DNA of 55,799 nucleotides, taken from contig CALWMX010000054.1 in the NCBI GenBank assembly GCA_944382105.1, positions 1 through 55,799 on the forward strand. Direction: 5' to 3'. The DNA comes from an uncultured Butyrivibrio sp. Its GTDB lineage: Bacteria > Bacillota > Clostridia > Lachnospirales > Lachnospiraceae. The translations under genes and the position numbers were made by a program. The notes under the pieces were generated by a model. That model made no database searches and had not been told where the DNA came from. It saw only the letters and a program-made list of their open reading frames with translations. This document shows positions 1 to 55,799 of the stretch, one piece after another; position 1 is the stretch's first letter; each line of letters opens with the position of its first letter.

Positions 1-330
1 ATTTACTGGGATTTTCACTCCCTGCTGCTGGGTATCCAGATGATGTTCAGCTTCATGCTGGTGGATGGTGACCAGCCCCTGCGCCTGTGCAAGCATTGCC
101 AGAAGGTGTTCCTGGGCAGCCGGTCCAACGCCGCCTTTTGCAGCCCACGGTGCAAAAATCAGTACAATGTCTACAAGAGCCGGGGAAAGAACCGGACTGA
201 TGGAGGTCTCGATGAATCAGCGTGGTTCTGGGACTTTCCACGTATGAAACCTGAGAAATCCTCTTTTACAAGACCGAAATCGGAGAAGTGCGGGTGGAAA
301 TCCTGCTCTGTCAGGAAAATCTCTGGCTGA
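1..330 (+). CDS. CGNR zinc-finger domain protein, 5'-partial; C-terminus probably extended by loss of native stop near 217
   Basis: Frame open from base 1; LRLCKHCQKVF...FCSPRCKNQYNVYKSR is the CxxC...CSxxC(G/K)N zinc-finger pattern. Confidence 0.75.
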   Translation: MYWDFHSLLLGIQMMFSFMLVDGDQPLRLCKHCQKVFLGSRSNAAFCSPRCKNQYNVYKSRGKNRTDGGLDESAWFWDFPRMKPEKSSFTRPKSEKCGWKSCSVRKISG

Positions 331-1244
331 CACAGGCAAAAATGGCAGAGCTGTTTGAGGTGCAGAAAGCAGCCATTTCCAAACATTTGAAAAACATTTT
401 TGAAACCGGCGAACTGAGCGAGGATTCAGTTGTTTCCAAAATGGAAACAACTGCGGCGGACGGAAAGCGGTATCAGACCAACTATTATAATCTGGATGCC
501 ATTATCGCTGTGGGGTATCGGGTAAATTCCAAGAAAGCGACCATGTTCCGTATTTGGGCGAACAAGGTGTTGAAAGAGTTCATCATCAAAGGCTATGTAA
601 TGGATGACGCACGGCTGCGAGAGCCGGAGAACTTTTTTGGCAAGGATTATTTCGAGGAACAGCTGGAGCGTATCCGGGACATCCGAGCCAGCGAGAGAAG
701 ATTTTACCAGAAAATCACGGACATCTATTCCCAGTGCAGCGCCGACTACGATGTGGAAAGCCCCATCACAAAGGAGTTTTTCGCCACGGTGCAGAATAAG
801 CTCCACTATGCGGTCACCCATCATACCGCTGCTGAGATTGTATATGGCCGTGCCGACAGCACCAAACCCAACATGGGGCTGACCACATGGAAAAATGCCC
901 CCAAAGGCCACATCCGTAAATCGGATGTCACCGTCGCCAAAAACTATCTGAACGAAACAGAAATGCGCAACCTGAACGAGATCGTCACCATGTACCTGGA
1001 CTATGCGGAACGGCAGGCCCGACGGGGAAATGTCATGTATATGGCCGATTGGGTCAAGCGGCTTGACGCATTTTTACAGTTCAATGAGGAAGATATTCTG
1101 CATGATAAAGGCAAAGTGACTGCCGCCATTGCCAAAGCCTTTGCCGAGAAAGAGTTTGAAAAGTTCCGGGTATTGCAGGACAGAACCTATCAAAGCGACT
1201 TTGACAGGCTGGTTGCGGAAACTTCGGATGACCTGGCAGAATGA
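212..1244 (+). pseudogene. rhuM: RhuM-family virulence/DNA-binding protein with disrupted 5' end (intact ORF 288-1244)
   Basis: WLTQAKMAELF, YNLDAIIAVGYRVNS, IRDIRASERRFYQKITDIY, FFATVQNKLHYA motifs; GGAGG at 202-206 plus ATG 212 are out of frame with the body, and an in-frame TGA sits at 252-254. Confidence 0.8.
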
Positions 1245-1256
1245 CCATATACACAG

Positions 1257-1301
1257 AAAGCCCACGCCTCCCGGTTCTCTTTCCGGGTGCGTGGGCTTTT
1301 T
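1257..1301. terminator. Rho-independent terminator, likely bidirectional
   Basis: AAAGCCCACGC...GCGTGGGCTTT stem followed by T tract, just after the rhuM stop. Confidence 0.8.
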
Positions 1302-1482
1302 CGTCCATCGCTTATTTCTTGTTTTGCAGCTGTTCATGGGCTTCCTGCTGGACAATCAGCCCCGCTGAAAAGCCATACAAGGCTCCTTTCGTGGGAATAT
1401 GTGATTGACAGTTACGGTAGGTTTGGGAGGCATCCCTCCTTTATCATAACTGTCTTTTCATTCGCCACAAATGAGCCGCCAG

Positions 1483-1534
1483 TCATGATGTAATGTTTTT
1501 TGGTGTATTCCACCCTCTATACATTACATCATGA
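1483..1534. repeat. Perfect 14-bp inverted repeat with 24-bp spacer
   Basis: TCATGATGTAATGT (1483-1496) / ACATTACATCATGA (1521-1534). Confidence 0.9.
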
Positions 1535-1622
1535 TTAACAATGCTGTTGCTGTCCCCCTTAATTCGTCGTCGCGCGATAAGCGGCGATAGAGGGCGGTAA
1601 TTTTGTCAGATTGCCTTAACAT
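1531..1622 (-). pseudogene. N-terminal fragment of a TnpX-type large serine recombinase
   Basis: Manual translation MLRQSDKITALYRRLSRDDEL, then after a 1-nt frameshift GDSNSIVN: the ITALYxRLSRDD..GDSNSI motif with catalytic Ser; truncated at ~1531. Confidence 0.8.
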
Positions 1623-1801
1623 AGTTTCTGCTCCATAAGGCGTAAAACCTTGTGTGGGAGGCTCCTTTCCCTGTCATAGCTACCTGTAAAGCGATAGAGC
1701 GTCCTGCCGGATTTTATCGTTACTTCATGCGTCGGCAATTCTTGAAACAGTGGATTTTCCACTACGATATGCCCGTCCTTGATTTTTCGTTTCCTTTCCA
1801 T
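1616..1801 (-). CDS. TnpW-like small transposon-encoded protein (61 aa)
   Basis: VTIKSGRTLYRFTGSY...SLPHKVLRLM resembles TnpW; purine-rich RBS; stop overlaps the recombinase start as in Tn4451-like elements. Confidence 0.55.
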   Translation of the reverse strand: MERKRKIKDGHIVVENPLFQELPTHEVTIKSGRTLYRFTGSYDRERSLPHKVLRLMEQKLC

Positions 1802-2146
1802 TCCTTTCCTTGTTTTATAATGTGATAGGTTTCGCAGCAAGCATAGGAAAAGGGTACTCTTTTCCCAAAATGCGTTACATATTGCTTGTTGGGAAATTTC
1901 CCAAACCCTCTGAAAATCCTTTCGATACCTACTACACTGCACATAGCGGTTTTGCCATAGATATTTTGAAAAAGTTTGAGAAAGTTTTCCTTACTCTCTA
2001 AAAAAGTAAAGCGAAAACTCCTAAAATGATAAGGAATTTCCGCTTTATTCATGTTGCACCCTGTATGGCAGCTACCCTATTTCAGTTTGTTAATTGATAC
2101 TGTTTTATGAGTAGCTCCCATAAGGGCTCTCTCTTGAGCTAAAGTA

Positions 2147-2186
2147 ACAAGGCGTGATCATTACAACTTTAATAATCACGCCTTGT
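2147..2186 (-). terminator. Hairpin terminator of zinc-ribbon membrane protein gene
   Basis: ACAAGGCGTGAT / ATCACGCCTTGT 12-bp stem. Confidence 0.65.
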
Positions 2187-2216
2187 AGTATTTTATGCTG
2201 TATAGGAATATATCAT

Positions 2217-3719
2217 CTACTCTTCTGAAGTTTCATCTTCGGATGTTTTATCATCAGCAGTTTCATCTTCCGCAGGCTCTGTTTCATTCTCGGTATTTGC
2301 ATCATCGGATGACTGACTGTAATCAGTAAGGCCTTCGGATATTTCATATTTGTAGCCATAGCTGTCCACATCATCTGCAATAAGCTCTTTAAACATGGTT
2401 TCCTCACTGTCATATCCCTCAAATGACAGCCATGTATTTTCAATATAGGTATATCCGCATACATAATACCATGTATCATCTGCCTCCTGCGTACCGTCTG
2501 CGCGCCTGATAATCGAATCAAGCTGAACAGGAATATAAACAGTCATCGGCTCAACATCCTCGTCATCAACAGTGAGCGTTGCAGTATAAATTATATAGAG
2601 TATATTTCCTCCATAGCGGCTTTCATCATCATATACAAGGTATGAACCGTAATACTCCGTATCGGAAAGCTCTAAACCGGAACTGTATGAATATTGATCT
2701 TCAATCTCATCAAGCGCTGATGCTTTAAGCGTATCCATCAGTTCATCGCTTATATCAGAAAGTTGGTATATATATTGGTCAACATCATCTTCTGTCATGG
2801 TATATTCCTTAGAGAGAGAAGCAAGCTTAATTCCATAGTTCTCAAGAAGCATTTCCTCATAGTAATCACCTACCGTCACCGTGACAGTGTCGCCGATTGA
2901 AAGCTCCCAGCTGTTATCCGAAATATCAAACCACACTGAATTAAGACCTTCCTCTGTGGCTGTATTATTTACAGACGCATGCGCACTGCCGTCCATTCCG
3001 CTGAATGTAACCTCGGCATAATCGAATATATCAACTTCCCTGACTTCTTCAAGTCCTTCCACTTCTACTTCATAAGGTTCAAAGCTTATTATAATATCTG
3101 CATCATCAATAACTTCCTCATCATACTTGATATCCACAGTAACCTTATCTCCGTTGGAAAGTTCGCTGTAATTATCAAGATTTACAGATGTTGTATAATA
3201 TACACTCTGAGCCTTCGCAACCACATTAGAGCTTGCCGACCTGACTTCCTTTCCCATTGCCTTAATAACTGCCTCGTAGAAATCATCATAATTGATTTGC
3301 GCATCGGCGGTTCCCATTGTGTCATATCCGCTGAATGTTACTTCTATGTATTCCTCTAAATTAACTGTCTTACGCTCAATTTCTCTTTTGTGCTGTACAT
3401 TTTTTATTATAATGACAGCGGCTACTATAATGGCTATAACCACAACCACGACGGCAATAATTATTCCGATAAACTTTTTATTTACAGGTTTTTTGACCTT
3501 CTGCTGAACCGGCATTCCCTGCGGCATTCCGTAATTTGGCATCTGCGGCATTCCGTTATAATTCTGCTACATCTGTCCGCCCTGCGGCACACTGCTGAAA
3601 TCTCCCTGCGGCACGTCGCTGTAAATCTGCTGGGACGGCTGCTCTATGGGAGTACCGCATTTAAAACAAAATTTTGAACCCGGATTATTCTCAGCTCCGC
3701 AATTCTTACAAAATGACAT
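2217..3719 (-). pseudogene. Zinc-ribbon/TM/acidic extracellular domain membrane protein interrupted by one in-frame TAG (3567-3569)
   Basis: AAGGAGG RBS then MSFCKNCG..FCFKCG zinc ribbon; same frame continues GGQM*QNYNGMPQ into ORF 2217-3551 with a TM helix and repeated VTFSGxDxxG..A domains. Confidence 0.75.
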
Positions 3720-3824
3720 ACTCTGTTCCTCCTTTGAAAACCCAGTCATATATAATGTTTGTATTTTACAATATTGTTTAATTTTAGTCAATCTATTTTA
3801 TGTTTAATGCTATAAGAATAGTAT

Positions 3825-3860
3825 AAAAATCTCCCGGAAGCTTTTCACGCTCCGGGAGAT
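3825..3860 (-). terminator. Rho-independent terminator of amidase gene
   Basis: ATCTCCCGGA stem with T tract on the minus strand. Confidence 0.75.
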
Positions 3861-3871
3861 AATATTTTTGT

Positions 3872-4846
3872 TCAGGTTGTAATATATGTGTTGTATCTGA
3901 ATCTTCTCAGCCGTCTTTCCATTCTTACCGCATTTTCGAGATTTCTGAAGGCTCCCACCTGAACCTTATATAAGTCATCCGAATAGATAATAAATGCAGG
4001 AAATCCGTCCGCCAAGGCTGAATTTAACAACCGTTCCGCATTTTCACGGCTTCTGAAGGAACCTATCTGAACCCTGTAAAGATTACTGCATACGCATTTA
4101 TCCTCCGGTTCCTGCTCTTCCTCCATAAACTGACTGTACGGGTCGTCAATTTCCCTGTCCCATGCTCCGAGAACGTCGGCCCGCCTTCTCGCATTTTCAC
4201 TCATATTTTCATCGTAGATATCTGTCTGTGAGCCGTCCTCTCTTATTGTTCTGATTTCTCTCGGAGTATCGTCTTCCCCATTATCATCCATGGCTCTGAC
4301 CGGTACAGCCGACACCGTATCATAACCTATCGTTGTAAGTATTCCCGCGGCAATGGCATTGGCTATCTGGTCAAACCGCTCGTCAAACATGGAATTATCG
4401 GCATTATTGTTGATAAAACCGTTATCAAGAAGTACCGCCGGCATTGCTGTTCTTTTTAACACAACAAGGTTAGGCCTTTCAACTATACCCAAATCCTTAA
4501 AGCCCTGCTCCACAAGATTATTCTGAATGTTTCTGGCAAGACGTTCCTTTTCTCCTCCTCCGCTGTAAATCAGCGTCTGTGCTCCCGAAGCCGTGTTTGG
4601 ATTTTCTCCGGAATTTCTGTGAAATGATATGAAATAATCCGCTCCTGCCACATTGGCGTCAGTGGCTTTTTTGAAAGGAGTCTCATATATATCATCAGTT
4701 CTGGTATATACTACATCCACACCCTTATTCTTCAGTATATCACCTACCGCCATAGCCAGCCTGAGGTTATCGTCCTTTTCCAGTCTTCCATTATAAACGG
4801 CACCTGGGTCACTTCCGCCATGTCCCGCGTCCAAAGCAATCAGCAT
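3872..4846 (-). CDS. N-acetylmuramoyl-L-alanine amidase (Amidase_3) with C-terminal SPOR repeats, CwlC-like
   Basis: LDAGHGGSDPGA..EKD, ISFHRN zinc ligands; YRVQIGSF / YKVQVGAF SPOR repeats; start at MLIALD. Confidence 0.9.
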   Translation of the reverse strand: MLIALDAGHGGSDPGAVYNGRLEKDDNLRLAMAVGDILKNKGVDVVYTRTDDIYETPFKKATDANVAGADYFISFHRNSGENPNTASGAQTLIYSGGGEKERLARNIQNNLVEQGFKDLGIVERPNLVVLKRTAMPAVLLDNGFINNNADNSMFDERFDQIANAIAAGILTTIGYDTVSAVPVRAMDDNGEDDTPREIRTIREDGSQTDIYDENMSENARRRADVLGAWDREIDDPYSQFMEEEQEPEDKCVCSNLYRVQIGSFRSRENAERLLNSALADGFPAFIIYSDDLYKVQVGAFRNLENAVRMERRLRRFRYNTYITT

Positions 4847-4891
4847 ACTTTTACCATCCTTTATATGTGAAGGCCACATAAATTATGATAT

Positions 4892-4918
4892 AAAATATGC
4901 TGATAGTTAAGAATCGTG
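4892..4918 (-). promoter_or_regulatory. Putative sigma-K (late mother-cell) promoter
   Basis: CAC-N16-CATATTTT upstream of the SPOR amidase. Confidence 0.55.
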
Positions 4919-5051
4919 ATAATGATTTCAGTTAAAAACACCCAGAAGCCATAAGGCAAGCAAAACCACGGCCGCACTTATGACAATTTTTATTACAGCC
5001 TTGATTATTATATTTCTTTTTTGTCTGGGAGTTCTGATGTCTGTTCTGAAA

Positions 5052-5549
5052 TTACTCATTATTCCGCCTTTCGTATTTGACAAACTCATAGATTATGTCA
5101 AAATATGTCCTTTCATCGCTGCCGTCCGTTATATGCCAGTTCTCATCTGTGTCAAGATTGGGAAAATGCGCATCGGCCTGATATTCGTAATCAATTTTTG
5201 TTATGTGCGCAACCTTGCAAAGCGGAAGGAACTGTCTGTAAACTGATTCGCCTCCTATCACAAATATGTCGTCATCCTCGTAATCCCTGACTGCTTCAAT
5301 CGCTTCGTCAATACTGTGGACAACAACCGCTCCCTGAACCTTATATGACATATCCGATGTGATAACCACATTCAGACGGTTTTTAAGAGGAGATTTGTTA
5401 GGAAAGCTCTCAAGAGTTTTTCTTCCCATAATCACTGCTTTGCCTGTTGTAGTTTCCCTGAACCATTTCTGATCCTCCGGTATTCTTACCAAAAGGCTGT
5501 TCCTGTATCCTATTCCCCAATTTTTGTCCACTGCAGCTATCAGATTCAT
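5052..5549 (-). CDS. folA: Dihydrofolate reductase
   Basis: IAAVDKNWGIG, VIMGRKT, PLKNRLNVV, VIGGESVY, ADAHFP. Confidence 0.97.
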   Translation of the reverse strand: MNLIAAVDKNWGIGYRNSLLVRIPEDQKWFRETTTGKAVIMGRKTLESFPNKSPLKNRLNVVITSDMSYKVQGAVVVHSIDEAIEAVRDYEDDDIFVIGGESVYRQFLPLCKVAHITKIDYEYQADAHFPNLDTDENWHITDGSDERTYFDIIYEFVKYERRNNE

Positions 5550-5570
5550 AATGAATTTCCTTTCTATATT

Positions 5571-6419
5571 TTAAATGGCAACAGGTATATTAAGCACCTG
5601 GGGCCCTGTGACGTAATTCTCAAGACTTACGTCATTGCGCGTAAATTCGTAAAAATCATGCACATCCGGATTAAGATGAAAAACAGGCGCATCATATACG
5701 GGCCTTGTTATCAGTTCTTCAATAATAGGTATATGCCTGTCATATATATGGGCATCTGCTATCACATGCACAAGCTCGCCAACGTTCATATCGCATACCT
5801 GTGCCAGCATATGTACCAGCACCGCATACTGGACAACATTCCAGTTCCCTGCCGCAAGAATATCCTGAGAGCGCTGGTTAAGGATTGCATTGAGCGTAAG
5901 CCTGTCATCACCTTTTTTCTGCGTGACGTTAAATGTCATGCTGTAAGCGCACGGATAAAGATTCATTTCATGCAAATCCTGATGTACGTATATATTGGTC
6001 ATTATCCTCCTGCTGAAAGGATTATTTTTCAAATCATATATAACTCTGTCTACCTGGTCCATCATGCCTTCACTGTATTGGTGCTTCACCCCAAGCTGAT
6101 AACCGTACGCCTTGCCGATTGAACCGTCCTCATCTGCCCATGAATCCCAGATATGGCTGTGCAGGTCATGGATGTTGTTTGATTTCTGCTGCCATATCCA
6201 CAGCAGCTCGTCCGTGGCGCTTTTGAGAGCCGTTTTCCTCAAAGTAATAATGGGAAATTCTTTGCTGAGGTCATACCTGTTGACAACCCCGAATTTCTTA
6301 ATTGTATATGCGGGAGTACCGTCCTCCCAATGGGGACGTACCTTCTCTCCCTCAGTGCTGACACCGTTGGCAAGCACATCCTTGCACATTTCAATAAAAA
6401 CCTTATCTGCGTAGCTCAT
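5571..6419 (-). CDS. thyA: Thymidylate synthase
   Basis: IWDSWAD, YGYQ, LYPCAY catalytic Cys, QRSQD, DAHIYDRH; adjacent to folA. Confidence 0.97.
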   Translation of the reverse strand: MSYADKVFIEMCKDVLANGVSTEGEKVRPHWEDGTPAYTIKKFGVVNRYDLSKEFPIITLRKTALKSATDELLWIWQQKSNNIHDLHSHIWDSWADEDGSIGKAYGYQLGVKHQYSEGMMDQVDRVIYDLKNNPFSRRIMTNIYVHQDLHEMNLYPCAYSMTFNVTQKKGDDRLTLNAILNQRSQDILAAGNWNVVQYAVLVHMLAQVCDMNVGELVHVIADAHIYDRHIPIIEELITRPVYDAPVFHLNPDVHDFYEFTRNDVSLENYVTGPQVLNIPVAI

Positions 6420-6432
6420 ATAATAAATCTCC

Positions 6433-7689
6433 TTAGTGGATATTTTGTTTTATTTTATCGAGAATCTCTACGGGAGCATACGCCTTTACCGCAATCCCCT
6501 CTTCCGTATATTCTTCACTTATGAGCTCACCGTATTTTCTTATAAGAGATATCTGACCTGCATCATTATAAGAAAAAGTTTTTTCCAGATAAATTTTGCC
6601 GTTTCTTAAAACCTGCTCAATGGCATCCTTAAGATCCTCAAGCCCCGTACCGTTTTTTGCGGATATCATGACGGTATAATCCGCCTTAAAATCCCTCACA
6701 GGAATTTTCTCTGAAAGCTTATCAGTCTTATTGAAGGCCGTAATAAGCGGTTTATCGGCCGCTCCCAGCTTTTCAAGCGTTTCATATACCGTGTGCATAC
6801 GGGCATCCATCTGCGGACCCGAAACATCCACAACATGAATAAGCATATCTGCATACACCGCCTCTTCAAGGGTACTTTTGAAAGCATCTATAAGCTGATG
6901 CGGCAGCTTGCTTATAAAACCAACCGTATCGGTAAGAAGAACCTCCTGGCCGCTTTCAAGCTTAAGGCTGCGCGTTGTAGGGTCAAGGGTTGCAAACAGC
7001 TTGTCCTCTTCAAGAACTCCGGCTCCCGTAAGCGTATTCAAAAGCGTAGATTTGCCGGCGTTGGTATATCCCACTATTGCGGCCACAGGAATGCCGTTAC
7101 GTTTCCTTTGGTTACGCGTAAGCTCACGGTGGGTTACAACATCCGCCAGTTCTTTTTTAAGCTGTCCTATTCTCTCATGGATAAGACGCCTGTCCATCTC
7201 AAGCTTGGTCTCACCGGGACCTCTCGTTCCGATGCCTCCTCCCAGTCTTGACAGCGAACTTCCAAGGCCTGCAAGTCTCGTGGAACGGTACTTCAGCTGC
7301 GCCAGCTCAACCTGTATTTTGCCTTCGCCAGTGTTTGCCCTGGCGGCAAAGATATCCAGAATTACAAGCGTCCTGTCCATTATCTTGACTTCAAGGACTT
7401 CCTCAAGATTCTTTATCTGTGCCGGGCTTAATTCATCATCGCATATTATTCCGGTAGCGTCATATTCGCATATTGCCTGACGTATTTCCTCAAGCTTGCC
7501 CTTTCCCACATATGTTCCCGGATGCACGGACTCTCTGTTCTGTATTATCCGCGCAACAGAAACGGCACCCGCCGTGGATGCCAATTCCTCTAATTCGTCA
7601 AGAGACTCTTCTGTATTATCGTTATCCGACTGCCTTACCGCAACAAGAACAACTCTTTCTTCAGCTTCCCTGGTCTCAATCATACTCAA
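6433..7689 (-). CDS. hflX: Ribosome-splitting GTPase HflX
   Basis: GGGIGTRGPGETKLE, GYTNAGKST, LFATLDPT, DTVGF, NKTD. Confidence 0.97.
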   Translation of the reverse strand: MSMIETREAEERVVLVAVRQSDNDNTEESLDELEELASTAGAVSVARIIQNRESVHPGTYVGKGKLEEIRQAICEYDATGIICDDELSPAQIKNLEEVLEVKIMDRTLVILDIFAARANTGEGKIQVELAQLKYRSTRLAGLGSSLSRLGGGIGTRGPGETKLEMDRRLIHERIGQLKKELADVVTHRELTRNQRKRNGIPVAAIVGYTNAGKSTLLNTLTGAGVLEEDKLFATLDPTTRSLKLESGQEVLLTDTVGFISKLPHQLIDAFKSTLEEAVYADMLIHVVDVSGPQMDARMHTVYETLEKLGAADKPLITAFNKTDKLSEKIPVRDFKADYTVMISAKNGTGLEDLKDAIEQVLRNGKIYLEKTFSYNDAGQISLIRKYGELISEEYTEEGIAVKAYAPVEILDKIKQNIH

Positions 7690-7710
7690 TTACCTCAAAC
7701 CGAATTCTGT

Positions 7711-8862
7711 TTATCTGGTTTTCAAAAATTCGTATTCCTTGCGTGCCGCCTTATCATTGGGATACAGCGCAAGATATTCCTCAAAGGCTTCTCTCGCTTT
7801 ATCATAATCATGAGAATATTCATAACATACCGCCTGATTAAAAAGCAGACCCTGCATTGCCTCGGTATCTCCAAGCTCGATTCCCGTCTCTATATACACA
7901 AGCGCACTGTCATATTTGCCTCTGTTAATCAAATATGCACCGTATTGATTATAGATAAAGGCATCATTGGGATGCTTTCCAAGATACTCCAGATACAGCT
8001 CATCGGCTTCGGCATAATTTTCCATCGCCTCATATGTCATGGCAAGATAGTACGCCGCCTCGTTATTGCCGTCGTTGTACTCGCTTTCAAGGTACTCTAT
8101 AGCCTTATCATAATCTCCCAGATTATAGTATGTCTTGCCGAACAGAAGTTTATCCGTGCCGTCGCCGTTGAGAAGCCTCCTCAAATAAGATTCCGCTCTT
8201 TCCACATAGCCTGCTTCTTTGAGATTGCTGTACATATTACAGTAGGTCTCATAATTATCGTCCTCATATTCGAGGGATTTCTCATAATCAAGAACCGCGT
8301 TGTTTTCATCCTTCAGACAGACATACGCGCATCCTCTCGAATAATAAAGTTCCGCCAAATCATCCTTATCGGCATGCTCAATAAGCTCTCCGTACGTCTC
8401 AACCGCAGATTCATAATCTCCGGTTATGTACTGACAGGAGGCATAATACTTCAGCGAGTCTATCTTAATCTGGTCATATTTATCCCCTGAAAGGGATACG
8501 GCTGTATCAAAAGCTTCCATTGCTTTCTCATAATCGTTCTGTCTGTAATACACTATTCCCTTGCCGCGGTACGCGTCCGCGCAGTTTCCGTCAGCCGCTA
8601 TTGCGCTGTCAAAAGTACCCAATGCTCCTTCATAATCTATAAGCTCTGCCTGAGCCATCCCGAGACTTACCAGATACTGCGCATTATCGGAATCCGTCTC
8701 TACCGCCTGCTTAAAATACTCGACTGCTCCGCTGTAATCAGCCACATTAAAACATTCCATACCATTTTTATAGTTCTGTGATGCTTTGCTGCTGCAGCCT
8801 GAGCACAAAGCAACGGACACTGCTCCCGCAAGTGCCAGATTTATAATAAAACGTGATTTCAT
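7711..8862 (-). CDS. Tetratricopeptide-repeat lipoprotein
   Basis: Signal peptide with lipobox LCSGC; multiple TPR helices (AYRGKGIVYY, YYSRGCAY, YNQYGAYL). Confidence 0.85.
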   Translation of the reverse strand: MKSRFIINLALAGAVSVALCSGCSSKASQNYKNGMECFNVADYSGAVEYFKQAVETDSDNAQYLVSLGMAQAELIDYEGALGTFDSAIAADGNCADAYRGKGIVYYRQNDYEKAMEAFDTAVSLSGDKYDQIKIDSLKYYASCQYITGDYESAVETYGELIEHADKDDLAELYYSRGCAYVCLKDENNAVLDYEKSLEYEDDNYETYCNMYSNLKEAGYVERAESYLRRLLNGDGTDKLLFGKTYYNLGDYDKAIEYLESEYNDGNNEAAYYLAMTYEAMENYAEADELYLEYLGKHPNDAFIYNQYGAYLINRGKYDSALVYIETGIELGDTEAMQGLLFNQAVCYEYSHDYDKAREAFEEYLALYPNDKAARKEYEFLKTR

Positions 8863-8997
8863 CGTATTTCTCCCACAAATTCTGTATAATATCAAATAAT
8901 ATAATATTCAAGTAAATATGCTTTATATTGTTAATTGTATCATAGTATATTAACCTCAACAAGTGGAATTTTACATAAAATTTAAATGTTTCTGTAT

Positions 8998-9597
8998 TCA
9001 CGTTATATGATATTTTTTCACTGTTCTTTCTATTTTTTTCCCTATCGGTCCGGCCAGCATAAGTAAAAATATAACATTTGATATTGCGTATATCAGCGTG
9101 TACGGTACGGCTGAAGCCACGGCAATGGCATAATACGACCATGACCATCCGTCCACCGTCCATATGACCGTATATATATCCATAAGGAACGAAAAAACAA
9201 TCCCTGCGCCGATTCCGTACACGGCCAGCATAAGCCTTCTGCTCCGGAGCGTCTCCTGCATCAGCCCGGCAGCCGCACCGATAATCCCCCAGACAAGCAT
9301 CTGAAAAGGTGTCCACGGTCCCTGACCGAAATAAAAATTGGAGATAAGCCCGGTCAATGCCCCGCAGTAAAAGCCTGCGTCCGCGCCAAGATACATTCCG
9401 CATATTACTATGATTGCCGTCACCGGTTTAAAACCCGGAAATGGCGCAAAGACAAAACGTCCCGCCACGCTCATTGCAGTCATCACCGCTATGAGCATAA
9501 TTTTGCGTACGTCCGTTTTCTTTTTTTCCATTATTACAAGCAGAATTGCACAGGCCGCAATAACCGACCATACAATTGCCAGAGCCATTGTTTTCAT
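8998..9597 (-). CDS. cbrT: ECF transporter S component, CbrT-like (cobalamin)
   Basis: PGFKPVTAII, LISNFYFGQGPWTPFQM; multiple TM helices; last gene of the cobalamin-riboswitch operon. Confidence 0.75.
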   Translation of the reverse strand: MKTMALAIVWSVIAACAILLVIMEKKKTDVRKIMLIAVMTAMSVAGRFVFAPFPGFKPVTAIIVICGMYLGADAGFYCGALTGLISNFYFGQGPWTPFQMLVWGIIGAAAGLMQETLRSRRLMLAVYGIGAGIVFSFLMDIYTVIWTVDGWSWSYYAIAVASAVPYTLIYAISNVIFLLMLAGPIGKKIERTVKKYHIT

Positions 9598-9654
9598 AGC
9601 TTAAGCCTTCTCTCATTTAAGCGTATCTTCTTTAAACATATCTTTGGGTGTATG

Positions 9655-11061
9655 TCAGTCAGAATTCATCTTGCTTAATCTTGCGCCAGCAGTGGTATAA
9701 AATATATTGCTTTCACAAAACTCCCGTGCCGGTCTGTCGCAGACTATTTTACCTCCGAACATAAGCAGCATCCTGTCCGAAAACATTGCCGCAAATTCCA
9801 CATCATGCGTAATCAGAAGAATTGCTTTTCCTTCATCCCGTAGCTTTTCAAGCCGTTTTCCCAGCTTCTCTTTTTCATTATAATCAAGGCCCTTGGTTGG
9901 TTCGTCAAGAATAAGCAGCGAAGGATTTTTTGAAAGAATTATATCAAGGGCCGCAAGCTGCCTTTCGCCGCCGCTTAAGTCATACGGATGCATTCCGTTG
10001 TATTTTCCGTCCACAGTGTCCCCGGTAAAATGAAGCGTCACATCCTGAAAAAGCATTGCCGAATTTTCGCCTGCTTTTTTTATTTTTCTGCCGTTAATCT
10101 TTACGCTTCCGGAATAAGGCTTAAGCGCTCCGGCCGACAGCAAAGCAAGGGTGGATTTACCGCAGCCGTTTTCTCCCAGAAGCGCGGTTATGCTGCCGCC
10201 GTCCACCGAAAGATTCAGATTGTCAATTAATGCCCCTTTACTCCTGTCATAAGCAAACGAAACGTTCTTAAGCCTCAGAACCGGATGAGATGACAACGGC
10301 GCCTCTTTACCGACGTAAACAGCATGCGCTTTCCCGAAAACGGCCTCCGCCAGCGAAAGCGGCGGAGGAGACATTTCCACGGATCTGGCTATTTCCGGCA
10401 GAAATCCGCGAAGCTCCTGACTGCGGCTCATATATTCCGCCATACTCCTTTTGTCCTTGCACACGACGGTTTCATCCTCAATAAGAAGAATTTTATCCGC
10501 ATATGCAAAAATTCTGTCAGAGCGGTGTTCTGCAATGATTACCGTGATTCCCAGCTCTCTGTTTATATTTTTTACAAGGTCGATAACCCTGTCCGCCATT
10601 ATGGGATCCAGCATGGAAGTGGGTTCGTCCATCAAAAGAACCTTGGGGTTAGCGGCCATTGCTGAAGCAATGTTGAGTATCTGTTTTTCACCTCCTGAAA
10701 GCGTGTGAGTATCACGGTTAATCTGACGGCTTATGCCAAAATATCCTGCCGTTTCCGCAACCCGCTGCCTTATGAGCTCAAGCCTGTGCCGCTCATTACC
10801 CTGTGTAGCGTTTGTCGCCCCGAATTCCAGCTCCGAATACACCCTATCGCACACAATCTGGTTATCGGGATTCTGCATTACAAAACCGGCTTTCGTGTCC
10901 AGTTCCTTTTGAATCAGCCTCAGAAGCGTTGATTTCCCGGAGCCGGTTTTTCCGCAGAGCAGTACAAGCTCTCCCTGATTAATGTCAACGGCTGCGCCGG
11001 AAAAAATCCTGCGTCCCGGAGCATACTCAAAATCTATATTTTCAAGGTGTATATTTTCCAT
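9655..11061 (-). CDS. ECF transporter fused double ATPase
   Basis: Two Walker A (GKTGSGKST, GENGCGKST), LSGGE signatures, DEPT Walker B. Confidence 0.92.
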   Translation of the reverse strand: MENIHLENIDFEYAPGRRIFSGAAVDINQGELVLLCGKTGSGKSTLLRLIQKELDTKAGFVMQNPDNQIVCDRVYSELEFGATNATQGNERHRLELIRQRVAETAGYFGISRQINRDTHTLSGGEKQILNIASAMAANPKVLLMDEPTSMLDPIMADRVIDLVKNINRELGITVIIAEHRSDRIFAYADKILLIEDETVVCKDKRSMAEYMSRSQELRGFLPEIARSVEMSPPPLSLAEAVFGKAHAVYVGKEAPLSSHPVLRLKNVSFAYDRSKGALIDNLNLSVDGGSITALLGENGCGKSTLALLSAGALKPYSGSVKINGRKIKKAGENSAMLFQDVTLHFTGDTVDGKYNGMHPYDLSGGERQLAALDIILSKNPSLLILDEPTKGLDYNEKEKLGKRLEKLRDEGKAILLITHDVEFAAMFSDRMLLMFGGKIVCDRPAREFCESNIFYTTAGARLSKMNSD

Positions 11062-11831
11062 TTCACGTTCTCCTTAATCCTGTATATTTCAGGCAGAAAA
11101 CATAATACCGCCATCAATATTCCATGCCACGTCTCCGGCAGAAAATACATTGTCTGAAGCGCCGCCGTCAAGGCAAGCACCGCTGCATCACCCGGCCTGA
11201 ATTGAATTCCTGAAATTCTTTTGCCTCCTGAGGTATAGCCGCGCATAATCATTGAATCCGCCGTGTCCATGGAATTTTCAAGAGCCCATGTGAATACTGC
11301 CGAGGTAATCTGCATTATGTGCTTTTTTTCCGGGACCTGCCCCCGCTCCTCATTTATGCGCGCTGCAAGCCCGGTTTTGTTGTATCTTTCCAGGTATCTG
11401 GGTATGAGCCTCATAATCATCGAAATCAAAAGCGCCAGCTTTGGAAGGTGCCAAAGCAGCGCCATTATTTTTTCACCGGTAAGCGTTCTTGAAAATGCCG
11501 AAAACCACACAATCGCCGCTGCAAGCATAAGTCCGTTTACGGCGCCGTACCTGATTGCTTCAAGCGTTACCGCCCTGTCGTTTATAAAAAAAAGCTCCGT
11601 ATCTCCCTGATGTGACAAAAGGCCGTTGACCAATGCCATTACCGCCGTCAGGACCGCCGAAAAAAGAATCCTTTTTACCGGTATTTTCCTTTCGTATATT
11701 CCGGCACGTACAAGTCCGGCAGCAAGAGCCGTCAGTATAATAAAAGGGTTCATAAATACCATTATGGGAATAATGACTGTCATGTAATATATCAGCAATG
11801 TTGCAGGATTAAAATTTTCAAAACGTCTCAT
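11034..11831 (-). CDS. ecfT: ECF transporter transmembrane T component
   Basis: TM helices, MRLIPRY, ALENSMDTADSMIMRGY motif. Confidence 0.9.
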   Translation of the reverse strand: MRRFENFNPATLLIYYMTVIIPIMVFMNPFIILTALAAGLVRAGIYERKIPVKRILFSAVLTAVMALVNGLLSHQGDTELFFINDRAVTLEAIRYGAVNGLMLAAAIVWFSAFSRTLTGEKIMALLWHLPKLALLISMIMRLIPRYLERYNKTGLAARINEERGQVPEKKHIMQITSAVFTWALENSMDTADSMIMRGYTSGGKRISGIQFRPGDAAVLALTAALQTMYFLPETWHGILMAVLCFLPEIYRIKENVKWKIYTLKI

Positions 11832-13423
11832 GGCTTTTCCTCCGTCAGGTCCGTACCGTCAGAGTATATCCACCTCACTTCATCATCAGGTTCCAATTCA
11901 TACTGTGAGCAGGATACCTCCGGCATTTTACCGTTGACATAATATGTCCATCCCGACAGGCTTCCGTAATCAAACTCAGCAAGACCGTCAATGCTTCTTA
12001 CGTATATGGTACCGAGAGCCGCGCTTCCGCTGTAATCAATGTTTATCCGTCTGTCTCCTGCCAGCCTGAGAAGCTGGTCAAAGGCCGTATCGCCGGTTTC
12101 AATGTACACCTGTGTCCGCGGCGCTATTATACCGTTTATACCCGTAACCGTTATATATGTCTCAGTGCTTCCCTGTTCATTACGGACATTGTAATGCTCG
12201 CTGACTGTCTCAAAGCTGGAAAATCCGACTATGGTCATAAGCGCCGCGCACACCGCCCCCGTAACGATTGCCTTTATAAGAGTCAGCCGTTTTCTGAACG
12301 CCATGACAAGTATTATGACTGCGGCGGCAGACAAAATAATACCCATAAAAATATGCTTTATATGCCTGCCGCTTATACCGTTTCCCGTATGCGGCAAGGT
12401 TTCCTCATCAGGTATTTCCGTGCCTGTTTCATTTTCTTCTGCCTGTCCGTTTGGGGCAGAGTCACCGTCATCAATATCTTCCAACGTATCTCCGGACGTA
12501 AAATCATACAGAAATCTGCCGGTATTTTCATATTTTTCCGCACACACAAGCGCTCCCAGCGCCTGCACCGTAGCCATGGAATCTGCCGGGCCTCCCTGCG
12601 TGTGTGAAAAGCCGCCTTCCTCCGTAATATATGTAATCAACGCATCGTAGACGCTTTCACCGTTTTTTATAAATCTTGTATCGTTTCTGAAATCTATATC
12701 CAGAGCGCAAAGCGCCATCAGAACCTGCGCCGTGCTTTCACTGTTATCCACCCCATAGCTGGCGTAACCGCCGTTATTCTCTTGCAGCTCCGACAGCCTT
12801 GCCACTGCTTTTTCTATATTTTCACCGTATCCTTTATCATAAAGCGGTGCAAGGGCCTGAAGCGCCATTGCCGTCACATCGGCATCCGAATACTGCCCTG
12901 TCAGATTCCAGCCTCCGTCCTCAAGCTGCAGCGACGTGAGGCTGTCGGCAATTTCCGTCAAAACGGCATCATCAACATAATTATTGCTGCACGCAAGCAT
13001 CAGTCCGTATATTATGCTCATAATACCGCTTTGACCGGTATGATTTCTGACAGTATCAACTATATATTCTTTATCCTGCCCTAGACATGCTTTCACAAGC
13101 CCAATACGCTCATAATCGGTTGCACTAAGCTCTTTCGCCGAAATAAGATATTCATCCAGCGCATCATTGTATTGTCCGTAATCCGCTTCAATCCCTGACT
13201 CCTTCATATATATCACAAGCCAGTCTCCGCCGCGTCCGGCAGACGGCACAAGGCCGGTACTCAGATACTCTTCGTAATCCGAGACGCCAGCCTGTGTCAT
13301 TTGATATTTCCAGATTCTCTCCTGTATGTTTTTATTCTCATCCCCGGCAGAGACTTGCAGCGCTGCCGTAACCGCAAAGATTACGGCAAACGCCAATGCT
13401 TTAATCTTGTTTTTACCTCTCAT
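11828..13423 (-). CDS. Secreted alpha/alpha-barrel (prenyltransferase-like repeats) + 2 TM + DUF4430 (transcobalamin C-terminal-like) protein
   Basis: QLEDGGW, DVTAMALQAL, NSESTAQVLMAL repeats; YVRSIDGL..SGWTYYVNG..DEVRWIY. Confidence 0.8.
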   Translation of the reverse strand: MRGKNKIKALAFAVIFAVTAALQVSAGDENKNIQERIWKYQMTQAGVSDYEEYLSTGLVPSAGRGGDWLVIYMKESGIEADYGQYNDALDEYLISAKELSATDYERIGLVKACLGQDKEYIVDTVRNHTGQSGIMSIIYGLMLACSNNYVDDAVLTEIADSLTSLQLEDGGWNLTGQYSDADVTAMALQALAPLYDKGYGENIEKAVARLSELQENNGGYASYGVDNSESTAQVLMALCALDIDFRNDTRFIKNGESVYDALITYITEEGGFSHTQGGPADSMATVQALGALVCAEKYENTGRFLYDFTSGDTLEDIDDGDSAPNGQAEENETGTEIPDEETLPHTGNGISGRHIKHIFMGIILSAAAVIILVMAFRKRLTLIKAIVTGAVCAALMTIVGFSSFETVSEHYNVRNEQGSTETYITVTGINGIIAPRTQVYIETGDTAFDQLLRLAGDRRINIDYSGSAALGTIYVRSIDGLAEFDYGSLSGWTYYVNGKMPEVSCSQYELEPDDEVRWIYSDGTDLTEEKP

Positions 13424-14231
13424 ACGCTTCCTTTTTGGATATTATTGCGCCTGCAAAAATAACCGCCATTGCAGCCATAACCCCGGCATAAACCGCCGGG
13501 TCTGCAAAATCCGCCGTTTCTATATCCGTGTCAACGGCAACGGTATAATCAGGTGCGAATCTTAATACCGTGGGAACACCTGTATCGTCGTATCTCTCGA
13601 TAGTCACCTTATGCTCACCGTTTGTGAGCAATTCTTTGTCAATTGTGATTCTGCCCTCGGCATCTGTGGTGTATTCCGTAAAGCCGGCATCATCCGAATA
13701 CCATTTTACAACAGCATTTTCAACCGGGTTTACCACAACCGACGGGTTATAATTCTCATCATATACGGTGTCTTTGCTGGTAAAAGTAATCACTCCGTTT
13801 TCGATATCTGATAAGTCAGCCTCCGGAAACTGAAAGCCTGCGCCGTACGGGTCGCCATAATAAAGAACAACCTCGTCACCGTCTTTAAGCATGACGTTGT
13901 CCATCCCTGTTCCCGGATCTGCCCCGTTGACAATAAAAAGCCATCCCGAATACGCGCCGTAGGATGCCGCCTTGTCGCCGTTTACTTCAGTGAGGTATCT
14001 GCCGTATCCGCCATCCTCCATGACAATATTTATATTGTCATTGTCCGAACCTAACTGCTCCAGGAAATCTCCAAGATTTGTGTCCGTCGTAGTTACGGTG
14101 TCATAATAAAAGTTCTCGTCAACACCCTCAATCCTGAGCGTTACGTTGATTTCGTCCTCCGCCGCGGCAAATACGGACAGGCTTCCTATTGAAAGCAGTA
14201 CCGCCATGACAAACGTTGCAAATTTTTTCAT
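13413..14231 (-). CDS. DUF4430 (transcobalamin C-terminal-like) surface protein with C-terminal anchor
   Basis: Signal peptide; YLTEVNG..SGWLFIVNG..LKDGDEVVLYY; Ig-like segment; ETAD + TM + KK tail. Confidence 0.8.
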   Translation of the reverse strand: MKKFATFVMAVLLSIGSLSVFAAAEDEINVTLRIEGVDENFYYDTVTTTDTNLGDFLEQLGSDNDNINIVMEDGGYGRYLTEVNGDKAASYGAYSGWLFIVNGADPGTGMDNVMLKDGDEVVLYYGDPYGAGFQFPEADLSDIENGVITFTSKDTVYDENYNPSVVVNPVENAVVKWYSDDAGFTEYTTDAEGRITIDKELLTNGEHKVTIERYDDTGVPTVLRFAPDYTVAVDTDIETADFADPAVYAGVMAAMAVIFAGAIISKKEAYER

Positions 14232-14257
14232 AAACTGTTCCTCCGATTATAATAATA

Positions 14258-14282
14258 TAAAAAGGCGCCTTAAAGGGCGCCT
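14258..14282 (-). terminator. Intrinsic terminator in riboswitch expression platform
   Basis: AGGCGCC-CTTTAA-GGCGCCT-TTTT just upstream of the RBS. Confidence 0.8.
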
Positions 14283-14388
14283 CACTAAACGGACCTCCGA
14301 TATAACGGCTGTCCGGTTTAATGCGGTGTACTTTTCCCTGCCCAAAAGTCATTCCACTTAACATTCACGGTCCTGTAAATGTCCTTCA

Positions 14389-14517
14389 CACGCGACGAGC
14401 GATCTGACTTACGGCACGTTAAAATACCGTTCACAGTTATGGCTGTAGCTCCGGATTCACACCGGCTTCTCTCCTGAATCCCCCGCTTACCGATATCTGG
14501 GGAGATTTTCTTCGCGC
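14389..14517 (-). ncRNA. Cobalamin riboswitch
   Basis: Minus strand AGAGAAGCCGGTGTGAATCCGG...AACTGTGA...AAGTCAGATC B12-box pattern; P1 GCGCGA/TCGCGT; TATAAT at 14521-14526; upstream of ECF genes. Confidence 0.85.
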
Positions 14518-14540
14518 ATGATTATATTGTATATGTATAT

Positions 14541-15704
14541 TCAAAACAAGCCCGCAGCTCCTATAATCTCGGCAATGTGTGCAAGCTCATCACACGGCTT
14601 TACAAGTGCAAATCTTATATATCCCTCGCCCATTGGTCCGAAGGCCGTCCCCGGAGTACCGATAACTCCCGCCTTGTCCATCAGCGCCTCGCAAAAGCTC
14701 TGTGAGGTGTAGCCCTTTGGCACGGGAAGCCAGACAAACATCGTTCCCTGTGAATCTGGTACATCCCAGCCAATCTTCCTCAGCGCACCGAGAAATGTAT
14801 CCCTGCGTTTCTGATATTCCATGCACTGTCTGCCGACGCACTCTCTTGGTCCCGTAAGCGCAGCAATCGCCGCTTTCTGTACCGGATACGACATTCCGAA
14901 ATCATACTGGCTTCTCAGAAGCTTAAGGCTGTCGATAATCGACTTGTTGCCTGCGCAGAACGAAATCCTCAGGCCGGTAACATTAAATGATTTTGACAAT
15001 GAAAAAAATTCGACTCCAACGTCTTTGGCTCCGTCAAGCGCCAGAAATGAAAACCCTTCTCTTCCGTCAAAAATTATATCCGAGTAAGCATTGTCATTTA
15101 TAATGAAAAAGCCGTATTTCCGCGCAAGACGGATTAAGTTCTCATACATCGACTTGGGAGCCGCCGCCCCAACGGGATTGGACGGATATGATAAAACAAT
15201 ATACCTGGTCTTATACAGGATGTCTTCCGGAATGTCCTCTATAACCGGAAGAAAGTCATTTTGTCTGAGAAGCGGATAATATCTTATATCAGCTTCCCCA
15301 AAATAGGAGCCTGCCTCAAAAACAGGATAGCCCGGGTCCGGAAGCAGAACAATATCGCCGGGATTGCACATGGCCATTCCAAGGTGTCCCATTCCTTCCT
15401 GAGTTCCGTGTACGCCCGTTATTTCGTCCGTACTGACATCCGCATTATACCTGTCTTTGTAATAATGCGAAACGGCCTGAAGCAGCTCCGGCATATCGGC
15501 AAGAGAATATTTATAATTCTCCGCATCCGAAACAGCCTTGCCCAAGGCTTCCATTATGTGCTCCGGAGGTTTGAAATCCGGCGTACCCACCGAAAGATTA
15601 TAGATGGTCCTTCCCTCTTTAATCAGTTTGTTTTTCTTTTCATCAAGAGCGGCAAATATTCCTGTTGTAAAATGTTCAAGCCTTTTGGCACATTTATATT
15701 CCAT
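14541..15704 (-). CDS. PLP-dependent class I/II aminotransferase (LL-DAP aminotransferase/MtnE-like)
   Basis: YPSNPVG, NDNAYSD, SLSKSFNVTGLRI, GEGYIRFAL. Confidence 0.88.
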   Translation of the reverse strand: MEYKCAKRLEHFTTGIFAALDEKKNKLIKEGRTIYNLSVGTPDFKPPEHIMEALGKAVSDAENYKYSLADMPELLQAVSHYYKDRYNADVSTDEITGVHGTQEGMGHLGMAMCNPGDIVLLPDPGYPVFEAGSYFGEADIRYYPLLRQNDFLPVIEDIPEDILYKTRYIVLSYPSNPVGAAAPKSMYENLIRLARKYGFFIINDNAYSDIIFDGREGFSFLALDGAKDVGVEFFSLSKSFNVTGLRISFCAGNKSIIDSLKLLRSQYDFGMSYPVQKAAIAALTGPRECVGRQCMEYQKRRDTFLGALRKIGWDVPDSQGTMFVWLPVPKGYTSQSFCEALMDKAGVIGTPGTAFGPMGEGYIRFALVKPCDELAHIAEIIGAAGLF

Positions 15705-15732
15705 AACCTGCTTCCTCCGTTGTTCTTTTGTG

Positions 15733-15761
15733 ATTGTACACTAAGAGCGCCCGATTTGCAA
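15733..15761 (-). promoter_or_regulatory. Sigma-A promoter of aminotransferase
   Basis: TTGCAA-N17-TACAAT. Confidence 0.6.
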
Positions 15762-15811
15762 TCATAAGACCATACAAATTAACAGGCGCTCGTTATAGTT
15801 TCAGACTATAT

Positions 15812-16765
15812 CTAAATATCCATCCCCGAATTTTCCACATCTTTCTTCCAATTATCATAAGCCGGCTCTTCCCTGTGGTCAGGAAGACTGAATTTTTCCG
15901 ACAAATATTCCCCAAGATACGATGACACTTTCTTGGCGCCGGCAAAATTCAGATGATTTCCGCCGTCCTTTGTTTCCTTTGTCCAGTCAATATCAATCTC
16001 ATCCTGCATGAGATTCATATCAAGAAATTCAAGACCGTATTCCTCTGCAATTTTCTCAACGGCATTATGCTTGGCATACGACCAGTTATCCGGTGAGGGC
16101 ACGCTTACAAGTATAAGCGCAGCTCCTTTTTCCTCAGTGTACTTCTTTATTTTCTTAAGATACTCCTCCGTATTTTCTCCCATACGGGCCACTTTTTCGG
16201 TCTCATGCATCCATTGGCCGCCGGTATACGGTTCGCATGCGGTCCTGTATCTGAAACCTTTGAAGCGGCTGTCGTTTTCATCTTTATTGGTATAGACCTT
16301 AAGCGGTATGTATGTTTTCCACCTGTCATGATATTTCAGTACCGGAATCACTTTTGAAAATGCATTCATAACAGCGTCCGAATCATCCTCATGCGTACCT
16401 GAAAAACGAAACAGACAGTTTGTTTCCAGAACCACAACCTTAGGCGACTGCTTGGAAAAAAATTCTTCCATCAGCGCATATGTATCGCAAAGCCTCTGGA
16501 GCGAGGTTCCGCACACATATGACGTGTATCCCTGCTCTTTAAACATCTGAAGAGGATTGAAGGCGGAATAGCTTTCGCTGTCACCGAAAAAAACCAAATC
16601 AATGGACTGTTCGGCTTCCTTTTTCAAATCCTTTGTTTTGTTGTCAACGCCAACCGCATTATAAACGGCGTTTCGCGGCTTCATAATAACCGAGGTTACG
16701 GCAAGTATTACAGCCAGCCCTGCAAGAAAAGCCGCAGAGCGGATAATTTTTTTTATTATATCCAT
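15812..16765 (-). CDS. SGNH-fold membrane-anchored acyltransferase (DltD/AlgJ-like)
   Basis: N-terminal TM; FFGDSE nucleophile motif; KDGGNHLN catalytic Asp/His; GGAGG RBS before MDIIKK. Confidence 0.8.
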   Translation of the reverse strand: MDIIKKIIRSAAFLAGLAVILAVTSVIMKPRNAVYNAVGVDNKTKDLKKEAEQSIDLVFFGDSESYSAFNPLQMFKEQGYTSYVCGTSLQRLCDTYALMEEFFSKQSPKVVVLETNCLFRFSGTHEDDSDAVMNAFSKVIPVLKYHDRWKTYIPLKVYTNKDENDSRFKGFRYRTACEPYTGGQWMHETEKVARMGENTEEYLKKIKKYTEEKGAALILVSVPSPDNWSYAKHNAVEKIAEEYGLEFLDMNLMQDEIDIDWTKETKDGGNHLNFAGAKKVSSYLGEYLSEKFSLPDHREEPAYDNWKKDVENSGMDI

Positions 16766-16776
16766 GTTTACCCTCC

Positions 16777-18327
16777 CTAATATCCTGCATAAATCAAATC
16801 CACTGCCGTGTAGCCGCTTCCGTATGCCCCGAAAATAACCACAAGCATAATGGCGGCATACCAGAATATCCATCTGGCCGGGACAACCCAGCCTGATACC
16901 TTCTGCCGGATATCGATATTTTTCTCTTTAAGCGCCCCGACAACGGTAACGATAATTATCCCTGCTCCGGCAACAATAAGGTCCAGTCTGTCCATTTTCA
17001 GCCGGTGTATATTTGAAAAAAGCGCGCTGATATGGAAATTGCCGAATATTCCTGCCAGCATTGCAAATCCGTCTTTAAGGGAATTTGCCCTGAAAAACAG
17101 TTCTCCGACCAGCACTATTATAAAAAGCTTGGCCGTCCTGAATATTTTATATCCGATGCTTTCCCTGTTGATATGCAGTTTCTCGGCAAGCTTTTTAACA
17201 GGCTCTTCGGTAATATTCTCTATAAAAATCAACACGAAATAATACATTCCGTAGAAAATAAAGGTCCAGTTAGCGCCGTGCCACAGGCCGTTGCACGCCC
17301 ATACGCAGAACAGTGCCGCCGTTGGCGCAACAAATTTGCTGACATTCCTGCCGAATCTTTTTTTAACTTTCTTGGCGGCATTCTTGACAGGCCCTGCAAG
17401 CGATACGGGGTAGAATATGTAATCCTTAAAAAATGTACCCAGCGTTATATGCCATCTTCGCCAGAACTCGCCTGCGGATTTTGCGAGAAACGGCTGCCTG
17501 AAATTCTCCGGAAGCTTTACGCCGAATATCTGGCCACTGCCTATTACAATATCCATACAGCCGGAAAATTCAAGATACAGCTGGGCCACGTAGCAGACCA
17601 CTCCGAAAAGGATTATCGAGCCGTCCTTATCCGCATAATCGTTGAAAATATAATTTACGGTAGGATATATCCTGTCGGCAATGACAATTTTCTTAAAAAG
17701 CCCCCACAATATTCTCTGGTATCCGAACTTAAGGTTGTCGAATTTGACGGATTCGCCCGCATACAGCGTGTCTGCCGTCTCATGAAACCTTGCAATCGGC
17801 CCCTCCATTATCTGAGGGAAGAAGCTTAAATAAAGCGCTACTTTTGCAATATTATGCTCTGCCTTCAGGGTTCCCCTGTATACATCGGTAATATACGATA
17901 TAATCTCCAGCGTGTAGAAGGACAATCCTATGGGCACCATAAATTTTACGCCGCCAAATGTCCAGTCCACGTTAAACAAATGAAGCAAATCCGACAAAGA
18001 CTGTCCGAAGAAATTCGTATACTTGAGCACCACAAGCACAAGAAGGTTAGCCGCTATTCCAAACGCAAGAATGCGCCTTTTCTTTTTGGTGACGTTTTTT
18101 TTGTCCCCATCGTTTTTCAGTGCGGTTCTCTCAATCCATATTCCTATAAAATAAGTGAGAAGCGTGGCGCATATCAAGTATACAATCAGCTTGCCGGAAA
18201 ACAGCCAGAAAAAAACATAATCCGCTGCAATTATAACGGCAAACCTGAATTTCTTAGGTACAATCTGATACAGAAGAATAACAACCGGCAGAAAGACAGC
18301 AAAATACGCTATCGTATGATATGCCAT
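16777..18327 (-). CDS. MBOAT family O-acyltransferase (DltB/AlgI-like)
   Basis: PIGLSFYT, FFPQIMEGPI, ENFRQPF..EFWRRWHITL, NGLWHGA; C-terminal LIYAGY. Confidence 0.95.
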   Translation of the reverse strand: MAYHTIAYFAVFLPVVILLYQIVPKKFRFAVIIAADYVFFWLFSGKLIVYLICATLLTYFIGIWIERTALKNDGDKKNVTKKKRRILAFGIAANLLVLVVLKYTNFFGQSLSDLLHLFNVDWTFGGVKFMVPIGLSFYTLEIISYITDVYRGTLKAEHNIAKVALYLSFFPQIMEGPIARFHETADTLYAGESVKFDNLKFGYQRILWGLFKKIVIADRIYPTVNYIFNDYADKDGSIILFGVVCYVAQLYLEFSGCMDIVIGSGQIFGVKLPENFRQPFLAKSAGEFWRRWHITLGTFFKDYIFYPVSLAGPVKNAAKKVKKRFGRNVSKFVAPTAALFCVWACNGLWHGANWTFIFYGMYYFVLIFIENITEEPVKKLAEKLHINRESIGYKIFRTAKLFIIVLVGELFFRANSLKDGFAMLAGIFGNFHISALFSNIHRLKMDRLDLIVAGAGIIIVTVVGALKEKNIDIRQKVSGWVVPARWIFWYAAIMLVVIFGAYGSGYTAVDLIYAGY

Positions 18328-18330
18328 ATT

Positions 18331-18561
18331 CTATTCTTCTCCTTTTAGTCTGCAAATCATCTTCCAAAGACTGTCTGCCGAATTGAAATTTTCCGCAACA
18401 AGCTCTGCCGGTGAAATTTCAACATCAAACGCATCCTCAATCTCGGATACAAGCGACAGTATTCCGAAGGAATCCAGAATATGGTCGTCAATCAGGGTCT
18501 TGCATGACGCATAATCTACTCCCGGCTGAATATCCTCCAAAATTTCCAATAACTCTTCCAT
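18331..18561 (-). CDS. Acyl/aminoacyl carrier protein (DltC-like)
   Basis: 76 aa, acidic; ILDSFGILSLV phosphopantetheine Ser motif. Confidence 0.92.
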   Translation of the reverse strand: MEELLEILEDIQPGVDYASCKTLIDDHILDSFGILSLVSEIEDAFDVEISPAELVAENFNSADSLWKMICRLKGEE

Positions 18562-18563
18562 CT

Positions 18564-19739
18564 TTATCCCTCCATCTGTGAATTTATAATATCGGTTCCC
18601 ATAGGCTTTCTGACCACTGTATAACCGCTATTATCCGAATAAAATACAATCTGCACCAGCTCTCTGCTCAAAAAGAGCGCCATGCATTCCGTTACCGAGT
18701 AAGCGCCGCAGTTCTCAAATATAAACCAGTCTCCGCGGTTTATCCCGGTAAAAGCAATGCCTCTTAAAATTACGTCGTTGACAGTGCACAGCGAACCGCA
18801 TATATTCCACGGCATCTCACTGCCCGAATTATCCGTAACCAGTTTCATAAAAGGTTTTTTCATTCCCATACTCTGACCGTAATAATTAAGCTGGTGAATA
18901 CCTCCGTCGATTATGGCATAATTTACGCCGTCGGTATGTTTTACATCCACCACCGATGTTATATAATAACCGCAGCCGGAAGCAATAAATCTGCCCATTT
19001 CTATGGTGATTTGCTTATAACCCGATACGGCGTCAAGCAGTTTTCTCAGTTCATCCAGCTCCCAGACCTGATCTGCCGGCTTGTCGCTTTCAAAATACGT
19101 CACGGAAAGCCCCGGTCCGTATTCAAGTTCATTAAGACAGACCCCGTATGTTTCCTCAATATAATGTGAAAATTCATCCAGCATTTTCAGTTCTTTTTCT
19201 ATTTTGGACAGCTTTTTCTGTGTCCCGGAATAATAATGAAGTCCTTGCAGCTTCAAATGACTGTCATTAATTACCTTCTGCATAATATTTTCAAATTCCG
19301 CTTTGTCCACACCGAACTGATTACCGCTGGAAAGCCTTATTATAACCATGATATCCGTATTGCATTCTGAACATACTTTGGACAGTATATCATAATGCTC
19401 CATGGATTCGATGGTAAAAATACCCTTTCCCCCACTGAGCCTGATAATGCGTTCCATTGAGTCATATGTTTTGTTTACGCCGGACACGACTATTTTTTCA
19501 GGCGGTATATCCATCCTGCGGCATATTTCATATTCTCCCGGCGAACAAACCTCGTACTTGTGAATATATTCGTTCATAGGCTTTATAAGAAACGGATTGG
19601 CCTTCATTGCATAGCAGCACCTGGCGTCCCCGAGTCTGCTCTTTATAAGCTCCACACGTTCCCTGAGCATATCAAGGTCGAAGACATAGAGCGGTGAGCC
19701 AAATAGTTCTTTTGCCTGTTTCAGCTTATTAAGCTCCAC
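18564..19739 (-). CDS. Fold-type III PLP decarboxylase (LysA/BtrK-like)
   Basis: YAMKANP PLP Lys, HYYSGTQ, IEMGRF, GSLCTVND, GAYS. Confidence 0.88.
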   Translation of the reverse strand: MELNKLKQAKELFGSPLYVFDLDMLRERVELIKSRLGDARCCYAMKANPFLIKPMNEYIHKYEVCSPGEYEICRRMDIPPEKIVVSGVNKTYDSMERIIRLSGGKGIFTIESMEHYDILSKVCSECNTDIMVIIRLSSGNQFGVDKAEFENIMQKVINDSHLKLQGLHYYSGTQKKLSKIEKELKMLDEFSHYIEETYGVCLNELEYGPGLSVTYFESDKPADQVWELDELRKLLDAVSGYKQITIEMGRFIASGCGYYITSVVDVKHTDGVNYAIIDGGIHQLNYYGQSMGMKKPFMKLVTDNSGSEMPWNICGSLCTVNDVILRGIAFTGINRGDWFIFENCGAYSVTECMALFLSRELVQIVFYSDNSGYTVVRKPMGTDIINSQMEG

Positions 19740-21252
19740 GTTTTTTTCCCCCTTTATACTGTTCTTTCAGATATGCCCTGTCAAGCTTGCCGTTTTTGGT
19801 GAGCGGCATCTCCTTCACCTGCATGAAAACGTTCGGTATCATAAATTCAGGTACCTTTGTTTTCATAATTTTTATTATATCTGTGCGCTCGGCGCCGCCC
19901 TCATAGAAGGTTACAATTTTATTTTTTACATCATCAAAAAATGTGCAGGCTCTCTCAACGCCGTCTATACCGTTTATTGCGGCGTCTATCTCCTCAAGTT
20001 CTATTCTGTGGCCCATATGCTTGATTTGAAAATCCTTGCGTCCCGCAAAATACATAAGCCCGTCATCCCCGTATGAGGCAAGGTCACCGGTTCTGTATAT
20101 AATCTCAGAAAAATTCCTGTTGAGAGGATTCTGTACAAAAGCTTTGGCCGTCATTTCAGGATTATTATAATATCCCAGCGCAAGCGCCGTACCTGTCACG
20201 CACACCTCTCCGGTCACTCCGGCTTTTGTCACAAGCTTATCGTTCTCATCCAGCAGGAAAACCCGCTCGTTAGGAAAAGCTTTTCCCATAGGAAGTCTGT
20301 CATCATCTTCATATTCTCTGTCCAATATGTGATAAGTACAGTTGCATGTAATCTCCGTGGGGCCGTACAGGTTTACGAACAAAGCGTCCGGGTAACATGC
20401 ACGCCATGCGTTGAGCTGCTTAATCGGCATCATCTCTCCGCTGAACATTATCTTGTTAATCCGGGAGGGAACTTTATATTTAAGTCCGTGCAGCCTGTTG
20501 AGCAGACAGAGTGCAGATACAGCCCAGATAAGCGTTGTCACGCCGTTGTCCTCAAGCATATCGACAACATTATTTGGAAACATAAAATATGACTTCGGTA
20601 TTATTACAAGCGTTGCTCCGGTACTCAGACATGAATATATATCCTTTACCGACACATCGAAATCAAACGGCGCCTGATTACCGATAACATCCTTGTCATT
20701 AATCCCGAATATGCCGGTAAAATTATCTATAAAATCAATAACCGAACGATGGCAGATTACGACGCCCTTCGGTACTCCCGTGGAACCGGATGTAAAGATA
20801 CCGTAAAGCGGGTCCGTGTCAAGAGTCTGTTTTCTTACGGCGTCAAGCGCTTTATCATCTATTTCACTGTGAATCCCGCGTATATCCGCTGCCGCGCCGC
20901 TGTATCCGGCCTTCCTCAGCTTATCCATATATTCCGGCTCGGTCAGAACCATGGCCGGAGCCAGAACATCCAGTATCTGCTCTATTCTCTGCTGCGGAAA
21001 AGACGGGTCCAATAAAACATAAAAGCAGCCGGCATAAACAATTCCCATAAATACCTTAAGGATTTCAACGCTTTTTTCCGCGAAGACAACCACTGGCCTG
21101 CGCACCTGAACATATTCCGTCAGATAAGAGCCTACCTGTCGGGCTCTTAAATAAAGTTCGCCGTAGGTACATTGTGCATGTTCATCTCTGACTGCTGTTT
21201 TATCAGGAAATCGCTCATATGAGCGTTCCAGATATTCCAATACGTTATTCAT
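19729..21252 (-). CDS. Stand-alone amino acid adenylation domain protein (DltA-like)
   Basis: FTSGSTGVPKG, NQAPFDFDVS, YGPTE, YRTGDL, PLTKNGKLDR; GGAGG RBS before MNNVLE. Confidence 0.93.
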   Translation of the reverse strand: MNNVLEYLERSYERFPDKTAVRDEHAQCTYGELYLRARQVGSYLTEYVQVRRPVVVFAEKSVEILKVFMGIVYAGCFYVLLDPSFPQQRIEQILDVLAPAMVLTEPEYMDKLRKAGYSGAAADIRGIHSEIDDKALDAVRKQTLDTDPLYGIFTSGSTGVPKGVVICHRSVIDFIDNFTGIFGINDKDVIGNQAPFDFDVSVKDIYSCLSTGATLVIIPKSYFMFPNNVVDMLEDNGVTTLIWAVSALCLLNRLHGLKYKVPSRINKIMFSGEMMPIKQLNAWRACYPDALFVNLYGPTEITCNCTYHILDREYEDDDRLPMGKAFPNERVFLLDENDKLVTKAGVTGEVCVTGTALALGYYNNPEMTAKAFVQNPLNRNFSEIIYRTGDLASYGDDGLMYFAGRKDFQIKHMGHRIELEEIDAAINGIDGVERACTFFDDVKNKIVTFYEGGAERTDIIKIMKTKVPEFMIPNVFMQVKEMPLTKNGKLDRAYLKEQYKGGKKRGA

Positions 21253-21453
21253 TTTTCCCTCCCATATTTGCGCTTTTCCAACTGTACTATTGGGCATAGT
21301 ACAGTTTTCAAATTTAATATACCACCGACAGCATACAGTGTCAATATAATTCTTATAAAACACATAAAAAACACAAAATAATACAAAAAACAGGCCGGCG
21401 CATTATCGATATCAAATCGTAGTGCGTCAGCCTGCAAATCAGCATACATTCCG

Positions 21454-23985
21454 TCAGGTTGTAAACATCTGTATTGCGTTTTCAAGTTCTTTTGCCTTAG
21501 CCGTCAGTTCCTCAGCCCTTACGCTTAATGCCTCAACAGCAGAAACCTCCGCCTGAACGGTATCCTTAACCGTCGTAGTTGAAGCGCTTGTTTCCTCCGT
21601 AACCGCAGCAATATTCTTGATTGTGTCAAGCACGCGGTCCTTATTCTCCGTAATCGCATGCATACTGTCAAGTATCACGTTAATTTCTCTAAGCAGTTCA
21701 TCAAACTGTGAACCCACCTTACCAAACATGTCAACCGTTCCGTTAAGCGCCTTTGACTGGCTCTTGAGCATTTCTCCCGCATCTCCTGCCGATGCTGCGG
21801 TTTTTCTTGTCTGGTTCTGGATATTTTTGATTATCTCTTCGATATCCTTAACAGCTAAAACCGACTGGTCCGCCAGTTTTCTTATCTCGTCTGCCACTAC
21901 CGCAAAGCCCTTGCCCGCTGTTCCTGCTCTCGCCGCCTCAATTGAAGCATTGAGAGAAAGAAGATTCGTCTGTTTTGCTATACCGTTTATGGTTTCAATA
22001 ACGCTTCCTATGTCCGCCGATTTATGTTCAAGCTCTTCAATGTCCGTGATGATGGTTTCCGTAAGCTCTGCCGTAGACAGTGACTGGAGTTTCAAATCGC
22101 CTACTATGGTGCTTCCCTCTTCTACCAGCTCCTTGGTAGTCTTTGCAACGCTTCCGATAACCTCTGCTTTCTTTGATACTTCATTTATACTTTCGGCGAA
22201 ATCTTCCATCTGATGATATCCGTTTTCTGTATCCTGAACCTGGGATACTACGCCTGCATCCATATCAGCCATGGCAGTTGATACATTTCGTATGGAATCA
22301 CTGATATATGAAGCGGCATCGGAAAGCTCCTCAGCGGCATCGGATACGGCATGTCCGAAGCCCGCCACATCCGTAACAAGGCCTCTTATCCTTCCAATCA
22401 TCTCATTGGTATCATCGGCCATAACTCCGAATTCATCCTGCCTTTTAAGCTTAAGCTCCGCCGTAAGATCTCCCTTGGCAACCTTTCTGAAAGACCTGGA
22501 AAATTCTCCCGTTGCCTTTGCGATTCCTCCTGCCGTATAAAGACCGATAAGCAGCGCAACTATCGTTCCCACAATAACAAATGCAAATGTAAGAACTTTT
22601 ATCGCGGTTACCGATGTAAGTATATCGCTCTCGGGTATTACACAGCATACCATTGTTCCGGTATCTCCCACTTTGGAGTATACAAACAACTGTTTCCTGC
22701 CGTTGAACGTAACATATTCGCTTCCGTTTTCCTCGCTGCCGTTCATGGCGTCATTCCAGAAATCTTTCCCCGTAAACACTGCCTCGTCAAAGGTCCTGTC
22801 CTCATCTCCCGTAACGATTGTTTCCCTTCCGTCTGCCGTAACAAATGCAGCCAGCGTATTATCGCTTACAACTGAGGATTCAAGAGTGTTTTTAACCTCC
22901 GAGGACTTCATGTCGACTATCGCATAGCCCACCCCGTCGGTAAATTTTCTGATATATGTGGCGGAATAATAATCCGTATTCAAATCCATTGTGCTGTCTA
23001 TGTAGTCATGCTTTCCGAACCACCCTCTCGTCTCGGACGGGTTATCGGTCCAGTACGCTCCTTCTTCCGACTGCATAAATTCTTCGTATGTCAGGGTTCC
23101 TCCGCTTGTATTCAGTACAGTTGTGACAGGCCTGCCAAGCTCACCGATAAGGGTAGCAGATTCAATTCCCACGGCACTCTGGGTAAGAGTACCCATAATA
23201 GTGGAAATATTCCTGTAATAGGTTGAGTTTTCATTGTCTGAATTAGTGTCAAACATCATGTAATAGTATTTAACATTATCCTCCACAACCATCTGGTTGG
23301 CTCTGTTCACAATGTCCGACATAATCAGGTTTATGTAATTTGCACTGCTGTCAATCGTACTGACCGCGGTCGTCTCATAATTGCTTACTATAGTGGATTT
23401 CGCTGTGTTATACGATATCACACCCAGAAGGACTATAAAAAGCACAGGCACAAGGAACGATATCACAAGCCTGAACTTAATCTGCTTTGTCAAAGGCCTG
23501 CTCTTGTCCCTTCCTGACAAAATCATTTCTATAAAAGCCTTTATTCTGGAAGTCTTTACCTCCGTTGAAGCCGTTTCAATCTCCGACACTGCATATTCCG
23601 CAGTCTGATTGTCCTCCGCACTATTTGCCGCATCCGGAACAGCACTTATGTTTCCGGCTTTTTTTGTCTTGGCAGCCTTTTCTTTTTTGGCTTTGGTTTC
23701 CTTGGGAGCTTTTTCCTTTTTAGCCTTCGGCTCCTTTGGCGCTTTCTCCTTTTTAGCCTTCGGTTCCTTCGGCGCTTTCTCCTTTTTTGCCTTCGGCTCC
23801 TTTGGCGCCTTTTCCTTTCCGGCCTTTAACGCTTTGGTTTTTTTGCCTTTATCGGATTCCCGTCCATTGGCGTTTTCTTCGTTATCTGCGGTATCGGTAT
23901 TTTCCGCAGCCAAATCTATGACAACATCCTCCGGAATATTATCAGAAACATTCTGCTCCTTATTTCCCGTAATTTCCTCACTCAT
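21454..23985 (-). CDS. Methyl-accepting chemotaxis protein (TM-Cache-TM-HAMP-signalling) with long N-terminal extension
   Basis: [34 protein letters not shown]; HAMP VAKGDLT..DEFG; two TM helices. Confidence 0.95.
23674..23817 (-). repeat. 33-bp tandem repeat (~4.4 copies) encoding [11 protein letters not shown]
   Basis: Visible in DNA and protein; synonymous divergence between copies. Confidence 0.92.
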
Positions 23986-24284
23986 ACCTACATCTCCTTA
24001 TCTGCAAAATAGTAATGTACAGCATTATTTTACTCCATTCTGCCGCATGTAAAACACAGCAATAATTATACATTTAATATATAACTTTTTCCACATTTTA
24101 CCGCGATATTTTGATTTATTCCTCACCGGTGTTCTCAAAAATACCCTGCCGTATTATTATCACAGTAATTCCGCCGTTTTCTGTTTCTTCCGTAATTAAG
24201 GGATATAGCAGAATTCCACATTCCATAATGAAATTTCCCTAAAAAGAAATGTAAAAGATATGAAATTTTTTCAGTACAAGCCGT

Positions 24285-24313
24285 TTGTGAATATTACTCT
24301 TATTTGGTATAAT
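24285..24313 (+). promoter_or_regulatory. Sigma-A promoter (extended -10) of xfp
   Basis: TTGTGA-N17-TATAAT preceded by TG. Confidence 0.7.
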
Positions 24314-24463
24314 GTTGCCGGTACAGGTTTGGACGCCGGCGGGCTGTTATATTATGACAGCGGACATCCTGACGGAATTTGCTCCGGAGTACGTCCTGCC
24401 TGATAAATACATCATAATTACCCCTGATTAAGCCGGGGAATGTTATATAAGAAAGGAGTTTTT

Positions 24464-26839
24464 ATGGCAGCAAAAGATTGCATCGAGAAACAGCCTCTGA
24501 CTGACGATTATCTCGAGAAAATGAATGCATACTGGCGGGCAGCAAATTATCTGTCGGCAGCCCAGCTTTACATGCTTGATAATCCTCTTTTAAGAGAGCC
24601 GCTGACAAGAGATCAGGTCAAGAAAAAAATAGTAGGACACTGGGGAACCGTTCCGGGACAGAACTTTGTGTACACCCATCTTAACCGTGTTATCAAAAGA
24701 TATGACCTTGACATGATTCTGATATCCGGTCCCGGACACGGCGGTAATTTTTTCGTAGCCAACTCATACCTTGAGGGAAGCTACAGTGAGGTCTATCCTA
24801 ACGTAAGTCAGGATTACGAGGGAATGAAAAGGCTCTGCAAGCAGTTTTCTTTTCCGGGAGGCATTTCAAGCCATGTTGCGCCTGAAACGCCGGGTTCAAT
24901 CAATGAAGGCGGAGAGCTGGGTTATTCCATTGCACATGCATTCGGCTCCGTATTTGACAATCCGGACCTTATCACGGCCTGCATAGTCGGCGATGGCGAG
25001 GCTGAGACAGGACCGCTTGCTACTGCATGGCATTCCAATAAGTTCCTTAATCCTGTGACTGACGGAGCGGTTCTTCCGATCCTTCATCTTAACGGATATA
25101 AAATCAACAATCCTACCATATTTGCACGTATTTCACATGACGAGGTTGAAAGCTTCTTCCACGGATGCGGCTGGAAACCTTATTTTGTCGAGGGCGACGA
25201 CCCTATGACAATGCACAGGCTTATGGCCGAAACTCTCAACACGGTAATTGAGGAAATCAAGGAAATACAGAGAAAGGCAAGAGAAGAGGGATGTACCGAA
25301 CGCCCGTTCTGGCCTATGATTGTACTCCGCACGCCTAAGGGATGGACAGGTCCTAAGACAGTTGACGGACTTCAGATTGAGGGCAGCTTCCGTGCACATC
25401 AGGTTCCTATTATGATGGATAAGCCGGAACACCTTGATTTGCTTAAGGACTGGCTGTTAAGTTACAAACCGGATGAACTTTTTGATGAGAATTACAGACT
25501 TATCCCTGAACTTCGTGCCCTCTGCCCTGAAGGCGACGCACGTATCAGCTCAAACCCTCATGCCAACGGAGGAAAGCTCCTCCGCGATTTAAGGCTTCCT
25601 GATTTCACCAAATATGCCGTTGAAGTCAGAAAACCCGGCGAAACAATTGCGCAGGATATGCTTGAGCTTGGCGGATATGTCAGAGATGTATTCAAGCTTA
25701 ACGAGGATTCTAAGAACTTCCGTATTTTCGGACCCGATGAATCAATGTCCAACAGGCTCTACAAGGCTTTTGAGGCCACAAACAGGGATTTCAATGCAGA
25801 AATTATAGATACGGATGACTGCCTTGCCCGCGACGGACGTATAATGGATGCCTACTTAAGCGAACACATGTGCGAGGGATGGCTTGAAGGATATCTCCTT
25901 ACGGGACGTCACGGTTTCTTTGCAAGCTACGAGGCGTTCATCAGAGTTATCGATTCAATGGCAGCTCAGCACGCTAAATGGCTCAAGGTATGCAATGACC
26001 TTCCTTGGAGGCAGAAAATAGCGTCGCTCAACCTTATACTTACCTCCAACGTATGGCAGCAGGACCACAACGGATTTACGCATCAGGATCCGGGCTTCCT
26101 TGACCATATCGCCAACAAAAAAGCGGACGTTGTCCGCATGTATCTCCCTCCTGATGCAAACTGCCTTCTTTCATGTTTTGACCACTGCATTAAGAGCAAA
26201 AACTATGTGAACGTCATAGTGGCTTCCAAACATCCAAGCCGTCAGTGGCTCACAATGGAACAGGCCGTAAAGCACTGCACACAGGGCGTAAGCATCTGGG
26301 ATTGGGCAAGCAACGATCAGGGAGAAGAGCCGGATCTCGTTATGGCATGCTGCGGCGACACTCCTACGCTTGAAGCTCTTGCCGCAACCACAATCCTCCG
26401 TGAGAACATACCTGAGCTGAAAATAAGATTTGTCAATGTAGTCGACCTTATGAAGCTGGAGTCGCACGAGAGACATCCTCACGGTCTTACGGATGCAGAT
26501 TTCAATGCACTTTTTACCAAGGACAAACCTGTTATTTTTGCATTCCACGGTTATCCTACGCTTGTACATGAACTTACATACGGAAGATCCAACCGTAATA
26601 TGCACGTATACGGTTATCACGAGGAGGGTACCATCACAACTCCTTTTGATATGCGTGTGCAGAATAAGATTGACCGTTTCAATCTTGTTAAATCTGCTCT
26701 CAAATATCTTCCGCAGCTGGGCAACAGAGGTTCCTTCCTCACACAGAAGATGAACGACATCTTAGTGGAGCACAAGGCATATATCTCCGAATACGGCGAA
26801 GACCTTGAAATCGTAAGGAACTGGGAGTGGAATCTTTAA
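24464..26839 (+). CDS. xfp: Xylulose-5-P/fructose-6-P phosphoketolase
   Basis: [54 protein letters not shown]. Confidence 0.97.
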
Positions 26840-26860
26840 AATCCCGAAAATACAGTGATA

Positions 26861-26893
26861 AAAAATCCGGTCAGGGCTTCTGACCGGATTTTT
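26861..26893 (+). terminator. Rho-independent terminator
   Basis: AAAAATCCGGTCAG-loop-CTGACCGGATTTTT. Confidence 0.88.
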
Positions 26894-27153
26894 GCTTTTT
26901 CATTTAACCTATAAAGCTTTGTTTAGTTTTAACTTTCTTTATGTCTGTTGAAATATTTATCCAGCCCGTTAATCTTTATCATCCATCCCATCTCCATTCC
27001 CATATATTAAAGCACACCTTATGTAGATAATAACATTCGTATAATATTTTAAAAATCTAAAAATTACACCTGCATACCATTGTAAATTAGATATCATTTC
27101 ACAATAGCGGCACTTATGAATATATTAAATTATCGAATTTTAAGGAGGCTTCA

Positions 27154-28140
27154 ATGAAGAAGAAAATTTTTGCTGTGATAACGGCGGCAGCCGCCGTTGT
27201 CATGTGCTGCACAGGATGCGGCAAAAAAGACAATACAGGACTTACCAAGGTCACGCTCAATGAGGTGGCACACTCGATATTTTACGCACCTCAGTATGTG
27301 GCCATAGAGCTTGGATATTTTGAAGATGAAGGTATAGACCTGACAGTGGAAACCGGCTTCGGCGCCGACAAAACCATGACCGCGCTGCTGTCCGGCAATG
27401 CAGATATAGGTTTTATGGGTTCTGAATCAAGCATATACACATATGCCCAGGGCGCCGAGGATTATGCCGTAAATTTTGCACAGCTTACGCAGCGGGCGGG
27501 CAATTTCCTTGTTGCACGCGAAAAGACGGATGATTTTGACTGGAATGACCTTAAAGGGAAAACCGTACTCGGCGGAAGAGCAGGCGGAATGCCTGAAATG
27601 GTTTTTGAATATGTTTTAAAGAGCAAAGGAATAGACCCGGAAACTGACCTTGAGATAGTACAGAATATCGATTTCGGTCTGACAGGGGGAGCTTTCTCCG
27701 GCGGAAGCGGGGATTATACTGTTGAGTTCGAGCCCGGCGCCACCGCACTGGAGCTGGAAGGCGACGGTTATGTTGTGGCTTCCCTCGGTGTGGAAAGCGG
27801 ATACGTTCCGTATACGGCATATGCCGCCAAGAAAAGCTTCATTGAAGACAATCCTGAGATAATCGACGGATTTATAAAAGCGCTTGAAAAAGGAATGGAA
27901 TATGTGGATACTCATTCAAGCGAGGAAATAGCGGAAGTTATAGCTCCGCAGTTCGACGACACGGATATCGAGACAATCACCATTATCGTTGAACGCTACA
28001 AAGCACAGGATACCTGGAAAACCGACTCAACGTTTGAAAAGGAGGCTTTTGAGCTTCTCCAGGATATCCTTGTTGAGGCAGGAGAACTTGACGAAAGGGT
28101 TCCCTATGAAGACCTTGTAATAACTCCTAAAAAGGATTGA
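27154..28140 (+). CDS. ABC transporter substrate-binding lipoprotein (NMT1/SsuA/TauA-like)
   Basis: Lipobox CTGC; HSIFYAPQYVAIELGYFEDEG; ALLSGNADIG; DLKGKTV. Confidence 0.88.
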   Translation: MKKKIFAVITAAAAVVMCCTGCGKKDNTGLTKVTLNEVAHSIFYAPQYVAIELGYFEDEGIDLTVETGFGADKTMTALLSGNADIGFMGSESSIYTYAQGAEDYAVNFAQLTQRAGNFLVAREKTDDFDWNDLKGKTVLGGRAGGMPEMVFEYVLKSKGIDPETDLEIVQNIDFGLTGGAFSGGSGDYTVEFEPGATALELEGDGYVVASLGVESGYVPYTAYAAKKSFIEDNPEIIDGFIKALEKGMEYVDTHSSEEIAEVIAPQFDDTDIETITIIVERYKAQDTWKTDSTFEKEAFELLQDILVEAGELDERVPYEDLVITPKKD

Positions 28141-28186
28141 AAAAGTAACCGCTCCGGTCAGACTGACCGGAAAAACGGATAAAAAA

Positions 28187-28263
28187 GCTGTTTTGCCGGA
28201 AAATCGTAATGATATGACAATATAATTCCCATATCATCCCGAAGAAAAATCCGGCAAAGCAGC
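28187..28263. terminator. Long imperfect hairpin between convergent genes
   Basis: GCTGTTTTGCCGGA/TCCGGCAAAGCAGC with inner ATGATATG/CATATCAT. Confidence 0.55.
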
Positions 28264-28309
28264 AATATTTATGCGGTATTTTCAGTTGGTATTTTACGGC
28301 GGATGAGCG

Positions 28310-29224
28310 TTACAGCTTGCTTAAATTATCGAATTTAGGCATTTTCTTTTTCGCCGCTTCGGCTTTTTTCTGTTCCCCAAACTCTTCTTTTTTATAATAT
28401 ATTTTGTATATTCTCAGGGCAAAGAAAGTGACTATAACCACAACGGCTATCGTAACCAAAACTTTTGTAAGCGATGAAACAACTTCATAATTTGCCATGC
28501 TGTTAAACAGCTGTATTACAAAATATGCCGCAAAGCTGAACACATACCATCCTTTGCTTTCCTTATTCTGGTACACCGCAAAAAGGATCGCCGTAACCGC
28601 AACATGGAAAACCATCAGCGCCATTGCCGCTATTCCTATGTATAAGAAATCGGATGCCCTGTAGTTTATCATCTCAAAAATGCTCTCAAGCGTCTGGGTA
28701 AACTCCTCCTGACTCTCTGCGCTTGATAGAAGTGTTTCTATTCCCGTCTTGTTAATTGTATTGCATGATACAATAACCATGAATAAATCGACTACATACA
28801 GAAACCCTTCTGTCAGCATTATTCCCATTCCAACGGTAAAAGCGTCGGCAGCCTTATTCATGTTCTTGGCCATCATTTTCATGACGAGAAGCCTTCCAAA
28901 CATAGGCACTAGCGTAGTTACAAGCGCTATAACCGTCACAAGCACAGCCTTCACTTCAATATAGTTTTTGAGCACTGTACCGAATATAATATTGGCGATT
29001 GAGTTGGAGGCAAAGTAGAAAAATATCATATACAGCGCCACTCCCACTATAATGCCGAAGCCGCTTCCCTTTTGACGTTTCCTCACCAGCACAGACAGGA
29101 TGATAGCCATGGCAAGTATGGCTATAAGGCTTATTATTGCAGCCATTATTGTATTTCTGGGAACCTGTGCGGACAAATCATAGCCCGAGGGAAGCTCATA
29201 CTGAAGCTCTTTAAAAATATTCAT
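28310..29224 (-). CDS. Polytopic membrane protein, YhfC/PrsW-like
   Basis: 7-8 TM helices; GMGIMLTEG and MVFHVA resemble YhfC motifs. Confidence 0.5.
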   Translation of the reverse strand: MNIFKELQYELPSGYDLSAQVPRNTIMAAIISLIAILAMAIILSVLVRKRQKGSGFGIIVGVALYMIFFYFASNSIANIIFGTVLKNYIEVKAVLVTVIALVTTLVPMFGRLLVMKMMAKNMNKAADAFTVGMGIMLTEGFLYVVDLFMVIVSCNTINKTGIETLLSSAESQEEFTQTLESIFEMINYRASDFLYIGIAAMALMVFHVAVTAILFAVYQNKESKGWYVFSFAAYFVIQLFNSMANYEVVSSLTKVLVTIAVVVIVTFFALRIYKIYYKKEEFGEQKKAEAAKKKMPKFDNLSKL

Positions 29225-29254
29225 ATAGTTTTCCTTTCTGCATAATTTTGATAC

Positions 29255-29288
29255 ATAAAAGGACTATCAGTTGTCTGACAGCCCTCTC
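29255..29288 (-). terminator. Terminator of cold-shock gene
   Basis: AGGGCTGTCAG/CTGATAGTCCT + TTT. Confidence 0.7.
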
Positions 29289-29323
29289 ATAATCGTATTC
29301 AATGACAATTATATTTTCACAAA

Positions 29324-29521
29324 TTAAACTCTCTTAACGTGAACTGCCTGTGAGCCCTTGTTACCGTCAACAACATCGAATTCAACAGCCTGACCCTCGT
29401 CAAGAGTCTTAAAACCTTCCATGTCAAGCCCTGTGTAATGTACAAATACGTCATTGCCGTTCTCATCAGAAATGAAGCCATAGCCCTTCTGATTATTGAA
29501 CCACTTAACTGTACCGTTCAT
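29324..29521 (-). CDS. Cold-shock protein
   Basis: GTVKWFN..KGYGFI, DVFVHY RNP motifs. Confidence 0.97.
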
Positions 29522-29572
29522 GGTATTACCTCCATAAAATTTAAAAATGTTATCGCACCCGGCGATACCACT

Positions 29573-29601
29573 AATCTATCATATAGCCCGGCATAAGTCA
29601 A
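29573..29601 (-). promoter_or_regulatory. Sigma-A promoter of cold-shock gene
   Basis: TTGACT-N17-TAGATT with extended TG. Confidence 0.6.
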
Positions 29602-29623
29602 ACAAATTCGCACCAAAACCGCA

Positions 29624-30493
29624 TTAATTACGTATTTTTTTCAATTCCTCAACATCAAATTCATACGCTGTATCGCAGAAATGGCACTTTATCTCAACAG
29701 GTTTATTGTCGGCTATAATCTCATCAAGCTCCTTGCTCCCCAAAAGCGCAAGCGCCTGCCTCACCCGTTCCCTTGAGCACGAACAGTTAAATCCCACAGG
29801 AAGCCTGTCAAGTATTTCCGGTTCAAGGCCGTCGAGCACCATACCCAGTACGTCTTCCGGCGTCATTCCGCTCTCGAAAAGCGACGTTACGGATTTGACC
29901 TTGGAAAGCCTCTCTTCTATCTGAGAAATTGTATCCTCATCGGCGTCAGGCATAACCTGAATTATAAATCCTCCGGCCGTCCTCACCGTATTTTCCTTAT
30001 TCATAAGGACCCCAAGCCCCACCGAAGAGGGTGTCTGCTCGCTTGAGGCAAAATAATATGTGATATCCTCGGCAATCTCGCCTGTAACCAGTTCACATGT
30101 GCCGCTGTACGGCTCTTTCATACCAATGTCTTTTATTACCGTAAGAGTTCCCGTCCCCACGGCTCCCGCTACGTCAAGCTTTCCGGATGAATTGGCAGGC
30201 AAAAGCACGCATGGATTGCCCGGATACCCCTTTACATTGCCCTTTGAGTCGGACGTGACAAGCAGGGATTTGACAGGGCCGCTTCCCTCTACTCTCAATG
30301 TAATTATATCCTTATCGCCTTTCATCATGCTTCCCATCATGGCTCCTGCGGTCAGAAGCCTCCCAAGCGCCGCCGTAACTACAGGGCTTGTATTATGCGC
30401 CTGCCTTGCTTTCTCAACAGTGTCCCTTGTGTAAGCGGCAAAGGCTCTTATTCTGCCGGCTGCTGCTATGGCTCTTACCATGTAATCAGTCAT
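29624..30493 (-). CDS. hslO: Hsp33 redox-regulated chaperone
   Basis: ALGRLLTAG, SEQTPS, CSCS...CHFC zinc motif. Confidence 0.96.
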   Translation of the reverse strand: MTDYMVRAIAAAGRIRAFAAYTRDTVEKARQAHNTSPVVTAALGRLLTAGAMMGSMMKGDKDIITLRVEGSGPVKSLLVTSDSKGNVKGYPGNPCVLLPANSSGKLDVAGAVGTGTLTVIKDIGMKEPYSGTCELVTGEIAEDITYYFASSEQTPSSVGLGVLMNKENTVRTAGGFIIQVMPDADEDTISQIEERLSKVKSVTSLFESGMTPEDVLGMVLDGLEPEILDRLPVGFNCSCSRERVRQALALLGSKELDEIIADNKPVEIKCHFCDTAYEFDVEELKKIRN

Positions 30494-31235
30494 GTTTTTT
30501 CTTCCTTTCAAAAATATAATATAACCTGTCCGCATCCTTATTGGCCGGATGCTTAAAATCTTCATCCAAAACGGATTTCAGCGCAAGGCCTGCCCGTCCG
30601 GCAGCCCCGCATATTTCTTCATGCAGAAATGCATGCTGGACATGCTCCTCGGCATATTTTCTGTACAGCCCGAAAAGAGCTTTGAGATAAAAAGTGATAT
30701 AGTAATAGTTGTTCCGTGTTTCCTCATCATATTCGTTTTCCCAGATATAGCTCCCCTCCGGTATTTCATCGGTGAAAACATTATCTCCGAGCTGCCTGAA
30801 AAATTTTTCTGTTTTTACGTCAAATATCAAAACGCCGTCGTCTGTCAGCGCTCTCCTGACGCAGACAAACATCTGCTCTAAATCGTCATAATTTTGAAGA
30901 TAATTCACCGAATCGCACACGCTCACTACCGCCTGGTACCGTTCTTTTTCCGAAAAAAATCTCATATCCTGTTTTGCAAAGTCAATTCCCGGCAGCTTGC
31001 GCCTTGCCTGCCGCAGCATTTCCTCAGACAAATCCGTTCCTTTAACATGGTATCCGCGCTCCGCAAGGCATCGGGTGAAGTTGCCCGTTCCGCAGCCAAG
31101 CTCCAGCACACGTGCCTCCTTAAATCCCATTTTTTTCAGATATCCGTTTATCTTGTCAGCCCAAAATTCATATGGGATGTCGTCCATAAATCCGTCGTAC
31201 ACACCTGCAAACACCGTATACGGTTTCATACTCAT
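30486..31235 (-). CDS. Class I SAM-dependent methyltransferase
   Basis: VLELGCGTG, DLSEEML, QDMR. Confidence 0.92.
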   Translation of the reverse strand: MSMKPYTVFAGVYDGFMDDIPYEFWADKINGYLKKMGFKEARVLELGCGTGNFTRCLAERGYHVKGTDLSEEMLRQARRKLPGIDFAKQDMRFFSEKERYQAVVSVCDSVNYLQNYDDLEQMFVCVRRALTDDGVLIFDVKTEKFFRQLGDNVFTDEIPEGSYIWENEYDEETRNNYYYITFYLKALFGLYRKYAEEHVQHAFLHEEICGAAGRAGLALKSVLDEDFKHPANKDADRLYYIFERKKKHD

Positions 31236-31371
31236 ACTGCCGTCCTCTTTTGCTTGATTATTTTCTGATGATATTCTATACTTATATCACACGTGATGTC
31301 AATGCATCGTTTCACCGCCGGTGTTCTGCATGCTGACAGTCACATTAAGATTTCCTGAAGGGGCATTGGCC

Positions 31372-32322
31372 ATGAATACACACAACCTCAAACATATCAT
31401 CAGAAAACGCTGTATTTCCCGGCTTTTCCTTCCGGCTGCGGTCTTGGCCGCAGTCATACTGCTTGCCATTGTCAACCCTTTCGAGAACAGATATAAATCC
31501 GTAAACATAACCGAATTATCCCGCACGGAACAATTATTGGCGGAGAATACGGGATATGTAAGTCTTACCCCTGAAGTTCTGTATTATTCGGGCGTTGACT
31601 ACCGTATAAACAACAAAGTCAAGGCAAGAATTTTTTACGCCATAGAAAATGACGTCTGCTACTATTTTATAATTTCCTGCGGTGTTCTTCCTGAAAAATA
31701 CGACACTCTGGAGAATTTCAGTCTCAGCGCCAGACTTATAAACGATGAGGAGCTTCTGAATAAAATAACCCGCTCCATTTCATATGAACTTGATTTTTCC
31801 ATAGACGGTATCAGGAACTACAGCTCACCTGTAATTATAAGCCAGTACCATCTTTTACATGGTTTTACAACCTTTTATCTGGCAACGCTGTCTGTTATCG
31901 GTATTATATCGGCGCTCCACGTAATAGCTGTTGTGTTTGTTGCAGTTATGCCCGGTTTTTCACGAACCGTTGTAAGACTGCGCAAATACGGGAACCGCAA
32001 AACGCTGTTTCGGCTCGCCTGTGATGAATTTGCCGTCTCCAAAGCAACCGCCCGCAAAAACGTATATATAACCGACAGCTTTCTTATATCAATATCACCC
32101 ATAAACGTCGATATAATTCCGTTAGAGAATATCGTATGGATATATAACAACAATGTAATACACAAATCAAACGGCAAAGCAAAAATGTTTTTTCAGCTAT
32201 GCATTGTAACCGACTGCAAAAAGCTTTATAAAATACACCGTATGACCCAAAAGACAGCCGAACGCATAACCGACGTTATCCAGTCCCGTTTTCCGGAAAT
32301 CATGGTCGGCCACGATAACTGA
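31372..32322 (+). CDS. Membrane protein (two TM segments, C-terminal bPH-like domain; DUF6709-like)
   Basis: Long ORF, two hydrophobic segments, IIPLENIVWIY motif. Confidence 0.6.
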   Translation: MNTHNLKHIIRKRCISRLFLPAAVLAAVILLAIVNPFENRYKSVNITELSRTEQLLAENTGYVSLTPEVLYYSGVDYRINNKVKARIFYAIENDVCYYFIISCGVLPEKYDTLENFSLSARLINDEELLNKITRSISYELDFSIDGIRNYSSPVIISQYHLLHGFTTFYLATLSVIGIISALHVIAVVFVAVMPGFSRTVVRLRKYGNRKTLFRLACDEFAVSKATARKNVYITDSFLISISPINVDIIPLENIVWIYNNNVIHKSNGKAKMFFQLCIVTDCKKLYKIHRMTQKTAERITDVIQSRFPEIMVGHDN

Positions 32323-32335
32323 ATTATTATGTATG

Positions 32336-32384
32336 AAACAGGACATCCCTCAGACCGCATTACTGCTTTCGGGATGTCCTGTTT
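32336..32384. terminator. Bidirectional terminator
   Basis: AAACAGGACATCCC/GGGATGTCCTGTTT between convergent genes. Confidence 0.82.
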
Positions 32385-32444
32385 TGATAATAATTTTATA
32401 TGCTTTGCAGACGCTGTCCTTGTGACAGCCGTTTTATAATTCTT

Positions 32445-32951
32445 TTAAGCGTTTTTTCCGCAGCACTTCTTGTACTTAAGACCGCTTCCGCATGGACATG
32501 GGTCATTTCGTCCTACTTTTTTCCCTTTAACTACTGTGGTGGAAAGCTTCTGCTCCTTGTAAAGAACTTTCCTTCTGTCGGCATCAATTAATTCATCCCA
32601 CTCCGGAAGTTCATAAAGCCATTCCGCCTTGGCTCCCACCATATTCTTATAGAGAAGCTCCATGTCATAGTCAAGACTGACCTGAGTATCCTCCTCCATA
32701 GTCTCAATCGGGTTAGGCGTCTTAAGGCTGTCATTGATTCCGTCAAGAAATCCTACCATTATCATAAGGTCAACGTTATATTTGTCTGCAAGCTCCTTAA
32801 CCGTACCGCTTACAGGCTCGTCCGGAGTCTTGAGGATTTGCTCATATATCCCTTTTTCAAGATTAAAATAATTTGCCCAGAACATCTGTTCGGCTCTCGC
32901 ATCTCTTTCCTGTTCATAGGCGCTGTTTCTCCACTTTTCCAATAATGTCAT
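32445..32951 (-). CDS. SEC-C metal-binding motif protein
   Basis: C-terminal [21 protein letters not shown]. Confidence 0.92.
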
Positions 32952-33003
32952 AACAAATCTCCTAAATATCAGTAGTATCCGTCCGCATTATCCGGACTTA
33001 AAA

Positions 33004-33032
33004 AGTATATAACAATTAATCGAAACCGTCAA
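33004..33032 (-). promoter_or_regulatory. Sigma-A promoter of SEC-C gene
   Basis: TTGACG-N17-TATACT. Confidence 0.6.
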
Positions 33033-33069
33033 CTGATGAATATTTTTTTCATTCGCGCTAATAATATTA

Positions 33070-33181
33070 CCGGGAAGTGATACTTCCCACACTAAAATCG
33101 GCACAGATTTTTTTCTGCGCCGAATCCTCCCCTTTAGAGGTGCCGCCAGTCAACCCCCCATTCTCCGGCGGCACCGTTTTT
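33070..33181 (+). ncRNA. Candidate small regulatory RNA
   Basis: Three hairpins, unpaired CCTCCCCTTT, terminator GGTGCCGCC/GGCGGCACC+T tract, sigma-F/G-like promoter at 33038-33066. Confidence 0.5.
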
Positions 33182-33336
33182 ATGAATCCAAAGGACGTCC
33201 CGGTTTTTTAGGCTTCGGAGAATATTTTCCATTTTGTTTTTCCGTATTTTCACCTGATTTTGCCGCTGGCCCTTGTATTTAGCGAAGCTCTGTGATATCA
33301 TCAATTTTAAACTGGACTGCTCCCATGGAGGTTACT

Positions 33337-33621
33337 ATGAAGAAAAAAATTACCGCAAAACAGGTAATGGCGATAATCTGCGTAATTTTGCTGGCCGGCA
33401 TGTACATATCCACGCTTGTTTTTGCAATAATCGGAAGCCCGCTTTCAACACGGCTTTTAAAAGCCGCATTATTGTCAACTATAATCATTCCTATAGTGGC
33501 ATATTTTTTAATGATGTTCTACAGGCTTACACACAAGAATGACGACAATTATAAATACGATAATAATGACGGCTCCGTACAGGACGCAGAGACGGAACAG
33601 TCGGAAGATGAGGATAGATAA
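33337..33621 (+). CDS. Small two-TM membrane protein
   Basis: GGAGG RBS, two hydrophobic helices, acidic tail. Confidence 0.75.
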   Translation: MKKKITAKQVMAIICVILLAGMYISTLVFAIIGSPLSTRLLKAALLSTIIIPIVAYFLMMFYRLTHKNDDNYKYDNNDGSVQDAETEQSEDEDR

Positions 33622-33639
33622 GCCGCTCTTTGTTCTATC

Positions 33640-35337
33640 TCAAACCGGTATGCTGTCTCTTACGCACAGAGCTCCCCACCCGGTTTTTTGCGACGGTACC
33701 GGTATTCCGGCTAACGGTCTTGCGCCGCGTATCAGATAGGCCTTTACCTTTTCACCGTACAGATACCGGTCGTTTCCCATGACAATTCCCCATTGCATAA
33801 GCAGCGCTGCTGCTCCCGTCACGAAAGGCGCAGCCATGGAGGTTCCGCTCCTTGCAGTATATCCTCCTCCCGGTGCTGCCGAGCGCACATTCACTCCCGG
33901 CGCAACGATATCCGGTTTTACGGTTTCTATAACTCTGGTATATCCTCTTCCTGAAAAATCGGCATAGGCTCCGGTTCTCTGGTTGTATGCTCCCACGGTT
34001 ATTACATTGTAAGAGGTGGACGGTATGGTCAATGTCACCTCCGGTTCCGTGCCGATAAATCCTGTATCATTGCTGACAAAGCTTCCGGCTGGCAGCCACA
34101 TATGATATCTGCCGTCCCTTACTCTTACCGCTTCAACCTCAAATCTCCATATTCCTGATGATATGTAATCCAAGCCAATCATCTGGATTAATATTTCCTG
34201 ATTGGGGCTGTATGGCGCAGGCATTCCGTAATAAACATATATCTCGGTTGTTCCCGCCATATATTTTGTGATAACGTCTTCTCCCTGTAACGGTCCGTAC
34301 CTTGTTCCATCCGGCGCTATTATTGTAAACAGCAGCAGGTCAGCATAATTTTTCCATATCTGTATATCAATAAAAGGCTCATATCTTCCTATAACAAGCT
34401 CACTGACTATTTTCCCGGATACTGCCCCCTCGTCAAACTGTCTGCTTATATGGATACCCTTTGCCGCCTCATTGCCGCTTCCCGCCACTATGACGCATTT
34501 CCATGTATTGCTGACGGTATTTATATATGTTTCAAGAAGGGCGCTTCCGTCATGAGCGCCGTAATTATTTCCGAAGCTTAAGTTCACCGCAAGAGGCATG
34601 TTAAGCTCCGACGCCTTTATTATAACGTAATCCAGCGCCTCCATAAGCCTTGCGCTGCTGAAAAATCTGTCGCTTCCAAGCTTCACTACCAGAAGCTTTG
34701 CTTCATATGCAACCCCCCTGTACCTTCCCTGGGACGCCCTGCCGTTTCCAGCGGCGATTCCTGCCACATGGGTGCCGTGACCGCTTATATCCGTTACGGG
34801 GACACGGTCTGCTTCGCCGTTCAGCGCGGCGTTAATATCATCGGAATTATATACTTTTCCTGTCTGTTCATCAAACAGCTCAATGATTCTTGTGGTACCG
34901 TCGGCGTTAATAAAATCGGGATGTGTATAGTCCACCGAGCTGTCTATGACGGCCACTATCACGCCTTCGCCGTTAAGCCGGCCAAGTTCCCCGTATCCGC
35001 TTCCACCGTACTGGAAATCAAGGCAGGATGCGCTTGTGGAATACTCCAGATCGAAAAACATTTTTTTTGGTTTTTCCACAAATATAACCTGCGGCAGCGA
35101 TGCAAATTCTTCTATGTTTTCCTGAGGAAGCGTCACAAGCGCATATCCCCCTATAAGGATTTTGATATTGTTTATAAGCCCCGCAGCCGCTCTTTCAATA
35201 TCACCGCTGTAGCGGATTATCAGTTCCCAGCTTCCTTCCGCCTCGTTAAATCCCGTATTCAAATCATCGGTGCGTATACGTTCTTCCTCCGGAAGGCTGA
35301 TTGCAAGGTTTAACTGGTTCTCTATTTTCTGGTCCAT
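33640..35337 (-). CDS. Csp-family (CspA/CspB-like) subtilisin-like spore germination protease
   Basis: VAVIDS, GHGTHVAG, SGTSMAAP triad intact; jelly-roll insert; LLMQWGIV..YLYGEKVKAYLIRGA. Confidence 0.9.
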   Translation of the reverse strand: MDQKIENQLNLAISLPEEERIRTDDLNTGFNEAEGSWELIIRYSGDIERAAAGLINNIKILIGGYALVTLPQENIEEFASLPQVIFVEKPKKMFFDLEYSTSASCLDFQYGGSGYGELGRLNGEGVIVAVIDSSVDYTHPDFINADGTTRIIELFDEQTGKVYNSDDINAALNGEADRVPVTDISGHGTHVAGIAAGNGRASQGRYRGVAYEAKLLVVKLGSDRFFSSARLMEALDYVIIKASELNMPLAVNLSFGNNYGAHDGSALLETYINTVSNTWKCVIVAGSGNEAAKGIHISRQFDEGAVSGKIVSELVIGRYEPFIDIQIWKNYADLLLFTIIAPDGTRYGPLQGEDVITKYMAGTTEIYVYYGMPAPYSPNQEILIQMIGLDYISSGIWRFEVEAVRVRDGRYHMWLPAGSFVSNDTGFIGTEPEVTLTIPSTSYNVITVGAYNQRTGAYADFSGRGYTRVIETVKPDIVAPGVNVRSAAPGGGYTARSGTSMAAPFVTGAAALLMQWGIVMGNDRYLYGEKVKAYLIRGARPLAGIPVPSQKTGWGALCVRDSIPV

Positions 35338-35370
35338 ACATACCCGAATATATGTTACAGGATTAAATAA

Positions 35371-35399
35371 AATATATGGGGACTTCACCGTATTTATTA
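35371..35399 (-). promoter_or_regulatory. Putative sigma-E promoter of Csp protease
   Basis: TAATAAA-N14-CATATATT. Confidence 0.5.
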
Positions 35400-35409
35400 C
35401 ATTCCGGCG

Positions 35410-38400
35410 TTAAATTTCCGGAAAATCCAATGCAATCTCCTTATTCAGGCTCACAGAGTATATAAAACAGCCTCCCATTTTCCTGCCCGTTATTTTACAC
35501 AATGCATCGCAGTAAAGCTCAAGCTGTTTTTTGTAACGCTCCGTAAGCATGTTTTCTCCTGCGCTGCCCCGCGGCACTCTGTCGGTCTTATAATCCACAA
35601 GATACACTTTGTCCTCTCTGAAAAAGAACGCGTCGATTATTCCCTGTACAAGCACCTTTTCTTCGGACGGATAACGGCAGTCAATTTTTGACGCATCCAC
35701 CTCCATAGTAAACGGCTGTTCCCGGAAAAGAAGCTTTTGCCGGAATGCTTCTTTCATCATTTGACCCAAAGGAGTTTTTACAAACCTTACGAATTTTTCA
35801 CAGTCGATAAGCTTTCCGTATTCCTCAGACAGCCTGCCGTCCCGCTTAAGCCGCTCCAACTGCGCCGCCATGCCGTCAAGGCTGTCCGCGCTGTCATAAT
35901 CCAGCAGTTCAAACACTTTATGATATGCGTTGCCGTAGGATATTCCGTTTTGTTCCTTCGTCTCAATAAACGACGGGACGGGCTTTGTCCGCTCCTCGCC
36001 CGTTATCTGCGCTTCCATAAACCTGTTTTCTTCCGAATCCTTATGTTTCAGCTCAGAAACGGAATATTTTGCCCTTAGGGCGGATATATCGCTGTGCGGA
36101 TATGAATAATCAAGAATTGCGCACACCTTTTCATATTCCGCCTTGTCAGTCTCGGCGCCCGATATATCAGATATTGCATCCAGCAATCGGGAGGTCTGTC
36201 TCAGAACCGGTTTTGCGGCACTTTCCATAAGCTCATCAGGCGCAATCACTGTGACCCTGAACCTTCCCTTTGAGTCCGCTTTAAGGGCAGCCGGCATCAC
36301 TATATCTATATAGCTTCTGTTTTCCATAATATAATTCATATCCATATGACCTGTGCGTGACGTTATTTTCCACCGGTGCATATTTTGTTCAGTCTTTGTG
36401 ACTCCCAGCATTATAAGCCTGTCAATCGCTCTTGTCATTGCCACATAAAGAACTCTCAGCTCTTCGCCTATATTGTCCGACATGATTTTGACCGCAAGCA
36501 TATTCCTGTAGGCCGTGTCCCTTCTGATTCTGTATTTTAAATCCACGTCGGTCATACCAATTCCGTAATCGCTGTCATATATAATAGTTCTTTTGGTGTC
36601 TTCAATATTGTATTCCTTTCCCATGTTGCCGATAATTACCACGGGAAATTCAAGTCCCTTGCTCTTATGTATGCTCATTATACGCACAACGTCGTCTTCC
36701 TCTGATTCACACTGAGCCTCGCCGTAATCCACCTCATATTTACGGAGCTTTTCAATGTATCTGAGAAAATTAAAGAGTCCGGAATAACTGGTTTTTTCAT
36801 ATTGACGGGCTTTCTGGACCAGCATGTCAAGGTTTGCTTTTCTTGCATTTCCTCCGCTCATTGCCCCTATATAATCATAGTATCCGCTGTTATATATAAT
36901 ATCCGATATTAATTCATTGATCGTTTCCGTTTTGGAGCGTTCCCTGTACTTTTCTATAAATGATAACAGCTCCCTGCACTTTCCGGAAAGCGCGTCGTTT
37001 CGCTTTCCATACTCAATCAGGCAGTCATAAAGCTGGGTCTTGCGTTTCCTGCCTTTGATTAACGCCATCTCTTCAGCGGCAAAATATGCAAAATATGAAC
37101 GCATAACTCCTGCCAGCGGAATTTCCTGACGCGGATTATCAATTACACGCAGCAAATCCATAACATTGCTCACTTCATAAGAATCAAAATACCCCGTTGT
37201 CCTGGAATATACGCAGGGGATTTCCTGAGCGCGCAGAACCTCCGCATATTTGGGCGCATCCTTTTTATCGTTTCTGAGCAGAATGACTATATCCCTGAAA
37301 CGCAGCGATGCATCCTCTGCCATAAGCTGCCTGATTTTGTAAGCTGCCATGTTGCAGTATATATCCGTAGTGTCCGCATCTTCAAATTCCGCCTTGTCAG
37401 CCAACATTACCTCAGTAACGTCTTCTCTGTCATATGACGGCTCAAGACCGCAGTTTAAGCTTACATCCTCGGTATACTCCACACCGCCCACGCATTTTTT
37501 CATTGCCATATAAAAGACATCATTCACCGTATCAAGTACGTTGGCACGGCTCCTGAAATTTTTATGAAGCTCTATTCTGACATACTTTCCTTCATCTGCA
37601 TAGCTGTCATATTTTTCCATGAAAAGCTCGGGCTTGGCCATTCTGAACTTGTATATGCTCTGTTTTACATCCCCCACCATAAACATGTCCGGCTGCCCGA
37701 AGCGTTCCCTTGATACTGCCTTCAATATACATTCCTGTACAAGATTGCTGTCCTGATATTCATCGATATATATCTCCTCATACTGTTCCGCCAGCTCGTC
37801 GGCAACTTCCGTATAACCTATTTCGCCGCCATTGCGTGTTACAAGAATATCAAGCGCATAATGCTCTATGTCCGAAAAATCCGCTATGTTTCTGTCAGTT
37901 TTTGCTTTGCCGTATTCAACGGTAAATTCTTTTGCAAGTTCCGTGATAACCTTTGCGTACTTCCTGCACTCGCCCATTCTGAGATGCTGCGTCCTGCTGC
38001 CTGCCAGATATTTTTCCCTGATATTGGAAATCCTTTTTTTGATGCTTTTCCGTGCAGCCTGTACAGATTCCTTAAGCTCATCATCTGCATCCTTGACGGG
38101 CGGCAGTCTTTTGAATTCAATATCCGAAGCTGCCTCAAGCTGTGCCAGCGTGCTGCACTCCGTAATTTTTCTTAAGGATTCCATCTCTTCATTGAGCCTG
38201 TCGGCATATTTGGCCGGACCGGACGGTTCCATACAGCAGTCCAGCATTATTCTGTATTCTTCCATGCATTCCTCTGCGGAGGAAATTATATATCGGACGG
38301 TTTTTTGTACCAACGGCAGTTTTTCGTATTCTTCCTGCGATAAAATATTGTACGCGTCCATACATCCGTCAAGCCACTCAAGAGGCCACGGGTTGCTTTG

Positions 38401-38943
38401 GGCAAAACGGTAAAGCCCTGTAACAATTTCATATATGCGGTCCATATTTTTACCGCCGGCAAAAGCCTCCGCGAAATCTTCAAACGCCTCGTCACCCTCC
38501 GAGAGATGCTTTTCTATCACAGCGTCCATTACATCGCTCATCATAAGATTCATCTCTCCCTCATCCGCAATACGGAAGGACGGGTCAATGCCTATGGAAT
38601 TATAATAATTTCTCACAACATAAGAACAGAAGCTGTCTATCGTACAGATTCTGGCGCTGTCCAGAAGCGAAAGCTGTTTTATCAGATGCCTGTTTTCCGG
38701 ATTGGCAATAACCTCCTTCTCAAAGGCCCTGCCAAGTCTCGATTTCATCTCCTCTGCCGCCGCTTTTGTAAAAGTAACAACAACTATATCATCAATGCCC
38801 AGAGGAGATACCGGGTCGGTTATCCTTTGTATTATGCGTTCCACTAAAACCGCTGTTTTGCCGGAGCCCGCCGCCGCGCTGACCAACAGGTTGCCGCCGC
38901 GAAAATCAATAGCCTTTTGTTGTTCCGTCGTCCACGCCATCAC
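35410..38943 (-). CDS. addA: ATP-dependent helicase/nuclease subunit A
   Basis: AAAGSGKT, IDEYQD, VGDVKQSIYKFR, HKSKGLEF, YVAMTRA, QGIID..VDYKTD. Confidence 0.97.
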   Translation of the reverse strand: MMAWTTEQQKAIDFRGGNLLVSAAAGSGKTAVLVERIIQRITDPVSPLGIDDIVVVTFTKAAAEEMKSRLGRAFEKEVIANPENRHLIKQLSLLDSARICTIDSFCSYVVRNYYNSIGIDPSFRIADEGEMNLMMSDVMDAVIEKHLSEGDEAFEDFAEAFAGGKNMDRIYEIVTGLYRFAQSNPWPLEWLDGCMDAYNILSQEEYEKLPLVQKTVRYIISSAEECMEEYRIMLDCCMEPSGPAKYADRLNEEMESLRKITECSTLAQLEAASDIEFKRLPPVKDADDELKESVQAARKSIKKRISNIREKYLAGSRTQHLRMGECRKYAKVITELAKEFTVEYGKAKTDRNIADFSDIEHYALDILVTRNGGEIGYTEVADELAEQYEEIYIDEYQDSNLVQECILKAVSRERFGQPDMFMVGDVKQSIYKFRMAKPELFMEKYDSYADEGKYVRIELHKNFRSRANVLDTVNDVFYMAMKKCVGGVEYTEDVSLNCGLEPSYDREDVTEVMLADKAEFEDADTTDIYCNMAAYKIRQLMAEDASLRFRDIVILLRNDKKDAPKYAEVLRAQEIPCVYSRTTGYFDSYEVSNVMDLLRVIDNPRQEIPLAGVMRSYFAYFAAEEMALIKGRKRKTQLYDCLIEYGKRNDALSGKCRELLSFIEKYRERSKTETINELISDIIYNSGYYDYIGAMSGGNARKANLDMLVQKARQYEKTSYSGLFNFLRYIEKLRKYEVDYGEAQCESEEDDVVRIMSIHKSKGLEFPVVIIGNMGKEYNIEDTKRTIIYDSDYGIGMTDVDLKYRIRRDTAYRNMLAVKIMSDNIGEELRVLYVAMTRAIDRLIMLGVTKTEQNMHRWKITSRTGHMDMNYIMENRSYIDIVMPAALKADSKGRFRVTVIAPDELMESAAKPVLRQTSRLLDAISDISGAETDKAEYEKVCAILDYSYPHSDISALRAKYSVSELKHKDSEENRFMEAQITGEERTKPVPSFIETKEQNGISYGNAYHKVFELLDYDSADSLDGMAAQLERLKRDGRLSEEYGKLIDCEKFVRFVKTPLGQMMKEAFRQKLLFREQPFTMEVDASKIDCRYPSEEKVLVQGIIDAFFFREDKVYLVDYKTDRVPRGSAGENMLTERYKKQLELYCDALCKITGRKMGGCFIYSVSLNKEIALDFPEI

Positions 38944-41900
38944 TGCTCCTCCTTATCGCCCTTGTAACCGAATTTCTGCCACATATCCGGCGTTCCCGAT
39001 ATTTTTTCTATTTTTCTTGCCGTCTTTGAACCTGTTTCAATTCCGCACACCGAGCCGTACGGACAGTAATCACAGGCGCCCTCATATGGTTCGGCCGCCA
39101 CGACTCCCGAGCGTATTTGCTTTTCCAGCTCCGAAAGCTTCTCTGCGGCAAAGTTTGACAGACATCTTAGCTGTTCTTCCGTAAATACCGTCTGTCCCAT
39201 TGTTACCTTGCCGCAGCGCTTCGAGGCCGGGGCGCACAATGATTTTCCGTCCTCCCAGTCATCCATAAGACCCACGCTTTCTATGCTGACAATACCGGCA
39301 GGCCTCATATTTTCAAGAAGCGCCCGCTCATATCCCTCCGGCGTATCTTCCTTGTAATCGGTTGCAATGGGATTATCAATATGATTATAAAAAGCGCCCG
39401 CCGCCATTATTTTTCTGCCCGGATTATCCTTTGTCGCCTTATCCAGCATACTGTTAAGGTATACCATGAGCTGCAGTTTCAGTCCGGCATATATTTCATC
39501 CAGTGAAAGCCTGTTCCTTCCTGATTTGTAATCCACAATCTTGACATGAAGCCGGTCTCCGTCCGAAGCGGTGTCTACCCTGTCAATTTTACCTGTAATC
39601 AAGGTTTGGCCTTCCTGTTGAAAGAATTTGCGTTCGAACTCTGCCGGTCTGAAAGCTCCGCTCTGAAGCTGTTTCCCAAGAGCCCATACCGTACATTCCG
39701 TTATGTCCGTGATTCTTTTCTTTATATATGCATTGGTGCTGCTGTCTGCAAAAAACGACTGCGAGAAATCCACCGATGCCTCCATGACCGCATCATCCGC
39801 AAGTCCGTGAATTTCCTCTTGCGATACATCGGCAAAGCTCCTGTTTTCTCCTGCAAGCTTTTCGGAAATAAGTTCAATAGCCCGATGAAAAACGGTTCCC
39901 ATATCAGCAGCGTTCAGCTCATACACCTGTCTTTCCTCCAGCTCAAGTCCGTATCTTGCGAAATGTGCAAATGCACATCCTGCAAAAGTTTCAATTCTTG
40001 TTATGCTGCTGCCTTTAAGTTCGCCGTAAAGCTCCCTTGAGGCTTTGGCGCTGAGCGTATCCACAGCGTCGCGGGACGTAAACACTGATAAAAGCTTTTT
40101 CAAATCGGAGGCATAAGGCTCATGATTCATGTAATAAATCAGAAGCGCGGCTGCCGTACCGTCCTGAACCGCTCCGCCGCCCATGTTTTTTCTTTCTGTC
40201 AGCAGATGCCTTGACGCCTTTGCATTTGTGATATGGGAAGCAATGTTGTTTACATCCGTAAGTCCCGCTTTGGGATACATTTTCCGCACCATGGAAAAGA
40301 CCCGTGAGACCTTGCTTTCCTTGCCGTCGGCATCGAATTTGTGGCTCATGAGATAAAGCCCCTTTTCCGGTTCCGTCATATTCAGATACAGATAAAAATT
40401 CTGCCTGAATACCTGTTCCCTCGGTGTAGGAGCCAGCTCAACCTTGTTGTCTCCCAGAACCCTGCGCTCATTTTCGGAAAGAACGCCTTTCACCGGGGCA
40501 GTTGCCGGAATAACGCCCTCATTGACTCCGAGTATATACAAAAGCTTAACATGCTCAAGCCTTGTTCTCTCAATATCCCCCATTGTTACGCAGTCCGCCG
40601 ACGGCGGTATTATTCCCACTTTAATCTCCTCAAAACCGGCATCCAGAATCTCCGCAAATTCTGCAGGGCTTATTTTTTCGTCTCCAAGCAGCGCGTCTGT
40701 CTGTTCCAAAAGCTCAACGACTCTGCCATATGCCTGCCTGAAACCGTCCGCTTTGGCTCTTACGCACAAATCCCCGGCCGCCGAAGCTTCCATTTTTGCC
40801 GCAAGGGCTTCCATTCGCTCATAGAGCTGTTCCTGCTCCATAAAATCATAGACAGCCCGGACATAATCGCCTACGGAAGAAGCCGAGTCCTTTATGACCT
40901 TTGTAAGATTTGCCAGCTTGTCCGTAAAAGCCTTTCTCACGGCATTGACCGTGGTCATATTCTTCTCCTTGCCGGGATATTTGCGCACAAAATTGCCGCT
41001 CCATGTTTTATATCCGCGAAGTCCGTAGGCAATAACGTAATTTTCGGTAATGTCTGCTTCGTCGGCGTCAATATCGCAAAGTCCGTTTTTTATAAAGCGG
41101 AACACGCTCTCATACGAGTAGTTCTCATTGATTACCTCCAGAGCAGCCCTTATGTATTCCACAAGCGGATTGCCTATGATTGTTCTCTTGGCATCAACGA
41201 AAAAAGGAATGCCGCTCTCGCTGAAAATCCTTACGGCTTCATCGGCATACATTTCCATATCGCCGACCACCACTGCGATGTCCCGGAAACGAAGACCGCC
41301 TTCCCTGACATTGCGGAGAATATCACATGCAGTGCATACAAGCTCGTCAGAGGGATTGTCCGGCCTTGCAAAGCGTATATCTTGCGTTGCCCCGGCATAC
41401 TGCTTTCCGTTATATCTGAAAATATTTTTTTCCAGAAAATCCAGCGCTTCCGATTTGGCAAAACGGTATCTGTCGTAATCAGGCTCCAGACGTTTGTATA
41501 CAACCTCTGCGCCAAGTCTGTCGGCAATACTGCCGGCCTTGGCAATCATTGTCTTACTCATGGCAAACAGCTCTTCTTCTCCCCTAAAAACATTATATGG
41601 TTCGTCGTTGGGGAGCGTTGCGGTAATTATGACCTTTTTTGCCGTACCGATTATTTTATCTATTATTCTGTACTGAACGGGCGTGAAGCCGGTAAATCCG
41701 TCGAACGCCACAACGGCGTCCTCAAAGAAACGTGATTTTTCCATAACCGCCAGCATGGTCTCCGGCCTGTCCTCCGCCGTGGAATATCTGCCGCTTATGT
41801 ACTCTTCAAAGGCCTCATATATTACGAGAATGTCATTCAGCTTCTGCTTAAGACGCTCGCCGGACTTAAGCCCGGCGATAATTTCCCTGAGCCCGTCCGG

Positions 41901-42308
41901 TTTTATGCCGTACTGCTTGAGCTCTGATATCATTGACTTTATTTCACTTATGAATCCCTGTCTTCTGTCGGCTTTAATTATACGCAGCTTGTGGGCCACC
42001 CCGTCGGTTACCATGCGGATTATAAGGTTTTTTCCGGTATCGTCAATATTTTCCGCCGTCTCAATCCCAAGCTCCTCGAAAATCCTGTAACACATCCTTC
42101 CGAAAGTAAGGACGTCAATATTGAACACGCCCTTATCAGGGTGCATCCTGACAATATCCTTCTGCGCCTGCATCGACGACTGCTCCGGCACCGCAATTAT
42201 GTATCTTCCAGAGATATTCTCATCCTTCATGGATTCTTTTATTATATTTTCGTAAAGCCTGTAGGTCTTTCCGTACCCGGACGAGCCCATCATAATCTCA
42301 AGCTGCAT
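38940..42308 (-). CDS. addB: ATP-dependent helicase/nuclease subunit B
   Basis: GSSGYGKT, VPEQ, DGFTGFTP, GKIDRVD..VDYKSG, CDYCPYGSVC Fe-S staple. Confidence 0.96.
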   Translation of the reverse strand: MQLEIMMGSSGYGKTYRLYENIIKESMKDENISGRYIIAVPEQSSMQAQKDIVRMHPDKGVFNIDVLTFGRMCYRIFEELGIETAENIDDTGKNLIIRMVTDGVAHKLRIIKADRRQGFISEIKSMISELKQYGIKPDGLREIIAGLKSGERLKQKLNDILVIYEAFEEYISGRYSTAEDRPETMLAVMEKSRFFEDAVVAFDGFTGFTPVQYRIIDKIIGTAKKVIITATLPNDEPYNVFRGEEELFAMSKTMIAKAGSIADRLGAEVVYKRLEPDYDRYRFAKSEALDFLEKNIFRYNGKQYAGATQDIRFARPDNPSDELVCTACDILRNVREGGLRFRDIAVVVGDMEMYADEAVRIFSESGIPFFVDAKRTIIGNPLVEYIRAALEVINENYSYESVFRFIKNGLCDIDADEADITENYVIAYGLRGYKTWSGNFVRKYPGKEKNMTTVNAVRKAFTDKLANLTKVIKDSASSVGDYVRAVYDFMEQEQLYERMEALAAKMEASAAGDLCVRAKADGFRQAYGRVVELLEQTDALLGDEKISPAEFAEILDAGFEEIKVGIIPPSADCVTMGDIERTRLEHVKLLYILGVNEGVIPATAPVKGVLSENERRVLGDNKVELAPTPREQVFRQNFYLYLNMTEPEKGLYLMSHKFDADGKESKVSRVFSMVRKMYPKAGLTDVNNIASHITNAKASRHLLTERKNMGGGAVQDGTAAALLIYYMNHEPYASDLKKLLSVFTSRDAVDTLSAKASRELYGELKGSSITRIETFAGCAFAHFARYGLELEERQVYELNAADMGTVFHRAIELISEKLAGENRSFADVSQEEIHGLADDAVMEASVDFSQSFFADSSTNAYIKKRITDITECTVWALGKQLQSGAFRPAEFERKFFQQEGQTLITGKIDRVDTASDGDRLHVKIVDYKSGRNRLSLDEIYAGLKLQLMVYLNSMLDKATKDNPGRKIMAAGAFYNHIDNPIATDYKEDTPEGYERALLENMRPAGIVSIESVGLMDDWEDGKSLCAPASKRCGKVTMGQTVFTEEQLRCLSNFAAEKLSELEKQIRSGVVAAEPYEGACDYCPYGSVCGIETGSKTARKIEKISGTPDMWQKFGYKGDKEEQ

Positions 42309-42436
42309 GCCGATACCTTCTTTTTTAATTAAATTTTACTAATCTCAAAAATAAAAATTGCCGTACCCTTCCAAACAAAAGTAATATTTTTGCATCTGAA
42401 ATAATATTCTGTAATAATCAGATGTGGGAGTTTGCC

Positions 42437-42871
42437 ATGAGTTCCAAAACAAAAATACTTGTCCTTAAGCTTAAAGAAATCATATACACCGCTGTCTTTG
42501 TGATATTGGGAATTATACTTATAGTTCTGCTGTTCCTTATCATAACAGGCAAATCCAAAAAAAACAGCAATGAGCCTGTGGCCGTCACAACATTTTCACC
42601 GGGAGTTTACACCTCGTCAATCGTTCTCGCTTCAAATCCGGTAGACATCGAGGTTGTTGTAGACAGCGAACAAATCAAATCCATAAATCTGGTAAATACC
42701 TCAGAATCGGTGGAAACAATGTACCCGCTTATATCTTCGTCACTGAATGACATTGCGTCGCAGGTGATAAAAAACAACTCCACCGAGAACATTACATATT
42801 CCCAGGACAGTAAATACACCTCAATTGTGCTGATTAACGCAATTAATGAAGCTCTTGAAAAAGCAAAATAA
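42437..42871 (+). CDS. Membrane-anchored protein with FMN-binding-like domain
   Basis: N-terminal TM; PGVYT..IEVVVDSEQIKSI..YTS..INEALEKAK pattern. Confidence 0.6.
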   Translation: MSSKTKILVLKLKEIIYTAVFVILGIILIVLLFLIITGKSKKNSNEPVAVTTFSPGVYTSSIVLASNPVDIEVVVDSEQIKSINLVNTSESVETMYPLISSSLNDIASQVIKNNSTENITYSQDSKYTSIVLINAINEALEKAK

Positions 42872-43141
42872 TATCTTGCCGACGTTTATACAGTTCGCCC
42901 GTCCATATGGTCCGGCGGACTGTTTTTTGCAATTTTTCCGGTCCGTTCCCGATGCGTCCATAAAACACAGGCTCCGGAGGCGGACCGTGAAATTCAGGAC
43001 AATTACGTAATTATCATAGCATACCGTATTGAAAATTTGAAGATAATAATTTATACTGAAACAAACGCTGTCAATTTTTTGCCGCCAAAAACGGCTGTAT
43101 TCAGCGAATTTGAATCATATATTATCTGATGAAATCAGGAG

Positions 43142-45070
43142 ATGGCAATGAAGGACGGATTTATAAAATGTGCGGCTATGATACCTGGCATAAAAGTTGC
43201 CGACTGCCGGCATAATGAACTGGAAATCAAAAAACTTATGGATAAGGCCGATGAAGCAGGAGCTCAGGTATTGGTGTTCCCTGAACTTTGCATTACCGGA
43301 TATACCTGCGGAGATTTATTCCTTCAGGACAAGCTTATCCGTGAGGCGCTTAATACGCTGGTAAATCTTGCCGAATATACGCAGGACAAAGATTTTATAG
43401 CATTTGTAGGACTTCCGTTTATGCACAGATGCAAGCTTTACAATGCGGCTGCGGCTGTAAGCGGAGGAAAAATACTTGGCATCACGCCGAAAACACATCT
43501 GCCGAACTATTCCGAATTTTATGAACAGCGTCATTTTAATACTTACACAAAAGACACGATCCTTATACCGGTAGACGGAATAAGCTACCAAATACCTTTC
43601 GGCACCAAATTGCTGTATAACTGCGTTAATATGAAAGAGCTTGTGATAGCCGCCGAAATCTGCGAGGATGTATGGGCGCCCAATCCGCCCTCCATATCAC
43701 ATGCCATTGCCGGCGCAACAATGATTGTAAACTGCTCCGCAAGCGACGAGACAACGGGAAAAGATATTTACCGCAGAGACCTTATATCCGGTCAGTCGGC
43801 AAGGCTTGTATCAGCCTATGTGTACTGCAATGCCGGAGACGGAGAATCAACTCAGGACCTTGTTTTCGGCGGTCAGAGCATTATCGCCGAGAACGGCTCA
43901 ATACTGTCTGAAGCCCGCCGATTTGTCAATGAATCCATATTCGCCGAAGTTGATTTGGGCAGGATAACAAGCGAGCGGCGCCGAATGACTACGTTCCCCG
44001 CCGGTGAAGACCTAACCGACGGTTATTTTGAAGCAGGGTTTTCCCTCAGGCAAAGAACAGTTGAGCTCAAGAGAAAATATAATGTGACTCCGTTTGTCCC
44101 TTCCGACAAGTCGGACAGGGACGCACGCTGCGAGGAAATTCTCATGATTCAGGCAATGGGGCTCAAAAAGCGTCTTGCACACACCGGCTGTATGCATGCT
44201 GTAATAGGGATTTCCGGAGGTCTTGACTCCACCTTGGCACTGCTTGTTACCGCCAAGGCCTTTGATATGCTCGGAATTGACCGTAAAAATATTGATGCCG
44301 TTACAATGCCGTGCTTTGGCACAACGGATCGTACCTACAATAATGCATGCCGGCTTGTACACAGTATCGGAGCTTCCCTCAGGGAGATAAACATCCGCGA
44401 TTCGGTGAATATGCATTTTAAAGACATAGGACATAATCCGGACGTTCACGATGTAACATACGAGAACTGTCAGGCGCGAGAGCGCACACAGATACTTATG
44501 GATATTGCCAACCAGAACGGCGGACTTGTTATAGGCACCGGCGACATGTCCGAGCTTGCTCTCGGCTGGGCCACTTACAACGGCGACCATATGTCAATGT
44601 ACGGTGTAAACTGTTCCATACCTAAAACACTTGTACGTCATCTGGTAAAATATTATGCCGACACCTGCGGCAAAGAAAATCTCTCCAGGGTGCTTTTTGA
44701 TGTGCTTGATACCCCTGTGAGTCCCGAACTGCTGCCTCCGGTTGACGGTATTATATCACAGAAAACGGAGGACATTGTCGGGCCGTATGAACTCCATGAT
44801 TTTTTTATGTACTACATTCTCAGATTCGGATACACGCCATCCAAAATATACCGCCTTGCCTGCAATGCGTTCGTAAACTTTTATGACAAAGCAACCATAC
44901 TTGCATGGCTTAAAGTATTTTACAGACGTTTTTTTTCACAGCAGTTTAAGCGCTCCTGCCTCCCGGACGGTCCGAAGGTCGGTTCTGTTGCGGTATCTCC
45001 CCGCGGCGATTTAAGGATGCCAAGCGATGCATGTGCGAGGATTTGGCTGTCGGAGCTGGATGAATTGTAA
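43142..45070 (+). CDS. nadE: Glutamine-dependent NAD+ synthetase
   Basis: FPELCITGY, EICED (glutaminase), GISGGLDST, ENCQARER, FKRSCLPDGPK. Confidence 0.97.
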   Translation: MAMKDGFIKCAAMIPGIKVADCRHNELEIKKLMDKADEAGAQVLVFPELCITGYTCGDLFLQDKLIREALNTLVNLAEYTQDKDFIAFVGLPFMHRCKLYNAAAAVSGGKILGITPKTHLPNYSEFYEQRHFNTYTKDTILIPVDGISYQIPFGTKLLYNCVNMKELVIAAEICEDVWAPNPPSISHAIAGATMIVNCSASDETTGKDIYRRDLISGQSARLVSAYVYCNAGDGESTQDLVFGGQSIIAENGSILSEARRFVNESIFAEVDLGRITSERRRMTTFPAGEDLTDGYFEAGFSLRQRTVELKRKYNVTPFVPSDKSDRDARCEEILMIQAMGLKKRLAHTGCMHAVIGISGGLDSTLALLVTAKAFDMLGIDRKNIDAVTMPCFGTTDRTYNNACRLVHSIGASLREINIRDSVNMHFKDIGHNPDVHDVTYENCQARERTQILMDIANQNGGLVIGTGDMSELALGWATYNGDHMSMYGVNCSIPKTLVRHLVKYYADTCGKENLSRVLFDVLDTPVSPELLPPVDGIISQKTEDIVGPYELHDFFMYYILRFGYTPSKIYRLACNAFVNFYDKATILAWLKVFYRRFFSQQFKRSCLPDGPKVGSVAVSPRGDLRMPSDACARIWLSELDEL

Positions 45071-45082
45071 GAAACGGGATAC

Positions 45083-45124
45083 AAAAACACGAAGACCGAT
45101 TATTAAATCCGTCTTCGTGTTTTT
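45083..45124. terminator. Bidirectional terminator
   Basis: AAAAACACGAAGAC/GTCTTCGTGTTTTT. Confidence 0.85.
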
Positions 45125-45132
45125 ACTTAAAA

Positions 45133-45459
45133 CTATCTTACCAAATCATCGACAGCGGTAGCCGCATCATCCACAATGGTTTCAACCGTATCTTCCAAAT
45201 CGTCCATTACGCCGTTTCCGCCTGAGCTTTCCTTATTGGTTGTTCCGCTGTTGTTTCCGTTATTTGAACTTGTGGCAGTCTCTTTGTTATTGTTATTTTT
45301 TGTTTCTGAATTGGTCTCGCGATTGCCGGAAGTTCCGTTTTGTTCTGTACTAGTTCCTGATTGGCTGCTCCCATTATTATCGTCATTGCCACACCCCACG
45401 ATTCCGATTGTGCATAATGCCAATGCCATACATAAAAATAGAATTTTAATCCTTTTCAT
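45133..45459 (-). CDS. Small low-complexity lipoprotein
   Basis: AAGGAG RBS, lipobox IVGC, N/S/T/G-rich body. Confidence 0.8.
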   Translation of the reverse strand: MKRIKILFLCMALALCTIGIVGCGNDDNNGSSQSGTSTEQNGTSGNRETNSETKNNNNKETATSSNNGNNSGTTNKESSGGNGVMDDLEDTVETIVDDAATAVDDLVR

Positions 45460-45508
45460 TGTTTTACTCCTTTTAATGTTTTGTCATTAGTATTAGCATA
45501 AAGTTCAA

Positions 45509-45560
45509 AAAAATACTTCCTTATGTCAGGTATTATTTTACTGAATAAGGAAGTATTTTT
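45509..45560 (-). terminator. Terminator after dapB
   Basis: AAAAATACTTCCTTAT/ATAAGGAAGTATTTTT. Confidence 0.75.
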
Positions 45561-45591
45561 ATTTTTTTAATATTTTTAAAAAGCCGGTAAA

Positions 45592-46347
45592 TTACTCTGT
45601 AACTTCTTTCATCGTATACATTCCGGCAGGCTTTCCCTTGAGGAATTTAGCAGCTTCAACCGCGCCTTTTGCAAACACGGTCTTGGAATATGCCGTATGC
45701 TTAAATTCGATTACTTCATCCTCTCCGGCAAAAATTACATCGTGTTCGCCCACTATCGTTCCTCCTCTTACGGCGCTTATACCTATTTCATTCTTAGGAC
45801 GAGGAACTCTGTCGGCGCTTCTGTCAAATTTATAGCTGTAAGGCTCAGGAAGGCCTTCATTTACTGCATCAGCAAGAGCAAGCGCTGTACCGCTTGGAGC
45901 ATCAACCTTAAAATGATGATGCTTTTCAACTATCTCAATGTCAAAACCGGCTTCGGCAAGAAGCGGAGATACTGACTTTAAAATTTTAAAAAGCGTATTT
46001 ATCCCCAATGACATATTGGCCGAACGAAGAACCGCAGTCTTATGGCTGGCAGCCTCCGCTTTGGCAATCTGCTCTTCACTTAATCCGGTAGTGCACAGCA
46101 CCAGCGGAAGCCTGTGGGCAGCGCAGTAATCAATAAGTGCATCAACCGCCTTAGCGGATGCAAAATCAATTACAACATCCGCCTGCACATCACATTCCTC
46201 CAGCGATGAGAAAACCGGATATGCGTTATGTCCGTCATCAAAAATATCAATGCCTGCAACAATCTGAGCGTTATCGTCATCGGCAACAAGCTTTGTGATA
46301 ACCTGTCCCATTTTGCCGTTACATCCATGCATAATTATTTTAACCAT
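45592..46347 (-). CDS. dapB: 4-hydroxy-tetrahydrodipicolinate reductase
   Basis: GCNGKMG, CTTG, EKHHHFKVDAPSGTA, RGGTIVGEH. Confidence 0.97.
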   Translation of the reverse strand: MVKIIMHGCNGKMGQVITKLVADDDNAQIVAGIDIFDDGHNAYPVFSSLEECDVQADVVIDFASAKAVDALIDYCAAHRLPLVLCTTGLSEEQIAKAEAASHKTAVLRSANMSLGINTLFKILKSVSPLLAEAGFDIEIVEKHHHFKVDAPSGTALALADAVNEGLPEPYSYKFDRSADRVPRPKNEIGISAVRGGTIVGEHDVIFAGEDEVIEFKHTAYSKTVFAKGAVEAAKFLKGKPAGMYTMKEVTE

Positions 46348-46451
46348 TATTCTACCTCTTTATATTATCTGCAAAATACCGCTATGCGTTTCTGCCTGCG
46401 TTTTACGTTTTGGACCGGATTCACTCCCGGCATCATATATTTGCCAAGCGC

Positions 46452-47336
46452 TTACAGCAGTCCGTAATTTGTCATGGCGGTTTTGAGTCTTTCAAGATTG
46501 GCCGGTTCCATAGGCGATAAAGGCATTCTGAGCGGTCCTGCCTCCATGCCCATAAGATTCATGGCATGCTTAACAGGTATCGGATTGACCTCGCAGAAAA
46601 GCGCCTTGATAAGCTCAATCGCCTCAAGCTGCTTACGGCATGAACTCTTCACATCCCCCGCAAGATAATCCGCAACAATTTCATGCGTCTGTCTTGGCGC
46701 AACATTGGACAAGACTGAAATCACTCCCTTGCCTCCCAGTGACATAATAGGCACAATCTGGTCGTCATTGCCGGAATATAAGTCAATCTTGCCGTCCATC
46801 ATACTCATAAGCGCGGCAACCTGCGATATATCTCCTGACGCTTCTTTTATACCCACTACATTGGAAGCTTCCCTGCAGATTGCGGCAACGGTTGCCGGCT
46901 GAATGTTACAGCCCGTCCTGCTTGGAACATTGTAAAGGATAACGGGAATCTTAACCGCATCCGCCATGGCTTTGAAATGACTCACAAGCCCCGCCTGCGT
47001 GGCCTTATTATAGTAAGGCGTGACGCACAAAAGCGCATCTGCTCCGGCTTCCTGCGCTTCTTTTGAAAGAGCAATCCCGAATTCCGTACAGTTGGAGCCC
47101 GTTCCGGCAATTACCGGAACCCTGCCCTTGACCTGCTCCACGCCGAATTTGATAACATCAATATGCTCCTGTGTGGAAAGTGTGGCTGCCTCTCCTGTAG
47201 TTCCGCAGATGATTATACTGTCCGTGTGATTGTCAATCTGAAACTCAATAATCTCGGCAAGCTTATCGTAATTAACGCTGCCGTCCTCATGCATTGGTGT
47301 TATAAGCGCAACACCCGCTCCTGTAAAAACTGACAT
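46452..47336 (-). CDS. dapA: 4-hydroxy-tetrahydrodipicolinate synthase
   Basis: GTTGE, YNVPSRT, GIKEASG, SGNDD, NPIPVK. Confidence 0.97.
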   Translation of the reverse strand: MSVFTGAGVALITPMHEDGSVNYDKLAEIIEFQIDNHTDSIIICGTTGEAATLSTQEHIDVIKFGVEQVKGRVPVIAGTGSNCTEFGIALSKEAQEAGADALLCVTPYYNKATQAGLVSHFKAMADAVKIPVILYNVPSRTGCNIQPATVAAICREASNVVGIKEASGDISQVAALMSMMDGKIDLYSGNDDQIVPIMSLGGKGVISVLSNVAPRQTHEIVADYLAGDVKSSCRKQLEAIELIKALFCEVNPIPVKHAMNLMGMEAGPLRMPLSPMEPANLERLKTAMTNYGLL

Positions 47337-47352
47337 AATCGTCCTCCTTATA

Positions 47353-47382
47353 AAATAAAAGAGCCGGCAGGATGCCAGCCCT
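47353..47382 (-). terminator. Terminator in lysine riboswitch expression platform
   Basis: AGGGCTGGCA-loop-TGCCGGCTCT + TTTATTTT before RBS. Confidence 0.75.
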
Positions 47383-47410
47383 TAAAGCCATACTCATATC
47401 GAATAATACT

Positions 47411-47575
47411 TTAGTAGCTCCCCATCCTGCGATGACAGTAATATGGTTATTAACCATATTCCCAGCGTTCATAACCTCAGGTATTATGCCGCTTCGGCAC
47501 CATTCCCTTTCAACCATGCTCATATATGCCTGACATATCACATGGAATACTTATTAACGGTGCGACCTCTACTTA
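47411..47575 (-). ncRNA. Lysine riboswitch
   Basis: AGTAGAGGTCGC...GAAAGG...GCCGAA...CTGGG...ACTGTC...GGAGCTACT; upstream of dapA. Confidence 0.92.
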
Positions 47576-47594
47576 ATATATTTATGTTAAAAAC

Positions 47595-47623
47595 AGTGTA
47601 ACATTACTGACGGTAATAGTCAA
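47595..47623 (-). promoter_or_regulatory. Sigma-A promoter of lysine riboswitch-dapAB
   Basis: TTGACT-N17-TACACT with extended TG. Confidence 0.65.
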
Positions 47624-47667
47624 CCTGTTTTTTGAAGACACAGATGTATCTGCCGCGTTTTACATCA

Positions 47668-48297
47668 TTATTCATCTAAGAACTCAATTTTACTGACGGA
47701 CACTTCATATGCCACCCTTTTTTCACACTCTTCTTCATTGATACGCTTGGTATATTCACGGCTCTGTATCCTTCCATATACCTGAATATGCCCTCCTACC
47801 TCAAAACCTGACGCATATCTGGCGTTGCGTCCCCATGCTATGCACGGTATGTAATCCGATTTGCCGTAAGGTCTGTTTACTGCTATAAGAATATCGGCAA
47901 TCTCCCTTCCAAGAGGTGTTTTCCTGTAAATAGGCGGTTTGCAGATATATCCGTCAAGATATATCTGATTTGTGCTCATATCTTCATCATAATCATCAAT
48001 AAATTCCAGTTCTCTAACAAAAATAGAAAGCACAAGTCTGTTTTTTGTCTCCTCATGCCTGTTATACGAACGGAACTGTCCCGACGCCTCAATAATTGTG
48101 CCGCGAAGATCCTCCGTAACATCCACCAGCCTCTCGGAAATCATCAATGGAATCACATCCACGCTGTTGCTGAGACGGTTAACGGATATGTTTACCGTAT
48201 AAAAGCCTTCTCCATACACCTCGTGGCTGAACTGAAATTCAGAAACCACCTCTCCGATAATTGTAACTTTGTTGTTTTCAATAACCTTATCAACCAT
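47668..48297 (-). CDS. ssb: Single-stranded DNA-binding protein, tandem OB-fold clostridial type
   Basis: NKVTIIG..GQFRSYN and NQIYLDG..RKTPLGREI..DYIPCIAWG..GRIQSREY. Confidence 0.88.
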   Translation of the reverse strand: MVDKVIENNKVTIIGEVVSEFQFSHEVYGEGFYTVNISVNRLSNSVDVIPLMISERLVDVTEDLRGTIIEASGQFRSYNRHEETKNRLVLSIFVRELEFIDDYDEDMSTNQIYLDGYICKPPIYRKTPLGREIADILIAVNRPYGKSDYIPCIAWGRNARYASGFEVGGHIQVYGRIQSREYTKRINEEECEKRVAYEVSVSKIEFLDE

Positions 48298-48486
48298 TCT
48301 TCTGTTTCTCCCTTCTACTTAACCTGCAGCATCTTTCATCCCCGATGTCTGCAATCGTTGTTTGATAATTTTATCTATAAATATTATGCACCATATTTCC
48401 ATTTTAGAACAAAAATATTGTAATAATGAAAAAATGTGTTAAAATATTTGATTGTACATGTTTTTATTATATATCGGAGGTTTTTT

Positions 48487-50316
48487 ATGATTTCAGAACG
48501 TGAAGATGTGAGAAACATTGCAATTATCGCGCATGTAGACCACGGCAAAACCACACTTGTAGATGAACTGTTAAAGCAAAGCGGCACCTTCAGGGAAAAT
48601 CAGGAAGTCGCAGAGCGTGTTATGGATTCCAACGACATTGAACGGGAAAGAGGTATTACCATTCTTTCCAAAAACACTGCCGTTCATTATAAAAACACCA
48701 AAATAAACATCATAGACACTCCGGGCCACGCCGATTTCGGCGGGGAGGTGGAACGCGTTCTCAAAATGGTAAACGGAGTAATACTTGTAGTTGACGCTTA
48801 TGAAGGCGTTATGCCGCAGACTAAATTCGTTCTCCAGAAAGCGCTTGAGCTTGATTTGGATTTAATCGTGTGTATAAATAAAATAGACCGGCCTGAGGCA
48901 AGACCGGACGAGGTCACGGATGAAGTGCTCGAACTTCTTCTGGAGCTTGACGCCAATGATAAACAGCTGGATTGTCCTTTCATATTCGCCTCCGCAAGAA
49001 ACGGATATGCCAAATATAATATGGAAGATGAGTCCGATAATATGGAACCTCTTTTTGAGACTATAATAAACAGCATTCCCGCCCCTAAAGGAGATACCGA
49101 GGCGCCTTTGCAGCTTCTTATCAGCACAATAGATTACAATGATTATGTGGGAAGAATCGGCGTAGGAAAGGTCGACAACGGCGTTATCAGGGTCAATCAG
49201 GAAGTTATGATTGTCAATCACCACGATACCGATAAGCATCAGCGCGTAAAGGTTACAAAACTGTATGAATTTGACGGGCTTAATAAAACAGAAGTAAATG
49301 AAGCAACTGTGGGCTCAATAGTCGCCGTTTCCGGAATTTCCGACATCAAAATCGGCGACACTATATGCTCGGTTGACAACCCCCAGGCAATTCCTTTCCA
49401 GAAAATCTCGGAGCCTACGATAGCGATGAATTTTATGGTCAATGATTCGCCTCTTGCGGGCCAGGAGGGCAAATTTGTAACTTCAAGACATCTGCGCGAA
49501 AGACTCATGCGCGAGCTGAACACGGACGTGAGCCTGCGGGTGGAGGAAACAGATAACACAGACTGTTTCAAAGTTTCCGGACGCGGAGAGCTGCATCTGT
49601 CCGTCCTTATTGAGAACATGAGGCGTGAAGGTTACGAATTTGCGGTAAGCAAGGCAGAGGTTCTTTACAAAACCGATGAACGAGGCAATAAACTTGAACC
49701 TATGGAAACGGCGTATATAGATGTCCCTGAGGATTGTTCCGGAACCGTAATCCAGAAGCTCAGCATAAGAAAAGGAGAGCTGAACGGAATGGCCCCATTA
49801 AACGGCCAGACCACCAGACTCGAATTTTCAATTCCCTCAAGAGGCCTTATAGGATATACCAACGAATTCCTTACGGACACTAAAGGCAATGGGATTATAA
49901 ACACCATTTTTGACGGGTACGGCCTATACAAAGGAGACATACAGTACCGCAAACAGGGTTCGCTTATCGCATTTGAGAACGGTGAAGCAATTACCTACGG
50001 TCTTTATAATGCTCAGGAACGCGGCACTCTTTTTATCGGTCCGGGCGAAAAGGTTTATGCTGGTATGATTGTCGGACAGACAGGCCGCGCAGAGGATATC
50101 GAGGTCAATGTGTGCAAGACAAAGCATCTTACCAATACTCGTTCTTCAAGCGCAGACGACGCCCTCAGGCTTGTGCCGCCTAAGGTTATGAGCCTTGAGC
50201 AGTCTCTTGAATTTATTGATTCTGACGAGCTTCTTGAGGTAACGCCTAAACACCTCCGTATAAGGAAAAAAATTCTTGATTCGACGGCTCGTTACAGAGC
50301 TAAGAAAAACGGCTGA
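48487..50316 (+). CDS. typA: Translational GTPase TypA/BipA
   Basis: [48 protein letters not shown]. Confidence 0.97.
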
Positions 50317-50325
50317 ATGCATAAA

Positions 50326-50355
50326 ACAGGCATCAACCTTAAGGTTGATGCCTGT
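50326..50355. terminator. Bidirectional terminator (30-bp perfect palindrome)
   Basis: ACAGGCATCAACCTTAAGGTTGATGCCTGT between convergent genes. Confidence 0.8.
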
Positions 50356-50432
50356 CGTTTTCCCGACTGTGAAATTTTTGTGTGCTTTTGAATTTACTTT
50401 ACAATAAGCACATGCTTTTGCCGGGGCTTTAT

Positions 50433-53400
50433 TTATGCTCTGCGTCTCTTTTTAATGGTTACAACTCCCGTTGCAGCGCTCGCTGCAAGAGCTATCAGCA
50501 TAAATCCTAATGCTCCGGTATCGCCTGTATCCACAGGTCCTTCCGTCGGGTCATCATCTGAATCATCAGGATTCGTCGAAGGGTCGTCACCAGGATCTAT
50601 TGATGGATTTTCCTCCTTGCTGAGTGAAGCCTTCTCTATAACATAGAGCACACCGTCATATGTCGGAGCACCGCCGTCTACATAGCAGTCCGTGATGAAA
50701 TCTATTGTAAATTCGTCACCTGAAACCGGAATAACAAGAGTAGCCTTGCCGTCAACAACCGTTCCGACCCACTGTTCTCCGTCAACGCCGCCGATAATAT
50801 CATCTACATCGTCTCCGTCAAAGTCTTTATTCCAGCCTACCTGTGCGCCGCCCCACATATAATAGTGAACGCCGTCCTTATCGGTAACTCTTACAATGTT
50901 TCCGCACCAGTCATTCCACGTATCTGCCGCAGAGTCAGGTATCGTAACTTCTACAATAACATTCTTGACTCCTTCGGTAGACGGGAAATCTTTATCTGTT
51001 ATTGTAGCACTCGGCGTAACACCGTCAATCGGCCTGCATTCAATGCCAAGCGTAATTTCCGGATTATCCGCGTCAATTGCAGGAATTATTTCAGACATAG
51101 TCTTACCGCAAGTCTGGCACTCATAATTAATTACGCCGTCAACTCCTACCTGTGCATCCACTCTGGAAACTTCTTTATAATCGTGTTCTCTCTTAATCTC
51201 AAACACAGTCGTAAGTCCGTTATCAGTCATTGCCGTTATTGTTGCATTTCCATCGCCTACAATTGTTGCGGTAACGGTTGCATAACCGTTTTCATCAACC
51301 GAAACAGCTTTGGAAGGTACGGATATAACCGATTCATCAGATGATACGAACGTAACAACATTTTCAGTGTTAGCAGGTGTGAGCTTAACCGATACTTCAA
51401 ATGTGTTTTCTGTTGTGTCAGGACAGATATTGATTGTTTCTCCATCCTCGGCCTCCATCTTCTCTGCCGGATTCTGGATTTCGGATGATGACGTTTTAAA
51501 CTTCATGCCTGAAAGCGTAAACGTAATCTCAATTACTTTATGCTCGGTGTTGGTGGTAAATGTTGCAACATGGTCGCTGACACTTACTTCATCAACAGCC
51601 GAACCGTCCCATGCGTTTACAGGATTACCGCTGTCAAATACGCCTGACTTGATTGCTTCCTTCGCTTCCGCATTGCTGTTGAGCGTAAGCTCCTGTCCGT
51701 CAAGAACAACCTTGTCAATCTGTATCATACAGGTCTCAACCGGCGAAGCTTTTGTTTCACCCGTATCAACGCTCTGGTCTTTGATATAAATAGACGTTAA
51801 TCTGTCAAGGTTTGTAATTCCTGCATTCTTTGCTGCATTGGACAAGTCAGTGTCGCAGTCAAATCTTACAGTATACTGTCCGTCGCCCGTAACATTTATT
51901 ACGGTTCCGGTCTCTGTGCTCCAGTATTCGTTTACCGAGTCGTTATAAAGTACCTTAAGACCCAGTGAAATTTCATCCGTGTCAAGCGCATCCTTAACAT
52001 TGATTTCAACTGTCTTTGTGGCGCCGCTCTCTGACGTAACGATAATATATGTTCTGCCTACACCTGTTCCGACTACTTTACCAAGGCTGTTTACGGTAGC
52101 CACATCCGGATTGGACGAGGTAAACGTAACTGCCTCTCCGTTGCTTGCGGATGCGGTAATAGTCGTACTCTTATCAAGAATGATTGTCTTGGTATCTTCA
52201 TCTACGGTAATGGTAACATCTTCTGAGGAAGCCTTAGCGCTTACATTAACCACAATGTCCTCGCTTACGGAGCCGCTCTGCGAATATACGTGTACCGTTG
52301 TCTGTCCGATGCCTTTTGCATGCAGCTTACCGTTAAATACGGTAACTATATCATCATTATCCGTTGACCAGAATACTATATCGTTGGTTTCGGCAGGAGC
52401 CGTGTCAACCGTAAGAGTCTCCCAGTCGCCGATTGTCATATCAACAGTTGTGGCTGAAGGAGTGATTGACGTTATCTCAACAACCTCAGGATCCTGTTCA
52501 ATATCAGAGAAGTCATAATTTAAGTTCAGATCCGATGCGGCCAGATATGTACCTCTCATCATTCCGTCAATAATTGTCTTGAATATCGGCCTAAGTTCGG
52601 TTCTGTTCCAGTATGAGAAAAGTCCTGTTTCATACTCTCCGTTAGTTCCAAAGCCCTGATCCCATACAATCGGCACAACGCCCGCTACCTGACATGCTCT
52701 GTTGGCAATCTCACAGAACCATGCACGTGCAACATCATTATAGCCCGATTCGGTGCCTGACTGCTCATAAATTCTGTTTCCGTACTCACCAAGGTACATA
52801 GGAACATCGCTTCCGAATTTGTTCTGCATTGCCTGAAGCCTTTCCCAAAGTCCCTGAATGTCGGAAAGCTTCCATGTTGTGTTAGTAGATGCCACATAAA
52901 TATGTGCGGCAAACATAAGTCTGTTGGTATCATTATACGTGTCTTCCGGAAGGGTAAAGCTTGAGCTGCTTCCGTTATTAGCATAATGAGCCACTACGGC
53001 GAGCCATCTCTTTGTGTTGTTTGAACCTGTTGAACGTACGGTATTTACAAAAAGCTGGTTGAAATTCACAATAATCGGCGTATCATATGCAACAGCTTCG
53101 CTTCCGTTCTTATCCGTTTCCGAACATGAAATCTCGTTCATGGACTCAAATATAAGGTGCTCGTCATAATCCTTAAATCTTTCTGCAATATGTCTCCAGA
53201 CAGCTTCGTATTTCTCCATTACGGAATCGATATCATCCGCAGCAACCCTTAGCCAGCCTGTCTGCTCTGCGCCGTCATGGTGAACATTGATGATTGCGTA
53301 CATATCCTGCTCTACGCAGTAATCGACAATATCCTGAACCCTGTTCAGCCATGTTTCGTTAATTGCATATCCGTTTTCATCGTCTATCATATTGCCCCAT

Positions 53401-55328
53401 GTTACAGGAATCCTGACTGTATTGTAACCTGCGTCATGAAGCGCCTTGATATATTCTTTGGTGGTAACCGCTGACTGCCATGCCGTTTCACTCGGTGTAA
53501 AACCGCTGTGACCGTCCATGGTATTTCCGAGGTTAATTCCCGCTCCCATCTCAGCTACCGTTTCCTGTGCGGAAAGCTCTCTGAACGGAAGTGCGTTGGA
53601 ATCATCCGTCTCGGTTACAAATATAAGCTTTGCCTTAACATTCTCAAGGGTGTCCCTGGCTGTTTTAAGGCTGTCGGTTGTTGCATCCGGGTTCTCATAT
53701 TCGGCGGTAGCCACAACCACTGCTTCCTGAAGAGCCTGCCATGAATCTGCAGTGTATCTGCTCGAATCCATCTCTGCAATATAATCAAGCGAAAGCTTCA
53801 GATTATCTCTTCTCATCTCAACCGTCTGCTGCCATACATCCTTAATCGCCGTAGGATCCTCAAGGGTTGTCGATTCGCATACAGGTTCGGTGAAGCCCTC
53901 TGTAAGAGTAACACCGCCATCTGCATCAACGTTTATGGCAACGCTCTGTCCATCCGAAAAGATAATACCTAAAGGTTCAGCTTCCGTGTTGGTTGTATAA
54001 ATCCTTATGCTCAGTGAAAAGTCTGAAACACTGTTAATCTTGCTGCTGGATATTGAATTGGCCGGGAACTTATAATTAGCAGTTCCGGCGCTTCCTACAC
54101 CGTCATTATTTTCGGAATTCTGAATCCAATAAATGCTGGACTTCTGCTTTGTGCAGTCCTCACCGATAAGGTACTTGTTGGATCCGCCTCCCGTACCGCC
54201 GGTTCTGGCATGTATGTAGGAATAATTATCAGCCTGTGTAATATGAATGTAAAACGTAGCCGTACAGTCATTATCGATCAGACTCTGTGCATCGATTCCC
54301 GCAGCCACAAGGTCATCGCCTGTTATATCAAGAATATACTTTGCTTCATCAAGCTGATGTGAATCTTCATTATCCCCATCGTCCGAAGATGAGCCTTCCA
54401 CCATATAGGTCATCGCCGCAAGCGTCGCCTCAACATCCTCGGCATAAAAGCTTATATTGATTCCTTTGATATTGCCGCCTGCGCCTCCATTCAGAGACTG
54501 AATTATCTTCTGGGTGGCAATATATGCGGTGTATGTACCGTCTCCGTTATCAACGGAATCTCCGATGGTAATAATGTTATCATCCCAGCCTCCCCAGCTT
54601 GTGTCAAACGGCTGAAGCGTGAATACTACGGTTTCTCCGGTTACACCCTCTCCTGCGGTATAATCGATTTTGATATAATCGCTTTCCAATATACCGGTAT
54701 CCTGGAATGTAGCAATATAACCGTTCCATGCGCCATCACTGTAATGCGCGTCGTTGCTGCTGTCCAGCGACCCGTCCGTCGGAAGGCTCATGCTCGTCTC
54801 CGTGAAATCCTTCTCCACCATATACGTCATTGCCGTGATCACCGCATCAACACCCTCAGCGGCAAAGCTGATATTAATTCCGTTGAGAGTTCCTCCGGAG
54901 CTGAGAGACTGTACCACCTTCTGTGTCGGAATATATGCCGTGTATGTACCGTTTCCGTTAGAAACGGAATCTCCTATGGTAATAATGTTCTCATCCCAGC
55001 CTCCCCAGCTTGTGTCAAACGGCTGAAGATTGAAAACTTCAGTTTCGTCGGTGATGTCACCTGAAGCGGTATACTCTATTTTGAGATAATCGCTTGCAAG
55101 AATATCCGCATCATTGAAAGTCTGGATATATCCGTCATAACTCTCACCGCTTCCCCGGCTCTCGTCGTTCTCACAATTTCCGGTCAATGAAATGCTGTTC
55201 CCGGTAAACAATGCTTCCGGCGGTATATCCGCGGCCTGAACCGTTATTCCGCCTTGCCATGTAAACAGGGAAGAGACAACCATTGCCAGAGCAAGAACTC
55301 CGGCCAGTAATTTCTTACCGATTTTCAT
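50433..55328 (-). CDS. Multimodular cell-wall-anchored GH5 endoglucanase/xyloglucanase (likely GH5_4): tandem CBM-like repeats, FIVAR, GH5, Big_2 domains, sortase-like signal
   Basis: MGAGINLGNT, VRIPVTW, INVHHD, FESMNE (acid/base), YLGEYG (nucleophile), VWDQG; SSNPDVATV Big_2; PVDTGD+TM+KKRRR. Confidence 0.9.
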   Translation of the reverse strand: MKIGKKLLAGVLALAMVVSSLFTWQGGITVQAADIPPEALFTGNSISLTGNCENDESRGSGESYDGYIQTFNDADILASDYLKIEYTASGDITDETEVFNLQPFDTSWGGWDENIITIGDSVSNGNGTYTAYIPTQKVVQSLSSGGTLNGINISFAAEGVDAVITAMTYMVEKDFTETSMSLPTDGSLDSSNDAHYSDGAWNGYIATFQDTGILESDYIKIDYTAGEGVTGETVVFTLQPFDTSWGGWDDNIITIGDSVDNGDGTYTAYIATQKIIQSLNGGAGGNIKGINISFYAEDVEATLAAMTYMVEGSSSDDGDNEDSHQLDEAKYILDITGDDLVAAGIDAQSLIDNDCTATFYIHITQADNYSYIHARTGGTGGGSNKYLIGEDCTKQKSSIYWIQNSENNDGVGSAGTANYKFPANSISSSKINSVSDFSLSIRIYTTNTEAEPLGIIFSDGQSVAINVDADGGVTLTEGFTEPVCESTTLEDPTAIKDVWQQTVEMRRDNLKLSLDYIAEMDSSRYTADSWQALQEAVVVATAEYENPDATTDSLKTARDTLENVKAKLIFVTETDDSNALPFRELSAQETVAEMGAGINLGNTMDGHSGFTPSETAWQSAVTTKEYIKALHDAGYNTVRIPVTWGNMIDDENGYAINETWLNRVQDIVDYCVEQDMYAIINVHHDGAEQTGWLRVAADDIDSVMEKYEAVWRHIAERFKDYDEHLIFESMNEISCSETDKNGSEAVAYDTPIIVNFNQLFVNTVRSTGSNNTKRWLAVVAHYANNGSSSSFTLPEDTYNDTNRLMFAAHIYVASTNTTWKLSDIQGLWERLQAMQNKFGSDVPMYLGEYGNRIYEQSGTESGYNDVARAWFCEIANRACQVAGVVPIVWDQGFGTNGEYETGLFSYWNRTELRPIFKTIIDGMMRGTYLAASDLNLNYDFSDIEQDPEVVEITSITPSATTVDMTIGDWETLTVDTAPAETNDIVFWSTDNDDIVTVFNGKLHAKGIGQTTVHVYSQSGSVSEDIVVNVSAKASSEDVTITVDEDTKTIILDKSTTITASASNGEAVTFTSSNPDVATVNSLGKVVGTGVGRTYIIVTSESGATKTVEINVKDALDTDEISLGLKVLYNDSVNEYWSTETGTVINVTGDGQYTVRFDCDTDLSNAAKNAGITNLDRLTSIYIKDQSVDTGETKASPVETCMIQIDKVVLDGQELTLNSNAEAKEAIKSGVFDSGNPVNAWDGSAVDEVSVSDHVATFTTNTEHKVIEITFTLSGMKFKTSSSEIQNPAEKMEAEDGETINICPDTTENTFEVSVKLTPANTENVVTFVSSDESVISVPSKAVSVDENGYATVTATIVGDGNATITAMTDNGLTTVFEIKREHDYKEVSRVDAQVGVDGVINYECQTCGKTMSEIIPAIDADNPEITLGIECRPIDGVTPSATITDKDFPSTEGVKNVIVEVTIPDSAADTWNDWCGNIVRVTDKDGVHYYMWGGAQVGWNKDFDGDDVDDIIGGVDGEQWVGTVVDGKATLVIPVSGDEFTIDFITDCYVDGGAPTYDGVLYVIEKASLSKEENPSIDPGDDPSTNPDDSDDDPTEGPVDTGDTGALGFMLIALAASAATGVVTIKKRRRA
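54396..55214 (-). repeat. Internal duplication of ~110-135 aa module
   Basis: LQPFDTSWGGWD..IITIGDSV..GTYTAYI..GINISF..AMTYMVE twice; 38 bp identical at 54580-54617 and 54991-55028. Confidence 0.92.
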
Positions 55329-55503
55329 AAACAATACCTCCTGAAAAATTAAGTGTAAAGCTGCCGTTTCTTTCAGAAACGACAGCTCCCCTTGAGTTAA
55401 ATAATACCATGTTTATACGTAAATTTCAACAATAACTTTATATATTTGAAAATATTTTTTGTGCACTTACCACAAATTAAACCTGTTATTTTTCGACAAA
55501 AAA

Positions 55504-55554
55504 ACAAAAGTGCACATCATATGTATAAAAATCATATTTTTTGTGCACTTTTGT
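55504..55554. repeat. 13-bp inverted repeat (terminator or operator)
   Basis: ACAAAAGTGCACA / TGTGCACTTTTGT. Confidence 0.65.
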
Positions 55555-55573
55555 CGTATTTTTTGTTGATTAT

Positions 55574-55799
55574 TTACAAATTCTCGTTTTTTAATGTTTC
55601 AACCGTATTGTCATGCCTTATTTTACTCATGGAATACAGCATTGTTGCAAATACTACTATAAACACGCTCGCCACGGCAATTATGATGCTCTTCCACGGT
55701 ATGATGACGCCCAAATCAACGCCGAAATCCATTGAACGGCTCATCAGCCAGTTAATCACAAGAGACACCGGAATACCGAATATAATTCCTTTCATGCCG
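55574..55799 (-). CDS. C-terminus of FtsX-like ABC permease (5'-partial)
   Basis: IPWKSIIIAV..TMLYSMSKI..NTVETLK typical FtsX-permease ending. Confidence 0.75.
   Translation of the reverse strand, partial: GMKGIIFGIPVSLVINWLMSRSMDFGVDLGVIIPWKSIIIAVASVFIVVFATMLYSMSKIRHDNTVETLKNENL

What the first reader, a model, noticed from the sequence alone, without database searches (positions are those of the whole stretch)
8998..14517. B12-riboswitch operon with a bacterial transcobalamin-like capture relay feeding an ECF transporter
Seen: riboswitch, then a wall-anchored DUF4430 protein, an alpha/alpha-barrel+DUF4430 protein, EcfT, double ATPase and S component, mostly with overlapping stop/start codons. 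Established: animal transcobalamin, intrinsic factor and haptocorrin bind cobalamin between an alpha6/alpha6 barrel and a C-terminal beta domain, and DUF4430 is the transcobalamin-like beta domain; ECF transporters normally work without soluble binding proteins. Inference: an Isd-like surface relay that captures corrinoids, possibly competing with host carriers, and hands them to CbrT.
Basis: partly seen in the sequence, partly recalled or inferred. Interest (0 to 1): 0.8.

Follow-up and report, generated by a model that had tools for sequence, protein, structure and literature searches.

The report
Membrane-tethered bacterial transcobalamin B12 importer
A gut bacterium in which no B12-making genes were found carries a five-gene operon, likely switched off by B12, for a B12-type membrane importer plus two surface proteins predicted to fold like animal transcobalamin; this kind of system was predicted in 2007, and the new detail is that both transcobalamin halves sit in one protein joined by a membrane hairpin.

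Summary
Five co-directional genes follow a divergent cobalamin riboswitch (below Rfam cut-off here, above it in 9 of 19 related loci, with covariation and a terminator). The S component's best solved relative is the B12 transporter CbrT. Models of both surface proteins match transcobalamin, intrinsic factor and haptocorrin. The genome has B12-dependent MetH, and no MetE, BtuF or B12 synthesis genes were found, so this is its likely B12 importer.

The idea is not new. Burroughs 2007 predicted toroid+SLBB B12 scavengers beside CbiO/CbiQ genes. Verplaetse 2019 modelled split alpha/beta proteins feeding an ECF S component in L. sakei, where the measured cargo was heme. This scan has noted the same system on other DNA several times.

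The variant here: the barrel and beta domains, usually separate neighbouring genes, are fused through a two-helix membrane hairpin (97 of 97 homologues aligned), and the model packs them roughly as in intrinsic factor. B12 binding, an ordered Isd-like relay and competition with host carriers are untested; nothing here supports the last. Verdict: new variant of a known kind, interest 0.4.

The parts
14380..14526 (-). Divergent, short cobalamin riboswitch aptamer; L5 loop CAGCC at 14441-14445
   Evidence: RF00174 23.6 bits, E 5e-4; only RF00174 match in the genome at E<=1; covariation in 11 of 23 pairs; coordinates
14330..14349 (-). P13 hairpin whose loop can form 4 of 5 kissing pairs with L5 (predicted)
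   Evidence: Same pattern in 11 of 12 aligned leaders
14262..14283 (-). Intrinsic terminator hairpin with U tract, likely expression platform
   Evidence: a hairpin plus U-rich tail was found in all 10 of 12 leaders the script could parse
13413..14231 (-). Gene 1, 272 aa: signal peptide, transcobalamin-beta (DUF4430) domain 28-129, Ig/FN3-like domain 133-236, C-terminal hydrophobic anchor with degenerate sorting motif
   Evidence: haptocorrin/TC/IF beta domain and 3U7Z at Z 14.0-14.8, next unrelated Z 8.2
11828..13423 (-). Gene 2, 531 aa: signal peptide, alpha6/alpha6 barrel (30-305), acidic linker, two-helix membrane hairpin (352-401), transcobalamin-beta domain (418-523); both domains predicted outside
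11034..11831 (-). Dedicated EcfT (CbrV-like; that name is recalled)
   Evidence: PF02361 21.3 bits; syntenic
9655..11061 (-). Fused double ABC ATPase (EcfAA'), shorter than in some relatives, with two Walker A, signature and Walker B motifs
8998..9597 (-). CbrT-type S component with an extra N-terminal hydrophobic helix
   Evidence: Best PDB hit 6FNP CbrT: E 1e-9 single sequence, 7e-17 profile, next S-type chain 4HZU 0.004; 6FNP identity from PMC5997447

Best explanation
This is likely the cell's B12-repressed corrinoid import operon: a dedicated ECF transporter with a CbrT-type S component, helped by surface proteins predicted to fold like transcobalamin that would trap corrinoids next to the membrane. 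Steps. (1) When B12 is low, the leader would read through the terminator; bound cobalamin would fix the L5-L13 kiss and let the terminator form (structure elements shown, switching inferred). (2) Gene 2 puts an alpha6/alpha6 barrel and a transcobalamin-beta domain outside the cell on either side of a membrane hairpin (topology from signal peptide, two helices and a basic loop; inferred). The two domains would clamp one corrinoid as transcobalamin does (fold match shown on a model; binding inferred). (3) Gene 1 displays a lone beta domain on an Ig stalk, further out in the wall or on the membrane, as a likely weaker accessory binder (inferred; not kept in every relative). (4) The corrinoid passes to the S component, by direct contact or by raised local concentration (inferred, weakest step), and EcfT with the double ATPase drives uptake, as shown for L. 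delbrueckii CbrT. (5) It supplies MetH.
For: Riboswitch-like leader in 17 of 22 related loci examined (11 of these built the nhmmer profile). Barrel/beta-T-ATPase-S order kept in the 19 of 20 fetched G loci whose stretch reaches the S gene. S component nearest to CbrT, for which hemin did not compete with B12 uptake (PMC5997447 passage). All 14 top-listed Foldseek rows for gene 2 are TC, IF or haptocorrin (E 1.7e-8 to 4.9e-7). A rigid alignment covers both domains against IF 2PMV (Z 17.9, 330 residues, rmsd 5.2) and haptocorrin 4KKI (Z 17.8, 339 residues, rmsd 5.1). Barrel and beta are separate adjacent genes in most Clostridia checked and fused here, which suggests they act together. Barrel and beta are equally conserved (0.56, 0.57) against 0.13 for the linker, with invariant polar residues D182, T184, S230, Q233, H274 and Q287. 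Own genome (95.7% complete): MetH-type protein present; MetE, BtuF-type binding protein, CobS, CbiC, CobU, PduO and BtuR not found. Genus: B12-binding domain in 21 of 23, CobS in 0 of 23, BtuF-type in 4 of 23.
Against: No binding or transport data exist here. The barrel alone matches class II terpene cyclases better (Z 21.4, rmsd 2.9) than TC. By sequence it hits prenyltransferase and squalene cyclase families; no transcobalamin chain appears in the PDB profile search at E<=1, and the eukaryotic cobalamin-binding family is not among the 25 families shown for 81 members. The haptocorrin TNYYQ motif is in 0 of 97. Domain packing is only approximate (rmsd 5 A, pTM 0.69) and AlphaFold has seen TC structures. 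The L. sakei five-gene system of the same design was needed for heme uptake. The window's riboswitch is below cut-off, none was found in 5 of 22 loci (one of them ends at a contig edge), and the predicted antiterminator pairing was no better than shuffles in 8 of 10 leaders. CbrT works without any soluble binder in L. delbrueckii reconstitution.
Confidence: 0.7

Rival explanations
1. Ordered Isd-like relay: gene 1 captures corrinoid at the wall, hands it to gene 2, which docks on CbrT.
For: Graded anchors: gene 1 family has PxTG + hydrophobic tail in 48 of 115, a hydrophobic tail without PxTG in 35, other ends in 32; one sortase in the genome; gene 2 is membrane-embedded; all in one operon.
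Against: No NEAT domain; gene 1 is missing at the locus in G016 and is a more distant protein in G005 and G020; the window's own motif is degenerate; directional transfer is untested.
Confidence: 0.3
2. The system imports heme or another tetrapyrrole, alone or besides corrinoids.
For: Deleting L. sakei lsa1836-1840 cut 57Fe-heme uptake 5- to 8-fold at 5-40 uM (bioRxiv 10.1101/864751, passages).
Against: Cobalamin riboswitch control here; no heme catalase found in this genome; hemin did not compete on L. delbrueckii CbrT. In the passages read, heme-versus-cobalamin specificity was left open.
Confidence: 0.1
3. The surface proteins strip B12 from host intrinsic factor, transcobalamin or haptocorrin.
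For: Gut habitat: the DNA was laid at >=95% identity over all 30 bins in two chicken-gut runs. Bacteroides surface lipoproteins capture B12 (PMC6143338, listing only; removal from intrinsic factor is recalled).
Against: No feature points to host-protein binding; related barrel or beta matches occur in 66 of 150 genomes sampled across the class; Burroughs places the origin of the fold pair in Gram-positive bacteria, before animals.
Confidence: 0.07
4. The barrel is an extracellular enzyme (terpene cyclase-like, or one that frees or remodels corrinoids), not a binder.
For: Best structural and sequence matches are class II terpene cyclases; D182 is invariant.
Against: DxDD motif in 0 of 97 (it reads DxDVT); signal peptide; transporter operon; fusion to a beta domain in transcobalamin order.
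Confidence: 0.08

Closest known systems
Bacterial transcobalamin-like SLBB proteins (Burroughs et al. 2007, PMC1796856; passages and section 7 part 1 read)
   Same: Secreted or anchored SLBB domains, fusion to an alpha/alpha toroid, Ig fusions, a second paralogue in the operon, CbiO and CbiQ neighbours, hosts lacking B12 synthesis, proposed B12 scavenging.
   Different: The text read does not mention a riboswitch (0 occurrences), an S component or a membrane hairpin between toroid and SLBB; prediction only.
Lactobacillus sakei Lsa1836-1840 (Verplaetse et al., bioRxiv 10.1101/864751; passages read)
   Same: Five genes: ECF S, fused ATPase, EcfT, plus TC-like alpha and beta proteins proposed to scavenge a ligand and pass it to S.
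   Different: Alpha and beta are separate proteins; measured cargo is heme; riboswitch not mentioned. No direct sequence comparison was made here.
ECF-CbrT of Lactobacillus delbrueckii (PDB 6FNP; Santos et al. 2018, PMC5997447; passages read)
   Same: Homologous S component; proven ATP-dependent cobalamin and cobinamide uptake.
   Different: Group II there (shared ECF module); here a dedicated EcfT and fused ATPase, an extra N-terminal helix on S, and surface binders in the operon.
Animal transcobalamin / intrinsic factor / haptocorrin (2BB5, 2PMV, 4KKI)
   Same: alpha6/alpha6 barrel followed by beta domain; model aligns over both domains.
   Different: 10-15% identity; soluble carriers with a flexible linker against a membrane hairpin here; barrel keeps prenyltransferase-type repeats; TNYYQ absent.

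Membership tests
ECF-CbrT (group I) | S component homologous to CbrT | tested here: met
   6FNP E 7e-17, next S-type chain 0.004
ECF-CbrT (group I) | Own EcfT and two ABC ATPase domains in the operon | tested here: met
   EcfT score just under the Pfam cut-off
ECF-CbrT (group I) | ATP-dependent cobalamin transport | not testable with these tools
   Needs reconstitution or complementation
Transcobalamin-like SLBB clade | Transcobalamin-type beta-grasp domain | tested here: met
   Gene 1 Z 14.0-14.8 to TC/IF/HC; both genes DUF4430 above cut-off; the two beta domains are related, HHalign 98.8%
Transcobalamin-like SLBB clade | Surface location, toroid partner, CbiO/CbiQ operon, host without B12 synthesis | tested here: met
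Transcobalamin-like SLBB clade | Binds B12 between toroid and beta domain | not testable with these tools
   Model packing only
Animal cobalamin carriers (TC/IF/HC) | Two-domain alpha6/alpha6 + beta architecture | tested here: met
Animal cobalamin carriers (TC/IF/HC) | Sequence membership of the alpha-domain family; TNYYQ-type motif | tested here: not met
   No TC chain at E<=1; not among 25 families shown; motif 0 of 97
Animal cobalamin carriers (TC/IF/HC) | Soluble secreted carrier | tested here: not met
   Two predicted membrane helices in 97 of 97
Animal cobalamin carriers (TC/IF/HC) | Residue-level conservation of cobalamin contacts | not tested
   No tool printed a residue alignment to TC; likeness of D182, N227, S230 and Q287 to TC contact residues is recalled only
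Cobalamin riboswitch RF00174 | Rfam gathering score | tested here: inconclusive
   23.6 < 31.5 in the window; passed in 9 of 19 related loci
Cobalamin riboswitch RF00174 | Covarying core stems, L5-L13 kissing loop, expression platform | tested here: met
   L5-L13 role from PMC9600662 passages
Cobalamin riboswitch RF00174 | Ligand-dependent repression | not testable with these tools
   Needs a reporter
Class II terpene cyclase | DxDD catalytic motif | tested here: not met
   0 of 97
Isd-type relay | NEAT domains | tested here: not met
   No NEAT hit at E<=0.1
Isd-type relay | Sortase-anchored outer receptor | tested here: inconclusive
   Degenerate motif in the window; PxTG in 48 of 115 relatives; one sortase
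Isd-type relay | Directional protein-to-protein transfer | not testable with these tools
   Needs kinetics

The most novel reading that the evidence does not exclude
Gene 2 is a true single-chain bacterial transcobalamin, a high-affinity corrinoid clamp whose membrane hairpin makes it an extra subunit of the ECF complex. It would take B12 from the outer beta-only protein and unload it straight into CbrT, giving an ECF transporter an obligatory binding-protein stage and a living model of the ancestor of animal B12 carriers.
Probability: 0.25. Interest if true: 0.72.

Novelty: new variant of a known kind. Interest (0 to 1): 0.4.

Why it matters
A 2007 prediction that Gram-positive toroid+SLBB proteins scavenge B12 and gave rise to animal transcobalamin has, in the papers found, no binding test, and the only genetic test of such an operon pointed to heme. 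This locus is a clean test case: the two halves are in one chain, the operon is under a B12 riboswitch, and the host seems to need B12 for MetH with no other importer found. Related genes occur in 66 of 150 genomes sampled from the class, so the answer bears on how many gut Clostridia compete for B12.

Tried and rejected
Internal LPHTG just before the first membrane helix of gene 2 suggested sortase cleavage into a wall-bound barrel and a membrane-bound beta domain; rejected, since such a motif is in 2 of 97 homologues. Complex prediction of gene 2 (30-525) with the S component: no answer, score 0.00; not evidence either way. L13-terminator antiterminator pairing: better than 95% of shuffles in only 2 of 10 leaders. 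Sequence search of the gene 2 beta domain against the PDB gave nothing real; gene 1 gave only 3U7Z at E 0.12. The related-loci scan gave 5 distant loci only. No RNA holder listed; run X19 covered 11 of 30 bins and is probably DNA. Kazanov 2007 (PMC2211319) was not the 2007 prediction. Rodionov 2009 was not retrieved (the PMC id was recalled), so what it says about accessory cbr genes is known here only through Santos 2018. Papers read for TC contact residues gave only the TNYYQ motif and general architecture. Ten paper searches showed no report of the hairpin fusion or of B12 binding by a bacterial toroid+DUF4430 protein; the library lacks most subscription journals, and supplements and figures (Burroughs Fig. 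2 architectures, bioRxiv supplements) were not seen.

Full report
Observation. Five ORFs run on the minus strand from 14231 to 8998. Pfam gives DUF4430 for gene 1; a prenyltransferase alpha/alpha toroid plus DUF4430 for gene 2; CbiQ/EcfT (just under cut-off); a double ABC ATPase; and an ECF S component. Three of four junctions overlap.

Riboswitch. Rfam at gathering threshold finds only a lysine riboswitch in the window. At E-value threshold a full-length cobalamin match lies at 14380-14526, 23.6 bits, E 5e-4, the only one in the genome. Related loci settle it: 9 of 19 pass the cut-off. With Rfam and a profile built from 12 leaders, 17 of 22 loci carry the element; L040 (contig edge), L042, L043, L046 and L050 show none. 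Eleven of 23 consensus pairs covary. A conserved downstream hairpin loop can form 4 of 5 kissing pairs with L5 in 11 of 12 leaders, the interaction described for these switches (PMC9600662 passages). A terminator follows at 14262-14283. The leader therefore likely acts as a transcriptional OFF switch. The antiterminator pairing I proposed did not beat shuffles in 8 of 10 leaders and is not established.

Transporter. The S component's best solved relative is 6FNP (E 1e-9; profile E 7e-17 against 0.004 for the next S-type chain). 6FNP is CbrT, a proven cobalamin and cobinamide transporter on which hemin did not compete (PMC5997447 passages). Both ATPase halves keep Walker A, signature and Walker B motifs. 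Gene order is kept in 19 of the 20 fetched G loci; the other ends inside the ATPase. In four distant relatives the ATPase and S lie in one reading frame.

Gene 2. It is present in all 97 aligned homologues (97 of the 120 listed, chosen mainly for full-length coverage, from 292 hits), with a basic loop (net +3 to +6). With the signal peptide, this puts both domains outside. The AlphaFold model (pLDDT 88, pTM 0.69) has TC, IF and haptocorrin as all 14 top-listed Foldseek rows. Rigid alignment spans both domains against IF and haptocorrin (330-339 residues, rmsd about 5), so the model packs the domains roughly as in those carriers. Against this, the barrel alone is closer to class II terpene cyclases (Z 21), and sequence searches give only cyclase and prenyltransferase families. 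It lacks both the cyclase DxDD motif and the haptocorrin TNYYQ motif (0 of 97 each; TNYYQ from PMC4350170 passages).

Origin of the hairpin. The alignment matches 18 of 22 other genomes of the genus; 17 of those are full-length or near it and G015 is a weak partial match. Across the class, 66 of 150 genomes match at E<=1e-15, but only three besides the window's own give one full-length match, all in one other genus. Of ten class loci fetched, eight are split and two are hairpin fusions. In split loci the beta protein usually starts with a membrane or lipoprotein anchor, and some barrels end in a sorting signal. The hairpin is thus likely the two anchors joined by gene fusion (inference). Large surface proteins with barrel and beta fused without a hairpin also occur (L047, L049).

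Gene 1. Its model (pLDDT 91.5) has a TC-beta domain (Z 14-14.8, rmsd about 2 for four of the five rows) and an Ig/FN3-like stalk. Relatives end in PxTG sorting signals (48 of 115), other hydrophobic tails (35) or other ends, including S-layer domains. It is an accessory surface binder, absent at the locus in G016.

Physiology. The genome (95.7% complete) has a MetH-type protein. MetE, BtuF-type proteins, CobS, CbiC, CobU, PduO, BtuR and catalase were not found. In the genus, 21 of 23 have a B12-binding domain, 0 of 23 CobS, 4 of 23 a BtuF-type protein and 4 of 23 a MetE-family match. The DNA occurs in chicken-gut metagenomes; named homologues come from Lachnospiraceae, Butyrivibrio and Ruminococcus. 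This fits an auxotroph that imports finished cobamides through this operon.

What is known. Burroughs 2007 (PMC1796856; passages and section 7 part 1) describes bacterial toroid+SLBB fusions, paralogous surface SLBB proteins, CbiO/CbiQ operons and B12 auxotrophy, proposes B12 scavenging, and derives animal transcobalamin from them. Verplaetse 2019 (bioRxiv 10.1101/864751; passages) models split alpha and beta proteins passing a ligand to an ECF S component and shows the operon is needed for heme uptake. Earlier notes of this scan report the same system in several other genomes and led me to these papers. I found no paper on the hairpin fusion or on B12 binding by such proteins in ten searches of an incomplete library.

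Verdict. A real, coherent and likely B12-specific operon of a kind predicted and partly studied. It works like transcobalamin in design but is not a member of the animal family by sequence. Estimated odds: corrinoid import 0.9; TC-like clamp by gene 2 0.7; ordered relay 0.3; stripping host carriers 0.07. New variant of a known kind; interest 0.4, up to about 0.7 if the fused protein proves to be a docked, high-affinity binding subunit of the ECF complex.

Noticed in passing
window 47407-47579 (-): Lysine riboswitch, 106.9 bits, upstream of ORFs 46452-47336 and 45592-46347 that look like dapA and dapB (names from reading the sequence, not scanned).
   Followed up: no
window 15812-21363 (-): Cluster of an AMP-binding enzyme, a PLP decarboxylase-like protein, a DltB-like membrane acyltransferase and a 353-aa protein with no Pfam or NCBIfam hit; may modify a surface polymer.
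   Followed up: partly
window 50433-55334 (-): 1633-aa protein with a GH5 cellulase domain and Ig-like domain.
   Followed up: no
window 288-1244 (+): RhuM-family protein at the contig end, near a lower-GC stretch.
   Followed up: no
window 9655-11061 (-); L047-L050: The double ATPase is 468 aa against about 550 in more distant relatives, with shortened helical regions; in four distant relatives ATPase and S component share one frame.
   Followed up: partly
L046 (G016), L042, L043, L050: G016 lacks gene 1 and the riboswitch, with gene 2 directly behind the aminotransferase; L042, L043 and L050 keep the operon with no riboswitch detected.
   Followed up: partly
L049:1564-9381 (G036); L047:3387-5705: Very large surface proteins (up to about 2600 aa) with barrel and beta modules head the same riboswitch operons.
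   Followed up: no
G015:C9:1483-1672, G021:C152:5472-5673, G011:C36:5758-5896: Genus members without the fused gene still carry a cobalamin riboswitch elsewhere, perhaps before another importer.
   Followed up: no
window 14380-14526 and genome G000: The aptamer has a very short P6 region and no adenosyltransferase was found in the genome; it may prefer methyl- or hydroxo-cobalamin (link recalled, untested).
   Followed up: partly
P0349, P0350, P0307, P0325 and others: Gene 1 relatives swap anchors: sorting signals, SLH domains, and ends that look like dockerins (recalled).
   Followed up: no

Follow-up and report, generated by a model that had tools for sequence, protein, structure and literature searches.

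A five-gene Butyrivibrio operon with a BtrK-like PLP enzyme, an aminoacyl carrier and a PatA-type acyltransferase as a candidate surface acylation pathway

Organization of the operon

The window examined in this study, i.e., a 55,799-nucleotide contig (CALWMX010000054.1) of an uncultured Butyrivibrio sp., carries a minus-strand operon of five tightly coupled genes, encoding in order an adenylation enzyme (hereafter the loader), a fold-III PLP enzyme, a carrier protein, an MBOAT and an SGNH protein. As given in a preliminary description of this DNA, all five open reading frames were recovered with an 11-nt overlap at the first junction (–11) and gaps of 2, 3 and 11 nt at the following ones, and each start is preceded by a purine-rich Shine-Dalgarno-like stretch. 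The features are:

21316..21344, minus strand: candidate sigma-70 promoter (11/12 consensus, 17-nt spacer, extended –10)
21252-19729, minus strand: adenylation enzyme (loader), 507 aa, stand-alone
19739-18564, minus strand: putative PLP decarboxylase, 391 aa, GTG start, BtrK-like
18561-18331, minus strand: aminoacyl carrier protein, 76 aa
18327-16777, minus strand: MBOAT, 516 aa
16780..16797, minus strand: fused acyl-shuttle hexapeptide LIYAGY at the MBOAT C-terminus (Tyr513)
16765-15812, minus strand: SGNH protein, 317 aa, membrane-anchored

The candidate promoter, located 64 nt upstream of the loader ATG, is a consensus match only, in a region holding 30 promoter-consensus sites vs. 14.2 in shuffled sequences. 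Since it is situated inside a longer ORF starting from GTG 21363, the loader start at ATG 21252 is favored. This longer ORF and another from ATG 16873 were rejected on the basis of start signals and homologue lengths.

Profile searches matched the PLP enzyme to PF02784 and PF00278, the carrier to PF00550 and the MBOAT to PF03062, while the GC and GC3 values of the operon bore no mark of foreign origin. The available RNA runs yielded only short low-depth contigs, with no expression evidence for the operon, and no regulator adjoins the operon copy in this genome. An LL-DAP-aminotransferase-like gene follows 107 nt downstream, as it does in some loci of the same genus.

The loader and the carrier protein

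The loader scored above the cut-offs of both PF00501 and TIGR01733, and reached 303.8 bits with the DltA model TIGR01734 (cut-off 559.85). Its pocket code (D-V-K-I-M-S-L-C-N-K, GrsA positions 235...517) matches the Ser code DVWHMSLVDK at 6/10 positions, and contains Lys at position 239 where DltA has Met, and Ser at position 301 where DltA has its D-Ala-selecting Cys. Among the loader homologues, position 239 is Lys or Arg in 86/86 and D235 is replaced in 5/86. Judged from the sequence, the basic residue at position 239 fits an acidic amino acid, and the likeness of the small pocket to the Ser code favors aspartate over glutamate. Aspartate would accordingly be a plausible substrate, if at somewhat under even odds, and glutamate or another acidic residue a rather improbable one.

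The comparison with VinN was mixed. The loader has D235 and S301 in common with VinN, and shows the same arrangement of Asp at 235, a bulkier residue at 236 and Ser at 301 (D, V, S vs. VinN D230, F231, S299). However, it lacks both the one-residue-shorter beta13-beta14 loop and the K330/R331 pair of VinN (Cys330 and Asn331 instead), and it aligns without gaps to DltA and LgrA, so that the loop is of full length. The basic pocket residue thus supports the acidic amino acid put forward in the preliminary description, but without the VinN loop and basic pair the loader resembles one for alpha-amino acids. The structure model of the loader had a pLDDT below 50 at residues 195–200, i.e., the amine-binding stretch, and a fold search with this model named no specific substrate.

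The carrier has its phosphopantetheine site at Ser31 (Ser in 83/83 homologues); its best solved relative is DltC, although it scored 31 bits with the DltC model (cut-off 68).

The PLP enzyme resembles a carrier-linked decarboxylase

The key residues of the PLP enzyme are K46, E247, C318-T319, E351 and F356, and K46, E247, C318 and F356 are invariant in 60 sequences of its subfamily. In ODC, a Glu faces the PLP pyridine, a Cys is catalytic and a Phe lines the CO2 pocket, whereas alanine racemases are marked by an Arg at the pyridine and a Tyr as second base. These racemase marks are absent here, Glu247 and Cys318 being invariant and a decarboxylase C-terminal domain being present. Since the PF00278 domain is combined with invariant K46, E247, C318 and F356, the enzyme looks like a decarboxylase and not a racemase; the catalytic Cys is a published decarboxylase mark (PMC7857480).

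This bears on an alternative in which the amino acid is loaded via its alpha-carboxyl and the PLP enzyme either epimerizes it on the carrier or removes the side-chain carboxyl of an aspartyl group to leave alanyl. Its loading step would suit the full-length alpha-type loop and DltA-like scaffold of the loader, and its PLP step the weak Ala_racemase_N match, the "alanine racemase" names in some databases and Glu351, which is invariant in the subfamily, has no counterpart in BtrK or LysA, and might serve to bind another amine. Yet three residues mark the enzyme as a decarboxylase, namely the Glu at the pyridine, the catalytic Cys and the CO2-pocket Phe, D-amino acids are normally supplied by free racemases, and we know of no fold-III beta-decarboxylase. 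We thus consider this alternative quite unlikely, and its epimerization branch less likely than the preliminary description had allowed.

With the LysA model TIGR01048, its best NCBIfam match, the PLP enzyme stayed below the cut-off (167 bits vs. 297.9). Moreover, it has Cys-Thr where DAPDC has Cys-Glu, as well as a Tyr instead of the specificity-helix Arg, and a separate LysA-like gene elsewhere in the genome reached 274 bits with the same model. By these sequence features, the operon enzyme is not the housekeeping LysA. A D-Ala-activating loader next to a genuine LysA had been named beforehand as an outcome that would speak against the pathway, and model cut-offs and residues place neither protein in those families.

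A PLP enzyme acting on a free metabolite, either as a second LysA or as a source of free beta-alanine or GABA for the loader, appears very improbable. While the LysA model being the best match, the aminotransferase-like gene downstream and the failure to find PanD in this 95.7% complete genome would agree with such a role, the genome has its separate LysA-like gene, the DAP-binding Glu and Arg are missing from the operon enzyme, and the aminotransferase link is seen only within the genus. Furthermore, beta-alanine as substrate would leave the basic pocket residue of the loader without use, published CtaF rejects free substrates, and a bolN deletion was not rescued by beta-alanine.

The BtrK-like character noted earlier was borne out by the Cys loop, which has the same Cys-Thr motif as BtrK; the enzyme combines the fold-III catalytic set with the lack of an acidic residue after the Cys that typifies BtrK, CtaF and FlvO. 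By alignment score BtrK is nonetheless no closer than DAPDC (1e-29 each), and identity to a BtrK-like enzyme is 26% (i.e., <30%). In a quick tree that left out 15 redundant or partial loci, and in which an ATP-grasp/carrier-linked enzyme took the place of VinN, FlvN and BtrK sequences, the subfamily branched off as a separate clade (SH-aLRT 100, stem 2.39).

Structure prediction weakly supported a complex of the decarboxylase dimer with the carrier, giving a score of 0.51 vs. 0.00 for the best control, with our own alignments, unlike those of the calibration. At least 86% of contacts agreed between runs, and the partner pLDDT was at least 83. In the calibration, the mark was reached by 116/157 solved and 2/215 mismatched pairs, the range up to 0.60 comprising just 18 solved pairs and also both mismatches.

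The MBOAT and its SGNH partner

Among 73 MBOAT homologues, His350 is conserved in 72 and a Tyr at position –4 likewise in 72, with the ending FIYAQF in 16; LIYAGY here is a variant of FXYXXF. Such a C-terminal Tyr hexapeptide is the acyl shuttle in the PatA mechanism (PMC12148441). The MBOAT belongs to the PatA/AlgI type by its catalytic His, this fused hexapeptide and a further pair of hydrophobic segments at its C-terminus. In contrast, it scored 141 bits with the DltB model TIGR04091 (cut-off 375), and no DltX was found, nor could a dltX gene fit in the 2–11 nt gaps inside the operon. The label "dlt-like" used previously consequently has to be amended for the MBOAT, which carries its own shuttle in place of the DltB plus DltX arrangement.

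The fifth protein had no match in Pfam, NCBIfam or PDB sequence searches, and no PF04914 (DltD) match occurs anywhere in the genome. Its AlphaFold model (pLDDT 88.8) retrieved SGNH hydrolases via Foldseek (TesA, E 3e-6; PAF-AH; sialate esterases). The protein has one N-terminal helix and a putative Ser63, Asp267 and His271 triad (spacing D-x-x-x-H here), which is retained in 69 (Ser), 68 (Asp) and 71 (His) of 72 homologues, so that a membrane-anchored Ser-His-Asp partner of the PatA/AlgI kind is present.

Conservation and genomic neighborhoods

The decarboxylase subfamily occurs in 60/300 sampled genomes of the host family, and DltA-like genes in 15/300. At 61 family-level loci, with homologues picked by similarity and kin not independent, the loader adjoins the decarboxylase in 59, loader and carrier are present in 57, and all four partners in 46, which argues against chance linkage; the loss of linkage that had been named as counter-evidence was not seen. 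The carrier lies beside the MBOAT, together with the loader, in 47/48 MBOAT-holding loci. This also sets the operon apart from PatA/AlgI-type pairs, for which absence of a carrier is a trait. A response regulator lies within 3.5 kb after the cassette in 12/47 loci, and some relatives have a GNAT in place of the decarboxylase. Among cultured bacteria, a homologue is named from Eshraghiella crossota.

These neighborhoods bear on the acceptor. The same on-carrier chemistry might serve lipids, glycolipids or lipoproteins as acceptors, and the SGNH protein might instead be an editing esterase: the five-gene form has no conserved neighbor for polymer synthesis in the loci compared, the best fold matches of the SGNH protein are esterases and lipases, and a CDP-alcohol phosphatidyltransferase (4 loci) or VTT protein (7 loci) follows the cassette. 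We regard this as unlikely, given that the characterized MBOAT/SGNH pairs acylate polymers (PMC12148441), that in a relative lacking the decarboxylase the MBOAT is followed by a protein with a polysaccharide-deacetylase domain, and that the loader-decarboxylase-carrier triad, which is kept together where the MBOAT is gone, is also placed in sugar-biosynthesis clusters. Possible acceptors do exist, as judged from three sulfatase-fold genes and one with PF04464.

A DltA-like gene was found in 4/60 cassette genomes vs. 11/240 others. Replacement of dlt by the cassette was thus not supported, nor does the cassette exclude dlt, since 4 of the 15 genomes with a DltA-like gene also hold the cassette. 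On plasmids there was no close copy, the 229 distant decarboxylase matches all being below 60% identity (below 29% among the matches listed), and one loader match reached 38%.

A proposed pathway and its significance

Together, the five proteins probably (at about 0.6) form one line that makes a cationic acyl ester on a surface glycopolymer from a carrier-loaded acidic amino acid. This residue, likely aspartate, would be attached via its side-chain carboxyl, an assumption made since the alpha-carboxylate must stay free for an alpha-decarboxylase to act. The PLP enzyme would likely decarboxylate it on the carrier to a beta-alanyl (or GABA) group, which would in turn cross the membrane via the MBOAT. 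By homology, loading would proceed through a thioester, and the acyl group would be relayed from His/Tyr of the MBOAT to Ser of the SGNH protein and a polymer hydroxyl. The acceptor may be a teichoic-acid-like polymer or wall polysaccharide, and we infer a role in charge-based resistance.

In the current view, Dlt is the one pathway in which a carrier protein serves an MBOAT/SGNH pair. More tentatively, and at less than even odds, the operon might represent a third class of trans-membrane acylation, i.e., a carrier-fed, fused-shuttle MBOAT with a swappable on-carrier tailoring enzyme (the decarboxylase, or the GNAT of a relative), whose decarboxylase form would give wall beta-alanyl or GABA esters and make these the chief cationic decoration of the envelope in many gut Lachnospiraceae. 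If so, it would be about fourfold as common as dlt in our sample, and the decoration would go unseen by D-Ala-tuned enzymes and host sensors. Chemically, beta-alanyl and GABA esters would outlast D-alanyl esters and be charged to a greater extent. Since one-fifth of the genera sampled from this family, which is dominant in the gut, have the cassette, and most of them showed no DltA, it may explain commensal surface-charge tuning.

Comparison with known systems

Literature searches turned up no description of the operon or route, although a survey of MBOAT proteins (Schultz 2023 Nat Microbiol) could mention such clusters; the PMC12283262 supplement has no operon-related terms, and passages of PMC8336468 and PMC12419801 had no bearing on it. 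With Dlt, the operon shares a stand-alone adenylation enzyme, a carrier whose best solved match is DltC, an MBOAT catalytic His, a Tyr shuttle and a membrane-anchored SGNH protein. It differs in its fused shuttle, its non-PF04914 SGNH protein and its extra PLP decarboxylase. With DltA-D models below cut-offs, no DltX, and an MBOAT bearing its own C-terminal Tyr shuttle, the operon is not dlt by sequence-based classification.

PatA/PatB and AlgI/AlgJ likewise pair an MBOAT having two extra helices and a terminal Tyr hexapeptide with an SGNH partner. They use acyl-CoA, whereas the operon has a carrier, loader and tailoring enzyme; non-Dlt MBOAT/SGNH pathways work without a carrier protein (PMC12148441). 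The exosortase A-associated pair TIGR03098/TIGR03099 also joins an AMP-forming ligase to a fold-III decarboxylase, but these models are uncharacterized, do not imply an MBOAT/SGNH pair, and score the operon far below cut-offs (199 vs. 592 and 146 vs. 478).

The on-carrier modules VinN/VinL/VinO, FlvN/L/O, BolO/C/N, BtrJ/I/K and CtaD/E/F resemble the operon in combining a ligase, a free-standing carrier and a PLP decarboxylase that has the Cys-Thr loop of BtrK and an FL motif at its C-terminus, and loading followed by decarboxylation on the carrier has published precedent in VinN/L/O, CtaD/E/F and BolO/C/N. BtrJ and CtaD are ATP-grasp ligases where the operon has an adenylation enzyme, and these modules feed cytoplasmic polyketides, peptides or an aminoglycoside. 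Coupling such a module, which makes starter units for natural products, with an exporter of the PatA type, as the operon appears to do, would widen the range of surface acylations.

A Conserved Five-Gene Cassette

The five ORFs that had been proposed to form a dlt-like operon with a built-in PLP decarboxylase were all recovered at the expected positions, with junctions of –11, 2, 3, and 11 nt:

21252–19729, minus strand: stand-alone adenylation enzyme (loader)
19739–18564, minus strand: fold-III PLP enzyme (decarboxylase)
18561–18331, minus strand: carrier protein
18327–16777, minus strand: MBOAT
16765–15812, minus strand: SGNH protein

The loader's ATG (21252) is preceded, at a distance of 64 nt, by a near-consensus promoter, a candidate by pattern match only. 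Family library matches identified the first four genes, while the fifth protein had no sequence match in these libraries; its structural model (pLDDT 88.8) displayed an SGNH fold, and its sequence contains a single N-terminal hydrophobic segment. Among 72 homologues of this protein, Ser63 was kept in 69, Asp267 in 68, and His271 in 71. The cassette is composed of known parts in an arrangement for which no description was found in the open-access literature searched. In our preferred mechanism, to which we assign an overall probability of roughly 0.6, an amino acid (putatively acidic) would be loaded on the carrier, decarboxylated there, exported, and esterified on a putative surface-polymer acceptor.

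The window further contains an LL-DAP-aminotransferase-like gene (14541–15704) 107 nt downstream of the operon, a linkage confined to the genus in the loci seen, and an ECF transporter cluster (8998–14231) that also encodes two surface proteins with DUF4430, one of which has a prenyltransferase-like toroid domain; this cluster was found 3′ of the operon in eight same-genus loci. Also present are a chemoreceptor (21454–23985) whose long N-terminal extension is acidic and then rich in Lys/Glu/Pro repeats, a Csp-family subtilase of the spore germination type (33640–35388), and a GH5 glycoside hydrolase of 1633 aa with Ig-like domains (50433–55334).

The five-gene cassette is real and conserved. 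The decarboxylase was present in 18 of 22 same-genus genomes (E < 1e-50), and 15 of the 16 well-covered loci carried all five genes, the carrier being absent from one; two further loci were interrupted by contig ends. Across the family, read as Lachnospiraceae because the close relatives with names belong there (300 genomes, one per genus), 60 genomes yielded 61 decarboxylase loci, with a loader in 59, a carrier in 58, both in 57, an MBOAT in 48, and all four partners in 46. When only loci flanked by 5 kb on both sides were counted (51 in total), the figures were 50, 49 (loader and carrier), and 40 (all four). In a phylum sample of 400 genomes, the decarboxylase (at least 40% identity) occurred in six, from three other families and all with five genes. 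At least 150 clusters (50% identity) scored above 340 bits. These locus counts are descriptive rather than a test, because related genomes are not independent. All 10 genomes checked among those with MBOAT-less loci encode an MBOAT elsewhere (in six of them at E < 1e-100 or near 1e-88 or better); their presence does not show partnership with the cassette.

Several homologous loci deviate in structure: L041 lacks the carrier gene between decarboxylase and MBOAT (7115–7143), L010 has its MBOAT split in two pieces (11434–12981), and in L094 (7488–10640) the decarboxylase lies in a single 1051-aa frame with Rib and transglutaminase-like domains, which could be a real fusion or a read-through (a relative, P0150, measures 1046 aa).

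Of 47 loci, 12 had a response regulator 3′ of the cassette (absent at the window's locus), with a kinase detected in eight; the top model matches of one pair were of the VanR/VanS type, under cut-off. These adjoining regulators hint at envelope-stress control. Genome G000 additionally carries a PF09924 (MprF C-terminal-like) gene with a 303-aa frame (C165:7609–8424), possibly another route to cationic envelope groups, and an NRPS fragment on contig C8 (locus L006).

Decarboxylase and Loader Signatures

Both decarboxylase domains are present in the PLP enzyme, and K46, E247, C318, and F356 were invariant in 60 sequences. Diaminopimelate decarboxylase (DAPDC) and BtrK were equally close by score. 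However, DAPDC combines Cys-Glu with a specificity-helix Arg, the Glu and Arg binding the far amine and carboxylate of DAP, whereas the cassette enzyme, like BtrK, has Cys-Thr and a C-terminal FL, and it has no such Arg. PMC7857480 places the specificity determinants of the fold in the Cys-loop and specificity-helix elements. Glu351 is invariant in, and specific to, the cassette family. A separate LysA-like gene is present in the genome (274 bits, slightly below the 297.9 cut-off), and a quick tree grouped the cassette enzymes in a single long-stemmed clade apart from LysA-like and ATP-grasp-linked enzymes; the deep placement of this clade is unsure because of the long branches.

The predicted complex of the PLP dimer with the carrier scored 0.51 (best control 0.00) on a calibration that is only approximate for this pair, with contact agreement of at least 86% and partner pLDDT of at least 83. 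Of the 157 solved pairs in the calibration, 116 reached the mark, as did 2 of the 215 mismatched ones; scores up to 0.60 among these comprised only 18 solved pairs plus both mismatched ones. The modelling thus lends weak support to this complex.

The loader pocket code is D-V-K-I-M-S-L-C-N-K, and all 86 homologues scoring at least 500 bits have Lys or Arg at position 239; Arg also occupies 239 in the iso-Glu and iso-Asp modules of microcystin synthesis. Six of 10 positions equal the Ser code DVWHMSLVDK (PMC12283262), which points to a small pocket; with its basic floor, this pocket favours Asp as substrate. According to alignments and PMC11253843, D235 and S301 are shared with VinN, but the short loop and K330/R331 of VinN are absent, which puts the loader outside the VinN family and leaves side-chain activation an assumption. 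A PLP alpha-decarboxylase requires its substrate's alpha-amino acid end to be free, so loading via the side chain would reconcile the parts most simply; precedents are described for vicenistatin, fluvirucin, closthioamide, butirosin, and bolagladin (PMC11284099, PMC11350588, PMC7183216, PMC7756342). Five loci (L052, L059, L117, L122, and L123) form a subfamily whose loader has Ile in place of Asp235 plus Arg239, and their decarboxylases cluster together in the tree; in L059, one triad (loader, decarboxylase, carrier) is flanked by two MBOAT-SGNH pairs.

The Triad outside the Cassette

The triad was found without an MBOAT beside hexapeptide acyltransferase, DegT aminotransferase, and EpsG genes (a diamino-sugar/EpsG cluster; L107:2731–11992), with a hexapeptide acyltransferase in a nonulosonic-acid (NeuB/NeuC) cluster (L120:4673–14536), and among glycosyltransferases (L097). 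In such sugar clusters it likely acylates a nucleotide sugar, beta-alanyl- or GABA-amidated sugars being candidate products for L107 and L120. Conversely, L132:5519–9661 (G283:C86) has no decarboxylase and encodes a loader, a GNAT acetyltransferase, a carrier, and a fused-shuttle MBOAT ending in FIYQQF, followed by a protein of 634 aa that contains a polysaccharide deacetylase domain. The code of this decarboxylase-less relative's loader, D-A-K-L-F-A-L-V-D-K, is closer to the Glu/Gln code DAQDLGVVDK (PMC12283262). The triad is therefore a portable module for making acyl groups, linked to surface glycans, and its tailoring slot is exchangeable, with a GNAT in place of the decarboxylase in L132. 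L125:7494–12582 (G555:C5), with a divergent decarboxylase, radical SAM genes, another adenylation enzyme, and a BtrH-like protein, is a separate thiotemplated cluster.

Comparison with Dlt and Other MBOAT/SGNH Systems

The cassette proteins scored far under the cut-offs of the DltA, DltB, and DltC models, and DltD was not found in the genome. Moreover, DltA has Met and a D-Ala-selecting Cys where the cassette loader has Lys and Ser. DltA-like genes occurred in 15 of the 300 family genomes (eight above cut-off), four of which also carry the cassette; dlt and the cassette therefore coexist.

The cassette MBOAT ends in LIYAGY, and among 73 homologues the Tyr at –4 and His350 were each kept in 72. 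In PatA, a fused C-terminal motif serves as acyl shuttle, and non-Dlt MBOAT/SGNH pathways are stated to have no carrier protein (both from PMC12148441); in contrast to the latter, the cassette MBOAT has, 3 nt upstream of it, the gene for a carrier whose best match among solved structures is DltC. Two further MBOATs of this genome end in YFRF motifs, and BLAST found no carrier beside them within their short loci. By its models, loader residues, and fused shuttle, the cassette is not a dlt operon.
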